NCBI GenBank assembly: GCA_029820045.1
Contig: JALGVE010000001.1
Location: 1 to 58,963 of the forward strand
Direction: 5' to 3'
Source of the DNA: Candidatus Zipacnadia bacterium
GTDB lineage: Bacteria > Armatimonadota > Zipacnadia > Zipacnadales > UBA5352
Length of the DNA: 58,963 nucleotides
Positions 1 to 58,963 of the stretch are shown here, piece after piece (position 1 is the stretch's first letter; each line of letters begins with the position of its first letter). Under the pieces are notes generated by a model. The model did no database searches, had not been told where the DNA came from, and worked only from the letters and a program-made list of their open reading frames with translations. Position numbers and translations under genes: made by a program.

Positions 1-28
1 TCATCGTCGGGTTGATGCATGTCCTCAG

Positions 29-1024
29 TCACGGCTGGGTCGTGTCCTCAGGTCGCCAGAAGTCCAGGAGGTACTCAAACGTTACGCCCATGGTTATGTA
101 ATTGCTGGGCCAGCCGAATATGCCGATACGGTTCACGATGTTGCGCCGGTCCCAGATGATTGTGTTGCGGAACTCGTACCCCGCCGCGCGTAGCGCCTCG
201 ATGACCGTCATGTGCAAGGTGATCCGAGTGTCCTCCCACCACATGTCGGGGATGTTTACTACACAATGCCCCCGTGGTCTAAGCAGCGGCAGTAAGCGAC
301 CAAAGATGTCGCGCAGGGCGTCACTAAAGGCCTCCTCAGCGAGCGTCCCAAGGTCGCGCGGGTCCTGAGAGTACTGCTCCACGCGCCCGAGTTGCTCATT
401 CGCCCTTTCAGCGCCCCGGCGTGACTTGTTCTTGCGGCGTCTGTTGAGCAGGTTTGCGTAGGGAGGGGAGGTCACGATGAGGCTGACCGTCTCTTGCTCG
501 AGATACTGAGGGCTATTGCGCGCATCGTCGCAGATGGCAAGCTGCTGCGTCTCGCCGAAGAGCTCTTGCTGTCCGAGCCGCTCCTGCGCAAGCTGGATGT
601 ACTCGGGCTTCAGGTCAAAGCCGACCGCGTTGCGGTTCAGGTCCCTCGCAGAAACAAGGGTCGTACCGCTGCCGACGAATGGGTCAAGGACCAACTCGCC
701 CTCGTGCGTGAACAGCTCTATGCAGCGCGAAGACAAAGCGATGGGGAAGGTGGCCGGATGAAGGTCCTTGTCGCGGATGTCCCGTCCCTCGTAGTAGAAC
801 TCCCAGACGCCGAGTTGCGCCTTCAGCCACTCCTTCGGAGTCAGACAGTTGATGTGGCTGTCGGGACAGTCGCAGAGCCTTTCGTGGCCGATCCGTAGCT
901 TCGTTGCCGACATAATCTCCATCACTCTGGACTGTGGCCGTGTAGCCGGCGTCAACTCATGGCTCTTTGCCATTATACCGTGGGCGCGTATCTCTACGCA
1001 ACCTGTCTTGGCAAGGCGCACCAT
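29..1024 (-). CDS. DNA methyltransferase, N4-cytosine/N6-adenine (N6_N4_Mtase-like) family, permuted motif order
   Basis: 331-aa ORF. The AdoMet motif VLDPFVGSGTT, preceded by HPATFP, lies upstream of the catalytic TSPPY motif and the IIWDR block. Hand GC count of 61-180 is about 53%, lower than neighbours. The start among ATG 1024/973/922 is unresolved. Confidence 0.85.
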   Translation of the reverse strand: MVRLAKTGCVEIRAHGIMAKSHELTPATRPQSRVMEIMSATKLRIGHERLCDCPDSHINCLTPKEWLKAQLGVWEFYYEGRDIRDKDLHPATFPIALSSRCIELFTHEGELVLDPFVGSGTTLVSARDLNRNAVGFDLKPEYIQLAQERLGQQELFGETQQLAICDDARNSPQYLEQETVSLIVTSPPYANLLNRRRKNKSRRGAERANEQLGRVEQYSQDPRDLGTLAEEAFSDALRDIFGRLLPLLRPRGHCVVNIPDMWWEDTRITLHMTVIEALRAAGYEFRNTIIWDRRNIVNRIGIFGWPSNYITMGVTFEYLLDFWRPEDTTQP

Positions 1025-1042
1025 TTGGGTCCGGGCAGAGGG

Positions 1043-1786
1043 TTAGAGCGCCAGCCGCCGGCTCATGTTGCGGTGGTGCAAGGTGGTGCTGAGCAGCCAC
1101 AAGGCCACCGTGAAGCCCGCCAGCACCGCCAGGCATAGGGCCGGGCTAAGGAAGTTGCCACCGATCGTGCTGTAGCGAATCAACTCCGTGCAATATGTGA
1201 GCGGCGAGATCGCCGACAACCCCCGCCCCCACACCGAGATCTGCCCTATCGGGATGAACACGCCGCTGAAGAAGATCATCGGTAGGCGCACCAGGTTTGA
1301 GATCATCATCACGTCCGAAGGCACGTCCGTGACCGGCACCGCGAACAGCGTTCCCAGCACCGCGAAGCAGACCGCGCCGAGGACAACGGTCACAATGAGA
1401 ATGAATGGGTGCACGATGGGGGCGCCGATGACGAAGACGCTGATGAGGATCGGCACGATGGACATGAACAGGCCGTAGAGAAAGGCGGCGGCCACGTCAC
1501 CTATCAGCATGCTGCTGATGCTCAGAGGCGCGATCAACAGCCGCTCCAGGGTGTGGGTGCGCATCTCGAAGGGCATGATCGCCGGCGTGGTCGCGGAGGC
1601 CGTGAAGAAGAGCGCCATGGCGATGAGGCCGGGGACGAGTTCATGCGCCGGCATGTGACGGCCTATCACAAACGCGCAGAACAGGCAGGCCGGGAAGAAC
1701 AGGCCGAAGATCAGGACCGGCCCTTTGAGGTAATAGACGCGCATGTCCTTCTTCATGACTGCCTGGATGCCAGCGAGGGAACTCAT
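1043..1786 (-). CDS. ABC-2 type transporter permease
   Basis: 247-aa polytopic hydrophobic ORF. Its start overlaps the stop of the upstream ATPase gene by 4 nt. Confidence 0.8.
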   Translation of the reverse strand: MSSLAGIQAVMKKDMRVYYLKGPVLIFGLFFPACLFCAFVIGRHMPAHELVPGLIAMALFFTASATTPAIMPFEMRTHTLERLLIAPLSISSMLIGDVAAAFLYGLFMSIVPILISVFVIGAPIVHPFILIVTVVLGAVCFAVLGTLFAVPVTDVPSDVMMISNLVRLPMIFFSGVFIPIGQISVWGRGLSAISPLTYCTELIRYSTIGGNFLSPALCLAVLAGFTVALWLLSTTLHHRNMSRRLAL

Positions 1787-2739
1787 TGATCCTCGTCCTC
1801 CTGAGAGATTGCGCCCTCGGTCAGCCTCACGAAGACCTCTTCGAGGCTGGGGCCGACGGTGTTGATAGTTAGTATTGCGGTGTCGTGCTCGCGGGCGAAG
1901 TCAGCGACGTGCAGGGCTACGAGCCCTGGATCGGCGGTGTAAAGCTGCAGCTTGTCGCCCTCCTTGGCTACGCGCTTGACCTCCGCCAGCGCTGCAAGTT
2001 CGTCGGGGGCCACTTCCCGATCGAAGGCCACCACCACGGACTGACTCTCTGCGAAGGTGGCTCTGAGAGCCTCCGGCGCGTCAATAGCGACGATCTCGCC
2101 ATGGTTGATAATGGCAACGCGGTCGCAAAGCTGATCGGCCTCCTCGATATTGTGTGTGGTGTAGAAGACCGTGCCGCCGTCGGCGGCGAAGTCGCGGGCC
2201 CGGGCGCGAATCTGCCGGCTGCTCGCCACGTCCAGGCCGCTGGTGGCCTCGTCCAGCAGGAGAATGTCGGGCTGGTGGACCAGCGCCATGCACAGCATCA
2301 GGCGCTGCTTCATTCCCTTGGAGTAGGCCCTGGCCCGATCATCGCGCCGCTCCCAGAGCTCGAACTCGCGCAGCAGGCTCTCGGCCCGGCCGGTGCGTTC
2401 GGCGCGAGGGACGCGGTAGAGTTCGGCCGCCAGCATCATGTTCTCCCAGCCGGACATCTCCATGTAGGGATTGGCCATCTCCGGCACGACGCCCAGGTGC
2501 TCCTTGGCTCCGAGCGGATCGCGGACCATGTCATGGTCGAGCACCTGGACTGTGCCCGAGGTGGGCTTCAGCACACCAGTGAGCATCCGCTGGGTAGTGG
2601 TCTTGCCGGCCCCGTTCGGGCCCAGGAAGCCGAAGATCTCGCCCGCGCGGACCGAAAAGGAGATACCGGCCACCGCGAGGTTGCCATCGTAGCGCTTGGT
2701 CAGAGTGTCAACGCGGATAACTTCCGTCATCTCGCTCAC
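1783..2739 (-). CDS. ABC transporter ATP-binding protein (ABC-2/DrrA-like exporter)
   Basis: Walker A GPNGAGKTT, signature-like SKGMKQRL, Walker B ILLLDEATSGLD. Confidence 0.9.
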   Translation of the reverse strand: MSEMTEVIRVDTLTKRYDGNLAVAGISFSVRAGEIFGFLGPNGAGKTTTQRMLTGVLKPTSGTVQVLDHDMVRDPLGAKEHLGVVPEMANPYMEMSGWENMMLAAELYRVPRAERTGRAESLLREFELWERRDDRARAYSKGMKQRLMLCMALVHQPDILLLDEATSGLDVASSRQIRARARDFAADGGTVFYTTHNIEEADQLCDRVAIINHGEIVAIDAPEALRATFAESQSVVVAFDREVAPDELAALAEVKRVAKEGDKLQLYTADPGLVALHVADFAREHDTAILTINTVGPSLEEVFVRLTEGAISQEDEDQ

Positions 2740-2838
2740 CCTCGCCGGAGTTGGAGGAGTCTCAAGCCGGTCATTCAGAGTTGGGGCAGGAGCTCCGACT
2801 CACCAACGGCAATTGCCCCCCGTGTCCTGCCAGGGTCC

Positions 2839-3531
2839 TCACGAGGCTCTCCGGGTCTTGTATGCGCGGCAGAACCTCCTGATGACGCAGTTCGGGCAGT
2901 CCGGGTTACGGGCATGGCAGGTCTCGCGCCCATGCTGAACCAGGTTCAGGTGAAGCTGGACGTGCAGGTCGTCAGGCACTCGCTCGGTCAGGAAGTCATG
3001 AGCACTCTCCGGCGTGGACTTCTCGGGCAGCCAGCCCAGGCGCGAGGTCACTCGGAAGACGTGCGTATCCACCGGAAAGAGCGACATGCCGCAGTTGAAC
3101 AGCAGCACGATTGCGACCGTCTTGTGCCCGACGCCCCTGAAGCTAAGGAGGTGCTCGCGGGCCTGTTCCAGCGGCATGTCGCAGAGGTAGGCGAGGGAAA
3201 GCTCGCCGCGTTCCTGCTTGATCTGCGCCAGGAGGTCGTGGATGCGCTTGGACTTAGTCGGCGCCAGCCCGGCGCGCTTGATGGCAGCCGCGATCTCGTG
3301 CGGCCGGGCCGCCAGGGCCCTCTCCCAGGTCGGGAACTGGTCCTTGAGGGTGCGGAAGGCGGGGATCGAGGTCTTGTCGGTGGTGTTCTGTGAGAGGATG
3401 GTGCGGACGAGCCCGTCGAGCGGGTCACCCGCCTCCACGCGTTTCTCGCCGTAAGCCTGCGCCAGCAACTGATCAACTCGACGGATCGTCCGCGCGGAGA
3501 GTTCCCCGGCCTTGCGCCCCACGAGCAGCAC
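2839..3531 (-). CDS. nth: Endonuclease III-like HhH-GPD DNA glycosylase with a 4Fe-4S cluster loop
   Basis: HhH-GPD-type sequence (FRGVGHKTVAIVLLF...VDTHV) and a C-terminal C-X6-C-X2-C-X5-C motif (CHARNPDCPNCVIRRFC). It starts 3 nt after the upstream gene stop. Confidence 0.8.
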   Translation of the reverse strand: MLLVGRKAGELSARTIRRVDQLLAQAYGEKRVEAGDPLDGLVRTILSQNTTDKTSIPAFRTLKDQFPTWERALAARPHEIAAAIKRAGLAPTKSKRIHDLLAQIKQERGELSLAYLCDMPLEQAREHLLSFRGVGHKTVAIVLLFNCGMSLFPVDTHVFRVTSRLGWLPEKSTPESAHDFLTERVPDDLHVQLHLNLVQHGRETCHARNPDCPNCVIRRFCRAYKTRRAS

Positions 3532-3534
3532 CTC

Positions 3535-6500
3535 TCACTCCTTCTCCGGCTCTGTCGGCGCGGCCGGGGGCAGATGTGTCTCCTCTTCGATGCCATCGGT
3601 CAGCGACAGGGACTCGACGGTCACGTTGCCCGCGGCGTCGCGCAGGCGGACCTTGATGGCGGTCTCTTGTTCCGCGAGGGCCCCGGTCTCGATAGTGAAC
3701 ACCTCCTGGCGGGAATCGAGCATGCCGTCGTCAGGAGCGGCCGCACGCCACTCGTCCTCGGCGCCGAGGCTCCAGTCAATGCTCGTGATCCGGCTCAGCG
3801 TGTCGAGCGCTACGCCGTTGATGGTTGCCCTCTTCTCTTCACTGACCTCGGGTCGGCCGACAAGCACCAGCTTGGGGTATCCCTGGTCCACCGTGATGGT
3901 GTCAATGATCTTCTCCACGCTCTCAGCGCCGATCGGGTTGCTGGGCGCATCCGTGCAGAGCAGCTTGAGCGAATAGGCGCCATCCTCCATCTTGGTGGTA
4001 TCCCAGGAGTAGTAATCGTCCCCCGTGACCTTGGCGATCTCCTGCCACTCATCGCTTCCGTGGGGCTTGACATAGATGGTGATCAAGAGCGTATCGTCGT
4101 CGTCGTCCTCGGCCTTCCAGGTGATCTCGTGCTCACCCCTTATCGCCTGGCCCGGCTCCGGATCATCTATCTCCAGCGTAGGTGGCTGGTTGCTAGGCAG
4201 GTAGATGACAGCAATTCGCTGCACGAGCGGGGTCTTGCTGTCGCGGCCCGTCATCTTCACGCGGTATTGCAGGAAACGCGTTGGCGCGCTGGCGATCTGC
4301 GCGCCAGACTCGGGGTAAGCGGCTGACCAGCTTCCCCAGCTACCGTCTTCGGCCACCTCGCTGTTGCCGGAACGAGTGAGCATCTCCAGGCCGGCGCCCT
4401 GGGGCACCTCGGCGTCCCAGAAGATGCGCGCCCAGCGACTCAAGCGTTCGGCATCGAGCACGGCGGAGTCGTAGTGGCCGCTGATCTCGCCCCGCAGGTC
4501 GAGGCGTATCAGCCGGCCGGGATTGCTGGTACCCGCGTAGATCATCCCGTCACCCGCGCTGGCCAGGCATACCACCTGCCCGGCCAACTCGTCCTTGTAA
4601 GCGACGCCGGAGCGTTTATCGGCGTCGGCGGCGACGATGCGCGCATCGTCAGTTGAGGCGGCGTAGGCCCGACCGTCGGTGAACAGGATATCCAGCACAT
4701 CGCCGTCATCGCTGGTGTACAGCTCGGAGGCGTTGCCGTCTTGGTCTATGAGGAAGACCTTGCCATCGGAAGCCGTCGAAACGAAGAGCCGCCCCTGCTC
4801 GTCGGCGGCGACCCCGGTGCAGCTCTGCTCGTCGGTGCCGAAGATGTCCACGGCGCTGCCGTCGTCTGAGATGCGATAGACGCCGCCCTCCTGGTCGCCT
4901 CCGGCCGCGTAGAGACTCCCCGCAGCGACCGTGAGGGCGAGCACGTGGGGCTGGGAGATGGTGGCCATGACTGAGAACTTGCCCGATTGCTCCAGGCGGT
5001 AGATCTCACCATGCGGGCCTGTCCCGGCCGCCAGCCGACCGTCCGGCGCGCGCGCCAGGGACCAGACGTAACTTGCCGGCAGCTTGTAGGCCTCTTCGAC
5101 CTTGCCTTCGGGCGTGACGCGGAAGATCAGACCGTTGGGCCCCGTCCCCGCCAGCAAGCTTCCGTCCTCGCTCGCGAGCAGGCTTAGGACCGCGAACTCA
5201 CCGGTGTCATGAACCAGCTTGGCCCCTTCGGCCTCGGTCCATCTGTAGAGACGGCCGGGGCTGGCCGTGCCGTAGTAGACGGCGTCGCCTACGGGCGCGA
5301 CTGACCAGATGTACGGCTCGTCAGCCTCCGCGAGCACCTTGGAGCCGGGGGCAAGCAGCAGCGTGCCATCGCTGCGCACCAGCACGCCCTCCGCCTTGCC
5401 CTTAGCGAAGTCGTCAGCGGTGTCCTGCGTCCAGGTGCTCAGTTGCCTGGAGAGGGCCGTGCTACCAGGCTCCGGGTGCGCCACGGTCTCCTCTTCCTTC
5501 TTCTCGGGTTCCTCGGTCTCTTTCTGCTGTTCCTGCTCCGGAGGCTGGGCTTCGGCGTTCTCGGGTTCATGCGCGACTTCGCGGGGTATTTGCGCCGCAT
5601 CGGCGCGCCTCAGGTCCCGGTCGAAGACGGCCCCGCCCGCCGTAGCCTGGCGGAGTTGAGCGTCCTCAGCGAAGGCGGAAGCCAGCCACCAGAGTTTAGA
5701 GGCGGGAGGCGAGAGGCGAGAAGCCGGAAACGACCAACGACGGTAACGCCCTTCCTCACTCCCAGGACTCCCGCTGTCGTTGCCAGGTAAGAGAGATGAC
5801 TGCAAGGCTGTGGTCTTGCCATCATTCCCTGCGCTGGCGGCCTCAGCCTTGGGTTCCTCCTCATCCTTCTTATCATGCGAGACCTTGCCGCGCTCGCCTT
5901 TGCGGTCCTCGGTCGGGATGCGGATGTAGTCCCAGCCGTAGAGCACCCACTCGGTATCGAAGATCTTGGAAAGCTCGGAGTAACCAGCAGTCATATCAGT
6001 GCGTGCGGAGGCGGTCAGCACCCCCGCCGCCTCCGCCGGGAGCTGAGGCAGCGCGGTGCCCTGCACCGAGAGGACCACCTCAGGCACTCCGGCGGCCACG
6101 TACAACTGATCTGAACGCCCCAGGCTCTCGATGATCTCAGCGATGTCGCCAAGGCTGTAGAACTGTGGCAAGAGCAGGCGCAGTCGGTAGCGCAGGTCCC
6201 ACTCGTCGGCGCCCGCCGCGGCTCCGACGCGCATCTCGCCCTTCGGCAAGTCTTCCGGCAGCTTGAGCGTGACGACCTTCTCGACGGGCTCCGCGTTCTC
6301 GGGACGTATCACGACGTGGATGGTGAGTTCCTTGCCGGCACGCGCCACGTTCTCTTCTGTGTAGATGCGCTCTATGACTGCCGAACGGTCCTTGCCGGTC
6401 AGGGACACGCGGGCCTTTAGGCTTGCCACCTGCTGTGGCTCGAAGCGGTTCTCAGTCATGACGGTCATGGCTTCGTCAATCCACTGAGTCACGTAGACGG

Positions 6501-7710
6501 GATTGCCCGGGTGCCAGGACACGTCGCGGCGGCTGATCTCGGCGCCTTTCTCTCCACGCAAGGTGAAATCAACAGTCCCGATGCCCTTGCCGCCGGAGTT
6601 GTAAGCCGCCGCCATCGAACCCTGCAACACGGACATGAGCAGACCCGGAGTCAGCAACTGTTGGCGCGTGACCTCGAAGTCGAATTCCTTGGTCAGATCG
6701 CGGTCCTCATCCGTGATCGTGAAGTGAGCTGGGATCACGCGCGGCTCGGCTCCGACCTTGCCGCCTACGGACCAGGTGCAGTCACGCGTCAGGGTCCCTA
6801 CGGTCTCCATGGCCGAGGCCAGCTTGTTGGAGCGTGCGATGCTGGGCACAATATCGTGCACCCACGCGGTAGTCAGGGGCATCTCAACGCTGCCCAGCTC
6901 CATCATCGGATGGCCAAAGGCCAGGATCGTGTCGCCGTCACGGTAGGTCACAGTGCCGATGCCGGTGATGTCGAAGTTGCCCTGCGCGAAGCTGACTCCC
7001 ACCGCGGCCCCGGGCTCCAGCTCTGTGGGCACGGGCGGCCGCTTGCGCCCCGGACCGGCGAGCGGCTCGATACCGTACGGCTCGAACAGCTCACGCAGGC
7101 GCTCCATGCCCGGCCCCCTTATCCCGGAGGCGTAGACCAACGGGCCGACGGGGTACATGTTGATGGTGTGAGCCGCCGGGAAGGGGCTGGACGCACGGCC
7201 GGCTGCGACGATGCGAGCTTCCTCGACCCAGCGTCCCGCGAGGCGCGCGCCTCTAGCTGGGTGCTCCTTCGGCAACCGGGCCTGGCCCTTGGGGCCGGCG
7301 TCGTAGGCCTCCAGCATCGAGTCTATCGCGGTGATACCGGCTATCGGCTCTCTGGCGAAGCTCCAGGCGTAGGCGATGGCCCCCAGCAGACGGCCTTTGA
7401 CGTAGACGGGGCTGCCGCTCATCCCACCGATGATGCCGGACTGTCGTTCCACCACTGGGCCGCTCGTCACGCGCGCCAGGATCAGGTCACTGCCCAAGTC
7501 CGCCTTGGACAGGACCCCTAGTATCTCCAGGTCAAACTCCTCGATCTTGACCCCGGAGAAGACGCTCTTGCCGACCGCCTTCATGCCGCGTTCGACCTCT
7601 TCGGTGCTCATCATCTTCTGAGGGTCGAAGTGGGGGGATCGCCCCCATGCCGTCACAGATGCGACCAACAAGAGGGTAACGAGAGAGAGTCTCGTAGCAA
7701 CTGGGCGCAT
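3535..7710 (-). CDS. Large secreted protein: SpoIVB(S55)-like serine peptidase motifs, beta-propeller repeats and Ig-like C-terminal region
   Basis: 1391 aa. N-terminal signal peptide (MRPVATRLSLVTLLLVASVTAWG). GGMSGSPVY and GTVTY..AFGHP motifs resemble SpoIVB catalytic Ser/His blocks. Acidic low-complexity linkers. Repeated G(T/S)xxxGxhYR propeller-like blades. Confidence 0.6.
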   Translation of the reverse strand: MRPVATRLSLVTLLLVASVTAWGRSPHFDPQKMMSTEEVERGMKAVGKSVFSGVKIEEFDLEILGVLSKADLGSDLILARVTSGPVVERQSGIIGGMSGSPVYVKGRLLGAIAYAWSFAREPIAGITAIDSMLEAYDAGPKGQARLPKEHPARGARLAGRWVEEARIVAAGRASSPFPAAHTINMYPVGPLVYASGIRGPGMERLRELFEPYGIEPLAGPGRKRPPVPTELEPGAAVGVSFAQGNFDITGIGTVTYRDGDTILAFGHPMMELGSVEMPLTTAWVHDIVPSIARSNKLASAMETVGTLTRDCTWSVGGKVGAEPRVIPAHFTITDEDRDLTKEFDFEVTRQQLLTPGLLMSVLQGSMAAAYNSGGKGIGTVDFTLRGEKGAEISRRDVSWHPGNPVYVTQWIDEAMTVMTENRFEPQQVASLKARVSLTGKDRSAVIERIYTEENVARAGKELTIHVVIRPENAEPVEKVVTLKLPEDLPKGEMRVGAAAGADEWDLRYRLRLLLPQFYSLGDIAEIIESLGRSDQLYVAAGVPEVVLSVQGTALPQLPAEAAGVLTASARTDMTAGYSELSKIFDTEWVLYGWDYIRIPTEDRKGERGKVSHDKKDEEEPKAEAASAGNDGKTTALQSSLLPGNDSGSPGSEEGRYRRWSFPASRLSPPASKLWWLASAFAEDAQLRQATAGGAVFDRDLRRADAAQIPREVAHEPENAEAQPPEQEQQKETEEPEKKEEETVAHPEPGSTALSRQLSTWTQDTADDFAKGKAEGVLVRSDGTLLLAPGSKVLAEADEPYIWSVAPVGDAVYYGTASPGRLYRWTEAEGAKLVHDTGEFAVLSLLASEDGSLLAGTGPNGLIFRVTPEGKVEEAYKLPASYVWSLARAPDGRLAAGTGPHGEIYRLEQSGKFSVMATISQPHVLALTVAAGSLYAAGGDQEGGVYRISDDGSAVDIFGTDEQSCTGVAADEQGRLFVSTASDGKVFLIDQDGNASELYTSDDGDVLDILFTDGRAYAASTDDARIVAADADKRSGVAYKDELAGQVVCLASAGDGMIYAGTSNPGRLIRLDLRGEISGHYDSAVLDAERLSRWARIFWDAEVPQGAGLEMLTRSGNSEVAEDGSWGSWSAAYPESGAQIASAPTRFLQYRVKMTGRDSKTPLVQRIAVIYLPSNQPPTLEIDDPEPGQAIRGEHEITWKAEDDDDDTLLITIYVKPHGSDEWQEIAKVTGDDYYSWDTTKMEDGAYSLKLLCTDAPSNPIGAESVEKIIDTITVDQGYPKLVLVGRPEVSEEKRATINGVALDTLSRITSIDWSLGAEDEWRAAAPDDGMLDSRQEVFTIETGALAEQETAIKVRLRDAAGNVTVESLSLTDGIEEETHLPPAAPTEPEKE

Positions 7711-7830
7711 ATTCCGGCTCCTTGAGGGGGATCTGGAGATAGGGTGTCCGCTCCCGCGGTCACTTGCGGCCGGCCGCTAAAGTATTCAACAGCATTTAAC
7801 CCGTCAAGTCAAGCGGACGCGAGTCTGCGC

Positions 7831-7968
7831 CAGGAGCATCGGTTTTGCCCTGTCGCTCGACGGCCTCGCCGCGGTATTCCGCCGATCGCGCCTCGGCGGG
7901 ACCGCAGGCGCCGCTGTCGTATGTAGGGCGCGCACCTGTGGCGCGCCCTACTAAAAACGATGCTCCTG
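7831..7968. mobile_element. MITE-like non-autonomous element with terminal inverted repeats and a 9-bp target-site duplication
   Basis: Terminal inverted repeats CAGGAGCATCGGTTTT (7831-7846) and AAAAACGATGCTCCTG (7953-7968) match at 15/16. The direct repeat GAGTCTGCG flanks both ends (7821-7829 and 7969-7977). There is an internal 11-bp-stem hairpin GTAGGGCGCGC..GCGCGCCCTAC (7923-7951). No ORF is present. Confidence 0.6.
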
Positions 7969-8043
7969 GAGTCTGCGACCGTGCGGCGAGAGTAGTCCGT
8001 CTCCCGTCCTTCGGCTGAGAGTTTTCCGCCTGCAAAACGGGGG

Positions 8044-8073
8044 TTGACTCATGTCGCGAAGGGGTGATAAGAT
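8044..8073 (+). promoter_or_regulatory. Sigma-70-type promoter with extended -10
   Basis: TTGACT (8044-8049), 18-nt spacer, TGaTAAGAT with the -10 TAAGAT at 8068-8073. GGGAGG RBS and ATG at 8096 lie downstream. Confidence 0.6.
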
Positions 8074-8095
8074 ACTCACCGCATGGGAGGGTGCA

Positions 8096-8275
8096 ATGCC
8101 AAGAGTAGACTATGGAAAACTGCGACAGATAGACACGGCGCCCCTGCTGGAGTTCGAGGAAAGCCTCAACGATAAGATCAGGCGTGAGGCCGAGGCGAAA
8201 AAGCGAGACGCAAAGGACGCCGCGAGCAAGGGTAAGCGCAAGCGCAAGAGGGACCGGGATAAGGACAAGGACTAG
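8096..8275 (+). CDS. Small lysine/arginine-rich hypothetical protein (59 aa)
   Basis: ATG at 8096 lies 5 nt after the GGGAGG RBS and downstream of the predicted promoter. The C-terminal tail is KGKRKRKRDRDKDKD. The longer ORF start at 8051 would lie inside the promoter. Confidence 0.45.
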   Translation: MPRVDYGKLRQIDTAPLLEFEESLNDKIRREAEAKKRDAKDAASKGKRKRKRDRDKDKD

Positions 8276-8298
8276 CTGGCCCTCGGAGGCTTTGAGGT

Positions 8299-8375
8299 GG
8301 CGGCGTAGCTCAGATGGTCAGAGCGCGCGGTTCATACCCGCGTCGTCGGGGGTTCGAGTCCCTCCGCCGCTACCA
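8299..8375 (+). tRNA. tRNA with CAU anticodon (elongator Met or lysidine-modified Ile2), CCA encoded
   Basis: Manual cloverleaf: acceptor GGCGGCG/CGCCGCT (G1:U72), U8A9, D arm GCTC-AGATGGTCA-GAGC, anticodon arm CGCGG-TTCATAC-CCGCG, variable loop TCGTC, T arm GGGGG-TTCGAGT-CCCTC, then ACCA. There is no C1xA72 mismatch, so it is not an initiator. Confidence 0.9.
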
Positions 8376-8427
8376 CTCTTTACAGTCAACTGCGGCCGGG
8401 TCGCAAATCGGTCGGAGCGATGCACCA

Positions 8428-8453
8428 GAACGACGGGCAGCGGCCCGTCGTTC
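8428..8453 (+). terminator. Perfect 11-bp stem hairpin downstream of the tRNA (possible terminator, no U-tract)
   Basis: GAACGACGGGC-agcg-GCCCGTCGTTC. Confidence 0.35.
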
Positions 8454-8524
8454 GGCATACGTGAGGGCAAGGCGCAAGATGCAACGGGTTACCACCCGCG
8501 CGGGACCACGGGGGAAACGTAAGC

Positions 8525-8968
8525 ATGCCACCGTTCGACGATGAGGACATACGCTGGCTGCTGAGTACGCTCGAGTCGGAGAGACTGGCGGAGATCGAGG
8601 TCTCCCAGGGCGAGATGCGGGCGCTCGTGCGCGCGCCCGAGACCGTGGCCCCGGTCATCATCGAGGCCTCCCCGGATAGCGCAGGGGAAGGGGATGACCC
8701 GCCGGGCACCTCAGTGCTGGCGCCGATGGCCGGCATATTCTACCTGACTCCCGCGCCGGACACCGCTCCCTTTGTCGAGGAGGGTGATCGTGTTGAGCGC
8801 GGCGAGGTCGTCGGACTCATTGAGGCGATGAAGCTCTTCAACGAGGTTAACTCCCCCGTGGCGGGGATCATCACGAAGATCGCAGTGTGCAACGAGGACC
8901 GGGTAGCGGCGGGCGAGCCGCTCATGTGGGTCCAGCCGGACGGGGACGACAGCAACGCTGAGGAGTGA
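8525..8968 (+). CDS. accB: Biotin carboxyl carrier protein-like (biotinyl domain) protein
   Basis: 147 aa. Pro/Ala-rich linker, then the biotinyl-lysine motif EAMKLFNEV. Confidence 0.75.
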   Translation: MPPFDDEDIRWLLSTLESERLAEIEVSQGEMRALVRAPETVAPVIIEASPDSAGEGDDPPGTSVLAPMAGIFYLTPAPDTAPFVEEGDRVERGEVVGLIEAMKLFNEVNSPVAGIITKIAVCNEDRVAAGEPLMWVQPDGDDSNAEE

Positions 8969-8992
8969 GCAGTCTCTGGAAAGGGAGCAGTC

Positions 8993-10282
8993 ATGGCGCG
9001 AGACGAGGTGCGAGTAGGGATTCTTGGCCTCGGCGTAGTGGGCGCGGGCTTGTTCCAGATACTCCGGGACAACAGTGCGGGCATCAAGCAGCGAGTCGGT
9101 GTGCCACTCACCGTCGCCCGCATCGCCGACATTGACTGGGACCGCGAGCGGGACGTGCAGGTGCCAGAGGAGCTGCGCACCACGGACGCGGCCGAGGTCT
9201 ACGCCGCCGATGACATTGACATCGTGGTGGAGACCATCGGCGGGACCTCCCCGGCGCTTCAGTTCGTGCTCGGCGCCATCGAAGCAGGCAAGAGCGTCGT
9301 CACCTCCAACAAGGAGCTCATGGCCAAGCACGGCGCCGAGATTCTGGACGCCGCCGCTCTCAAGGGAGTGGACGTGGAGTTCGAGGGCGCGGTCGGGGGC
9401 ACCATCCCCATCATCCGCGCGCTCAAGGAGAGCCTGGAGGCGAACCGCATCCAGGAAATCGTCGGCATCCTCAACGGCACGACCAACTACATCCTGACCC
9501 GGATGAGTGAGGAGGGCGCGGCCTACGAGGAAGTGTTGGCCGACGCGCAGGGCCTCGGCTACGCCGAGGCCGACCCCACCAACGACGTCGAGGGCATTGA
9601 CCCCATGTACAAGATCGCCATCCTCTCTGCCATCGCCTTCGGCGGGCGCGTCAATATCGAAGACATATACACCGAGGGCATCACGAAGATCGCGCCCGTT
9701 GACATCGAGTACGCTGAGGAGATGGGCTACGCGATAAAGCTGCTGGCGGTGGCGAAGCGCGCCGGCGAGCAGACTGAGGTGCGAGTGCATCCCGCGTTGG
9801 TACCCGAGGACCATCCGCTGGCTTCGGTCAACGGCGTGTTTAATGCGGTCTGGGTGGTCGGTGACGCGTGTGATCAGGTGATGCTCTACGGGCGCGGCGC
9901 CGGTGGCCTGCCCACGGGCAGCGCGGTGGCCGGTGACGTGATTGACTGTGCCCGCAACATCCTGACCGGCGCCAGTGCGCGAGTGCCGTGCACCTGTGAG
10001 GGCGAGCTTAACATCAGGCCCATCGAAGAGGTCGCCATGCGCACTTACGTGCGCATGAGAGTCCAGGACCGCCCCGGCGTGCTTGGTACCATCGCCACCA
10101 TCCTCGGCCAGGAGGGCGTGTCCATCCACTCGGTCGTGCAGCGCGCCGGCATTGACGACCTCGCCGAAATCGTGTGGATCATGCACGAGGGCCTGGAGCG
10201 CAACCTGCAGTCGGCCCTCGGCGCCGTCAGACAGCTTGGCATCGTTGACTCGGTATGCAGCGTCATCCGGGTGGTGGAGTGA
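8993..10282 (+). CDS. hom: Homoserine dehydrogenase
   Basis: N-terminal VGILGLGVVGAG NAD-binding loop, conserved core (NGTTNYIL, GYAEADP) and a C-terminal ACT-like region. Confidence 0.9.
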   Translation: MARDEVRVGILGLGVVGAGLFQILRDNSAGIKQRVGVPLTVARIADIDWDRERDVQVPEELRTTDAAEVYAADDIDIVVETIGGTSPALQFVLGAIEAGKSVVTSNKELMAKHGAEILDAAALKGVDVEFEGAVGGTIPIIRALKESLEANRIQEIVGILNGTTNYILTRMSEEGAAYEEVLADAQGLGYAEADPTNDVEGIDPMYKIAILSAIAFGGRVNIEDIYTEGITKIAPVDIEYAEEMGYAIKLLAVAKRAGEQTEVRVHPALVPEDHPLASVNGVFNAVWVVGDACDQVMLYGRGAGGLPTGSAVAGDVIDCARNILTGASARVPCTCEGELNIRPIEEVAMRTYVRMRVQDRPGVLGTIATILGQEGVSIHSVVQRAGIDDLAEIVWIMHEGLERNLQSALGAVRQLGIVDSVCSVIRVVE

Positions 10283-11361
10283 TGAGCGTGGAGGTTGGGG
10301 CTCAGGCCTGGCCGGGGGTCATTGAGCATTACGCACGGTTCCTGCCGGTGTCCGAGGCGACGCCGCGCATAACCCTGCTGGAGGGCAACACGCCGCTGAT
10401 ACCGAGCGTCAAGGTCGGGCCCCGGCTGGGCGTCGGCGTTCGGCTGTTCTTCAAGTACGAGGGCCTGAACCCGACCGCATCCTTCAAGGACCGCGGCATG
10501 ACCATGGCGGTGTCGAAGGCCGTGGAGGAGGGCGCCGAGTGCACCATCTGCGCCTCAACGGGCAACACCTCGGCCTCGGCGGCGGCATACTCAGCCCGCG
10601 CGGGCATACAGTCGGTGGTGCTCATTCCGCATGGCTACGTCGCGCTGGGCAAGCTCGCCCAGGCGCTGGCGTACGGCGCGCGCACCATCGCCGTGGACGG
10701 CGACTTCGACGACTGCCTGCGGCTGGTGCGGGATATCTCCGACAGCTACCCGGTCGTCCTGGTCAACTCCCTGAACCCCTATCGGCTTGAGGGACAGAAG
10801 ACCGCGGCCTTTGAGGTCTGCGACTGGCTGGGCGGCCCGCCGGACTTCCACGCTCTGCCCGTGGGCAATGCCGGGAACATTACCTCCTACTGGATGGGTT
10901 ACTGCGAGTATCGCGAGGCAGGCATCACTGATCGTCGTCCGCGCATGTTGGGCTTCCAGGCGAAGGGAGCGGCGCCGATCGTTCTGGGGCGTCGCGTGGA
11001 CAGGCCCGAGACCCTTGCCACCGCCATCCGCATCGGTAACCCGGCGCGCTGGAAAGAGGCGCAGGCAGCCCTTGATGAAAGCGACGGGATCATCCGCGCC
11101 GTGAGCGACGACGCGATCATCGAGGCCTACCAGGAGCTGGCGAGCGAGGAAGGCATCTTCGTGGAGCCGGCCTCTGCCGCGTCTATCGCGGGGCTGAAGA
11201 GGCTGGCGGCTGAGGGCTTCTTCGAGGGGCGCGAATGCACTGTGGTCGCGACGCTCACCGGCCACGGGCTGAAGGACCCGGACCGGGCGATTGAGGTCGC
11301 CCCTGAGCCGGAGCGGGCGCCGGCGCAGGTTGATGCCATCGTCGAGATGCTCGGACTGTAG
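10282..11361 (+). CDS. thrC: Threonine synthase
   Basis: PLP-lysine motif NPTASFKDRG. The ATG at 10282 overlaps the hom stop. The ORF-track start at 10255 is less likely. Confidence 0.9.
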   Translation: MSVEVGAQAWPGVIEHYARFLPVSEATPRITLLEGNTPLIPSVKVGPRLGVGVRLFFKYEGLNPTASFKDRGMTMAVSKAVEEGAECTICASTGNTSASAAAYSARAGIQSVVLIPHGYVALGKLAQALAYGARTIAVDGDFDDCLRLVRDISDSYPVVLVNSLNPYRLEGQKTAAFEVCDWLGGPPDFHALPVGNAGNITSYWMGYCEYREAGITDRRPRMLGFQAKGAAPIVLGRRVDRPETLATAIRIGNPARWKEAQAALDESDGIIRAVSDDAIIEAYQELASEEGIFVEPASAASIAGLKRLAAEGFFEGRECTVVATLTGHGLKDPDRAIEVAPEPERAPAQVDAIVEMLGL

Positions 11362-11381
11362 ACAAGGAGGCCGGGCGGTAG

Positions 11382-12281
11382 ATGGACACAGGCCCTGAGA
11401 AGGTGGTAATGAGCACGGACCTGCCGGGGGCGATCCGCCGTCGCCAAGGCAAGGTGCGTGACATCTACGAGTACCCGGATGGTCTGCTCATCATCGCCAG
11501 CGACCGCCTCTCCGCCTTCGACGTCGTGATGCCCACAGGTATTCCCGACAAGGGCAAGGTCCTCACGCAGGTCTCCCTGTTCTGGTTCGACAGAATGAAG
11601 GGCATCGTGCCCAACCACCTCATCAGCGACCGGGTGGAGGACTTCCCGGCGGAGGTGCAGGACTACCACGAGGTCCTCGAAGGCAGGACCATGTGGGTGC
11701 GCAAGGCCGAGGTCATCCCGATTGAGTGCGTGGTGCGCGGGTATCTGTCAGGAGCGGCCTGGCGCGCATATCAGAGGGGCGAGAGCTACTGCGGCCACGA
11801 ACTGCCGGCGGGCCTGGTCGAGGCCAGCAAGCTGCCCGAGCCGATCTTCACGCCCACTACCAAGGCCGAAGAGGGCCACGACCTGGAACTGACCCGGGAG
11901 CAATGCTACGAGAGATGGGACGCCGAGACCGTGGACCGGGTGGAGGCGACCTCGCTCCGCATATACGAGGCCGCGGCCAGCCACGCGGCGGAGCATGGCC
12001 TCATCCTGGCGGACACCAAGTTTGAGTTTGGGGTGGTGGACGGCGACCTCCTGCTCGTTGACGAGCTGCTCACGCCGGACTCGTCTCGCTACTGGGAGAG
12101 CGAGCAGTGGGAGCCCGGCAAGCAGCCGGTCGGCTTCGACAAGCAGTACACGCGCGATTACCTCGACGGACTCGACTGGGACAAGACGCCACCCGGGCCG
12201 CCGCTTCCGGGCGAGGTAGTCGCCAAGACGCGGGAGCTTTACCTGGAGCTGATGCGACGCTTGACGGGACGTGAGCCGTGA
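11382..12281 (+). CDS. purC: Phosphoribosylaminoimidazole-succinocarboxamide (SAICAR) synthase
   Basis: GKVRDIYE, SDRLSAFD and LADTKFEFG motifs. Confidence 0.9.
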   Translation: MDTGPEKVVMSTDLPGAIRRRQGKVRDIYEYPDGLLIIASDRLSAFDVVMPTGIPDKGKVLTQVSLFWFDRMKGIVPNHLISDRVEDFPAEVQDYHEVLEGRTMWVRKAEVIPIECVVRGYLSGAAWRAYQRGESYCGHELPAGLVEASKLPEPIFTPTTKAEEGHDLELTREQCYERWDAETVDRVEATSLRIYEAAASHAAEHGLILADTKFEFGVVDGDLLLVDELLTPDSSRYWESEQWEPGKQPVGFDKQYTRDYLDGLDWDKTPPGPPLPGEVVAKTRELYLELMRRLTGREP

Positions 12282-12284
12282 ACT

Positions 12285-13730
12285 GTGTTCTGGCACGAAC
12301 AGCACGAGCGGATGACGGTGGCGAACATGGCGGAGCGGGATGTGCTGCACGAGAAGATAGCTCAGGCCTGCGCGCGGTACGGACTTCTTGAGGGCGCGCG
12401 CGGCATCGTGGTTGGTGTGTCGGGAGGGCAGGACTCGGTCGCGCTCCTGCACGCGCTGGTAAGCATGGGGGAGTTCGACCTGAGGGTCGCGGCCGCTCAT
12501 CTGCACCATGGGATGAGGGGCGAGGAGGCGGACGCGGACCAGCAGTACGTGCGCGAGTTATGCGCGCGCCTCGGAGCGGAGTTCTACGCGGAGCGGCGCG
12601 ACATCTACGCGGAGGCCGAGCGCAGCGGGCTGAATGTCGAGGAGGCCGGCCGGCGGGCGCGCTATGAGTTGCTGGAGCGCGTTGCGGCCGAGGGCGACTT
12701 CGACCGCATCGCGACGGCTCACACGGGCACCGATCGCGCGGAGACGCTGCTGCTGAACATGTTCCGCGGGGCCGGCGTGGAGGGTCTGCGTTCGATCCCT
12801 CCCCGTCGCGGCAAGATCGTTCGCCCACTGATTCTGACTACCCGCCAGGAGACCGGCGACTACTGCGAGCGGCATGGCCTGGAGGTGCGGATTGACCGCA
12901 CGAACCTCGAGGCCGACCACGCGCGGCGCAATGTCTTGCGGCTGACTGTGATGCCGCAGATCGCTGAAGTGTTCCCCGGCGTAGAGCGTGCGCTGCTCCG
13001 GGTATGTGAGGCCATCGAGGAGGAGCTGGCCTGGACGCGGCCGCTCATGGAGGATGCTCTTCGCGAGGCCACACTCCAGCGAGATGAGGAGCGCATGGCG
13101 CTCTCGCTCGCGAGGTTGGCTGAGTTATCGCCGGGCAAGCTGCACCGCGTGCTGCGCATGGCGATCGAGCAGGTGCGCGGCGACCTGCGGGATGTGAGCC
13201 GCGAGCGGATCGAGCGGCTGGCGCGAGTAGTTACCGAGGGCGAAACGGGCAAGCAGGTCATGCTTCCGGGTGGCTGGCGCGCCCGGCGCGGGTATAATGA
13301 GATTGCCATCGAACCCGCGCCGGTCGAAGAGACGTTTGAGAAGGAATCGTCCCCGCTCCCTGTACCGGGGACTGCCAGGCTTGAGCGGCGTGGGGTTGAG
13401 GTGAGGGCCGAGCTGGCGCCGGCGCCAGCGCAGTTGAATGGAGCAGACCGGCTAGTTGCACTCATGAACGAGGCAGTCGCCGAGGGGGGCCTGGTGCTGC
13501 GCAGCTCGTGGCCCGGCGAGCGGTTCCAGCCGCTGGGGATGGCCGGGACCAAGAAGCTTCAGGATTTCTTTGTGGACGAAAAGGCGCCGCCTGCGGAACG
13601 GCGGAGAACGCCCGTGGTGGCGGACACAGCCGGGCGGATCCTGTGGGTGGTCGGGTACAGGCTTAGCCATCCCGCCCGGGTGAGCGGCGACGGAAAGCGC
13701 GTGGTGAAGCTGACCGCGCGGTTTGACTAG
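12285..13730 (+). CDS. tilS: tRNA(Ile)-lysidine synthase
   Basis: PP-loop VGVSGGQDS. The length and C-terminal domain are typical of TilS. The start (GTG 12285, ATG 12312 or ATG 12327) is unresolved. Confidence 0.85.
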   Translation: MFWHEQHERMTVANMAERDVLHEKIAQACARYGLLEGARGIVVGVSGGQDSVALLHALVSMGEFDLRVAAAHLHHGMRGEEADADQQYVRELCARLGAEFYAERRDIYAEAERSGLNVEEAGRRARYELLERVAAEGDFDRIATAHTGTDRAETLLLNMFRGAGVEGLRSIPPRRGKIVRPLILTTRQETGDYCERHGLEVRIDRTNLEADHARRNVLRLTVMPQIAEVFPGVERALLRVCEAIEEELAWTRPLMEDALREATLQRDEERMALSLARLAELSPGKLHRVLRMAIEQVRGDLRDVSRERIERLARVVTEGETGKQVMLPGGWRARRGYNEIAIEPAPVEETFEKESSPLPVPGTARLERRGVEVRAELAPAPAQLNGADRLVALMNEAVAEGGLVLRSSWPGERFQPLGMAGTKKLQDFFVDEKAPPAERRRTPVVADTAGRILWVVGYRLSHPARVSGDGKRVVKLTARFD

Positions 13731-13758
13731 TGATGGTGGCGGGTCAAGGAGGATACTG

Positions 13759-15723
13759 ATGCGACGCAACACGCTTGTTACTCTGCTGGTGATCGGTGCG
13801 CTGGCCTATGCCTTCTACGTGATCCCGAAGCTGGGGACCGAGCAGCAGCAGGTTAAGCAATACGAGTACTACACCGATTTCCTGAAGGCCTTCGATGCGG
13901 GCAAGATCGCCACTGTGAACATCGTCGCCTCGCAGTTCGCGGAAGGGGACTTCAAGAAAGGCGCCGAGGGCAAGTACACGAAGTTCAGGGCGCAGGTGCC
14001 GCCTGATCAGGAACTCGTTCACAAGCTGGTCGCCCGCAAGAATGAGAGGAAGCTGGATGTCAAAATCGGCGTCCCCAGCACCTCACCGCTCGAGAGGGTC
14101 ATGACGCTCGCGGGCACCTGGATCGTTCCGCTGGTGCTGCTCGTCTTCGTGTGGGTCCTGATGATGAGGTACCTGAATAACTCGCGTGGGCAGGCGCTGT
14201 CGTTCGGACGCAGCCAGGCGAAGATGCTGGCGGATCACATGCCCAAGGTGACCTTCGACGATGTCGCGGGGATGGAGGAGGTCAAGGAGGAACTTGAGGA
14301 GGTAGTCGAGTTCCTGAAGAAGCCTGAGCGTTTCCGCAAGCTTGGCGCTACGATCCCGCGAGGCGTGCTGCTGGTCGGACCGCCCGGCTGTGGCAAGACC
14401 CTGCTCGCGCGGGCAGTGGCGGGTGAAGCCGGCGTCTCGTTCTTCTACATCTCCGGCTCGGACTTCGTGGAGATGTTCGTGGGCGTCGGGGCCTCGCGCG
14501 TGCGCGACCTCTTCCAGCAGGCCAAGATGCACCTGCCGGCGATCGTCTTCATTGACGAGCTGGATGCCGTCGGCCGCCTGCGCGGCGCCGGCTTAGGTGG
14601 AGGTCACGATGAGCGCGAGCAGACCCTGAACGCGCTGCTGGTGGAGATGGACGGCTTCGACCCTAACGACGACGTCATCCTGCTGGCGGCGACCAACCGG
14701 CCGGACGTTCTCGATCCGGCGCTGCTGCGTCCCGGCCGCTTCGATCGGCGAGTGGTCGTGCCGCTGCCTGACATCAACGAGCGCAAGGACATATTCGAGA
14801 TTTACGTCAGGGACAAGCCGGTCACTGATGACGTGGACGTAGCTGTTCTGGCGCGGCAAACCGTAGGGTTTTCCGGGGCGGACATCGAGAACGTCGCCAA
14901 CGAGGCGGCGCTCCTGGCCGGTCGCAAGAACATGACGGAGATAGGTAGGCTTGAGTTCGACGAGGCGATCGAGCGCGTCATCGCCGGCCCTGAGCGCAAG
15001 AGCCGGATCGTGAGCGACGAGGACCGCAAGGTCCTCGCCTACCACGAGGCGGGCCATGCCTTGCTCGGGTACCTGCTGCCGAACTTCGATGCGGTCTACA
15101 AGGTGACCATCCTGCCACGGGGCATGAGCCTGGGATACACCATCAGCATGCCCGAGGACGACCGCTACATCATGGGCAAGCAGGAGATACTCGACCGCAT
15201 CGTTCAGCACTTGGGCGGACGCGCGGCCGAAGAGTTGGTCCTGGGCGAGTTTCACACCGGCGCCCATCATGACCTGGAGGTCGTATCGCAGATCGCCCGG
15301 CAGATGGTCTGTGAATACGGTATGAGCGAGAAGCTGGGCCCCATCACCTATGGCAGGAAGGTCGGCCCGGTTTTCCTGGCAAAGGAGCTGGCGGAGGAGC
15401 GCAACTACTCGGAGGCCGTGGCCGCGCAGATTGACGAGAGCGTCCGGAAGATCGTTGACGAGAGCTACGATCGGGCCACGACTATGCTCACCGAGAACCG
15501 CGAGGCCCTCGACCGCCTGGTCGAGTACCTGCTGGAGCGAGAGACGCTCAACCAGTCCGAGGTTGAGGCGATCATCGAGACCGGCCAGCTTCCCGAAAAG
15601 GATGCGGACGAACAGGAGCCGGAGGCTGAAGCGGAGGAGGGCGCCGAGGGGGCGCCATCTGGTCAGGTGCAGCCGCGCCGCGGCGCCGTGCCACCCGCCC
15701 TGCCCGACCTGCAGACGCCGTGA
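13759..15723 (+). CDS. ftsH: ATP-dependent zinc metalloprotease FtsH
   Basis: AAGGAGG RBS before the ATG at 13759. N-terminal TM segments, Walker [12 protein letters not shown], Walker [10 protein letters not shown] and zinc motif HEAGHAL. Confidence 0.95.
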
Positions 15724-15726
15724 GCG

Positions 15727-16320
15727 GTGGCTCCACCTGAGGGGAGGCGCAAGCACTTGGCCCTTGCAGCCGAGAGCTCGAGTTCGACCCGCAGATGGCT
15801 CTGCTACCTGGGACTCGGCTCGAACCTGGGCGCCAAGGCCCACAACCTGGCGGCGGCGCTCTCGCTGCTGGCTCGCGATCCCGGGCTGACCCTCAGGCGC
15901 GTCTCGTCGGTCTATCTCACCCAGCCCGTCGGGTTGACCGACCAGCCCGATTTCCTCAATCTCGTGTCATGCTTCGAGACCACGCTGCCTCCGGAAGCGC
16001 TGCTGGAGGTGGTCCTCTCAGTTGAGGAGCGGCTCGGGCGGGTGCGCACCACGCGCTGGGGGCCGCGCACGGTGGACGTGGACATACTCCTGATTGACAC
16101 CCTTCAGATCTCCAGGCCGGAGCTGACGGTGCCCCACCCGCGCATGCGAGAGCGACAGTTCGTACTCGTGCCGCTAGCCGAGATCGCTCCCGACGTGGAG
16201 TTGCCAGACGGCGTGCCGATACGCGACCTGGCAGAGGGCGAGAGCCAGTCCGTGCGCAGGTTGGGGAAGTTGGCGGACGTGGTGTCGCACGAGCCGGAAA
16301 GCGGGGAGGCTGACGGGTAG
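15727..16320 (+). CDS. folK: 2-amino-4-hydroxy-6-hydroxymethyldihydropteridine pyrophosphokinase
   Basis: LGLGSNLG...QPDFLN...EERLGRVR..WGPRTVDVDIL pattern typical of HPPK. The start is uncertain. Confidence 0.8.
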   Translation: MAPPEGRRKHLALAAESSSSTRRWLCYLGLGSNLGAKAHNLAAALSLLARDPGLTLRRVSSVYLTQPVGLTDQPDFLNLVSCFETTLPPEALLEVVLSVEERLGRVRTTRWGPRTVDVDILLIDTLQISRPELTVPHPRMRERQFVLVPLAEIAPDVELPDGVPIRDLAEGESQSVRRLGKLADVVSHEPESGEADG

Positions 16321-16321
16321 C

Positions 16322-17332
16322 ATGTTCGGCGCGGCTCAGGCGCGACTGAAATCCGAGGTCTTCAGCGAGCTGGCGACGATGGTGGGCGCCGGCGTCAGCA
16401 TCGGGGAATCCCTGAGCGCAGTTGCGGAGGACATGGAGCACGGGCAGATGGCGAGCGTGCTGAGCGAGATGGGGATGCAGGTTTCCTCCGGCTCCAGCCT
16501 CACCGACGCGATGCGCCGCCATCCGAAGCTCTTTCGCCCCGTGACCGTCTCGATGATTGAGGTGGGGGAAGAGGGCGGCCGCCTGGAGAACGCTCTGAAG
16601 AGCGCTGCCGACTACCATGAGCGGGACTTCGAGCTACGCCACCTGCTCACCCGCGAGACCGCCTATCCCATCATCCTGTTCGCTGTCATCATCTTCATCT
16701 GGCCCGTTGCGAACTTCATCAGAATCTGGCTCACGGACAGCTTCTTCCCTGCGCTTCTCGGACTGCTGCTGACGCTGCTGCTCATGTTCGTCTTCATCGT
16801 CATCCCGCTCGGCGGGTTGGTTCTCGCCCTGCGGGCCTACTCGCGGACCGAGCAGGGACGCGGCGCTCTTGAGAGGCTGGAGCTGAAGATACCGATCATC
16901 GGCAATGTGATCTCCAAGCTGTCCCTGGCGAGGTTCTGCCGGGCGCTGGCCTCGCTCTACTCCTCCGGCGTGTTTATGGGCAACTCGCTGCGGCTGGCGG
17001 CTGAGGCCTGCGGCAACCGGGCCATCGAGACCGAACTAGCCGCCGGCGTCGCCGAAGTTGAGGGCGGCGGCAAGCTCTCCGAGGCGTTGGAGGCGTCCCC
17101 GCTGATCCCCAGGATGGTCGTGCGCATGTTGCGCACGGGGGAGGACACGGGCGAGGTTGACCAGATGGCGCATCGGGTTGCGGACCATTTCGAGGAGGAG
17201 GCTCAGACCGCCATCAAGCAGATGGCTGTCAGCGTCACGCCCCTTGCGGTCCTCATCGCCGGCGTCATCGTCTTGCTCATGGCGATCAGCTTCTATACAG
17301 GCGCCTATCCGGGGCTGCTTGACTTGAAGTAG
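16322..17332 (+). CDS. Type II secretion/type IV pilus platform protein F (GspF/PilC)-like, orphan
   Basis: 336 aa with two GspF-type repeats and three hydrophobic segments. No GspE/PilB ATPase or pilin gene is present in the window. Confidence 0.65.
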   Translation: MFGAAQARLKSEVFSELATMVGAGVSIGESLSAVAEDMEHGQMASVLSEMGMQVSSGSSLTDAMRRHPKLFRPVTVSMIEVGEEGGRLENALKSAADYHERDFELRHLLTRETAYPIILFAVIIFIWPVANFIRIWLTDSFFPALLGLLLTLLLMFVFIVIPLGGLVLALRAYSRTEQGRGALERLELKIPIIGNVISKLSLARFCRALASLYSSGVFMGNSLRLAAEACGNRAIETELAAGVAEVEGGGKLSEALEASPLIPRMVVRMLRTGEDTGEVDQMAHRVADHFEEEAQTAIKQMAVSVTPLAVLIAGVIVLLMAISFYTGAYPGLLDLK

Positions 17333-17356
17333 CCGGACCGCTGGCGGTGACCTGGC

Positions 17357-18379
17357 ATGGCCCGAGAGACCTTCGATCCCTATCGTATGCTGGGGCTGCC
17401 CGTTGGCGCCGACAAGAAAGAGATTCGCAGGCGCTACCGGCAGCTTGCGCGTAAGCTGCACCCCGACGTGCGGCGCGAGTCCGAGAAGGCCCACGACCAG
17501 TTCATCGAACTCCGGCGCGCCTACGAGATGTTGATGGACGACGACATGCGCCAGCGCCTGGAGGAGCAGGCCTTGAGCGCGGCGGTCGAAGACCTGACCG
17601 TGGTAGATGACTTCGAGGCGGAGTTGGAGCGGGCTGAGGACCTGACGGAGCGCGGCTACTACGCGGAAGCGAAGGGCCTCTGTGCCGACCTGCTGCGTGC
17701 GCGGCCAGCGGAACCTCGGGTCTTCGACCTGCTGGCGGGCATCTACGATATTGAGGGTAACGATCTGCTCCAGAAACGCATGGAGCAGGAGGCCGAGCGA
17801 CTGCGCCGAGGTCGGGCGGAGCGCGTGGCCCAACGCATGGGCGCCTACCGCGACCTCTGGCAACCGGAGCCGATTCAGAAGCGCCCGGTGGTGCTGATGG
17901 TCGGTGCGTTGGCGGTGGCAGGTTGCGTGCTCGCAGTGCGGTTAGGCTCTGCTGAGCCGGTCATCTCGGAGTTCTCGCTGACCGAGATAGCGGCGGGCAT
18001 CGCGGCGGCGTTGATCGGGTCTTTTTGCGCAGTTGCGGGAGGGTTGCTGGGCTCCTTCGACGAAGAGGTCGGGGTGATGGTGTCTGAGGGGAGCCAGGTG
18101 ACCGCGCCGATGTGGCTCTATCTCATGGCCGCCGGCGTGGTCTCGGTAGGCCTGGCGCTCATCTTCTACCTGATCTTCACGCTGCTTGAGAGCGGCTTCT
18201 CGCGGGATGTGCTGGGGTTCTTCGCGGGCGTGATCGCGCTGACGTTCCTCATGGCCTGGGCGCACGCGGGCGCGTTGGCGCTGGTGCTGCTCTTCGGCGG
18301 GAACCTGATGTTCCTTTCGGCTCTGATTGGCTGGGCGCTCGGCTCCCCGCTGCGCCCGGGGCAGTGGTGGCAGAAGTAA
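17357..18379 (+). CDS. J-domain (DnaJ-like) protein with a polytopic membrane C-terminus
   Basis: J-domain DPYRMLGLPVGADKKEIRRRYRQLARKLHPD, a helical middle region and at least 4 hydrophobic helices at the C-terminus. Confidence 0.75.
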   Translation: MARETFDPYRMLGLPVGADKKEIRRRYRQLARKLHPDVRRESEKAHDQFIELRRAYEMLMDDDMRQRLEEQALSAAVEDLTVVDDFEAELERAEDLTERGYYAEAKGLCADLLRARPAEPRVFDLLAGIYDIEGNDLLQKRMEQEAERLRRGRAERVAQRMGAYRDLWQPEPIQKRPVVLMVGALAVAGCVLAVRLGSAEPVISEFSLTEIAAGIAAALIGSFCAVAGGLLGSFDEEVGVMVSEGSQVTAPMWLYLMAAGVVSVGLALIFYLIFTLLESGFSRDVLGFFAGVIALTFLMAWAHAGALALVLLFGGNLMFLSALIGWALGSPLRPGQWWQK

Positions 18380-18479
18380 GGTACAGGCACGCAGTATTAC
18401 CGTTCGTGGCAGGGGCTGCTTGCCGGCCGAAGCCTTGGCGAAGGTAGGCCCCCGCTACAATGGAGGGCGCGTGTCACTG

Positions 18480-19319
18480 ATGGAGATCGTTCGTACCAAG
18501 GCCGAAGTTCGCGAAGCTGTCGGCAGGGCGAGGGCGGACGGGAAGATCGTCGGCTTTGTCCCGACGCTCGGCGGGCTGCATGAGGGCCACCTGGCGCTGA
18601 TTGAGACGTCGGTGCGCGAGTGCGACTTCACGGTCGTGAGCATCTTCGTCAATCCGACGCAGTTCGGCCCTGACGAGGACCTAGACAAGTACCCGCGTGA
18701 CCTGGAGAGTGACGCAGCGAAGTGTGAGGCCGCTGGCGTTGACCTCATCTTCGCTCCCAGCCCTGAGGAGATGTACGACAAAACGGCCAGCACTACCGTC
18801 CATGTCGCGCATCTGACCGAGGGGCTCTGCGGCGCCTTCCGGCCAGGGCACTTCGATGGGGTGACGACTGTCTGCTGCAAGCTGTTCGGCATCGCCGAGC
18901 CGGACCGCGCCTACTTTGGGGAGAAGGACTATCAGCAGCTCGTGGTCATCCGGCGCATGGTTCGTGACCTGGACCTGCCGCTTGAGATCGTGGGCGTGCC
19001 CACCGTGCGAGAGACCGATGGGCTGGCGATGAGCACCCGCAACCAGTACCTGACCCAGGAGGAACGCCGCGCCGCCCCCAGGCTTTACCGGGCTCTCCAG
19101 GCCGGAGCCGAGGCGGCCCGCGCGGGAGCCAGCGGCAATAAGGCCGAGGAGGTCGTGGCGGCGGTGCTGGCAAAGGAGCCGCTGTTCAAGGCGCAGTACA
19201 TCACCGCAGTTGATCCGGACACGCTCGAGCCGCTGGAGGACCGCGGCGCACCCATGGTCATTGCCGCCGCTGCCTTCCTGGGACGGGCGCGACTGATAGA
19301 CAACATCAAGGTTGAGTGA
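18480..19319 (+). CDS. panC: Pantoate--beta-alanine ligase
   Basis: VPTLGGLHEGHLALI motif. The ATG at 18480 gives the canonical N-terminus (MEIVRTKAEV). The ORF-track start at 18327 overlaps the upstream gene. Confidence 0.9.
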   Translation: MEIVRTKAEVREAVGRARADGKIVGFVPTLGGLHEGHLALIETSVRECDFTVVSIFVNPTQFGPDEDLDKYPRDLESDAAKCEAAGVDLIFAPSPEEMYDKTASTTVHVAHLTEGLCGAFRPGHFDGVTTVCCKLFGIAEPDRAYFGEKDYQQLVVIRRMVRDLDLPLEIVGVPTVRETDGLAMSTRNQYLTQEERRAAPRLYRALQAGAEAARAGASGNKAEEVVAAVLAKEPLFKAQYITAVDPDTLEPLEDRGAPMVIAAAAFLGRARLIDNIKVE

Positions 19320-19326
19320 GAAGACC

Positions 19327-19680
19327 ATGCTCAGAGTGATGTGCAAGTCAAAGATCCACGGGGCAACAGTCACCGAAACAGCGCTGGAGTACGCCGGTAG
19401 CATTACCATCCCGGCGGACCTCATAGCGGCGGCGAACCTGGTGCCCGACGAACGGGTTCAAGTCGTCAACCTCAGTAACGGCAGTCGCATCGAGACCTAC
19501 GTCATTGAGGGACCGGCCGGCTCGGGTAACATCTGTCTGAACGGGCCGGCCGCGCGCACAGCCTATGTCGGGGACCGCGTGCATATCCTCTCCTTCGCCA
19601 TGATGGACGAGGAGGAGGCGCGCGCCTCCAAGATGAAGGTCGTGCATGTGGACGAGAGCAACCAACTGACGGGTGAGTGA
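19327..19680 (+). CDS. panD: Aspartate 1-decarboxylase
   Basis: MLRVMCKSKIHGATVTE and the self-processing site YAGSITI. Confidence 0.9.
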   Translation: MLRVMCKSKIHGATVTETALEYAGSITIPADLIAAANLVPDERVQVVNLSNGSRIETYVIEGPAGSGNICLNGPAARTAYVGDRVHILSFAMMDEEEARASKMKVVHVDESNQLTGE

Positions 19681-20572
19681 AGGGGCCATGAGCTTCGGCC
19701 TGATGATGGCGAGCCGCAGTGAGGTGAGGCGCGTCGTACGCGAGGCTCTGCGCGAGGACCTCGGCCGCGGCGACCTCACCAGCCTCCTCACCGTGGAGGC
19801 GACCGCCCATGCCCGCGGCGAGTTCCTCGCCAAGGCCGAGGGCGTGATGGCCGGCGGTTACGTCGTCGCTGAATGCCTCCGGCAGACCGAGGAGACCGGC
19901 GTCGTGAAGGACCTGGTGCAGGAGGGCCGGGAGTTCTGCGTCGGTGAGGTTCTCGGTCGCGTCGAGGGCTCGGCGCGGGGGCTGCTGGCAGCGGAGCGCA
20001 CGGCCCTCAACTTCCTGCAGAGGCTGTGCGGCGTGGCGACCCTCACGCGGCAGTTCGCGGAGGCCGTTGAGGGCACGGGCGCGAAGATAGTTGACACGCG
20101 CAAGACCACGCCGGGCCTGCGGGCGCTGGAGAAGGCGGCGGTGATAGCAGGCGGCGGCCGCAATCATCGCTTTGCGCTTTACGACGGCATCCTGATTAAG
20201 GACAATCACATCCGGCTTGCGGGCGGCTTGTCCGTGGCCGTGGCGCGTGCACGTGTAGGGGCGCCGGCGACGCTGAAGGTGGAGGTGGAGACGGCCACGC
20301 TTGCTGAGGTTGAGGAGGCGCTAACCGCCGGCGCGGACATCATCATGCTCGACAACATGGACCCGGACGCCATGCGCGAGGCCGTGGGGATGATCGGTGG
20401 TCGGGCGCTGGTCGAGGCCTCCGGTGGCGTCAACCTGGAGAACGTGCGGAGTATCGCGGAGACGGGCGTGGACCTCATCTCCGTTGGGCGATTGACACAC
20501 TCGGCGCCCGCGATAGATATCAGTCTCGAGCTGGAAGCGTTGCAGCAGCCAGCGGTGGTGGATGGGCAATGA
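19673..20572 (+). CDS. nadC: Nicotinate-nucleotide pyrophosphorylase (quinolinate phosphoribosyltransferase)
   Basis: ERTALNFLQRL, DTRKTTPG and IKDNHI motifs. The start overlaps the panD stop. Confidence 0.9.
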   Translation: MSEGAMSFGLMMASRSEVRRVVREALREDLGRGDLTSLLTVEATAHARGEFLAKAEGVMAGGYVVAECLRQTEETGVVKDLVQEGREFCVGEVLGRVEGSARGLLAAERTALNFLQRLCGVATLTRQFAEAVEGTGAKIVDTRKTTPGLRALEKAAVIAGGGRNHRFALYDGILIKDNHIRLAGGLSVAVARARVGAPATLKVEVETATLAEVEEALTAGADIIMLDNMDPDAMREAVGMIGGRALVEASGGVNLENVRSIAETGVDLISVGRLTHSAPAIDISLELEALQQPAVVDGQ

Positions 20573-21750
20573 TGCTCGGAAAGCCTCTGTGCGGAGCATT
20601 CCTGGTAGCGGCCACGCTGCTTGCCGCCACCGCCGGCCTCGCGCAGCAGAACGTGGCTCTCAGCCAGCCCTTCACTTGCAGCTCCAACATACTCAGCGGC
20701 TGGACGGGCCTGGTGGATGGAGTAAAGGATTCCGACAGCGGCCCCGGGTGCTTCGCGACCTCGAATGACCCAGACTTCCCGAAGTACGTCGTCATTGACC
20801 TGCAGATTCCGTACATGATTACCCGCGTGGCCGTATACAGCTCTGCCAACGGTAACACGCGGGAGGTCACCATTGCGCTCTCCGCCGATGGCGACAACTA
20901 CGAGGTTCTGCGGGACTACATATTCCCCGACGGGAAGGCGATGACGCTCAATCACAACTTCGCCGCCCGGCCCCGCACCGCGCAGTTCGTGCGCATCGGC
21001 CTACTCAACAGTTGGGGCAGGGGCCTCGGCGGAGACAACTGCATCTTCCTGCGGGAGGTGGAGGTCTTTGGAGTGCCGACCGGCGGCAGGCCCGTGGTCG
21101 TCCCGCCGACCATGCTCCCGGGGGCCCCGCTGATCACCTCGCGCTCGCTGCGCATGTTCAGGAAGTACTGCCTGGAGGCGGAGCGCGACTGCCGCATCAT
21201 CGTGATGGGCGACTCCTTCGCCGGGAAGGCCGAGGGGCTCTGGCCGCGCCGGCTCCTGAGCAAGCTGGATGCCGAGCGGCCCGCTGCGTCGCAGACCGAG
21301 TTGACCGTGTACTCCGCGGAGGGGCTGGGTCCGGGCGATGCCTCGACAATTCTCCTCGACGATGTGGTGCGCGAGGCGCCGGACCTCGTGCTGCTGAGCT
21401 TCGGTGCGGACCTGACTGAGTGGGATCAGCGGCAGTTCAGGACTGAGCTAGGGAAGCTGACGCGGGAACTCATGGCGCAGACGGACGGTCTCGTGGTGTT
21501 GGTGGCGCCGCCTCCCGTGAAGGAGGACCCGGCGGACCCGGAGAACAAGCTCTTGTCAGTCAGACGGCGGGCGGCCTGGGAGTTGGAACAGATGGCCAGG
21601 TTCCACGGCCTGCCGATGCTGCGCACGGAGGCGGCGTTGAGAGCCACCAAGTCGCCGATGGAGGAACTGGTCGGAGCGGACGGGAACCTGCTGGCGGCGG
21701 GACACCAGGTGGTCGCGGACCGCCTTTTCGAACTACTGATGCAGCCTTAG
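20569..21750 (+). CDS. Secreted discoidin (F5/8 type C)-like domain plus SGNH/GDSL hydrolase
   Basis: Signal peptide MMLGKPLCGAFLVAATLLAATAGLAQQ, an N-terminal discoidin-like domain and a GDS block (IIVMGDSFAG). ATGA overlap with the nadC stop. Confidence 0.65.
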   Translation: MMLGKPLCGAFLVAATLLAATAGLAQQNVALSQPFTCSSNILSGWTGLVDGVKDSDSGPGCFATSNDPDFPKYVVIDLQIPYMITRVAVYSSANGNTREVTIALSADGDNYEVLRDYIFPDGKAMTLNHNFAARPRTAQFVRIGLLNSWGRGLGGDNCIFLREVEVFGVPTGGRPVVVPPTMLPGAPLITSRSLRMFRKYCLEAERDCRIIVMGDSFAGKAEGLWPRRLLSKLDAERPAASQTELTVYSAEGLGPGDASTILLDDVVREAPDLVLLSFGADLTEWDQRQFRTELGKLTRELMAQTDGLVVLVAPPPVKEDPADPENKLLSVRRRAAWELEQMARFHGLPMLRTEAALRATKSPMEELVGADGNLLAAGHQVVADRLFELLMQP

Positions 21751-21778
21751 ATCGCAGCAGAGCGGAGTTGATGCACAG

Positions 21779-22114
21779 ATGCGTCGCCTCGTGGGGGTTT
21801 TCGTTGGGTTCTTCCTGTTTTTCCCCGTCGCAATGATCCTCCGATGGCTGGTGGTGGAGCTGGGTCTCTACCAGGAGGTGTCGCTTACTGACGCTCTGCT
21901 GGCGATCATCATCATCCTGGCCTGTGTGATCATCTTCGGCCAGCCGCGGCGTACGCTGACCGCCGAGGAGTTGGAGAGGCAGGCGGAGAGGATGGAGCTG
22001 GCCTCCCGCCGCCTGGAGCAGGCGCAGAGGAGGCTCCGTTCGAGCAGGCTGAGCACCCCACGCTCAGGAAGCAGGCGCAGCCCGAGCCGCACCAGCGACC
22101 GGCGGCGGCGCTAG
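21779..22114 (+). CDS. Small membrane protein, two TM helices and an Arg/Ser-rich tail
   Basis: 111-aa ORF with two hydrophobic helices followed by a coiled-coil-like segment. No recognisable family. Confidence 0.4.
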   Translation: MRRLVGVFVGFFLFFPVAMILRWLVVELGLYQEVSLTDALLAIIIILACVIIFGQPRRTLTAEELERQAERMELASRRLEQAQRRLRSSRLSTPRSGSRRSPSRTSDRRRR

Positions 22115-22159
22115 CTGCGCCCGACGATGTTGAAGCCCGACCTACTGTAAGGTGGCGCC

Positions 22160-23005
22160 TCAGAGGGTGCGAAGGAAGTCCACGGCCGTCTGTATGTCCG
22201 CCACCGGGTTCTCCCCGACTTCGCGCTCGATCGCGAAGTAACCGTCGTACCCCTTGTCGCCTAGCAGGCTCACGAACCGCTCCCACTCAACCCAGCCGGT
22301 CCCGAAGGGCACCTCCTCGCGCTGGCCGTCCTCGTGCACGAGCGCGTCCTTGGCGTGAACGTGCACGACATACTCGCCCACCAGTTCGATGCCCTCCACC
22401 GGCTGGAACAGCTCAAACCACTTGTCGCGATCGTACTCCTCGCCCAGGTCCTTGGCGAACCTTGCTGGCCACAGAATCAGGTTCGCCGGGTCCCAGTTGA
22501 TGCGGATGGCCGGGCTGCCGATGGTCTCGATCAGCCGCTTGAGCACATAGGGCGGCTCCGGCCCGGTCTCGATCGCCAGGCAGGCGCCCACCTTCTCGCC
22601 GTGTTCTGCGAGCACGCTGCAGTTCCTCACCATGTTCTGCCAACCCGGGTCGGCCTCGTCCTCGGGCATGATACCGATGTGCGATTGCCAGATTCCACAG
22701 CCGAGGTCCGCAGCCAGCTCGAGCTGCCTCTTGCCGTCCTCCAGGTGCTCCTCCACGCCCTCCTCGTTAAGATGCACCGCGCCGCCCCAGGCCGAGGTCG
22801 CGGAGACCTCCAGCCCCAGGGATTCGAGATAGTTGACCAGGTCCGACCGGGCTTGGGCGTCAAGGTTCTCGGGCGAGAACCGCCCGCCGGCTCCGGTGCT
22901 GAGATGGACGCCAGGCACCCCCATCTCGGCGATCTTGGCGAAGCCCTCCTCGGGGGTATTCATGCGCAGACTACTGAGCATTACGGCTATCTTCAGGTCA
23001 CCCAT
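22160..23005 (-). CDS. Sugar phosphate isomerase/epimerase (xylose isomerase-like TIM barrel)
   Basis: Family-typical pattern (HLS..., CLAIETG, HVHAKD...G.G.V.W). GGAGG RBS 6 nt before the ATG at 23005. Confidence 0.75.
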   Translation of the reverse strand: MGDLKIAVMLSSLRMNTPEEGFAKIAEMGVPGVHLSTGAGGRFSPENLDAQARSDLVNYLESLGLEVSATSAWGGAVHLNEEGVEEHLEDGKRQLELAADLGCGIWQSHIGIMPEDEADPGWQNMVRNCSVLAEHGEKVGACLAIETGPEPPYVLKRLIETIGSPAIRINWDPANLILWPARFAKDLGEEYDRDKWFELFQPVEGIELVGEYVVHVHAKDALVHEDGQREEVPFGTGWVEWERFVSLLGDKGYDGYFAIEREVGENPVADIQTAVDFLRTL

Positions 23006-23140
23006 CACGCGCCTCCATCGGTGTTTGAGTCCGTGCCTTCAGTTTGAGGCTTGCCCTTCGCCATCGCCCTTGATTGTCCTTCATTGAGGGCCGCAGCAGG
23101 TGCAAGTCGGCGCTGCGGCGTATCTACCCGCAGGTTGGTG

Positions 23141-25840
23141 ATGATCATGCGACGCTTCCTCTTGGCTTTGAGCTTAGTGCTGGTAGTGACAATGATGATG
23201 AACCCTTCCGCGCGCACGGATTCGGCAGATGTGCAGCATCCGGTCTTCGACCCAGGCGTGAACGAGGGGCAGCAGGCCTCGCTGGAGGCGCAGCTTGCAC
23301 CGCTGCTGGAGATGTCCGACCAGGAGCTTGCGGCGCTCGTGCCGGAGCGCAACGGGTTCCGGTTCTGCGACTGCCCGAACTGCGAGATGGGCACACAGCA
23401 GGGCCAGCTCGTCTGGGCGGGGCTGGAGGCGCCGGACAAGGTCAAATGCAAGTTCTGCGGGATGGTCTTCCCGAACGAGCAGTACCCCGAGGACAAGACC
23501 ATCACCGCCCTCAATCCGCGTGGCGAGACCGTCACGTATCACTATTATGAGAACGAAGACGGGCGGCACTTCTTCAGCGGCCGCGCGCGCTACGACCGCA
23601 AGCACTGGCTTGCCAGGAGGGCCTACGAACTCGCGAAGCTGGCGTACATCTCAAAGGCCCCCGCCTACGAGCGCAAGGCCGTCGTGCTTCTGGACGCCTT
23701 CGGCAAGAAGTACCCGGGCTGGTGCGTAATGTATGATCTGACCCGAGGCGACAGCAAACCCCTGGACAGCTACCCGGAGAAGCCCCACCCGTACTGGGGA
23801 GGCATCTGGAGCCGGTGGCACTACGGCGATGTGCCCACCGACCTCATCCGCGCCTACGACCTCGTGTACTACAGCGACGAGTGGGAGAAGCTCAGTGCCG
23901 AGAAAGGTCTGGACGTGCGCAAGCGCCTGGAGGACGAGGTCTTCCGCGCTAGCGTCGAGTTCCTCAAGGGCTACGAGGAACACCTCAGCAATATGTCGCC
24001 GACGCTGTACCGCGGCTTTATCATCGCGGGCCGCGTGCTGGCCGAGCCGGACTACGTTCACGACGCCCTCGACCGGTTCAGCCAACTCCTACGCACGCAG
24101 TTCCTGTTTGACGGCATGTGGAAGGAGGGGACCATCTCCTACCACCGTCAGACCATCGGCGGCCTGCGTGCCATCATGAGCCTGGCGGAAGGGTACTCGG
24201 ACCCGGAGGGGTACACCTGGCCGCAGGATGGCAGCCACTTCGAGGACCTCGACCTTGCCGCGGAGTTCCCCTTCGTCCGAAAGGTGATGGCGGCCGACAG
24301 CGCGCTGGTCTTCCCGAATAAGCGCATCGTGGCGGTGCATGACGCGTGGGGCCTGAGCAGCTACACGCCTGAGCTTCCGCCGCAGACCACGCTGCTGTCC
24401 GCGATGGAGCACTGCTGCCTGCACCGGGGCGAGGGTGACAATCAGATGCAGGCGCGTCTGCACTTTGCCCCCGGCTACGGGCACAAGCACGCGGACGACC
24501 TCAGCCTCATCGTCTGGGCCAAGGGCCGCGAGCTGCTCTCTGACCTCGGCTACACGCACACCGCCTACCGGCGCTGGGCTACCAGCACCCCGGCGCACAA
24601 CACGGTGGTCGTGGACGAGGCCAACCAACAGACCAGCGGGGAGCGCTGCAATCTGCTGCTGTTCGATAGCGGCGCCGGGCCTGTGCAGGCCGTCGAGGCC
24701 ACAGGCACGGCCTGTTACCCCGACATTACTACCACCTACCGTCGGCAGATCATGCTCGTGGATGTGTCGCCGACGCAGGCATACGTGGTGGACGTATTCC
24801 GCGTGGCAGGCGGGAGCCAGCACGACTGGTTCCTGCACGGGTCGGCCGACTACGATCAGACCGCGACGGTCAACCTGGACCTTGAGCCGGTGGAGGGGAC
24901 ACTGCTTGGCCCCGATGCGGCCTTCCGACTGCCCACCAGCGAGGTTGATGGCGGTGACGCCGGCGACCGGAACCTCGCCTACGCCTTCATCCGTGACCTC
25001 ACGCAGGCGAAGACCGATGGCCGGTGGAGCATTACCTTCCGCTTCGACGAGGCCTCGCCGGTGCAGGTCCGCAGCACGGTGCTCGGCCAGGAGGGCACCA
25101 CGGTCGTCCTGGGCCGTGCGCCCTCCATCCGCAGGGCGAAGGAGGACGACGCCAGGCTGGAGGACTTCCTGATGCCCATCGTCGTTGCCCGCCGCAGCGG
25201 AGAGGGCCTCGCGAGCACCTTCGTGGCCGTGCACGAGCCCTTCGGCGAGCAGCCGTTCATCAGCGAGGCAAGGGCCTTGACGCCGCTTGATGGGGCTGCG
25301 CCGGCCGTGGGGGTGGAGGTGATGCGTGAGGGCGAGCGCGACATCATCATCTGCTGCACCGAGGAGGCCGCCGGGGAAACGGTTACCGTCCCCGCCCAGC
25401 CGCCCATCGAGTTCACGGGACGCACGGGCTTCGTGCGGCTGCGCGGAGACGAGGTCACGACCGCGTACATGCTGGATGCCACGCACCTGCGCTGTGGAGA
25501 CTTTGAACTCACGGCGGAACCTGCGCCAGGGGGCAGCATCGTGGGCGTGGTGCGCGAGAAGAACCGTTTCGCCTTCCGGGTGGCAGAGAAGCTGCCCGGG
25601 GGGAAGGCCCTGGCCGGACGGACCGTGCTGGTCACTCACCCGGATGGCTCCACCCACGGCTACGTCGCCTCCGGCGTCGACGCCATCGCGGGCGGTTCCC
25701 TGATCCTGCTTGACGACGACCCCGGCTTCGCCATCCGCGAGGACGGCAAGACCGAGTTCCTTTACTATCCCCAGGGCGAGCAGGAGGGCAGCAACACCTA
25801 CCGCGTCCTGACCGTCACCAGCCTTCAGCGCCAGCCCTGA
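23141..25840 (+). CDS. Heparinase II/III-like polysaccharide lyase family protein
   Basis: Signal peptide after the ATG at 23141. C-terminal block HKHADDLSLIVWAKGRELLSDLGY...STPAHNTVVVDE is typical of heparinase II/III. The N-terminus carries four Cys (CDCPNC...CKFC). Confidence 0.7.
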   Translation: MIMRRFLLALSLVLVVTMMMNPSARTDSADVQHPVFDPGVNEGQQASLEAQLAPLLEMSDQELAALVPERNGFRFCDCPNCEMGTQQGQLVWAGLEAPDKVKCKFCGMVFPNEQYPEDKTITALNPRGETVTYHYYENEDGRHFFSGRARYDRKHWLARRAYELAKLAYISKAPAYERKAVVLLDAFGKKYPGWCVMYDLTRGDSKPLDSYPEKPHPYWGGIWSRWHYGDVPTDLIRAYDLVYYSDEWEKLSAEKGLDVRKRLEDEVFRASVEFLKGYEEHLSNMSPTLYRGFIIAGRVLAEPDYVHDALDRFSQLLRTQFLFDGMWKEGTISYHRQTIGGLRAIMSLAEGYSDPEGYTWPQDGSHFEDLDLAAEFPFVRKVMAADSALVFPNKRIVAVHDAWGLSSYTPELPPQTTLLSAMEHCCLHRGEGDNQMQARLHFAPGYGHKHADDLSLIVWAKGRELLSDLGYTHTAYRRWATSTPAHNTVVVDEANQQTSGERCNLLLFDSGAGPVQAVEATGTACYPDITTTYRRQIMLVDVSPTQAYVVDVFRVAGGSQHDWFLHGSADYDQTATVNLDLEPVEGTLLGPDAAFRLPTSEVDGGDAGDRNLAYAFIRDLTQAKTDGRWSITFRFDEASPVQVRSTVLGQEGTTVVLGRAPSIRRAKEDDARLEDFLMPIVVARRSGEGLASTFVAVHEPFGEQPFISEARALTPLDGAAPAVGVEVMREGERDIIICCTEEAAGETVTVPAQPPIEFTGRTGFVRLRGDEVTTAYMLDATHLRCGDFELTAEPAPGGSIVGVVREKNRFAFRVAEKLPGGKALAGRTVLVTHPDGSTHGYVASGVDAIAGGSLILLDDDPGFAIREDGKTEFLYYPQGEQEGSNTYRVLTVTSLQRQP

Positions 25841-25937
25841 CATCGTGGCGGGGCCTGCCCTCAGGGGCGTCCGCGCCGCCGTCGGTACGGAGGGTGTTCA
25901 GCCCCGCCGCATCAGTCGAGGAGAGGAAACACGACCC

Positions 25938-28900
25938 ATGTCCCGCCGAACGACCATCTGCTTCCTCGTGATCGTCGCCTCCCTGGCCCCCGCCGCCGCA
26001 CAGAGCATCACGCCCTTTCAGGTCACCACCGGCGCCTACCGCATGCATATGTTCAACCACGGGAACTTCGCCGTCAACGTCGGCGGCATCTGGATGCCCG
26101 GCAATGTCTGCCTGACCATGCGCGCGCCCGAGGGCACGTTCGTGCAGTACAAGTCCGAACATACGCCGGAGTTGGCGGTCGCCGAGCGACGCAAGATTGA
26201 CGGCGCTGACGTCACCGTAATCAAGGGCTTGCTCACCGAGAGCCTGCGCTTTACGCAGACGGTCAGAGCCGAGGAGCGGCGCGTGCTCATCACCTACGAG
26301 GTCGAGGCGCTCAAGGACCTTCAGGACGTGGACATCTACGTGTCCGCCGGTCCGGGGCCGGCGGAGATGATGCAAGGCCTGGAATACCTGCTGGTCACGG
26401 CCCAGGGCGAGCAGCGCGGCGCCTACGGCGATGACACGGACGTCTCAGTAACCGGCGTCAAGCGCGTGACCTGGCTGGACCTGGCCCACCGGGACGTCAG
26501 TTGGGTCTTTGAGCAGGCGCCACGAACCAAGGTGCGCCTTGGCAGCAAAGCCAACAGCTACGAAGCGCACCTCCTGGCAGATGGCGCCCTCGCGAAGGGT
26601 GCCACCGCTAAGGGGGTCTGCGCCGTGCAGGTCGAGTTCCGCGGACAACTCACGGCGGTCAAGCCCTGGGCGGAGGCGAAGGCCGGGCCGGTCAGCTTCG
26701 ACATCTGCGGTACGAGCGGCTGCCTGCACCACCTGCGCACCGACCGCGGCAACATCATCGAGCACCTCAACCTGAACGAGAACGTGCAGGGCAAGAACAC
26801 CTATCAGAGCCAGGCCGGCACGAAGACCCCCGGCTGGAGCGGCGTCGGGGAGATGACGCCCGGCCAAGGTGAGGACTACCGCGCCACCGTCTCCGGGAAG
26901 GTAGTGAGCGAGTGGGAGGAGAGCGTCGTCTCCCGCGAACTCGCCCAGGGCGCCGAGGTCCAGGTCACCTACCGGCGCGACCCGGCCTCAGAGCCGACCG
27001 ACCTGCGGTTACTCTTGTACATGGCCCAGCGGCTGGAGGACCGCGGCCAGCAGTTCTTCGTACGTCCGGCCAAGGCCCCTGCCATCGCGGAGGTCGGCGG
27101 CATCGCCACCACCTTGGGCATGAAACAGCGCGACGCCGAGGGCGGCCTTGGGCCGTACACCGAGATAGGCGAGTTCGGCGCCGGCGATGAGATCGTCATC
27201 CCCATGCTGCATCGCGGCGAGGTCTTCACCGTCACCTGTGACCAGCCCTCGGTTCTATCCGCCTTCCGCTTCGAGGTCTACTTCCGCGGCCTCTGGCTGG
27301 ACTTCACCGATGACGATCTCTCCGAGATCAAGCTGACCATGAAGCTGGAGCGCATCCCGCAGCGCAACGGACCCGACTGGTTTGCGCCGGTCAGCCGCGT
27401 CACGGGCGCCTTTGCCCTCAACTGGGGCGGAATGCCGGTGCTGGATAGGGTGATGTTCTACGAGGGCGAGCTTCCGTCCAACCGTGACCCGTTCGAGGGC
27501 GAGGTCGTCTCGAAGTGGGCTGGCTCGGTTAGGAAGACCGAGGATGGCCTCCACGCCCAGTGGCAGCGCGACGGGACCGAGGAGCCGACCGGCCTGCTGA
27601 TAGACTTGCCGGCTGAGCTGGCGGGTCGGCCGCTTGCCATCCTCTCGCCGGATGGGAGCATGAAGGAGCCGCTGCCCCAGCCGCGCCGCGTGGGCGCTGA
27701 CCTGCAGAGCGAGACCGTCGAAGGGGGCAGCACCTTGGTCGTCAGCCGCGACGCCGGGGCGGAACTGTGTCTGAAGCCGCTGTTCGACTGCACCATGCAC
27801 CTCGGCCGCAAGCGGGCTGGCGATGGCGCGCGGCTCGTGCTGGAGGCAGCCGAGGGGACAAAGGCGCTTGCCCTCGATGTGACGATGGCGCGCAGGCCGG
27901 GGCCTCCGCCGCCGATGAAGTTCGACGCACCCGACCCGCGCGCGACGGGAAGCGGCCTCCGGGTGGAGCGCGACGGCGAGGACGTGGTCGTCACCAGCCC
28001 GTGGTGGCAGGTGCGTCAGAGCGCCAGCGCGGGTGGCTTCCCCTCGGAGATCATCTTCTTCTACGGAAGCGGACGCAACATCCTCACGCAGCCGATACAC
28101 GCTAGGCTCGCCAGGGAGAAGGCCGCTGCCCTTTCGGGCATCGCGCCCGCCCGCCTGGCGGTAACGGAGGACATGCCCGAGCGTGTGACCGTCACCGTCA
28201 CGGGCGCACTTGCAGACAAGGAGCGTGGCCTGCGCATCCCCTACGTCGCGACCTTCGAGTACCGAAGCGGCTACCTGAAGCAGACCTGGGAGTATGACTT
28301 CGGCGAGGGGATCGAGGGCGTTACTACGTTGGCGGTTCAGTCCATGGATCTTCGCCCGGAGCTCGACGAGTTCCTGGCCCGGCGGATGACCCGTCGCACC
28401 ATCCGCGGCAAGGCCGTCTTCCCCGGCCCCCCCGTGTTTCAGGAGCATGAGTACGCACGCTACATGTGCCTCTTCGACCGCGGTGTGGAGGGCATCGAGT
28501 TCCTCAGCGGCTCCAGCGTTCCTCAGTGGCGCTCCCAACTTGGCGAGCCCGGACACGCGCGCTACGCCCTCACGGAGGGGGTGGAGGGTGGCGGCAGCAT
28601 CGTCTGCGAGCCCTGGAGCGACGCCGCGCACCCGATCACCATCTCAGGCAAGAAGACCTTCGAGTGGTACATGGGCCTGGCGAACATCCGCCCTCAGCTT
28701 GACCGCCGTTACTTCGTCTGCTCGCTGCAATCGCCCACCGAAGAACTCGTACGCTACGGCGCCTATCATGGCCTGAACGTCATCAACCTCGGCGCAGGCG
28801 TTGTGCCCGGAAGTTACACGGCCTCTGACGTCGAGGGCACAAAGCGTATCGTGGCGCTGGCGCACAAGTACGGGATGAAGATATATCCCTTCGACGCCCA

Positions 28901-30191
28901 CGCCCTCCTGAGCAAGAAGGTGGATGCCGTCACCGAGGAGCAGCGTACGCAGTGGGCCACGGAGCGCCTCAATCGCATGGGCGAACGCGAGCCGTGGGTC
29001 TACAGCTCTTACGGTGACTACATGTGTGAGGATGCGCAGGGCTGGCGCGAGTACATGAAGCGCGGCTTCGCCGGGATGATCAAGGAGTACGACTACGACG
29101 GGCTGTACTACGACTTCGTGCACCCGATCCTGTGTTACAACGATCGCCACCATCCTGACAGCCCGCACCTCTCGAGCGATGGCATCCTGGAGATGTGCGA
29201 GTGGACGCACAAGATCGTTGGGCCGGAGGGCATCTTCTCCGGTCACACCGGCTGGGTGCCCACCATCGCCTGCAAGAACTACTGCACGATTGACACGGTC
29301 TACGAGGAGATCGGCGACGACCAGGTGCCGTCGCTGGGCCGCTGGCCGGAGCAGGGACAGTTCTGCAACATCCGCCCTAAGCGGCTGGTGCCGTCCTTCC
29401 TGTGGAATAGCTGCCTCGGCCCGGGCGAACGTAAGAGCCGTCCCGCGCGGCAGGAGGACGTGAAGGCCTTCGTGGCACGCTGCGCGCTCACCGGCATCTT
29501 CCCGCCGCCGCGCACCGCCGAGCTGACCGCCGCAGTGCAGGCGCCTCATAGTGGGCCAGGTGCCCTCACCTGTCCGCCCTTCCTGGCCTTGGTGGACGCG
29601 GTGAAGGCCGTGGACCTGAGCGCGATGGAGTTCGCGGACTGGCAGCATCAGACGGCGGTCAGCTCCGGCAACGCCTATCTGCGCGCCGGGGTGTACTTCA
29701 ACGCGGACCGGGCGCTAGTGATGGTGGCGAACTCGGAGAGCGCCGAGGAGCAAAGCGGCAACGTGAGGATAGACGTGTCGAAGTTCGGCTGGCCGGCGGA
29801 TAGCGTCCTCGCCCTGGCCTCGCTGCCAAAGGGTGAGGGCCGCAGCATTGAGGCAAGGGAGTTAGCGCAGATCGGACTGCCCCTCACGGTCGGCGGCTAT
29901 GAGTACGACAGCTTGATGCTCAGCCGACTTCAGGAGCCGGCTACCGCAGGCTTCTGCACGCGCGCGTTCGTCGAGCGCCGCACCGGCGACAGCCTGGAGA
30001 TAACAACGCGTGGCCCAACCGGGCAACCGGGCAAGGCGGTCATCTACTGCGCGAGGGAGCCGACGGCTGTAACCGTCAACGGTGCGGCAACCGCCATCGA
30101 GTCGCCCGAAAGCTGGACAGGCTGGACGCCGATCTCCTTGAGCTTCGGGTACCAGACAGGCCAGCCCGTCACCATCCGGCTCAGTTGGTAG
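25938..30191 (+). CDS. Large secreted protein (1417 aa) with a C-terminal glycoside-hydrolase-like TIM-barrel region
   Basis: GAGGAGAGGAAA RBS before the ATG at 25938. Signal peptide MSRRTTICFLVIVASLAPAAAQS. The C-terminal third (YDGLYYDFVHP...) resembles GH-like TIM barrels. The N-terminal two thirds are unrecognised. Confidence 0.5.
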   Translation: MSRRTTICFLVIVASLAPAAAQSITPFQVTTGAYRMHMFNHGNFAVNVGGIWMPGNVCLTMRAPEGTFVQYKSEHTPELAVAERRKIDGADVTVIKGLLTESLRFTQTVRAEERRVLITYEVEALKDLQDVDIYVSAGPGPAEMMQGLEYLLVTAQGEQRGAYGDDTDVSVTGVKRVTWLDLAHRDVSWVFEQAPRTKVRLGSKANSYEAHLLADGALAKGATAKGVCAVQVEFRGQLTAVKPWAEAKAGPVSFDICGTSGCLHHLRTDRGNIIEHLNLNENVQGKNTYQSQAGTKTPGWSGVGEMTPGQGEDYRATVSGKVVSEWEESVVSRELAQGAEVQVTYRRDPASEPTDLRLLLYMAQRLEDRGQQFFVRPAKAPAIAEVGGIATTLGMKQRDAEGGLGPYTEIGEFGAGDEIVIPMLHRGEVFTVTCDQPSVLSAFRFEVYFRGLWLDFTDDDLSEIKLTMKLERIPQRNGPDWFAPVSRVTGAFALNWGGMPVLDRVMFYEGELPSNRDPFEGEVVSKWAGSVRKTEDGLHAQWQRDGTEEPTGLLIDLPAELAGRPLAILSPDGSMKEPLPQPRRVGADLQSETVEGGSTLVVSRDAGAELCLKPLFDCTMHLGRKRAGDGARLVLEAAEGTKALALDVTMARRPGPPPPMKFDAPDPRATGSGLRVERDGEDVVVTSPWWQVRQSASAGGFPSEIIFFYGSGRNILTQPIHARLAREKAAALSGIAPARLAVTEDMPERVTVTVTGALADKERGLRIPYVATFEYRSGYLKQTWEYDFGEGIEGVTTLAVQSMDLRPELDEFLARRMTRRTIRGKAVFPGPPVFQEHEYARYMCLFDRGVEGIEFLSGSSVPQWRSQLGEPGHARYALTEGVEGGGSIVCEPWSDAAHPITISGKKTFEWYMGLANIRPQLDRRYFVCSLQSPTEELVRYGAYHGLNVINLGAGVVPGSYTASDVEGTKRIVALAHKYGMKIYPFDAHALLSKKVDAVTEEQRTQWATERLNRMGEREPWVYSSYGDYMCEDAQGWREYMKRGFAGMIKEYDYDGLYYDFVHPILCYNDRHHPDSPHLSSDGILEMCEWTHKIVGPEGIFSGHTGWVPTIACKNYCTIDTVYEEIGDDQVPSLGRWPEQGQFCNIRPKRLVPSFLWNSCLGPGERKSRPARQEDVKAFVARCALTGIFPPPRTAELTAAVQAPHSGPGALTCPPFLALVDAVKAVDLSAMEFADWQHQTAVSSGNAYLRAGVYFNADRALVMVANSESAEEQSGNVRIDVSKFGWPADSVLALASLPKGEGRSIEARELAQIGLPLTVGGYEYDSLMLSRLQEPATAGFCTRAFVERRTGDSLEITTRGPTGQPGKAVIYCAREPTAVTVNGAATAIESPESWTGWTPISLSFGYQTGQPVTIRLSW

Positions 30192-30291
30192 AGCATTGTC
30201 TGAGACCGTGGTGGTCCACATTTCGGCAGTGCTATCGTGGCACAGGCGACCGCATCTGTGCAGACCAAGGCTAGTGCGGCTCTTTCCCCTT

Positions 30292-30356
30292 CATCCCGCT
30301 CAGGGGCGGGATGCCGTCGTGATGGAGGGCCGCCCGAAGCCCGCCCGTAGGGCGGG
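30292..30356. repeat. Two GC-rich hairpin repeats (CCCGC/GCGGG family) between convergent genes
   Basis: CATCCCGC-tcaggg-GCGGGATG (30292-30313) and CCCGCCC-gta-GGGCGGG (30340-30356). Confidence 0.7.
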
Positions 30357-30416
30357 GTGAGGCCGGCCCGCGTCTGCTTGGCAGGTCCGCCTGGAAGCCG
30401 TTGTCGGTGCTGGGCG

Positions 30417-32066
30417 CTAGCAGTCGTACCTCGCCGCGATGGGGATGCGCCGCCCCACGCCGAAGGCCTTGGAGGTCACTTTCAGGCCGGGCGCAGCCTG
30501 CCGCCGCTTGTACTCGTTGCGGTTGATGGTGCGCACGACCCACCGCACGGTCTCCGGCTCAAAGCCCTCGGCGATGATCTCGTCCGCTGAGTACTGCTCT
30601 TCGACGTAGTAGTGGATTATCTGGTCGAGGATGGGGTAAGGCGGCAGTGTATCCTGGTCGGTCTGGTTGGGCCGGAGCTCAGCCGACGGGGCCTTGTCGA
30701 AGACCGCGCGGGGGATGATCTCCGCCTCGCGGTTGATGTGCTCGGCAACCTCGTAGACCATCGTCTTCGGGACATCGGAGATGACGCTCAGGCCGCCGGA
30801 CATGTCGCCGTAGAGCGTGCAGTAGCCCACCGCCAGCTCGCTCTTGTTGCCGGTGGCGAGCAGCAGGGAGCCGTACTTGTTCGACATCGCCATCAGCAGG
30901 TTCCCGCGGATCCTCGCCTGCAAGTTCTCCTCGGCAACCCCGATCCCCTCACCCTCGAGAAGCCCCGCCAACGTGGTCCGGTAGGCCTCGAATACCTCTG
31001 AGATGGGCACGACCTCAAAGCGGACGCCCAGGTTCTCGGCGAGCGCCCGAGAGTCCTCAATGCTCCCTGGCGAGGAGAACTGCGAGGGCATGGACATAGC
31101 CAGCACGTTCTCGCTCCCCAGCGCGGCCGCGGCCAGGCAGCAGGTCACCGCCGAGTCAATGCCGCCTGAGAGTCCGACCACGGCCTTGGAGAACCCGCAC
31201 TTGGACATGTAGTCGCGGATGCCAAGCACAAGCGCATCGTGCACCGACTCGATCTCGTCCTGGGGAACGTAGCTTCCCGGCGTGCCGGACGCGTTTGTGT
31301 CCACGGTCCGCACATGTTCCTCAAAGGAGGGGAAGTCCGCGATCGGGGCGCCGCGCGCGTCAATGCAGAAGCTTCGGCCGTCGAAGATAAGCTCATCATT
31401 CGCGCCGATCTGGTTTGCGTAGACGAAAGGCAGACCATGCCTCCGGGCGTGGGCGCAAATGAGGTCGTAGCGGATGCGTTCCTTGCCTTTATAGAAGGGA
31501 GAGGCGGAGATGTTGATGAGCAGCGTGGCGCCCTGTTCCGCCAGGGCCTCGACGGGATCGAAGGAGTAGGGCCTCTGCCGCGGCCACAGTTCCGGTGTGT
31601 TCCAGGTATCCTCGCAGATGGAGATGCCCAACACCTCATCCTTGAAGGGGAACGTGCGAACCTCCGGGGCCACGTCGAAGTACCGCGCCTCATCGAAGAC
31701 ATCATAGGTGGGCAGCAGCGACTTGTGCTGAACGAACAGGACCTCGCCTTGATAGAGGAGTATCGCCGAGTTGTAGAGGCCTTTGCCCGTGTCCTTGCCG
31801 GTGGGCCAGGGTGCGCCGAAGAGGATGCCGGTCTGCGGGTGGGCGATGGAGGCTCGCGCCAGCTCCTCAACGGCCGCCTGCGCGCGCGCAGCAAACCACG
31901 GCCGTTCCAGCAGGTCCCTGGGCGGGTAGCCGACCAGGAAAAGCTCGGGGAACACCACCAGGTCAGGCGCCTGCCCGGCGAGTGCCGACAGGAGGCTGGT
32001 GATGCGCGCGGAGTTGCCCTGGATGTCACCGACGATGGGGTTGAACTGCGCGATGGTGACCCTCAA
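30417..32066 (-). CDS. nadE: Glutamine-dependent NAD+ synthetase
   Basis: N-terminal CN-hydrolase domain plus a C-terminal PP-loop (GLSGGIDSAV). TTG start preceded by a GAGGAGG RBS. Confidence 0.9.
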   Translation of the reverse strand: MRVTIAQFNPIVGDIQGNSARITSLLSALAGQAPDLVVFPELFLVGYPPRDLLERPWFAARAQAAVEELARASIAHPQTGILFGAPWPTGKDTGKGLYNSAILLYQGEVLFVQHKSLLPTYDVFDEARYFDVAPEVRTFPFKDEVLGISICEDTWNTPELWPRQRPYSFDPVEALAEQGATLLINISASPFYKGKERIRYDLICAHARRHGLPFVYANQIGANDELIFDGRSFCIDARGAPIADFPSFEEHVRTVDTNASGTPGSYVPQDEIESVHDALVLGIRDYMSKCGFSKAVVGLSGGIDSAVTCCLAAAALGSENVLAMSMPSQFSSPGSIEDSRALAENLGVRFEVVPISEVFEAYRTTLAGLLEGEGIGVAEENLQARIRGNLLMAMSNKYGSLLLATGNKSELAVGYCTLYGDMSGGLSVISDVPKTMVYEVAEHINREAEIIPRAVFDKAPSAELRPNQTDQDTLPPYPILDQIIHYYVEEQYSADEIIAEGFEPETVRWVVRTINRNEYKRRQAAPGLKVTSKAFGVGRRIPIAARYDC

Positions 32067-32145
32067 CCTAGCGGCTGCCTCCTCGGTTCATGGCGTGGCG
32101 TGCGCGGCACGGGAACCTGCGATGACAACATGGCACTGCCCGCTT

Positions 32146-33518
32146 TCACAGCACTGCCAGGTACTGCTCCAACTCCCAGCTCGTGACCTGGCAGCGGTAG
32201 TGGTCCCACTCGATGCGCTTGTTCTCCAGCAGTTTCTGGAAGAGTTCGTCCCCCAGCGCCTTGCGCACGACCTCGCTGCCCTCGGCCACCGTGATGGCCT
32301 CATTGAGGTCGCCGGGCAAGGTGTCTATGCCCAGCTCCGCGCGACGCTCCGGGCCCATCGCGTAACAGTTCTCCTCCACCGGGTCCCGCAGCTCGTAGCC
32401 CTTCTCAATGCCCTCCAGGCCGGCCGCCAACATTACGGCGAAGGCCAGGTAGGGGTTCGCCGCGGGGTCGGGTGCGCGGTACTCCAGCCGCGTGGCGTTC
32501 TGCTCGCCCGGCGAGTACCCGGGCACGCGCACCAGGTCGGAGCGGTTGCGTAGGGCCCACGATACGTAGACCGGCGCCTCGTAGCCCGGCACCAGGCGCT
32601 TGTAGGAGTTGACCCACTGATTTGTCACCAGCGTTATCTCCCGCGCGTGCGTGAGCAGCCCAGCCAGAAACTGCTTGCCGGTCTCTGAGAGCCCATGCTC
32701 GTCCTCACGGTCATAGAACGCGTTCTGCTCGCCCCTGAATAGAGACTGGTGCACGTGCATGCCGCTGCCGTTCTCGCTTGCGAGCGGCTTGGGCATGAAG
32801 GTCGCGTGGGCGTCGTAGTGCAGCGCGACCTCCTTAACCACCAGCCGATAGGTCATGGCGTTGTCGGCCATGGTCAGGGCGTCGGTGTAGTCCAGGTCAA
32901 TCTCGTGCTGGCTGGGCGCGACCTCGTGGTGACTGTAGTCCACCTTGATGCCCATCTGCTGCAGCACCATCACGGTGTCGCGGCGCAGGTCGGAGGCGAC
33001 GTCGAGAGGAGTGAGGTCGAAGTACCCGCCCTCGTCGAGCGTCTCCGGCACCCCATCGGCGCGGCGGAAATAGAAGTACTCCAACTCCGGCCCCACGTAG
33101 TAGATGAAGCCCATCTCCTCAGCGCGCTGGAGGTTGCGCTTGAGGACATAGCGAGGATCAAACTCGTAGGGCCTGCCGTCGGGGTGCTGAATGTTGCAGA
33201 ACATGCGCGCCACGGGCGCCTTCTCCCCCCGCCAGGGCACGATCGTGAACGTGGTCGGATCAGGCATCGCGATCATATCGCTCTCGTCTATGCGCGCGAA
33301 GCCCTGGATGGAGGAGCCATCGAAGCCCCGCCCGTTCTCCAGTGCATCCTCGAGGTTCTGCGCAGTGATCGCGAAGCTCTTGAGGAAGCCCAGCACGTCA
33401 GTGAACCAGAGACGCACGAACTGGACATTGTGTTCGCGCGCCTCGTGTAGCGCAGCCTCCGTCGCGCGTTCGCGGTTGCTCTCTCGCTCTGCCAGTGTGC
33501 AGCCATGATTGCTCTGGT

Positions 33519-33522
<4 letters not shown>
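32146..33522 (-). CDS. glnA: Glutamine synthetase, type I
   Basis: FTDVLG, DGSSI and FMPKP...GSGMHVHQSL motifs. The ATG overlaps the htrA stop (ATGA). Confidence 0.9.
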
Positions 33523-34673
<1,151 letters not shown>

Positions 34674-34835
34674 TCTCGATTACCTTCTCCTCCTACCGTG
34701 ATAGTTTCGCGTGCAGGGAGGTCTCCACCTTGTCGGGGGTAAAGACTCAGCACGACCTCAGCCGACGCAGTAATCGCAAGGCTAGCTTACACGATGATGG
34801 CAGGAAGTGCAACGGCATCGGAGGCAACACACATC

Positions 34836-35657
34836 ATGCAAAGACCGCTTGGCATAAGCACCTCAATGCTCAACACCGACTTCCAACCCAGCCTGCTGGC
34901 GGAGGTAGCTGCGCGGGGCATCTCCCACCTGGAACTGAACACGCCCGTCAACAGTCCCTTCTTCGAGAACGACGAGGCCGTGCAAGGTGTGATCGAAAGC
35001 GCGGGCGAGCACGGCCTGACCTTCTGGTCAGTCCACGCGCCCTTCGGCGGAGAGGTTGACCTCAGCCAGCCCGAAGAGCTGGCGCGAAGGCATTCAGTTC
35101 AGTGCATTCTCAGGTCCGTCGAGATCGCGCGCATGATCGGCGCCGGGCTGGTAGTGATCCACGCGGGCCTGACTACCGGCGACGAAGCGGAGCAGGAGCA
35201 GCGCCGACGGCAGGCTATCCGCAGCATCAACGAGCTGGTGAAGCGCAGCTCGCAGGCGGGCGTCGAGATCGCCGTTGAGTACCTCCCTACCAACAAGGAG
35301 CGCATCTGCAACACGAGTAAGGATTGCAACGAACTGCTGGCGCTCGTGGACGGTGAGCCCGGCATCTGCATGGATACCAACCACGCCAACCTGGGCGAGC
35401 CGCTCTCCGAGGCCGTCACGGCGCTCGCCGAGAGGATCGTCACCCTGCACGTCTCCGACAACGACGGGGTCGAGGAAAGGCACATCATGCCCGGCGAGGG
35501 CACGATTGACTGGACGGAGTTCGTGGGCCTGCTCGATCAGATAGGCTACCGGGGCCCGTACATCTACGAGGCCTCGAAATCATCAGAGGACATCGCCGAG
35601 CGCCTGGATATGACCGTCAGCAGCGCGCGTGAGTACCTCGGCTGGGAGCCGAGGTAG
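34836..35657 (+). CDS. Sugar phosphate isomerase/epimerase (xylose isomerase-like TIM barrel)
   Basis: Family-typical HAPF..., VVIH, AVEYL and HVSDN...H..PGEG.IDW. GGAGG RBS upstream of the ATG at 34836. Confidence 0.75.
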   Translation: MQRPLGISTSMLNTDFQPSLLAEVAARGISHLELNTPVNSPFFENDEAVQGVIESAGEHGLTFWSVHAPFGGEVDLSQPEELARRHSVQCILRSVEIARMIGAGLVVIHAGLTTGDEAEQEQRRRQAIRSINELVKRSSQAGVEIAVEYLPTNKERICNTSKDCNELLALVDGEPGICMDTNHANLGEPLSEAVTALAERIVTLHVSDNDGVEERHIMPGEGTIDWTEFVGLLDQIGYRGPYIYEASKSSEDIAERLDMTVSSAREYLGWEPR

Positions 35658-35763
35658 GTGAGCCGGCTTCGTGGCCGCGGTCGTGCGGCTGCTCCCGTAG
35701 TGCAGCTTTGCGGCGTGCGATAGAGATGCGGCAAGTGGCGGACGTACGCCGTTTCTGCCGGCG

Positions 35764-36187
35764 TCCCGCCTCTGGGCGGGATCACCTGCCGGACCTTCGG
35801 GCAGACGAGGGCCTCGCTTTCCAGGAATGCAGACGGTGCCGCAGACGATCCCGCCCATCCGCGCCCATTGGGCGGGACAGGTCGGGCGGGACGTCTGGAG
35901 GGGCCGCCCGAGGGCGCTTCTGCTGGTGCAGAAGCGCACGAGGCCGGCCCGCCCACAACCACTGCACCTTGGTGTGCCCAACGGTAGCGTCGGACTTGCC
36001 ACCTAGTGGCAGACGCGGGCCGGCCTCAGACGCCTTGGCCTTCCCGCCCGTCGGGCGGGAGGGGACTTCGGCGTCTTCGGGCGGCCCTCCGTGACGGCGC
36101 AGTCCCGGCCCTGAGCGGGAGCGCGGTGGCCGGCAGTCGTTCCTCTGAACCCGGCCGTATTTGTCGAACGTGAGGAGGGCGTCTGCC
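35764..36187. repeat. Dense cluster of GC-rich hairpin repeats in a 576-nt gap between convergent genes
   Basis: TCCCGCC-tctg-GGCGGGA (35764-35781); TCCCGCCCA..TGGGCGGGA (35849-35877); GCGCTTCTGC-tggt-GCAGAAGCGC (35914-35937); TCCCGCCC-gtc-GGGCGGGA (36042-36060); GGGCAGACGAGGGC (near 35800) and its inverse GAGGGCGTCTGCCC (36174-36187). Confidence 0.75.
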
Positions 36188-36233
36188 CGCACACTAAGCA
36201 CACACTTCGCAGTCGCACGCTGCCTGGCGATGC

Positions 36234-37382
36234 TCACAGTTCGAACGCGAGTTGGCGGGGGGCTGCGGGGGTGGGATAGAAGTGGCCGTTGAGCGTGACG
36301 AAGTTGCGTGCCCGTTCGGTGAGCACGCCCAGCATTGCCAGGTGCCGCAGCGAGGTGATCTTTCCCTCCGTGCGGGCGGCTACGATACGCTCTGCGGAGG
36401 TGGGGCCGATGCCGGGCACACGGATGAGTTCCCAGCGCTCGGCGCGGTTGATCTCGACGGGGAAGAAGTCGGGCCTGGCGAGCGCGGCGGCCAGCTTCGG
36501 GTCCTGGTCGAGCGGGAGCATATCGTTGTCATCGAAGACAAGTTCACCGGGTTCAAAGCCGTAGGAACGCAGAAGAAACTCCGCTTGATAGAGGCGGTGT
36601 TCGCGGGCAGGTGGGGTGGCCGGGTGGTTCTCCAGGGGCGTATCCGGCACGGGTTGGAAGCGGCTGAAGTAGACGCGGCTGAGCGCGAGTTCGGCTTCCA
36701 GCCTGGCGGTGGCGGCGACGAGTTCCCGATCGGTCTCCTCGGCGCCCCCGACCACGAACTGCGTGGTGAGGCCCGCGCGCACCTGGCCCGGCTCGATGGC
36801 TTGCCGCACCCTTCTTAGTGTGCCGAGGAGCCCCCTGCGGAAGTTCTTACCCGGGCAGATGGTCTGCAATTGTGTGGAGCTGGGGGCCTCCAGGTTGACT
36901 GACAGCCTATCGGCAAGCCCGGCGGCGCGCGCGATGGCGGCATCCGAGGTCCCGGGCAGAATCTTCAGGTGCACGTAGTCGCGGAAGTGGTACTGATGGC
37001 GCAGGATCTCGACGGCCTCAATCATCCGGGCCATGGTGGAGTCGGAGTCGCCGACGATCCCCGAACTCAGGAAGAGGCCTTTGATGAGACCTGCCTCGGC
37101 CAACTCGACGGTCAGGCGGGCGAGTTCCTGGGGTTGGAAGCTGGCGCGGGGGATGTTGCGCGAACAGCGCGTCGCGCAGTAGAGGCAGTCGTTCTTGCAG
37201 GCGTTGGAGAGCAACACCTTCAGCAGCGGCACACGCCGGCCGTCGGCGCTGAGGGCCTCGTAGATGCCGCCCGGCCTGCCGGAGAGGGCGTCCTGTGCTG
37301 CGATGGTGGACGGAGCGCTAACATCGAACCGAGCGCTCGCGCCCAGTAGTCTGAGCTTTTCTTCGTTTTCCACTGCCGCCAC
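36234..37382 (-). CDS. Radical SAM protein with C-terminal helix-hairpin-helix (putative DNA modification/repair radical SAM family, TIGR03916-like)
   Basis: CxxxCxxC cluster motif in LLSNACKNDCLYCATRC. C-terminal HhH IRVPGIGPTSAERIVAAR. Length of about 380 aa. Confidence 0.7.
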   Translation of the reverse strand: MAAVENEEKLRLLGASARFDVSAPSTIAAQDALSGRPGGIYEALSADGRRVPLLKVLLSNACKNDCLYCATRCSRNIPRASFQPQELARLTVELAEAGLIKGLFLSSGIVGDSDSTMARMIEAVEILRHQYHFRDYVHLKILPGTSDAAIARAAGLADRLSVNLEAPSSTQLQTICPGKNFRRGLLGTLRRVRQAIEPGQVRAGLTTQFVVGGAEETDRELVAATARLEAELALSRVYFSRFQPVPDTPLENHPATPPAREHRLYQAEFLLRSYGFEPGELVFDDNDMLPLDQDPKLAAALARPDFFPVEINRAERWELIRVPGIGPTSAERIVAARTEGKITSLRHLAMLGVLTERARNFVTLNGHFYPTPAAPRQLAFEL

Positions 37383-37385
37383 CTG

Positions 37386-37508
37386 TTACTCAGGTGATTC
37401 GCTGTCTCGGACCAGAATCCCTCCGCATTTCTCGCAGATAGTCGCGTCCTCGAATACGGTCTGCCGATGGCCACAGAACCCGCAGGTTTGCAGCACCGGC
37501 TGCCGCAT
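37386..37508 (-). CDS. Zinc-ribbon mini-protein (40 aa)
   Basis: MRQPVLQTCGFCGHRQTVFEDATICEKCGGILVRDSESPE has CxxC-X14-CxxC. GAGG lies 9 nt upstream of the ATG at 37508. The stop is 3 nt before the radical SAM start. The longer 167-aa ORF is Arg-rich and implausible. Confidence 0.4.
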   Translation of the reverse strand: MRQPVLQTCGFCGHRQTVFEDATICEKCGGILVRDSESPE

Positions 37509-38264
37509 GAGCGCCGCCTCTTTGGTATTGCTCTGCCGCTGGCGCGGCCGTCGCCCCCGGCGTCGCGGCCGTTCGCGTTCCGGCAGTCCTATCGCCAGTC
37601 TCGGTTGGCGGCCGTCATCGGAGGGCATGGTCTGAAGTTGAAGCCCACGGCATCGCCGCGGGCTTCCGGCCTGTCGCGCGCTTGGCCTCATCCGGCTTGC
37701 GCCTATTGTACGCGGGTGAACCCGTTCACCCCAGTCGCAATTGTATGCCTGCCTCAGCAAGACTGTCAAGCAACTCCTGACAACGTATCTGTCGCGCGAA
37801 TCCCGCCGCCATCGGAGATTATGTCTCCAGGTCATCCGGCGCCTCAACGACGCAGGAGAGGTGGCGCTCAGCAGCGAACCGACTGCCACACGCTCACTCT
37901 GCCAGGTACACCTCGTATTCCGTCCGGCGGCCCTGGGGAGCGGAGCGCCATGCGCAACCTCTTTCCACTGTCAATATCGTCGCGGCGAGTGTGCAATCGG
38001 CCCTTGCCCAGCCGGCCGCGCCCTTCCGCCAGTTCATCGAGGCCGAGGGTGGACTTCGCTACGGTCCGCAAGCTGTCCACGTACTATCTATGCCGCGATA
38101 GACACCGACCGGATTCCGGTCGAGCCGGAGGCGGTGGGGAAGCCCTATCGGGCGCGCTTCGTCTGCCGTGCCGAGGGACCTGTGAGCGGGGGGTGGGTCG
38201 CGGAGGGACCGTATTCCCTGGAGCGTGAGCAGACGCAGCGAGTGGCCGTCCGAGGTCATATGGA

Positions 38265-38288
38265 GGGGCCGGGCTTCAGCTCGGCCCC
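38265..38288. terminator. Hairpin 20 nt downstream of the DUF4838-like gene stop (weak terminator candidate)
   Basis: GGGGCCG-ggcttcagct-CGGCCCC. There is no clear U-tract on the minus strand. Confidence 0.3.
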
Positions 38289-38307
38289 TGACGTTTGCCT
38301 TCCCTTC

Positions 38308-40179
38308 TCAGAACCCGTAGAACTTCAGATAAGGGCTGTTGATCGCCCACGAGATGCCGAGGTCCTGATAGAAGGCCTCCAGCGCCTCCTGTCCCGCCTC
38401 CATGGCCTCTTTCTGCGTCTCATCTCCGGCCCGCACCGCCGCCCTCGCCAGCCGGTAGTCGCGGTGCACCCGCGCGTAGTCAATCGCGGTCTGCAGGAAG
38501 TCAATGCGCGCCAGGATCGCCTCATCCGCAGCCGCCTTCTCGCGCGCAGCATCGAGGTGGCCCTGCAACTCGGCCAGGAACTCATCGGTGTAGTAACCGG
38601 CGAGGAGCTCGGTTGACTTCTTGCGTCCGAAGTATTCGCTGCTCTCGTAGACCTGGTCGGTCAGCCGCTCCAGGGCGTCGAAGTACTGCCGGACCTCCCC
38701 CGCCGCTGGCCCCCAGCCCGCCTGGCAGTAGTCATCTATGATGGCGTCGGGATCGGCGTCAGGGTCCCACAGCATCTCGGCCAGCACGTAGTAGGTCAGG
38801 CCCTTGAGCGCCCAGTGCTGGTAGCAGCAGTCGAAGTCGGTCACGGTCAGCCCGCTGTCCACGAGCATAGCCAGGTCGGTCCCCAGGCGCTTTGCGAAGT
38901 TCACCGGGAAGCTCATGCCGCCGCCGAGCAGGTTCGGCCGCCAGAAGGTCCGGCTGGCCTTCTCGGCCCAACCGTTCCAGCGCTGCATGTCGGCGTCATG
39001 CGACTCGCGGTTGAGGTAGTTCAGGCCGACGAAGCCGATGATGACGTTCGGCTCCAGCTCAGCCGCCACCGGCACCGTGCGATAGGCGCTGTAGGCGTAC
39101 GCGCCCAGGTAGCGGCCCGGGCACTCCTGCGCCACGAGGCGCGCGATCGCCGAGTAGAACTTGACGTAGCGGTCGCTCAGCGACACATGCTGCTTATGCC
39201 CGGTCTCCGGCCACCAGTACTCGATTATCTCCCCGTCGGGGGCATCCCAGGCCTCGCAGTTCGGGCAGGTGCAGAAGGTCAGCGGGCCGCCGTCGTTAGG
39301 GCTGATGGAGGCGCAGTCCAGGTCGGGGTTTGCCTTGAGCTGCTCGATCTTGTCGCGCGCTATCTGCTCGATGAGCCCCTGGTTCGAGACGCATAGCCGC
39401 GCCCGGCCTGGACTCTTGCTCTGGTCGCGCGTGCCATCGGGCTGGAGCGCGAACCAGTCCGGGTGCTCGGCGCCGAACCTCTCCCAGTACTTTCCGTAAG
39501 CGTGGCCGTAGCTGCCCCGGAAGGAGCCACCGATGCGGTGACGAGCGAACCAGGGCTTGCCTTCGTTGTGCACGGCGTCGAACTGCTCCTTCGTGAAGCC
39601 GAGCTTGTCGAGGCCGCGCTGCACGCGCTCGTTCCACTGGATGTTGCGGATCTTGCGCTGGAGCAGCGGCGGCGTGTAGCTGATATTCAGGTCCGCCGGG
39701 ACGGTCACGGTCTTGTGCTTGGGAATCACTGTGCCCAGCTCGCCCGGCCACAGCCAGCGCACACCGAGGACCTCCTCCAGGAACGTATAGGCAGCCCAGA
39801 GCGTGCCGCGCAGCTCGGTGCCGCCGGGCTTGGCGTCATCGCCGATGATGACGAGGTTATCGCCCTGGACCTTGACGACGATCTGCTCCAGGTCGAAGTC
39901 GTCGGAGTTGAGCCCCAGCCCCGCGGTCAGGCTGCTGTCGCCGACAAGGACGCAGAAGCCTTCGGGAACTTTGCCCTCGGCGACGATGGGGATTTGCGCG
40001 CCGGACATCTCGCGCAGGTGGAACTGAAGCGCCACCGCCGCTTCCTTGGCTGAGGCCGTCGGCTCAGCCGCGAGCACAATGGCGCAGGTGGGCTGCCCGT
40101 CCTGCACGAGCGTCAGGTCGGCGAGGGCGCAGCCAGCGGAGAGCATAGCGATGAGGAACACCATCATACCGAACTTCAT
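38308..40179 (-). CDS. DUF4838-like secreted glycoside-hydrolase-like protein
   Basis: GGAGG RBS before the ATG at 40179. Signal peptide MKFGMMVFLIAMLSAGCALA. The N-terminus (LVQDGQPTCAIVLAAEPTASAKEAAVALQFHLREMSGAQIPIV) and the FCTCPNC motif are typical of DUF4838. Confidence 0.6.
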   Translation of the reverse strand: MKFGMMVFLIAMLSAGCALADLTLVQDGQPTCAIVLAAEPTASAKEAAVALQFHLREMSGAQIPIVAEGKVPEGFCVLVGDSSLTAGLGLNSDDFDLEQIVVKVQGDNLVIIGDDAKPGGTELRGTLWAAYTFLEEVLGVRWLWPGELGTVIPKHKTVTVPADLNISYTPPLLQRKIRNIQWNERVQRGLDKLGFTKEQFDAVHNEGKPWFARHRIGGSFRGSYGHAYGKYWERFGAEHPDWFALQPDGTRDQSKSPGRARLCVSNQGLIEQIARDKIEQLKANPDLDCASISPNDGGPLTFCTCPNCEAWDAPDGEIIEYWWPETGHKQHVSLSDRYVKFYSAIARLVAQECPGRYLGAYAYSAYRTVPVAAELEPNVIIGFVGLNYLNRESHDADMQRWNGWAEKASRTFWRPNLLGGGMSFPVNFAKRLGTDLAMLVDSGLTVTDFDCCYQHWALKGLTYYVLAEMLWDPDADPDAIIDDYCQAGWGPAAGEVRQYFDALERLTDQVYESSEYFGRKKSTELLAGYYTDEFLAELQGHLDAAREKAAADEAILARIDFLQTAIDYARVHRDYRLARAAVRAGDETQKEAMEAGQEALEAFYQDLGISWAINSPYLKFYGF

Positions 40180-40253
40180 TTGTGGCGACCTCCGGGAGTT
40201 CCGGTGTGATTGCGTCGGGCGCTGGTCAAGTCCGCAGCGGGCATTGCACCCAT

Positions 40254-40631
40254 TCATTCGCCCTGCCTTTCCAGGTATTGCACGCCCGGCAGGTCGGCGA
40301 AGTCAGCGTCGCTGGTCACTAACAGGGCGTCATGGTGCCTCGCGGTGGCGTAGACGACGGCGTCCGCCGTGGCGAGGCCGTGCTCCAGGCTCAGGTCGGC
40401 CGCCTCAAGGGCCAGTTGGTCGTCGAGAGGCACAAGGCGCGCCGACTTGAGGCGGGCCGCTGCTTCTAATGCGACCTGCTCGGAGATCTCGCGGCACAGG
40501 AGCTTGTATACCTCGTAGAGCACGATGCTTGGGACCAGCAGATCCGGGGCACTGACGTACTCCGCGTAGGCATCCGCGAGGGGCCCGTCGGTCAGATGTT
40601 CGATCCAGCCAGAGGAGTCGACCAGGGTCAA
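40254..40631 (-). CDS. vapC: PIN-domain ribonuclease toxin VapC
   Basis: 125 aa. N-terminal LVDSSGWIE with conserved Asp, and later acidic residues (TSD). The TTG start overlaps the vapB stop (TTGA). Confidence 0.8.
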   Translation of the reverse strand: MTLVDSSGWIEHLTDGPLADAYAEYVSAPDLLVPSIVLYEVYKLLCREISEQVALEAAARLKSARLVPLDDQLALEAADLSLEHGLATADAVVYATARHHDALLVTSDADFADLPGVQYLERQGE

Positions 40632-40837
40632 AGCCGATCCACCTTCTCGCGCAGCCCCTCGGTGTTAGCGCCACGGGCTATGCCGCGGAGTTCATTCAAC
40701 TCGCGCACCGGCACCAGCGAGATGATGCCGCCCTTCTCTATCACCATCAGCTTCTGGCCGGGCTTGAGGCCCATGCGCTCCCGCACCCTCTTCGGGATGA
40801 CGACCTGATACTTGCTGGAGACGGTAACCTCATCCAT
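40628..40837 (-). CDS. vapB: AbrB/SpoVT-type antitoxin VapB
   Basis: MDEVTVSSKYQVVIPKRVRERMGLKPGQKLMVIEKGG is a swapped-hairpin AbrB-fold signature. GGAG RBS. The start at 40837 lies downstream of the predicted promoter. Confidence 0.8.
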   Translation of the reverse strand: MDEVTVSSKYQVVIPKRVRERMGLKPGQKLMVIEKGGIISLVPVRELNELRGIARGANTEGLREKVDRL

Positions 40838-40877
40838 TCGATCCACGCTCCGTAAGACGGTATCTCTAACGATACGC

Positions 40878-40906
40878 ATCCTATCTTGCGGAGATGTGGC
40901 TGTCAA
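40878..40906 (-). promoter_or_regulatory. vapBC promoter with downstream palindromic operator candidate
   Basis: On the minus strand: TTGACA (40906-40901), 17-nt spacer, TAGGAT (40883-40878). The palindrome GTATC-gttaga-GATAC follows just downstream. Confidence 0.6.
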
Positions 40907-41012
40907 CATGCTCTCCGGGCATGTGCTCGCGTGGCGCCTCCTTGCGGATTGCGGCAGGAGGCCGCCTCCCTGCGCGGCTTCATCGAGGATCCGACAGTCC
41001 GCACGGGGGAAC

Positions 41013-41288
41013 TCACTTGGCCTCTTGCAGTTGCCTGATCCCGCGCTTGATGAGCCCGCGGGCGAGGGTCTGGTAGGGCGTATCCAGCTTCTCGGCCAAT
41101 ACCTTCAGCTCCTCGATGACGCTCGGCTCGATGCGCAGCGTTACCCGCTTTTTCTTCTCGGGCTTGATGTCCCAGATGATGTCGTCAGCGGGCCCGTCGT
41201 CGTAATCCTCGATGCGGTGGGTGTCCCAGAACTCCAGTTCTTCCTCTTCGCTCTTGAAGTCCGGTATGTACTTTCTTGGCATGGTCAC
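41013..41288 (-). CDS. brnA: BrnA-like antitoxin (ribbon-helix-helix C-terminus)
   Basis: 91 aa. EEELEFWDTH...KRVTLRIEPSVIEELKVLAEKLDTPYQTLARGLI is typical of BrnA. GGAGG RBS. It starts 3 nt after the brnT stop. Confidence 0.7.
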   Translation of the reverse strand: MTMPRKYIPDFKSEEEELEFWDTHRIEDYDDGPADDIIWDIKPEKKKRVTLRIEPSVIEELKVLAEKLDTPYQTLARGLIKRGIRQLQEAK

Positions 41289-41291
41289 CTC

Positions 41292-41537
41292 CTACTTTCT
41301 TTGGTACGCCGTGACAACCATAGCTGTGTCTCCCCTGGTGCCGAAGACGACGGTCAGCAAGCGCCCGGCGTGCGTCCGACCGTGGACGTAGTACCGCTGC
41401 TGACCACGTACCTTTCGCCCGCGACGTATCCGGGGAGTGCTGGCCATCACCTCCTCAACCTCCTGCCACTCGACGTTGTGCTTCTCCAGCATGTGCTCGC
41501 GGGCGCGGGCGCTTGCCGTCCAGCGCCGTATGTTCAT
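41292..41537 (-). CDS. brnT: BrnT-like (DUF497) ribonuclease toxin
   Basis: 81 aa starting at the ATG at 41537, with an AGGAG RBS. The size, toxin-first gene order and pairing with BrnA fit the BrnTA family. Confidence 0.6.
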   Translation of the reverse strand: MNIRRWTASARAREHMLEKHNVEWQEVEEVMASTPRIRRGRKVRGQQRYYVHGRTHAGRLLTVVFGTRGDTAMVVTAYQRK

Positions 41538-41556
41538 ACTCAGTCTCCTGTGCGTC

Positions 41557-41585
41557 AGTATAGCCGTGTCGTGACGCCGTGTCAA
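41557..41585 (-). promoter_or_regulatory. brnTA promoter, near-consensus, with direct repeats in the spacer
   Basis: On the minus strand: TTGACA (41585-41580), 17-nt spacer, TATACT (41562-41557). GACACGGC occurs twice across the -35 and spacer. Confidence 0.65.
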
Positions 41586-41627
41586 TACCCAAGCGCGTTC
41601 GAGCAGCGCTGCCGGGAGGCGCTCGGC

Positions 41628-42767
41628 TCAGTAGTCCCTCAGCTTTTCGAACTCGTCGAGCATCGCCATGAAGTTGTCGTACTTGGTCCCCCACGCAATG
41701 CTGTGAGAGGAGCCAAGCAGGAAGCCGCCGCCGGGCTTGGCCTTCTCCATCGCCCGCCGCACGTCTGCGCGCACGTCATCCGGCGTGCCAGCAACGAGGT
41801 TGGCCACGTTGACGCCGCCCCAGACGGCCATCTGATTGCCGGCCATATCCTTGATCACCCATGGGTCCATCCCTGCCTCAGGATGCATTGACTGATAGCA
41901 ATCAATGCCGGCTCCGACCAACTGATCGAGGATCGGCTTGTTGTCGCCGCAACTGTGCTGGAAGAAGTCCAGCCCTAGCTCATGAGCGCTCGCGACGTTA
42001 AACTCGACCGCGGGCAGAAAGAGCCTGCGGAAGTCCGCAGGAGAGACGAAAGTGCCCGTCGTGTGCCCGAAGTCGTTCTCATTCATAACTCCGTGGAAGC
42101 CGCGGTTGTGCCAAAGCTCTTGCGCTTTGCGGGCGCGCGCAATGCCGGCTTGCACCGCTCGCTCGACGATCTCCGGGTGCATCGCGACCTCGACCAGGCC
42201 GCGCTCGTAGCCGCCCAGCAGCACCTGCTCCTGTGCCATGGGGTAGCGGCCGATGATGTATTTGTCCTTGGGAAGCTTGGGTAGCACTGCGTCGAAGACC
42301 TCGTAGGTGCTCTCATCCTCGGGCCCGACCTCGGGGTCAAGGTTGAAGTCCTCAAGTTTGTACTCGCGATCCCACATGTGAGGGTCCTCGACCACGTGAA
42401 TCTCGTTAGTTATCTCCGAGAGCTTGTAGACACGATCCGCACTGTCGCGCCATACGCCCTCGGCTATCTTCTCTGGTGGGTTGGGATCGTAGTCTTTCGG
42501 CGGTACCATGGCGATCTTGGACAGGTACACGACGTCGAGGATGTCGAGCTTCTGGTAGAGCTCCGGGATATCCTGAATAAGGCTAGCGACCACCTCGTCC
42601 CGGCGGCCCTCCCAGAGGGCGACGCGCGTGCCAGCCTTATCGCGGATGAAAGTCTTGTGGCCGATGATCCGCGAGACCGTATCACAGTCAATGGCGTAGT
42701 TGCCAAGCGGAACCTTGTCCGGCTCCTCGAAGTTGAGGGTAGCCTTGACGCGCTCGATAGAGGTCAT
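41628..42767 (-). CDS. Uroporphyrinogen decarboxylase (URO-D)-like family protein
   Basis: 379 aa from the ATG at 42767 (AGGAG RBS). The N-terminus MTSIERVKATLNFEEPDKVPLG is typical of URO-D-like/MtaA-like proteins. The 131-aa upstream ORF extension is repeat DNA. Confidence 0.7.
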   Translation of the reverse strand: MTSIERVKATLNFEEPDKVPLGNYAIDCDTVSRIIGHKTFIRDKAGTRVALWEGRRDEVVASLIQDIPELYQKLDILDVVYLSKIAMVPPKDYDPNPPEKIAEGVWRDSADRVYKLSEITNEIHVVEDPHMWDREYKLEDFNLDPEVGPEDESTYEVFDAVLPKLPKDKYIIGRYPMAQEQVLLGGYERGLVEVAMHPEIVERAVQAGIARARKAQELWHNRGFHGVMNENDFGHTTGTFVSPADFRRLFLPAVEFNVASAHELGLDFFQHSCGDNKPILDQLVGAGIDCYQSMHPEAGMDPWVIKDMAGNQMAVWGGVNVANLVAGTPDDVRADVRRAMEKAKPGGGFLLGSSHSIAWGTKYDNFMAMLDEFEKLRDY

Positions 42768-42820
42768 ATCGTTCTCCTGTGGGACATCGGGAATAGGCAC
42801 AACGCGCGGGATATGATCCC

Positions 42821-42995
42821 GCGCCTCCGGACCCATGGCGTGCGTGCAGTTCGGAGCGCCTCCAGCCCGGTGGTGTGCGTGCAGTTCGGGGCGCCTCCGG
42901 CCCCGTGGCGTGCGTGCGGTTCGGAGCGCCTCCGGCCCCGTGGCGTGCGTGCGGTTCGGAGCGCCTCCGGCCCCATGGCGTGTGTGCGGTTCGGA
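42821..42995. repeat. Tandem array, five copies of a 35-nt unit
   Basis: Units start at 42821, 42856, 42891, 42926 and 42961. Consensus GCGCCTCCGGCCCCGTGGCGTGCGTGCGGTTCGGA. Copies 3 and 4 are identical and the others differ at 1-5 positions. There are no spacers between units. Confidence 0.9.
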
Positions 42996-43140
42996 GCGAC
43001 GGGATCGCATCCCGTCGGGGGCGGCGCGAGCCGCCCATCGTTTGGCGGCTTCCCGTTTCTCGAAGGGGAGAAGGCCATCTGCCCCCACGGAGAAGTAAGG
43101 AGTAATGGCAACCGGGCCGGGGCCGCCGGAGGGCGCGCAT

Positions 43141-43236
43141 AGTAGGACAGGTGCCCCCACCTGTCCATCCTTGGGACAGACGAGGGCGTCTGTCCTACTA
43201 TAGGTCCGGCAGTGCGACAGGTGCCCCCACCTGTCC
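43141..43236. repeat. Composite hairpin repeats of the GGACAG family
   Basis: GGACAGGTG-cccc-CACCTGTCC (43145-43166); GGACAGACG-aggg-CGTCTGTCC (43174-43195). The outer arms AGTAGGACAG/CTGTCCTACT are inverted. A second copy GACAGGTGCCCCCACCTGTC lies at 43216-43235. Confidence 0.8.
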
Positions 43237-43320
43237 AGCGCACACGAGTTGGGTGATGACGACCGGGCCGGAAGCGCGGGCTGTGACCGCAGCGATTCCG
43301 GCCCGGCGGATGGTCGTCGG

Positions 43321-44499
43321 CTACTCCGCGATGGCGCTGACCGTCGGCGGGTAGGCGAAGTCGAAGTAGCGGTCGCTGACCTTGGCCTCCACGTTGTCGC
43401 CCGCGTGGACGTAGACGCGGTAGACGAAGTTCAGCGAGGCGCCCCTGGGCATCACGTAGTCCCCACGCTTGGACTGATCCCCGGTGAAATACGAGTACCC
43501 CCAGCAGTTGGCTGTGAAGAGCCCGTAGGAGCGCACGTGCCAGGTCGTCGGGTGACGCAGGTTGAAGGGCGAGTCGAAGATGGTCAGACCGCACCTGGTG
43601 CCCTCGATCTCGCCGAAGTAGTCAACCCAGGGCGAGGGCTTGCCCCAGTTCTCCGCCTCGTGCAGGCCCCCGTAGGCGTTGATGATGGTGCCGCCGTTTC
43701 TCTCATGCAGCGGCGTGTTCATGCGCACTGACAGCGTGCCGGCCTCCTTGGTGTCTCCGATGTGAATGCCGCACTCGGTGGCCGCCAGGGTGATGTCCCA
43801 GTCCATCAGCCGCCCGCCCTCGGGCATGTTGTAGACGGTAAGGATGGTGTGGTCCTCCATGAACTTGGTTCCCTTGGGGTCCACCCAATCGTTAATGGCC
43901 TTGATGCGGGCGAAGATGGGACCCTGGTTGAGGACCTCGACGCTCTGGTTGCGGATGAAGGAGTGCCCCTCCATCTCGCTCCAGTTATCGTTGCCATTGA
44001 CCTCGCCCAGCGCCACGTACATGGACTTGTGGTGCGGGTGGTCCGTCTTGGCGTACTCGGTCATCTCAACGCCGTTCGGGCCGTAGACCGGGTACGCGTT
44101 CGGGCGGACGAAGTCCGTGGAGAAGTTGTACCGCGTGAAGGTCTCGCCATTGATCTTGAACTCGGCGGACTCGCTCTCGATCAGGTCAACTGTGACCTCG
44201 CCCGCGCCAGACGCCTCTTGCGCCTCATCGAGGATGCAGTAGCGCCTGGTCTCGCCGGCGGCAAGTGCGGGGACCACCCAGGCGACGAAGCAGTTGCCGC
44301 CCTCGTCCCCGGAGCATTCACCGGGAGCGGCGGTACACTGCATCGGTACGAGGTCGCCGAGGTTGCCGCTCGCGTCCACCTCGCGCAGCGAGTGCCCTTC
44401 GTGCTCGGCGGGCACACAGGCGTAGGCGGCATAGACCACCGTGTTCTCGCGGTCGTGATTCCCAGCGTTAACTTCCACGATCGTTCCATCATGGCTCAT
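43321..44499 (-). CDS. PmoA-like (DUF6807) family protein
   Basis: AGGAGG RBS. The block TDHPHHKSMYVALGEVNGNDNW and following pattern resemble the DUF6807/PmoA family common in glycan-degrading bacteria. Confidence 0.55.
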   Translation of the reverse strand: MSHDGTIVEVNAGNHDRENTVVYAAYACVPAEHEGHSLREVDASGNLGDLVPMQCTAAPGECSGDEGGNCFVAWVVPALAAGETRRYCILDEAQEASGAGEVTVDLIESESAEFKINGETFTRYNFSTDFVRPNAYPVYGPNGVEMTEYAKTDHPHHKSMYVALGEVNGNDNWSEMEGHSFIRNQSVEVLNQGPIFARIKAINDWVDPKGTKFMEDHTILTVYNMPEGGRLMDWDITLAATECGIHIGDTKEAGTLSVRMNTPLHERNGGTIINAYGGLHEAENWGKPSPWVDYFGEIEGTRCGLTIFDSPFNLRHPTTWHVRSYGLFTANCWGYSYFTGDQSKRGDYVMPRGASLNFVYRVYVHAGDNVEAKVSDRYFDFAYPPTVSAIAE

Positions 44500-44767
44500 A
44501 CGAAGTCTCCTCCTTGGTTGTCAGCAACACGCTCCCCGGGCATCCGGGGTCGGGTTGTCTCTCTTTAGGCACGTCACGCAGTATTCGCGCCGGGTGCGCC
44601 TTCTCCTCCTCTTCCCAGTCGAGGGCTTGCATCCGTTCAGCGTCCGGTCGCGCGGTTTGTCGTGCGGCCCCTCCGCTTCACGGCATTGCCTCGAGGCGAG
44701 ATCATCCGCCGCCGCTCGGGCGCTGAATGCGTACGAGGCTGACCCTCTGCCGCCGCTCGCCGCGTGC

Positions 44768-47700
44768 TCACTCGACCAGCAGTACGTCCACGCCGTACGG
44801 CTTGATCTCCCGTTCGTACGCCTTGCCGGCGACCTGGACGGTCGCTTCGAGGGCCTCGGCCTTGAAGTTCATCAGCAGCACCAGGACCTCGCCGTCCTTT
44901 TCGAAGGCAGCCCAGTTGGGCGGCTCCACGCCGGTCACCTCGACCTTGTCGTCACAACGCTGAGACAGCTTGAAGTAGTCCTCGTACTTCGCGATGATCT
45001 CGGCCGCTTCGGAGGTCGCGTAGAACGCGCCGCCGTCCATCGAGGCAAGCTGCCAGAACAGGACGCCCTTACAGCCGCTCTCCACGTACTGGCGCAGGAC
45101 ACGGTTGCGCCACGTCTCCATGCGCGGAGCGGGGCGGGCGTCGTCATTGTGCGAGAGATACCACATCTCGCCGCCCATGAAAGGCACGTCGCCGAGGGCC
45201 CCGACGGTATCGTAGATGCGCGTGCGGTCGCCGCCGTAACCGGCGATACCGAAGTCCAGGTGCGGGGCCATGAGCGCCCAGTCGACTCCGTAGTGCTCCT
45301 TGGTGCGCTGGGACTGATAGCCGGAGTAAACCGAGAACTCGATGGACCGGTCGGCCTTGCTCAGGATCTCCTTGATGCGTCCGGCCATCTCGGCGTTCTG
45401 CGCGCAGCGGAAGTCGGTCCACTGCTCGCGGTAGTCCTTCAAGATGGTGTCGGGATCAAGCGGCGCGTCCTCGGGGAGGTTCGCGAACTTGCGGAAGGCC
45501 GCCTGGCAGCGGTCGCAGGTGCAGAAGGTGGGTGGGTCCACGACCGGCTGCTCCAGGTCCCAGTTGGCGCCGAAGTACGGCTCGCCGTTGACGGTCTCGA
45601 GCAGCCATTCTCCTAGGGCCTCGATGACCTCGTCGCCCTCGGCCAGCATCCAGGTCGGGCAGAAGGTATGACTGATGCGCTTGCCCTGGAAGTCCACGGC
45701 CTGAAGCTCCGGGTGCTCCTCGATGAACCCCCTCATGCTGCTGGGCGGGCTCCAGGGGTCCCAGCCGATGCTCAGTATGACCCGGTGTCCGCGCGGCAGC
45801 AGGTGCGGCACCACGTTGTTCGCCGCCTTACCGTAGGTCCAGGTGATGCCGGAGGCCCAGCAGTTCTCGGCGTAGGCGCGGCCCACCTCGTCGCTCTTGA
45901 AGCGGGAGCTGTAGTAGCATGGGCACAGGCGTGCGCGCTTGGGCCGCACGTTCTTGAGCGGCGGCAGGATCACGACACGGCTGCGTTGCGGCAGCTCGGT
46001 CAGCGCGCCGCCGAGCGCCTCGAAGTACGTGTAGACCGGGAACTCCCTTTCGTCCATCTCCTCCGGGGCCTCGAAGAGCAGGCCGCACAGCGGCTTGGCG
46101 CTGGGCGAGCCGAGGTTCTCGCACTTGACGTCCAGCTCGATGACGTATTCCTTGCCCTGCTCGACCGGCACCACGTCCTCCTTGTCCACCCAGAGAGCCT
46201 GCTGCTTGTTGGCGTTCTGGGGCGTGGAGACGATCTTGCAGCACCTTGAGCCGTCTGGGCCCTCCGGCTTGAGTATCCAGTGACCGCCCCATTCCGGCTC
46301 ATCGAAGGTCCCCATCTTCAGCAGGTTCTCCTGGCTGTCCTTCTCCCGGAAGACGAGGTTGTCCACCCAGAAGGTTCCGGTGATGCCACGGTTCTGCCAC
46401 TTGATGATAAGCGGATGCGCACTTACCGCGCCCGGCGGGGGAGTGAGCACCATGGACATATGCCGCCAGTCGCAGGTTCCGCCTGCCCGCAGCGTCGGCA
46501 TGTACATGAGGGTGGTCCCGGCCTCGTTGCCCCAGCGCATGGAAAGCTCCATGCCCGGGCGCGGGATGCTCTCGTACGCGACGGCGTAGCGGGCCATCTG
46601 CGTCTCGCCATCCTGGAAGGTCCCGGTCAGGGTCACCTGAGGATCACCGCCGCTCACCGGCTCGACCGCGATGTACTTGAGCGGGGCCGGCACCTCGACG
46701 ACCATGCGGTACTTCTCCGAGGGCACCTCCATCGGGGCATGCACGTAGAACCTCATAAGCTGCTGACTGCCGCGAGGGAGATAGAAGGTATCGAGCTTCG
46801 GGAAAAGCTGCGGCCTGCGCTCGGCCACGTAGAGGCCGCAGGCGAAGTAAACCTGCTTCGACTTGTCGGGCGTCCAGATACCCCCCTCGTCGGAACGGGC
46901 GGGGACCCAGCCCTCCCGAGGGAGTTGCTCGCGCCAGCCCTCCGCGGGCGTCTCGGTCTTGCACTGCCAGACGAGCGCCACGGGTCGGTCACCGACAGCA
47001 ATGTGCGGGCTGAGGGTCGGCGCCTCACCGGTCGCCGACGCCTCCAGCGCAAGGACGTTGAGGCCGCCGCCGAGTTCGAGGGCGATCGGCTCCGTGCCTA
47101 CCTCCAGCGGCGTCCCGTTCAGGAAGGCCTTGGCCTCCGCGTCGCGCGCAGCGAGGGACAGTTGGGCGATGGCCGCCCCCACGGCCTGCGGGATCGGCGC
47201 TGAACGCAGCAGTACGCGCTTGCCCTGTTGCAGCGCATAGCTGACCTCGGCTTGCCCCGTTTCGAGAGCCCTATCCGGCAACTCCACCTGCAGGCTATGT
47301 GGGCGGGCGCCGTGCGCGGCCGCGGACTTGCTCTCTTCGCCGGCCTTGATGACCGCCTGAAACGCGGACAGGTCGTTGGCCGCGCCGGCGATGACAGCTC
47401 TGAACTGAAAGCCGCGGTCCTGGCGCTGTAGGCTGACCTCACTGAGGGCGGGGCCGGTCTCCGCGAAGCTGAGAGTGCCGAAGGTCTCAGGCTGATAGAA
47501 GGCGCCCTGCAGACCGCACCAGGTTGACAGCTCCTTGACCGCGGTGCGCTCGCGCGCGAAGTTGACGCGCCACGCACCCTCCGGCTGGGCGGCCAGCGCC
47601 GCGAACGGGATGGCCATCTCCAGGACGTAGCTCTTCGGTCCACGCTTCGCCACGCACTGCCATGCGCAGTCCCACTCGGCGTCCTGGTTCCTGGCCTCGT

Positions 47701-48109
47701 AGCTGCCGGTCCCGGAGTTGGCGGCGAAGTGATAGCTGGCTTCGCCGGGCGGCTGGAGGAAGACCTCGATGCAATCGTCGCTGAAGACCTGCGCGTCGCG
47801 GCCCTGCTGGTCGGCCTTGACCAGGTGCATCATGTTCAGCTTCGGCTCCAGGAAGGAGTCGAAGGCCTCGACGCCCAGGTAGATGTTGGTCTCATCCCAG
47901 CACACACGGACCTGCGTCTGCTCGTTCGGCAGGCCGGGTTCCTGCGCGCTGAGGAAGTGCGAAGCGACGCTTGCCGCCTGCCAGCAGACATCGGAGAGGT
48001 CGCCGTCGAGGGTGGGCGCAGCGTCCGTGTGATAGGCGGTCAGCAACGGCTCGGCGAGCGCCAGCGAGGTCGCGCACAACAGAGACAGCGAGGCAATGAA
48101 GAGGCGCAT
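44768..48109 (-). CDS. Large secreted protein (1113 aa): N-terminal CBM9-like/DOMON-like domain and C-terminal GH-like TIM-barrel region
   Basis: Signal peptide MRLFIASLSLLCATSLALA from the ATG at 48109. The N-terminal pattern is LDGDLSD..W....F........T.V.V.WD..NIYLGV. The C-terminal region contains an FCTCDRC motif, as in the DUF4838-like protein. Confidence 0.55.
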   Translation of the reverse strand: MRLFIASLSLLCATSLALAEPLLTAYHTDAAPTLDGDLSDVCWQAASVASHFLSAQEPGLPNEQTQVRVCWDETNIYLGVEAFDSFLEPKLNMMHLVKADQQGRDAQVFSDDCIEVFLQPPGEASYHFAANSGTGSYEARNQDAEWDCAWQCVAKRGPKSYVLEMAIPFAALAAQPEGAWRVNFARERTAVKELSTWCGLQGAFYQPETFGTLSFAETGPALSEVSLQRQDRGFQFRAVIAGAANDLSAFQAVIKAGEESKSAAAHGARPHSLQVELPDRALETGQAEVSYALQQGKRVLLRSAPIPQAVGAAIAQLSLAARDAEAKAFLNGTPLEVGTEPIALELGGGLNVLALEASATGEAPTLSPHIAVGDRPVALVWQCKTETPAEGWREQLPREGWVPARSDEGGIWTPDKSKQVYFACGLYVAERRPQLFPKLDTFYLPRGSQQLMRFYVHAPMEVPSEKYRMVVEVPAPLKYIAVEPVSGGDPQVTLTGTFQDGETQMARYAVAYESIPRPGMELSMRWGNEAGTTLMYMPTLRAGGTCDWRHMSMVLTPPPGAVSAHPLIIKWQNRGITGTFWVDNLVFREKDSQENLLKMGTFDEPEWGGHWILKPEGPDGSRCCKIVSTPQNANKQQALWVDKEDVVPVEQGKEYVIELDVKCENLGSPSAKPLCGLLFEAPEEMDEREFPVYTYFEALGGALTELPQRSRVVILPPLKNVRPKRARLCPCYYSSRFKSDEVGRAYAENCWASGITWTYGKAANNVVPHLLPRGHRVILSIGWDPWSPPSSMRGFIEEHPELQAVDFQGKRISHTFCPTWMLAEGDEVIEALGEWLLETVNGEPYFGANWDLEQPVVDPPTFCTCDRCQAAFRKFANLPEDAPLDPDTILKDYREQWTDFRCAQNAEMAGRIKEILSKADRSIEFSVYSGYQSQRTKEHYGVDWALMAPHLDFGIAGYGGDRTRIYDTVGALGDVPFMGGEMWYLSHNDDARPAPRMETWRNRVLRQYVESGCKGVLFWQLASMDGGAFYATSEAAEIIAKYEDYFKLSQRCDDKVEVTGVEPPNWAAFEKDGEVLVLLMNFKAEALEATVQVAGKAYEREIKPYGVDVLLVE

Positions 48110-48215
48110 CGCATACTCATTCCTTCTGCCGCAGGTTGGTGGGTCACTCGGGTTGCTCGTCGTCGTATTCGTCCCGGCAGGCGCCATCACCTGCCGCTCC
48201 TGTCAGCGGCAGGCA

Positions 48216-48233
48216 GTCCCGCCGAGGCGGGAC
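48216..48233. repeat. Hairpin repeat of the CCCGCC family
   Basis: GTCCCGCC-gag-GCGGGAC, next to a second hairpin CTGCCGC-tcctgtca-GCGGCAG (48191-48212). Confidence 0.6.
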
Positions 48234-48253
48234 GCCGACACACTTGCACCTCT

Positions 48254-48903
48254 TCACTTGACCAGCTCAATGAGGCTCCAGGTGCTTGGGTCGCGTGCGT
48301 AGGGGAAGTCCTCAGCCGTGCCCCAGAACCGTCGGCCGCGCTGGATGTCATGCAGCACCAGCGCCAACCCTATCCGCCCGCCCTCCTCCGGCTCATAGCC
48401 GTGCAGCGCCTCCGTGCGCAGCGCAAGCTCCAGGGAGTAGCGGTCCGCGCGCAGCTTCGAGGCGACCGCCATGTGTTCGGGGTCAGCGAGAGGCGCGCGC
48501 TGCAGCGCGCGGCGGATGGGGACTTGCCGGACGATGGCCTCGCTCCGGTCGCTGCCGCCTCCGGCGGGTAGCACGACAAAGTGATGGCAGAACCGGGTAG
48601 CGCGGTGGCTGGTCTGCGTGGCGCGCGTGTCAATGAAGAGATCGAGCGCGTCGCCGGCCGACGGGTTCTGCCGATTGACTACGACCTGGGCCTCCTTGGG
48701 CACATCCAGGGCGAGGTAGAGGCCACGGCCGTTCCAGGAGAGGTAGTACTGCGCGAAGTCCGCCTCGCCGGCCAGCTCGCTGAGGGCCGGCAGCCGGTAC
48801 TCATTGCCCCACGCGCCGAGCTTACCGTCCATGGTCGGCCTGCGCGGGCGATAGCGGCACCGAGCGATGGGCTTGAGAAGCGCGATGGGTGGGAACTCAT
48901 GTA

Positions 48904-48907
<4 letters not shown>
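48254..48907 (-). CDS. CBM9-like/DOMON-like domain protein without signal peptide
   Basis: 217 aa from the ATG at 48907. MDGKLGAWGNEY...YYLSWNGRGLYLALDV...GDALDLFIDTR...YSLELALRTEAL...IGLALVLHD...DPSTWSLIELV follows the CBM9-like pattern. The ATG overlaps the uvrA-fusion stop (ATGA). Confidence 0.6.
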
Positions 48908-55188
<6,281 letters not shown>

Positions 55189-55263
55189 CAGGGTCGCTCA
55201 CTCACCAAAACAGAGAAGGTCACGCTGAGGCCCGTGAGCCCTGCTGCGAGCCTGTTGCGGAGA

Positions 55264-55292
55264 ATAGTGGCAGAACATCTGTTCGGTGTCAA
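55264..55292 (-). promoter_or_regulatory. Promoter of the uvrA fusion with an embedded LexA (SOS) box of the GAAC-N4-GTTC type
   Basis: On the minus strand: TTGACA (55292-55287), 17-nt spacer, CACTAT (55269-55264). The spacer contains CGAACAGATGTTCT (55285-55272), with the perfect palindrome GAAC-AGAT-GTTC at 55284-55273. Confidence 0.6.
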
Positions 55293-55333
55293 CGTGCCGT
55301 GCAGAGGGGATGACCACTCGACCGAGACGACCG

Positions 55334-55873
55334 CTACCTGAACGGCGGGATATCCACAGGGAGGCCAACCCTCATGAAGAACCTGGCAAAGGCCTGAGCT
55401 AGGTGTTCCCGGTAAGGAGGCCGCAGGCGAAGGCGTAGTGAAGCTATGTTTGCCCTCTCCTTCAGGAAGCCAAAAGGTACGCCGTAGACATTGCGGAAGT
55501 CAACTACACGGTAGTCCCTCTCGAAGCCTTGGATGGTGCAGCGATTCAGTAGATGGTAGCCGGGCGCATCGCCGCGCCGTAGTGCTTCCTTCCCCTTGAC
55601 GCTGGCGTAATGGGGACTGTTCGCCCCGAAGACCTCCATGTCCCACACTGGACATACCAGGACGAGTTGAAGCTTCTCGTAGTGAAGGTCACATGACTGA
55701 CTCATGACCACTACGTCGTAGGTCTGATAGCCGCCGACCAGGGCACCCTCTTGGACCTCAGCGTCCGGGACCAGCACGGGGCAGTCGTCGAAGAAATCCC
55801 CCTGAGATAGCGGCACTCCTCCCTGAACCAGCCCGTACCATGGGTACTCTGGCGCCTCGCGCTCTGCCATCAC
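55334..55873 (-). CDS. Hypothetical protein (179 aa), family not recognised
   Basis: Coding-like composition. GTG 55873 or ATG 55870, 8-11 nt after the upstream stop. Motifs VVVMSQSCDL and RPPYREHLAQAFARFFMRVGLP. Hand GC count of 55401-55500 is 58%. Confidence 0.6.
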   Translation of the reverse strand: MMAEREAPEYPWYGLVQGGVPLSQGDFFDDCPVLVPDAEVQEGALVGGYQTYDVVVMSQSCDLHYEKLQLVLVCPVWDMEVFGANSPHYASVKGKEALRRGDAPGYHLLNRCTIQGFERDYRVVDFRNVYGVPFGFLKERANIASLRLRLRPPYREHLAQAFARFFMRVGLPVDIPPFR

Positions 55874-55881
55874 TCACTGCC

Positions 55882-56277
55882 TCAGGTGTCGGTGGGCTCA
55901 ACGACTAGGGGCTCAGCCTTCCGCACGTACTTCACTTGTATCCTCATAGGGGTCACGCTCTTGGGCGCCATCCGCACCACGACGTTGTGTTCCAGCTCTG
56001 GCACTGCTTCAGAGGCCGCTGGCTCACAAGGCACTCGGATCGAAGCTGTCTCGACCCTCGAACCCACGCGCGGCAAGACTGAGGACATATCCAGCACTAG
56101 CGAGGAGGAGACCTCCTGGGCACCACGCCCCCGGCGCGCTGCCTTCGTGAGGTTGTGTGGCTTCGTGTCAAAGACCTGACTCAGGGCCGTGGATACCTGC
56201 GAGGTCTGTGACGACCACGAACCGCTTTCCCAGTCCGTATAGGTTACTTCGTGTGAGACTGCACACTGCATCATCAT
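55882..56277 (-). CDS. Hypothetical protein (131 aa), family not recognised
   Basis: The ATG at 56277 overlaps the stop of the upstream gene (ATGA). Ser/Thr-rich N-terminal half. No recognisable motif. Confidence 0.5.
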   Translation of the reverse strand: MMMQCAVSHEVTYTDWESGSWSSQTSQVSTALSQVFDTKPHNLTKAARRGRGAQEVSSSLVLDMSSVLPRVGSRVETASIRVPCEPAASEAVPELEHNVVVRMAPKSVTPMRIQVKYVRKAEPLVVEPTDT

Positions 56278-57044
56278 TCGAACCTCCTCTGAAGCTCGCC
56301 CTCGATCATCTTGAAGAACCAGTCGTGCGTCAGGCAATGGGCTTCTTCGAGCCAAGCAGGTATCTGGCGGGTGTCCTCAGGCGCCTCCGCCCCGGTGGAC
56401 TGGACAACCGTTTCCCATATCAGCGCCTCGTGGCCCCTTGTGTTGCCAAGGGCGAACCGGACGTTCATGGCGCCCCTCGGCTTGTCACAGGGAAACGAGA
56501 ACCGCAGGTCCAAGTTCGAGGCAACGCTGCAGACCCCCGTGTCCTTAAAGAGCTCCGGCTGCAGCTCGATTCTTGTCTTGAGGTAATCCCTCAGGAAGTC
56601 GAGCGCGTCGGTATTCTCACGATCGAGGGTAACCGAGTCGATGTAGCGTAATACAAGGCGCTCTATCTTGAGGCCTTCGGGCTGGGGATAGCTCTCACGA
56701 AGCTTGGCCGTTACTGCGCACACTCTTTGCTCGAAGTCCTGCCAGACGTACCCCTCGGTATCGTTGACCGTCATGATGCCCGGCCCTAACTGAATGAGAG
56801 GCCACTCCCCCTCGCCTTTCCTGAACCGATGCTGGACCATGTACGCAGCGATCTCATCAGGGATGTCAGCTGTGGGGAGCCTCTCATGGAAGGGGTATTC
56901 GCCCTCAATCCTGTCGTACAGCCTCCCGATCAGTATTCCATAGTTTGGATCGGTCTTCAGCTCAGAACCTGCCTCCTGGAGCTCCCAATGCACTTGAAAG
57001 ATAGCCTCGACAAGCGGCTTGTTCGTTAGCACTGTGTCAGGCAT
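56274..57044 (-). CDS. TIGR04255-like conserved hypothetical protein
   Basis: 256 aa from the ATG at 57044. The N-terminus MPDTVLTNKPLVEAIFQVHWE resembles the characteristic TIGR04255 start (..PP[IL]VEA..E.RF). The alternative ATG at 57068 is possible. Confidence 0.55.
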   Translation of the reverse strand: MPDTVLTNKPLVEAIFQVHWELQEAGSELKTDPNYGILIGRLYDRIEGEYPFHERLPTADIPDEIAAYMVQHRFRKGEGEWPLIQLGPGIMTVNDTEGYVWQDFEQRVCAVTAKLRESYPQPEGLKIERLVLRYIDSVTLDRENTDALDFLRDYLKTRIELQPELFKDTGVCSVASNLDLRFSFPCDKPRGAMNVRFALGNTRGHEALIWETVVQSTGAEAPEDTRQIPAWLEEAHCLTHDWFFKMIEGELQRRFE

Positions 57045-57316
57045 TCTGGGACCCCCGGGCGCCACCATGTCATCTGGGCGCCATTGACTCAGACGGACAG
57101 AGTTGCAAGGATGTTCGCCCCCAGCAACAGGCACAGCAAGAGCACGACGCCACCGGCGCCGCGGCCCGTGGTTAGACACACAGCGCGTGAATCCTCGCCC
57201 CGCGTGGACCGCCGGTCTCCACGTCTACTAGCGAGGCACACTCCCGTGGATGCCCTCATTAAGGCAGCGCGACCGAGGCGGCCGGGTCCCCGCTCTGGCT
57301 GTCGTCGTTGCTTGCC

Positions 57317-58735
57317 TTACCCTTCGCACACCCAAACCAGGAACTCGTCGTAGGCATCGCTGAACTGCTTGAGGGTGCGGGCGGAGGGCACGAAGTTGAT
57401 GAAATCCTTCGGTTCCATGCCGTCCGGCTCGTAGGCCTGGTGGAAGATCTCACTCTTGCAGAGCTTGTCGTGGTAGCCGGCGGGCAGCGGCGCCCACATG
57501 CCGTCCGGCTTGATCTGTCGCCGCTTCTCCTCGAACTGCTCCTGCCGATTCGGGAACACCGTGATGAACATAGTCACCGGGCCGTTGGCGATGGTGCGCG
57601 TGATGTTCCACGGCCCCCGGCCGGATGCGGCCAGCGGCGCGCTCTTCGTGAAGCCCAGCCCGCCCTCCTCAGGCGGCAGGCACAGCATCTTGTATTCGCG
57701 CTGCCGGATGGCGGTCGTGGCCCACTTCTTGACTTCCTCCCAGTCGGAGACGCCGGCCGCCTGCAACTCCTCACCGACCGGATCATCCAGCCGCCCGTCC
57801 ATCTGCGTGCGGAAGGTCACCTTGGCGGTGCTGTTCGCCTCGATGGCGCCGGCGAAGGCGATCTGCTGCGGTAAGGAGTAATTGACAGTCACATTCACGC
57901 CTTTGCCCGTGGAGGTCAGCGCCGCCGCGGCCGGGATGCCCGCCGCGGTGCCCGGGACCTTGAACACGGTGTTCGGCGTGCCGCCCAGCTCATCCTCGAG
58001 TTGGCCGTAGACCCAGGTCGCCTCATCAATCATCTTGCCTGCGTCCCTTGCCTCCTTCGGATTGAGCTGGAGGCTGACATAGCCGAGGGCCCCGTCCGTG
58101 ATCTCCCAGATGGGCCGCAGCAGCCGCGCGTTGGCCAGCACCACCTGGATCGTCATCGCGTAGGCAAGCTGCACCGGGTCGGAGGTCCCGTACTCCTCGC
58201 GCAGCTTGTCCCGCACCGGCGTCCAGTACGCGGGGTCTTCCTTGCGCGCTACGTCCACCAGGACCGGGTTGGTCGTGACCAGGATCGCGCCTTTCTGCAT
58301 CGCCTTGCGCAGGCCGGAGGCGTAGTCGTTGCCCCAGTGCGTATTGCACTCCCCGGCCAGGGTCTTGCGCGTGATGCGGGCGAGGTTGCTGTTCTTGATG
58401 GCCTCGGCCTCATCCCGCGCGCGCTTGGCCTCCGCCGACTCCCCCAGTTCCTCCAACAGCGCAACCGTCTTCTCGAACTCCTCGTTCAGTTCCCCGTCTG
58501 AGCAGACCGCATCGCCGAAGCGGTCGCGGTTTTTCAGGTTCCACTCCGATAGGATTGACTTGAGGTCAATGGCGCTCTCTGCCAGCGTCTCCGCAATGTC
58601 AGCCTTGTCCGCTTTCTTCGCCTTGCCGTAGAGCGACTTCATGTCGGCCCGGAACTCGCTCTCACGGTCCGCGAGGTCACCGGGCACGGTCTTGAAGATC
58701 AGGTCTTGCACAAGTGCGACTTGCTCGTCAGTCAT
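57317..58735 (-). CDS. Transaldolase-family protein with an N-terminal extension of about 120 aa
   Basis: GAGGAG RBS 9 nt before the ATG at 58735. Blocks GAILVTTNP, YVSLQLNP, FKVPGTAAG (Schiff-base Lys) and NVTVNYSLPQ. Confidence 0.7.
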   Translation of the reverse strand: MTDEQVALVQDLIFKTVPGDLADRESEFRADMKSLYGKAKKADKADIAETLAESAIDLKSILSEWNLKNRDRFGDAVCSDGELNEEFEKTVALLEELGESAEAKRARDEAEAIKNSNLARITRKTLAGECNTHWGNDYASGLRKAMQKGAILVTTNPVLVDVARKEDPAYWTPVRDKLREEYGTSDPVQLAYAMTIQVVLANARLLRPIWEITDGALGYVSLQLNPKEARDAGKMIDEATWVYGQLEDELGGTPNTVFKVPGTAAGIPAAAALTSTGKGVNVTVNYSLPQQIAFAGAIEANSTAKVTFRTQMDGRLDDPVGEELQAAGVSDWEEVKKWATTAIRQREYKMLCLPPEEGGLGFTKSAPLAASGRGPWNITRTIANGPVTMFITVFPNRQEQFEEKRRQIKPDGMWAPLPAGYHDKLCKSEIFHQAYEPDGMEPKDFINFVPSARTLKQFSDAYDEFLVWVCEG

Positions 58736-58850
58736 TCGCTTACTCTCCTCATCTGTCCACGAATTGCTCTGCGGCGGGTTAGCCCGCCGCGAGTTTCGAT
58801 GTTCTTGTACCATATACCTTCTCCAAGCGCAACCCATGACCTCCTTCGAG

Positions 58851-58963
58851 CAGGAGCATCGGTTTTAGAGCAAGTTGGCTTGTGGGTAGTGTAGGGCGGG
58901 GCACGGCGGCTAGCAAAGCCGTGCCGTACGGAGGGCAGGACTTCAGTCCTGCCGGACGTTGCC
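58851..58963. mobile_element. Second, window-truncated copy of the MITE-like element terminus with internal hairpins
   Basis: CAGGAGCATCGGTTTT (58851-58866) is identical to the 7831-7846 terminus. It is followed by GTAGGGCGG, hairpin GGCACGGC..GCCGTGCC (58900-58925) and hairpin GGCAGGAC-ttca-GTCCTGCC (58934-58953). The far end lies beyond the window. Confidence 0.45.

Follow-up and report, generated by a model that had tools for sequence, protein, structure and literature searches.

A TIGR04255-family protein and two small uncharacterised proteins form a candidate tripartite toxin-antitoxin cassette of bacteria and archaea

Toxin-antitoxin (TA) systems with three components are represented in the literature that we searched by TAC, HipBST and similar systems only. 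In TAC systems (HigBAC, CmdTAC and those associated with HicAB and MqsRA) a SecB-like chaperone is combined with a ChAD-extended antitoxin. The chaperone and the extension constitute a transferable module, recognition is based on an aromatic pattern, and the chaperone can serve as a phage sensor (PMC5105189; bioRxiv 10.1101/2024.02.24.581848). In Panacea systems a single conserved module, PanA (DUF4065), occurs in combination with toxins of many types, and this promiscuous domain is the antitoxin itself (PMC8832971). Here we describe a three-gene cassette that shares features with both groups, as well as with the MazEF, Kid-Kis (PemIK), CcdAB and VapBC systems.

The cassette was analysed within a 58,963-nucleotide stretch of the genome of a Candidatus Zipacnadia bacterium (contig JALGVE010000001.1), referred to below as the window. 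Three intact, translationally coupled genes were confirmed at 55334-57068 on the minus strand, in the order A, B, C (Table 1). A previous, sequence-only reading of this DNA had placed the start of gene A at 57068, which is also where the JGI gene call begins (264 aa, upstream ATG alternative). We favour the ATG at 57044, because homologous proteins are 256-257 aa long and align from MxxxxLxNKPL; the rest of the proposed gene layout proved correct. The stop codon of A (TGA, 56276-56274) and the start codon of B (ATG, 56277-56275) form the predicted ATGA overlap, and a junction of -3/0 nt is found, as here, in most A-containing loci. Gene B ends with a stop codon at 55884-55882, while gene C, preceded by GAGG, starts either with GTG at 55873 or with ATG at 55870 (178 aa), which gives the expected B-C gap of 8 or 11 nt.

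Table 1. Positions of the genes and other features of the cassette within the window.
Feature	Position	Strand	Basis
Gene A, TIGR04255-family protein, 256 aa	56274..57044	-	NCBIfam match, alignment of homologues
Gene B, 131 aa, proposed antitoxin/adaptor, two modules	55882..56277	-	two profile HMM matches
Gene C, 179 aa from GTG, proposed toxin, predicted MazF/Kid-like fold	55334..55873	-	homologues, AF2, Foldseek
AGGAGG Shine-Dalgarno sequence for B, within the 3' end of A	56283..56288	-	sequence reading
ATGA overlap, A stop/B start, translational coupling	56274..56277	-	sequence reading; same junction in relatives
N-terminal module of B, approx. residues 1-90, MMMQCAVSHEVTYTDW...SSLVLDMSSVLPRVGSRVETAS	56008..56277	-	HMM, alignment
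C-terminal motif of B, approx. residues 97-131, NVVVRMAPKSVTPMRIQVKYVRKAEPLVVEP	55885..55989	-	motif HMM; specific to C partners

The GC content of the cassette (0.587) is lower than that of same-sized segments elsewhere in the window (0.656 ± 0.016; z = -4.4), and no other segment of this size in the whole window is as poor in GC. The GC3 values (0.69-0.735) also lie below those of long, likely genes (0.82 ± 0.05). The atypical composition that had been suspected from hand counts is thus borne out within the window; the count of 65% for positions 54001-54100 was accurate, and that for 55401-55500 amounts to 56% rather than 58%. The cassette is located between transaldolase-like and uvrA-like genes. 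A match to PF00923 and a Cheo-type LexA box (CGAACAGATGTTC) at 55273-55285 verify the flanks named earlier, i.e. a gene of the transaldolase family and an SOS promoter. Neither flanking direct or inverted repeats nor an Rfam element were found in the region 54900-57500, so insertion scars are without support there, and the same region contained no convincing terminator or promoter.

Protein A, previously called TIGR04255-like, is a bona fide member of this NCBIfam family: the match extends over model positions 2-252 of 252, and its score (125 bits, E = 4.4e-36) exceeds the curated cut-off of 30 bits. No mention of TIGR04255, IPR026349 or CHP04255 was found across 8.3 million full texts, and neither Pfam nor the PDB sequences yielded a match to A. 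Its homologues from various phyla of bacteria and archaea share 53-60% identity. Four proteins from another, divergent clade of TIGR04255 (134-144 bits) are likewise encoded upstream of B-C pairs (loci L043, L053, L069 and L073). In the AF2 model of A (pLDDT 80, pTM 0.81), a predicted beta-alpha-beta4-alpha unit occurs in duplicate, with a topology loosely similar to that of TBP/helix-grip proteins. A Foldseek comparison of this model with the PDB gave no convincing match (best TM < 0.35) and no SecB among the top 50. Resemblance to SecB, type III-secretion chaperones and Eag chaperones was considered and rejected, the matches being non-significant (ShcA, E = 1.4; EagT6/DcrB, probability 0.2-0.3). 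The best match in BFVD, an unnamed viral protein of 202 aa (E = 4e-7, TM 0.46/0.56), is uninformative.

As the sequence-only reading had stated, the two smaller proteins belong to no recognised family: neither B nor C has a significant match in Pfam, NCBIfam, PADLOC or PHROGs, and for C the first three gave nothing even at E <= 1. The small protein B is for the most part disordered and its two ends are conserved; a direct protein search with its sequence returned only 2 matches. Profile HMMs built from related loci distinguish two modules in B, an N-terminal one (E = 1.5e-4) and a C-terminal motif (E = 5e-9). The N-module, rich in aromatic and Ser/Thr residues and comprising three conserved motifs, accompanies A: its HMM matches 105 of 127 A-containing loci and only 1 of 53 loci devoid of A, and the median length of B is 130 aa in the presence of A and 96 aa in its absence. 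The C-terminal motif accompanies C. It was detected in 145 of the 181 sources searched and is present in most of the 151 sources that encode C, while the B proteins of the variants with other toxins (PIN and MazF, see below) do not carry it.

A DNA-binding domain could be recognised by Pfam neither in the B protein of the window nor in ten B proteins from A-less loci, whose N-terminal fragments were also searched. RHH or DUF104/AbrB domains, which seemed visible by eye in A-less B proteins of Promethearchaeum and a planctomycete, were rejected, as Pfam gave no match at E <= 10 even for isolated fragments. That no such domain was detected in any B protein, so that autoregulation of the operon lacks an obvious basis, weighs against the TA module proposed below.

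Several three-component TA systems contain a separate regulator, e.g. omega in omega-epsilon-zeta and PaaR in paaR-paaA-parE. A could be the transcriptional regulator of this operon, in which case the N-module would tether B-C to A for conditional cooperativity. Given that B has no recognisable DNA-binding domain, another protein might provide autoregulation, and A is encoded by the first gene and has a predicted topology that loosely recalls TBP/helix-grip proteins. Nevertheless, the acidic character of A (pI 4.85; family median 5.8) is more compatible with the binding of proteins than with that of DNA, the protein bears no HTH, RHH or AbrB signature in Pfam or NCBIfam, and its model has no structural match to DNA-binding proteins. 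Moreover, B-C pairs that occur without A are also devoid of a detectable DNA-binding domain, so A is no obvious substitute for one. We consider it improbable that A is a regulator of this kind.

Homologues of C are numerous (2,727 proteins, 2,333 clusters at 50% identity) and originate from at least 566 species genomes. When the AF2 model of C (pLDDT 86, pTM 0.82) was compared with the PDB using Foldseek, 31 of the top 32 matches were toxins of the MazF/Kid/PemK type (probability 0.85-1.0), although the similarity is modest (E = 2e-3 to 0.16; TM 0.52-0.65 when normalised to the target and approx. 0.4 when normalised to the query). The model thus predicts an SH3-like beta-barrel core followed by a C-terminal helix, which is MazF/PemK/CcdB-like at the level of fold only. 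A link at the sequence level was looked for and rejected, since an hmmsearch of PDB sequences with the family profile retrieved no MazF and hhalign against canonical MazF gave a probability of 0.1%.

C also differs from MazF in being approx. 65 residues longer. It has a helical insertion (approx. residues 79-100), its C-terminal helix (LRPPYREHLAQAFARFFMRVGLPVDIPPF) is long and conserved to an extreme degree, and the catalytic Arg/Thr positions of MazF are not evident in it. RNA-cleaving MazF toxins are usually basic, whereas C is near-neutral (median pI 6.15). Among 52 diverse members of the family, the residues Q24, G25, C61, D62, L150, P153, E156 and R168 are invariant, the first two belonging to a QGD motif (residues 24-26). 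At approx. 60%, the identity of C proteins between domains of life is unusually high for a toxin. Within a narrow clade invariant Cys, Asp and His residues, including four cysteines, were found, and a weak ferredoxin match was noted (E = 0.14). A family-wide four-cysteine Fe-S or Zn site was nevertheless rejected, as only C61 is invariant in the 52 diverse members, with C74 conserved in at least 90%. The position of a small, partly disordered protein encoded directly upstream and translationally coupled is shared with MazEF, Kid-Kis and CcdAB, but B has none of the AbrB or RHH DNA-binding domains of MazE, Kis and CcdA. No B-C or A-B gene fusions were evident among long homologues of C.

B and C form an obligate pair: they are adjacent in approx. 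80 of 80 genome loci, B always lying immediately upstream of C at a distance of -4 to +46 nt. A is optional. It was found in 37 of 71 genome loci, and about half of the genomes carry B-C without it. A search of metagenomes with the A profile showed that 53 of 73 loci have the A-B-C arrangement, most of the others being of the form A-B'-PIN; the small partners are therefore kept beside TIGR04255 homologues, on which the case for a functional unit had depended. The distribution of the cassette is sporadic and crosses domain boundaries at 53-62% identity (Asgard archaea, methanogens, CPR, Planctomycetota, Chloroflexota), and its carriers include the cultured Asgard archaeon Promethearchaeum syntrophicum, Methanothrix, ANME, anammox bacteria, CPR and DPANN.

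In locus L008 and in 17 listed metagenome loci, B and C are replaced by a PIN-domain protein of 133 aa and its partner B', which is helical and acidic and ends with ...KRRPLFK. In locus L133 their place is taken by a protein designated B'' and a canonical MazF/PemK-like protein of 110 aa. The A proteins of both variants are near-identical to those that precede B-C. Alignment of the B partners of C, PIN and MazF revealed that the N-module is common to them and that only the toxin-proximal part differs. Since the unit composed of A and the N-module also precedes PIN/VapC and canonical MazF, C occupies an exchangeable toxin slot. The PIN cassettes resemble VapBC in their toxin; the window itself encodes no PIN domain. 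Classical VapB antitoxins have N-terminal DNA-binding domains and are not known to have a TIGR04255 partner.

The same exchange bears on the possibility that the cassette is not a TA system at all, with B being a peptide substrate or precursor that A and C would process as enzymes, in the manner of RiPPs or of proteases and their substrates, or the three proteins a housekeeping complex. The size, disorder and conserved termini of B would suit a substrate, and the invariant Cys, Asp and His residues of the narrow C clade are possibly catalytic in a protein that is so well conserved. The replacement of C by PIN and canonical MazF behind A and the N-module argues against this, as do the presence of B-C without A in about half of the genomes and the family-wide invariance of only one of the cysteines of C. 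Furthermore, no enzyme family matches A or C, the sporadic distribution speaks against a housekeeping role, and the check for housekeeping homology recommended by the sequence-only reading found none for A, B or C. An explanation of this type is very improbable.

We propose, with a probability of about 0.7, that the three genes constitute a mobile TA module resembling type II systems, in which C is the toxin, B the antitoxin, and A acts on the N-module of B. C would represent a new toxin family with a predicted barrel fold of the MazF/CcdB type; this fold makes RNA cleavage the default guess for its action, and a conserved protein target is also possible. The conserved C-terminal part of B (approx. 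35 residues) would bind and neutralise C, while the N-module (approx. 90 residues) would be a handle for A. By analogy with TAC, and from the co-occurrence of A with the N-module, we infer that A docks on this handle, as the SecB-like chaperone does on ChAD, and so determines how stable, folded or available B is. If A were lost or titrated, or B degraded, C would be freed and growth would stop. The co-directional, tightly spaced small genes, the labile-looking protein encoded upstream, the sporadic, horizontally transferred distribution and the exchange with established toxins in orthologous operon frames are all as in type II systems; the exception is an antitoxin DNA-binding domain (RHH, AbrB, HTH or Phd), which was not detected. 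Other points that weigh against the proposal are the lack of sequence similarity between C and MazF/PemK, the modest fold-level match, the near-neutral pI and high conservation of C, the lack of detectable resemblance of A to SecB or other known chaperones, and the missing PADLOC match.

The cassette resembles TAC systems in its three genes and in the association of the third protein with an aromatic-rich, probably disordered antitoxin extension. In both cases this unit is transferable, being combined with several unrelated toxin families, and two-gene versions that lack both the extension and the third protein exist. The differences concern the components themselves. A is a TIGR04255 protein of approx. 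256 aa with a predicted duplicated alpha+beta fold and is not SecB-like. The extension of B lies at the N-terminus, is approx. 90 aa long and has three conserved motifs; ChAD lies at the C-terminus and shows no sequence conservation. The gene order of the cassette is accessory-antitoxin-toxin. The combinatorial pairing with toxins recalls Panacea, but the constant unit here consists of a separate protein, A, and an adaptor module on the antitoxin, and no sequence relation to PanA was found.

The immediate neighbours of the 80 loci are heterogeneous and are mostly housekeeping genes. Among 130 of these neighbours no Pfam family occurs more than twice, i.e. there is no recurrent fourth gene or defence family, and placement in defence islands is therefore not a general feature. 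The variable flanks, together with the low GC content and the sporadic cross-domain distribution, were counted in favour of a mobile module. Screening of PLSDB and INPHARED with A and C (tblastn) identified no carriage by plasmids or phages, and C is encoded on only 7 of the 2.9 million contigs of IMG/VR. In PADLOC-DB 2.0.0 no family matched A, B or C at E <= 1. Locus L008 is part of a defence island that also contains type III CRISPR, HEPN/MNT and an RM system. DUF262-like proteins, methyltransferases and HepT/PIN genes are among the neighbours at some other loci.

These surroundings are relevant to a reading that overlaps with the TA module proposed above and differs from it in biological role. 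The cassette may be an abortive-infection system directed against phages, where A would have the specific task of sensing a phage protein and TA-like behaviour would be only the resting state. TAC systems of the same logic defend their hosts through chaperone-mediated sensing (bioRxiv 10.1101/2024.02.24.581848; PMC11618068), and the defence island around L008 and the defence-type neighbours elsewhere agree with such a role. The missing PADLOC match, the predominance of housekeeping neighbours (in the window, transaldolase-like and uvrA-like genes) and the rarity of C in viral contigs, with A and C found in no cultured phage or plasmid, weigh against it, and we regard a dedicated anti-phage function as rather unlikely. 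An undescribed, horizontally acquired module of the TA or accessory defence type had been suggested from the sequence alone; the predicted fold of C and its replacement by PIN and MazF favour the TA part of this suggestion, while the defence part met with neither a PADLOC match nor recurrent defence neighbours.

Within the proposed tripartite TA module, a more far-reaching interpretation is possible and is put forward tentatively. TIGR04255 proteins might be a second, non-SecB class of "addiction" partners, which dock on the N-module of B, act as sensors of stress or phage and serve at least three warheads. The C-terminal helix of C might target a component conserved in Bacteria and Archaea, and the system might operate in Asgard archaea, in methanogens and in many bacterial phyla that have not been cultured.

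If correct, the proposed module would provide the first functional context for three uncharacterised families present in hundreds of species of bacteria and archaea. TIGR04255, a curated family without an assigned function, would gain a role, as would two families without annotation, of which C alone comprises approx. 2,300 clusters at 50% identity. It would also mean that TAC-like chaperone addiction had evolved a second time, around a protein other than SecB, and would widen the idea that TA warheads are connected to sensor or stabiliser modules which can be exchanged. Asgard archaea and the other carriers named above, in which the module is common, are organisms whose TA and defence biology is almost unexplored. 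The very high conservation of C suggests a universal target, and this protein could serve as a tool for growth control.

The cassette consists of three intact ORFs on the minus strand, A (a TIGR04255 protein), B (131 aa) and C (179 aa), located between a transaldolase-family gene and a uvrA-like gene. The window derives from JGI metagenomes 3300033141, 3300033149 and 3300033150. The coupling proposed in the sequence-only reading was confirmed, with an ATGA overlap between A and B and a gap of 8-11 nt before C, whose start codon is GTG (8 nt past the B stop codon) or ATG (11 nt past it) and is preceded by GAGG. The start of A was revised: since its homologues are 256-257 aa long and their alignment begins at MxxxxLxNKPL, ATG 57044 is the likely start codon rather than position 57068.

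Features of the cassette and its surroundings in the window
Feature	Position	Strand	Remark
uvrA-like gene	48904-55188	-	very long
Cheo-type LexA box	55273-55285	-	CGAACAGATGTTC
Gene C	55334-55873	-	
Gene B	55882-56277	-	
ATGA overlap	56277-56274	-	stop codon of A (TGA), start codon of B (ATG)
AGGAGG	56283-56288	-	ahead of B start
Gene A	56274-57044	-	longest ORF reaches 57179; JGI gene call starts at 57068
Transaldolase-family gene	57317-58837		PF00923

Within the window, the cassette has the lowest GC content of all equal-sized windows (0.587 vs 0.656 +/- 0.016 elsewhere; z = -4.4), and the GC3 of its genes is 0.69-0.735, compared with 0.82 +/- 0.05 in long, likely genes. The low GC content reported earlier thus stands, apart from one spot count that was slightly too high. 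Repeats, terminators, promoter matches and Rfam elements were sought at the cassette borders, and none marks them.

The uvrA-like ORF directly downstream of the cassette (2,094 aa, TTG start) comprises two tandem UvrA units, with UvrA_inter and UvrA_DNA-bind each found twice in the precomputed Pfam list, and a C-terminal extension of ~190 aa without an obvious domain. Between its start and the C stop codon lies the only LexA-box match in the window (chance expectation 0.37; at least one match in 27 of 100 shuffles). The box lies at a likely SOS-regulated promoter, and the cassette, positioned just upstream, could read through into it.

Neither B nor C had been assigned to a recognised family, and searches of Pfam, NCBIfam, PADLOC and PHROGs gave no match for either, but C proved to belong to a large family with a predicted MazF-like fold. 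A k-mer-seeded search revealed 2,727 relatives (each of the best 120 shares 57-72% identity with C of the window) in Chloroflexota, Omnitrophota, Desulfofervidaceae, Freyarchaeota, Theionarchaea and others. By exhaustive profile search the family comprises 2,333 clusters (50% identity), whose proteins, with few exceptions, have a single domain and a length of 165-200 aa. When each GTDB species was represented by one genome, at least 566 species genomes carried C, including Promethearchaeum syntrophicum MK-D1, Methanothrix, ANME, Methanoperedens, Kuenenia, Gemmataceae, Saccharibacteria and Pacearchaeota. Extra segments of about 40-125 residues occur in some homologues, as a C-terminal helical tail (P0261, P0262, P0331) or a 126-aa N-terminal extension (P0303).

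The AlphaFold2 model of C is confident (pLDDT 86, pTM 0.82), and 31 of its 32 top Foldseek matches in the PDB are endoribonuclease toxins of the MazF/Kid/PemK type (probability 0.85-1.0, E 2e-3 to 0.16; TM 0.52-0.65 when normalised to the toxin, about 0.4 when normalised to C). C is longer than MazF by about 65 residues, which are accounted for by a helical insertion (about residues 79-100) and by a long helix at the C-terminus. Because no sequence-level relation was detectable by Pfam, PDB profile search or hhalign against canonical MazF, we refer to C, on the strength of its model, as a predicted "MazF-fold" protein and not as "a MazF". Residues Q24, G25, C61, D62, L150, P153, E156 and R168 are invariant in 52 diverse members, in which segment R147-P172 (R.RL.PPYREHL.QAFARFFMRVGLP) is nearly invariant. 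RNA-cleaving MazF toxins are typically basic, whereas the pI of C is close to neutral (5.8; family median 6.15), which leaves room for a protein target.

B seemed to be an orphan, since a direct protein search yielded only one relative. However, the search with C led to 80 genome loci in which C is directly preceded by a small ORF (gap -4 to +46 nt) that ends in a conserved motif of ~35 residues, (D/N)hhVRMPPK+RYxhxhxVKxh+KAxPxhVEPE. An HMM of this motif matches most C-carrying sources searched, as well as the window's B (E 5e-9); outside the motif, B varies between loci. B-C is the core pair, and B is built of two modules, as a putative adaptor. At locus L061 (4000-4974), a 324-aa TPR-repeat protein (TPR_1, E 1e-46) directly before C also ends in the B motif, so this putative C-neutralising motif can be joined to very different N-terminal domains.

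A two-gene B-C version without a TIGR04255 gene is present in P. syntrophicum MK-D1 (L042 4690-5513, NZ_CP042905.2), where the C-terminal motif of B is divergent. An RHH-like N-terminus of this B, suspected by eye, was not confirmed by Pfam, and no DNA-binding domain was found by Pfam in B, including ten A-less B proteins and N-terminal fragments. In Methanothrix (L017, L018, L027 3600-4900 and L030 3100-4900), 2-3 copies of a GC-rich repeat (about 310-355 bp, copies 73-93% identical) lie upstream of the two-gene B-C pair. The repeat does not resemble a CRISPR array and could be MITE-like or regulatory.

A is a full-length member of TIGR04255 (NCBIfam; 125 bits, E 4e-36), with no match in Pfam, PADLOC or PHROG and no sequence match in the PDB; a literature search for TIGR04255 and its InterPro aliases found no mention in searchable full texts. 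Its predicted model (pLDDT 80, pTM 0.81) contains a duplicated beta-alpha-beta4-alpha unit and has no convincing match in the PDB, the best being SRPBCC/Bet v 1 proteins with TM below 0.35. SecB was not among the top 50 structure matches, and A is not SecB-like. A could alternatively be the DNA-binding regulator of the operon, although the acidity of the protein argues mildly against this.

Distribution connects A with B. Upstream sequence was sufficient in 71 genome loci: a narrow A clade directly precedes B in 33 of them and a divergent TIGR04255 clade (E 1e-39 to 1e-42, NCBIfam model) in four more. In most A-containing genome loci the stop codon of A overlaps or directly adjoins the start codon of B (-3 or 0 nt). 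The median length of B is 130 aa with A and 96 aa without it. B proteins accompanied by A begin with a conserved aromatic-rich motif, MMYQLTMQDVTYQDYPIQY.S.S[ST], followed by ...EILDxLL... and ...LLxLLEIDxSSVxPxFEIKSETSLIE, and none of the three occurs in B proteins lacking A. An HMM of the first 90 residues of B (the N-module) matches 105 of 127 A-containing but only 1 of 53 A-less loci, and also the window's B (E 1.5e-4). A is thus an optional third partner that goes with the N-terminal module of B.

Scanning metagenomes with an A profile gave 80 loci, 73 of them with at least 950 nt downstream. The order A-B-C was found in 53 of these 73, so the partners are indeed conserved beside TIGR04255 homologues. 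In 17 listed metagenome loci and in L008, from a complete 2.19-Mb genome, A is followed by a B counterpart (B', 123-182 aa) and a 133-aa PIN-domain protein (PF01850); B' shares the N-module and continues with an acidic, helical stretch that ends in ...EAVKRRPLFK. One metagenome locus (L133) combines A and another counterpart, B'', with a canonical MazF/PemK-like protein of 110 aa (GDVVVVPFPFSD...KRRPTLVI...ITSQ). When the three types of B are aligned, a common module of about 90 residues is followed by toxin-specific tails. C therefore sits in an exchangeable toxin slot, and this swapping speaks most strongly for C as a toxin, B as its antitoxin, and A with the B N-module as a separable unit. 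In two metagenome loci, L140 (907-1305) and L143 (2363-2761), B runs in frame into the ~10 final residues of C (...IRKGRPVPVDIPPFK), which looks like a deletion of almost the entire toxin gene with A and B kept, as a decaying TA module would be expected to show.

Gene neighbourhoods differ from genome to genome: among 130 genes that directly flank the cassette in 80 genomes, each Pfam family is found at most twice (HepT, PIN, NYN and restriction-endonuclease domains twice each). PADLOC has no match for A, B or C. The defence-island placement considered in the sequence-only reading is inconsistent across loci, and a role in phage defence is less likely than not. Defence genes adjoin some loci, e.g. 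HEPN and nSTAND3 genes at L003, and a DUF262-like gene, recognised by eye without confirmation from a Pfam scan, at L124 and L128. The A, acidic 179-aa B' and PIN genes of L008 lie in a dense defence island (1-16774; CP184673.1, 872091-888864) with type III CRISPR RAMP and CorA genes, a HEPN/nucleotidyltransferase (HEPN/MNT) pair, an IS110 transposase and an MjaI-type restriction-modification pair. Many other loci have housekeeping surroundings, as in the window and in Acetomicrobium (between nitroreductase and radC genes). Neither A nor C occurs in the plasmids of PLSDB or the phages of INPHARED, and C is rare in IMG/VR (only 7 contigs). Both A and C are 53-62% identical between domains; combined with flanks that vary and the low GC content in this window, this indicates that a self-contained module is often transferred horizontally, in agreement with the acquisition originally proposed.

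The nearest precedent is the TAC system, where the ChAD extension of the antitoxin carries an aromatic pattern to which a SecB-like chaperone responds by recognition; chaperone and ChAD together are portable across TA families and functional even when grafted N-terminally, and phage structural proteins that compete for the chaperone set off the toxin (PMC5105189; bioRxiv 10.1101/2024.02.24.581848; PMC11618068). In contrast to the TAC chaperone, A is not SecB-like, so the likeness, if the analogy is right, would be convergent. We do not class the cassette as a member of TAC or MazEF, as the defining sequence and fold features of both were tested for and are lacking.

The MazF-like fold predicted for C, toxin swapping and the two modules of B uphold and sharpen the TA-like reading, and we place the probability of a TA architecture at roughly 0.7; a chaperone or sensor role for A, drawn by analogy, is less probable. 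According to the proposed mechanism, C would halt growth and the beta-rich C-terminal motif of B would neutralise it, while A would bind the N-module and steer the folding, stability or availability of B. C would then be released if A were lost or titrated, or if B were proteolysed. The cassette is a tripartite TA-like module of three uncharacterised families, equipped with a putative accessory addiction partner.
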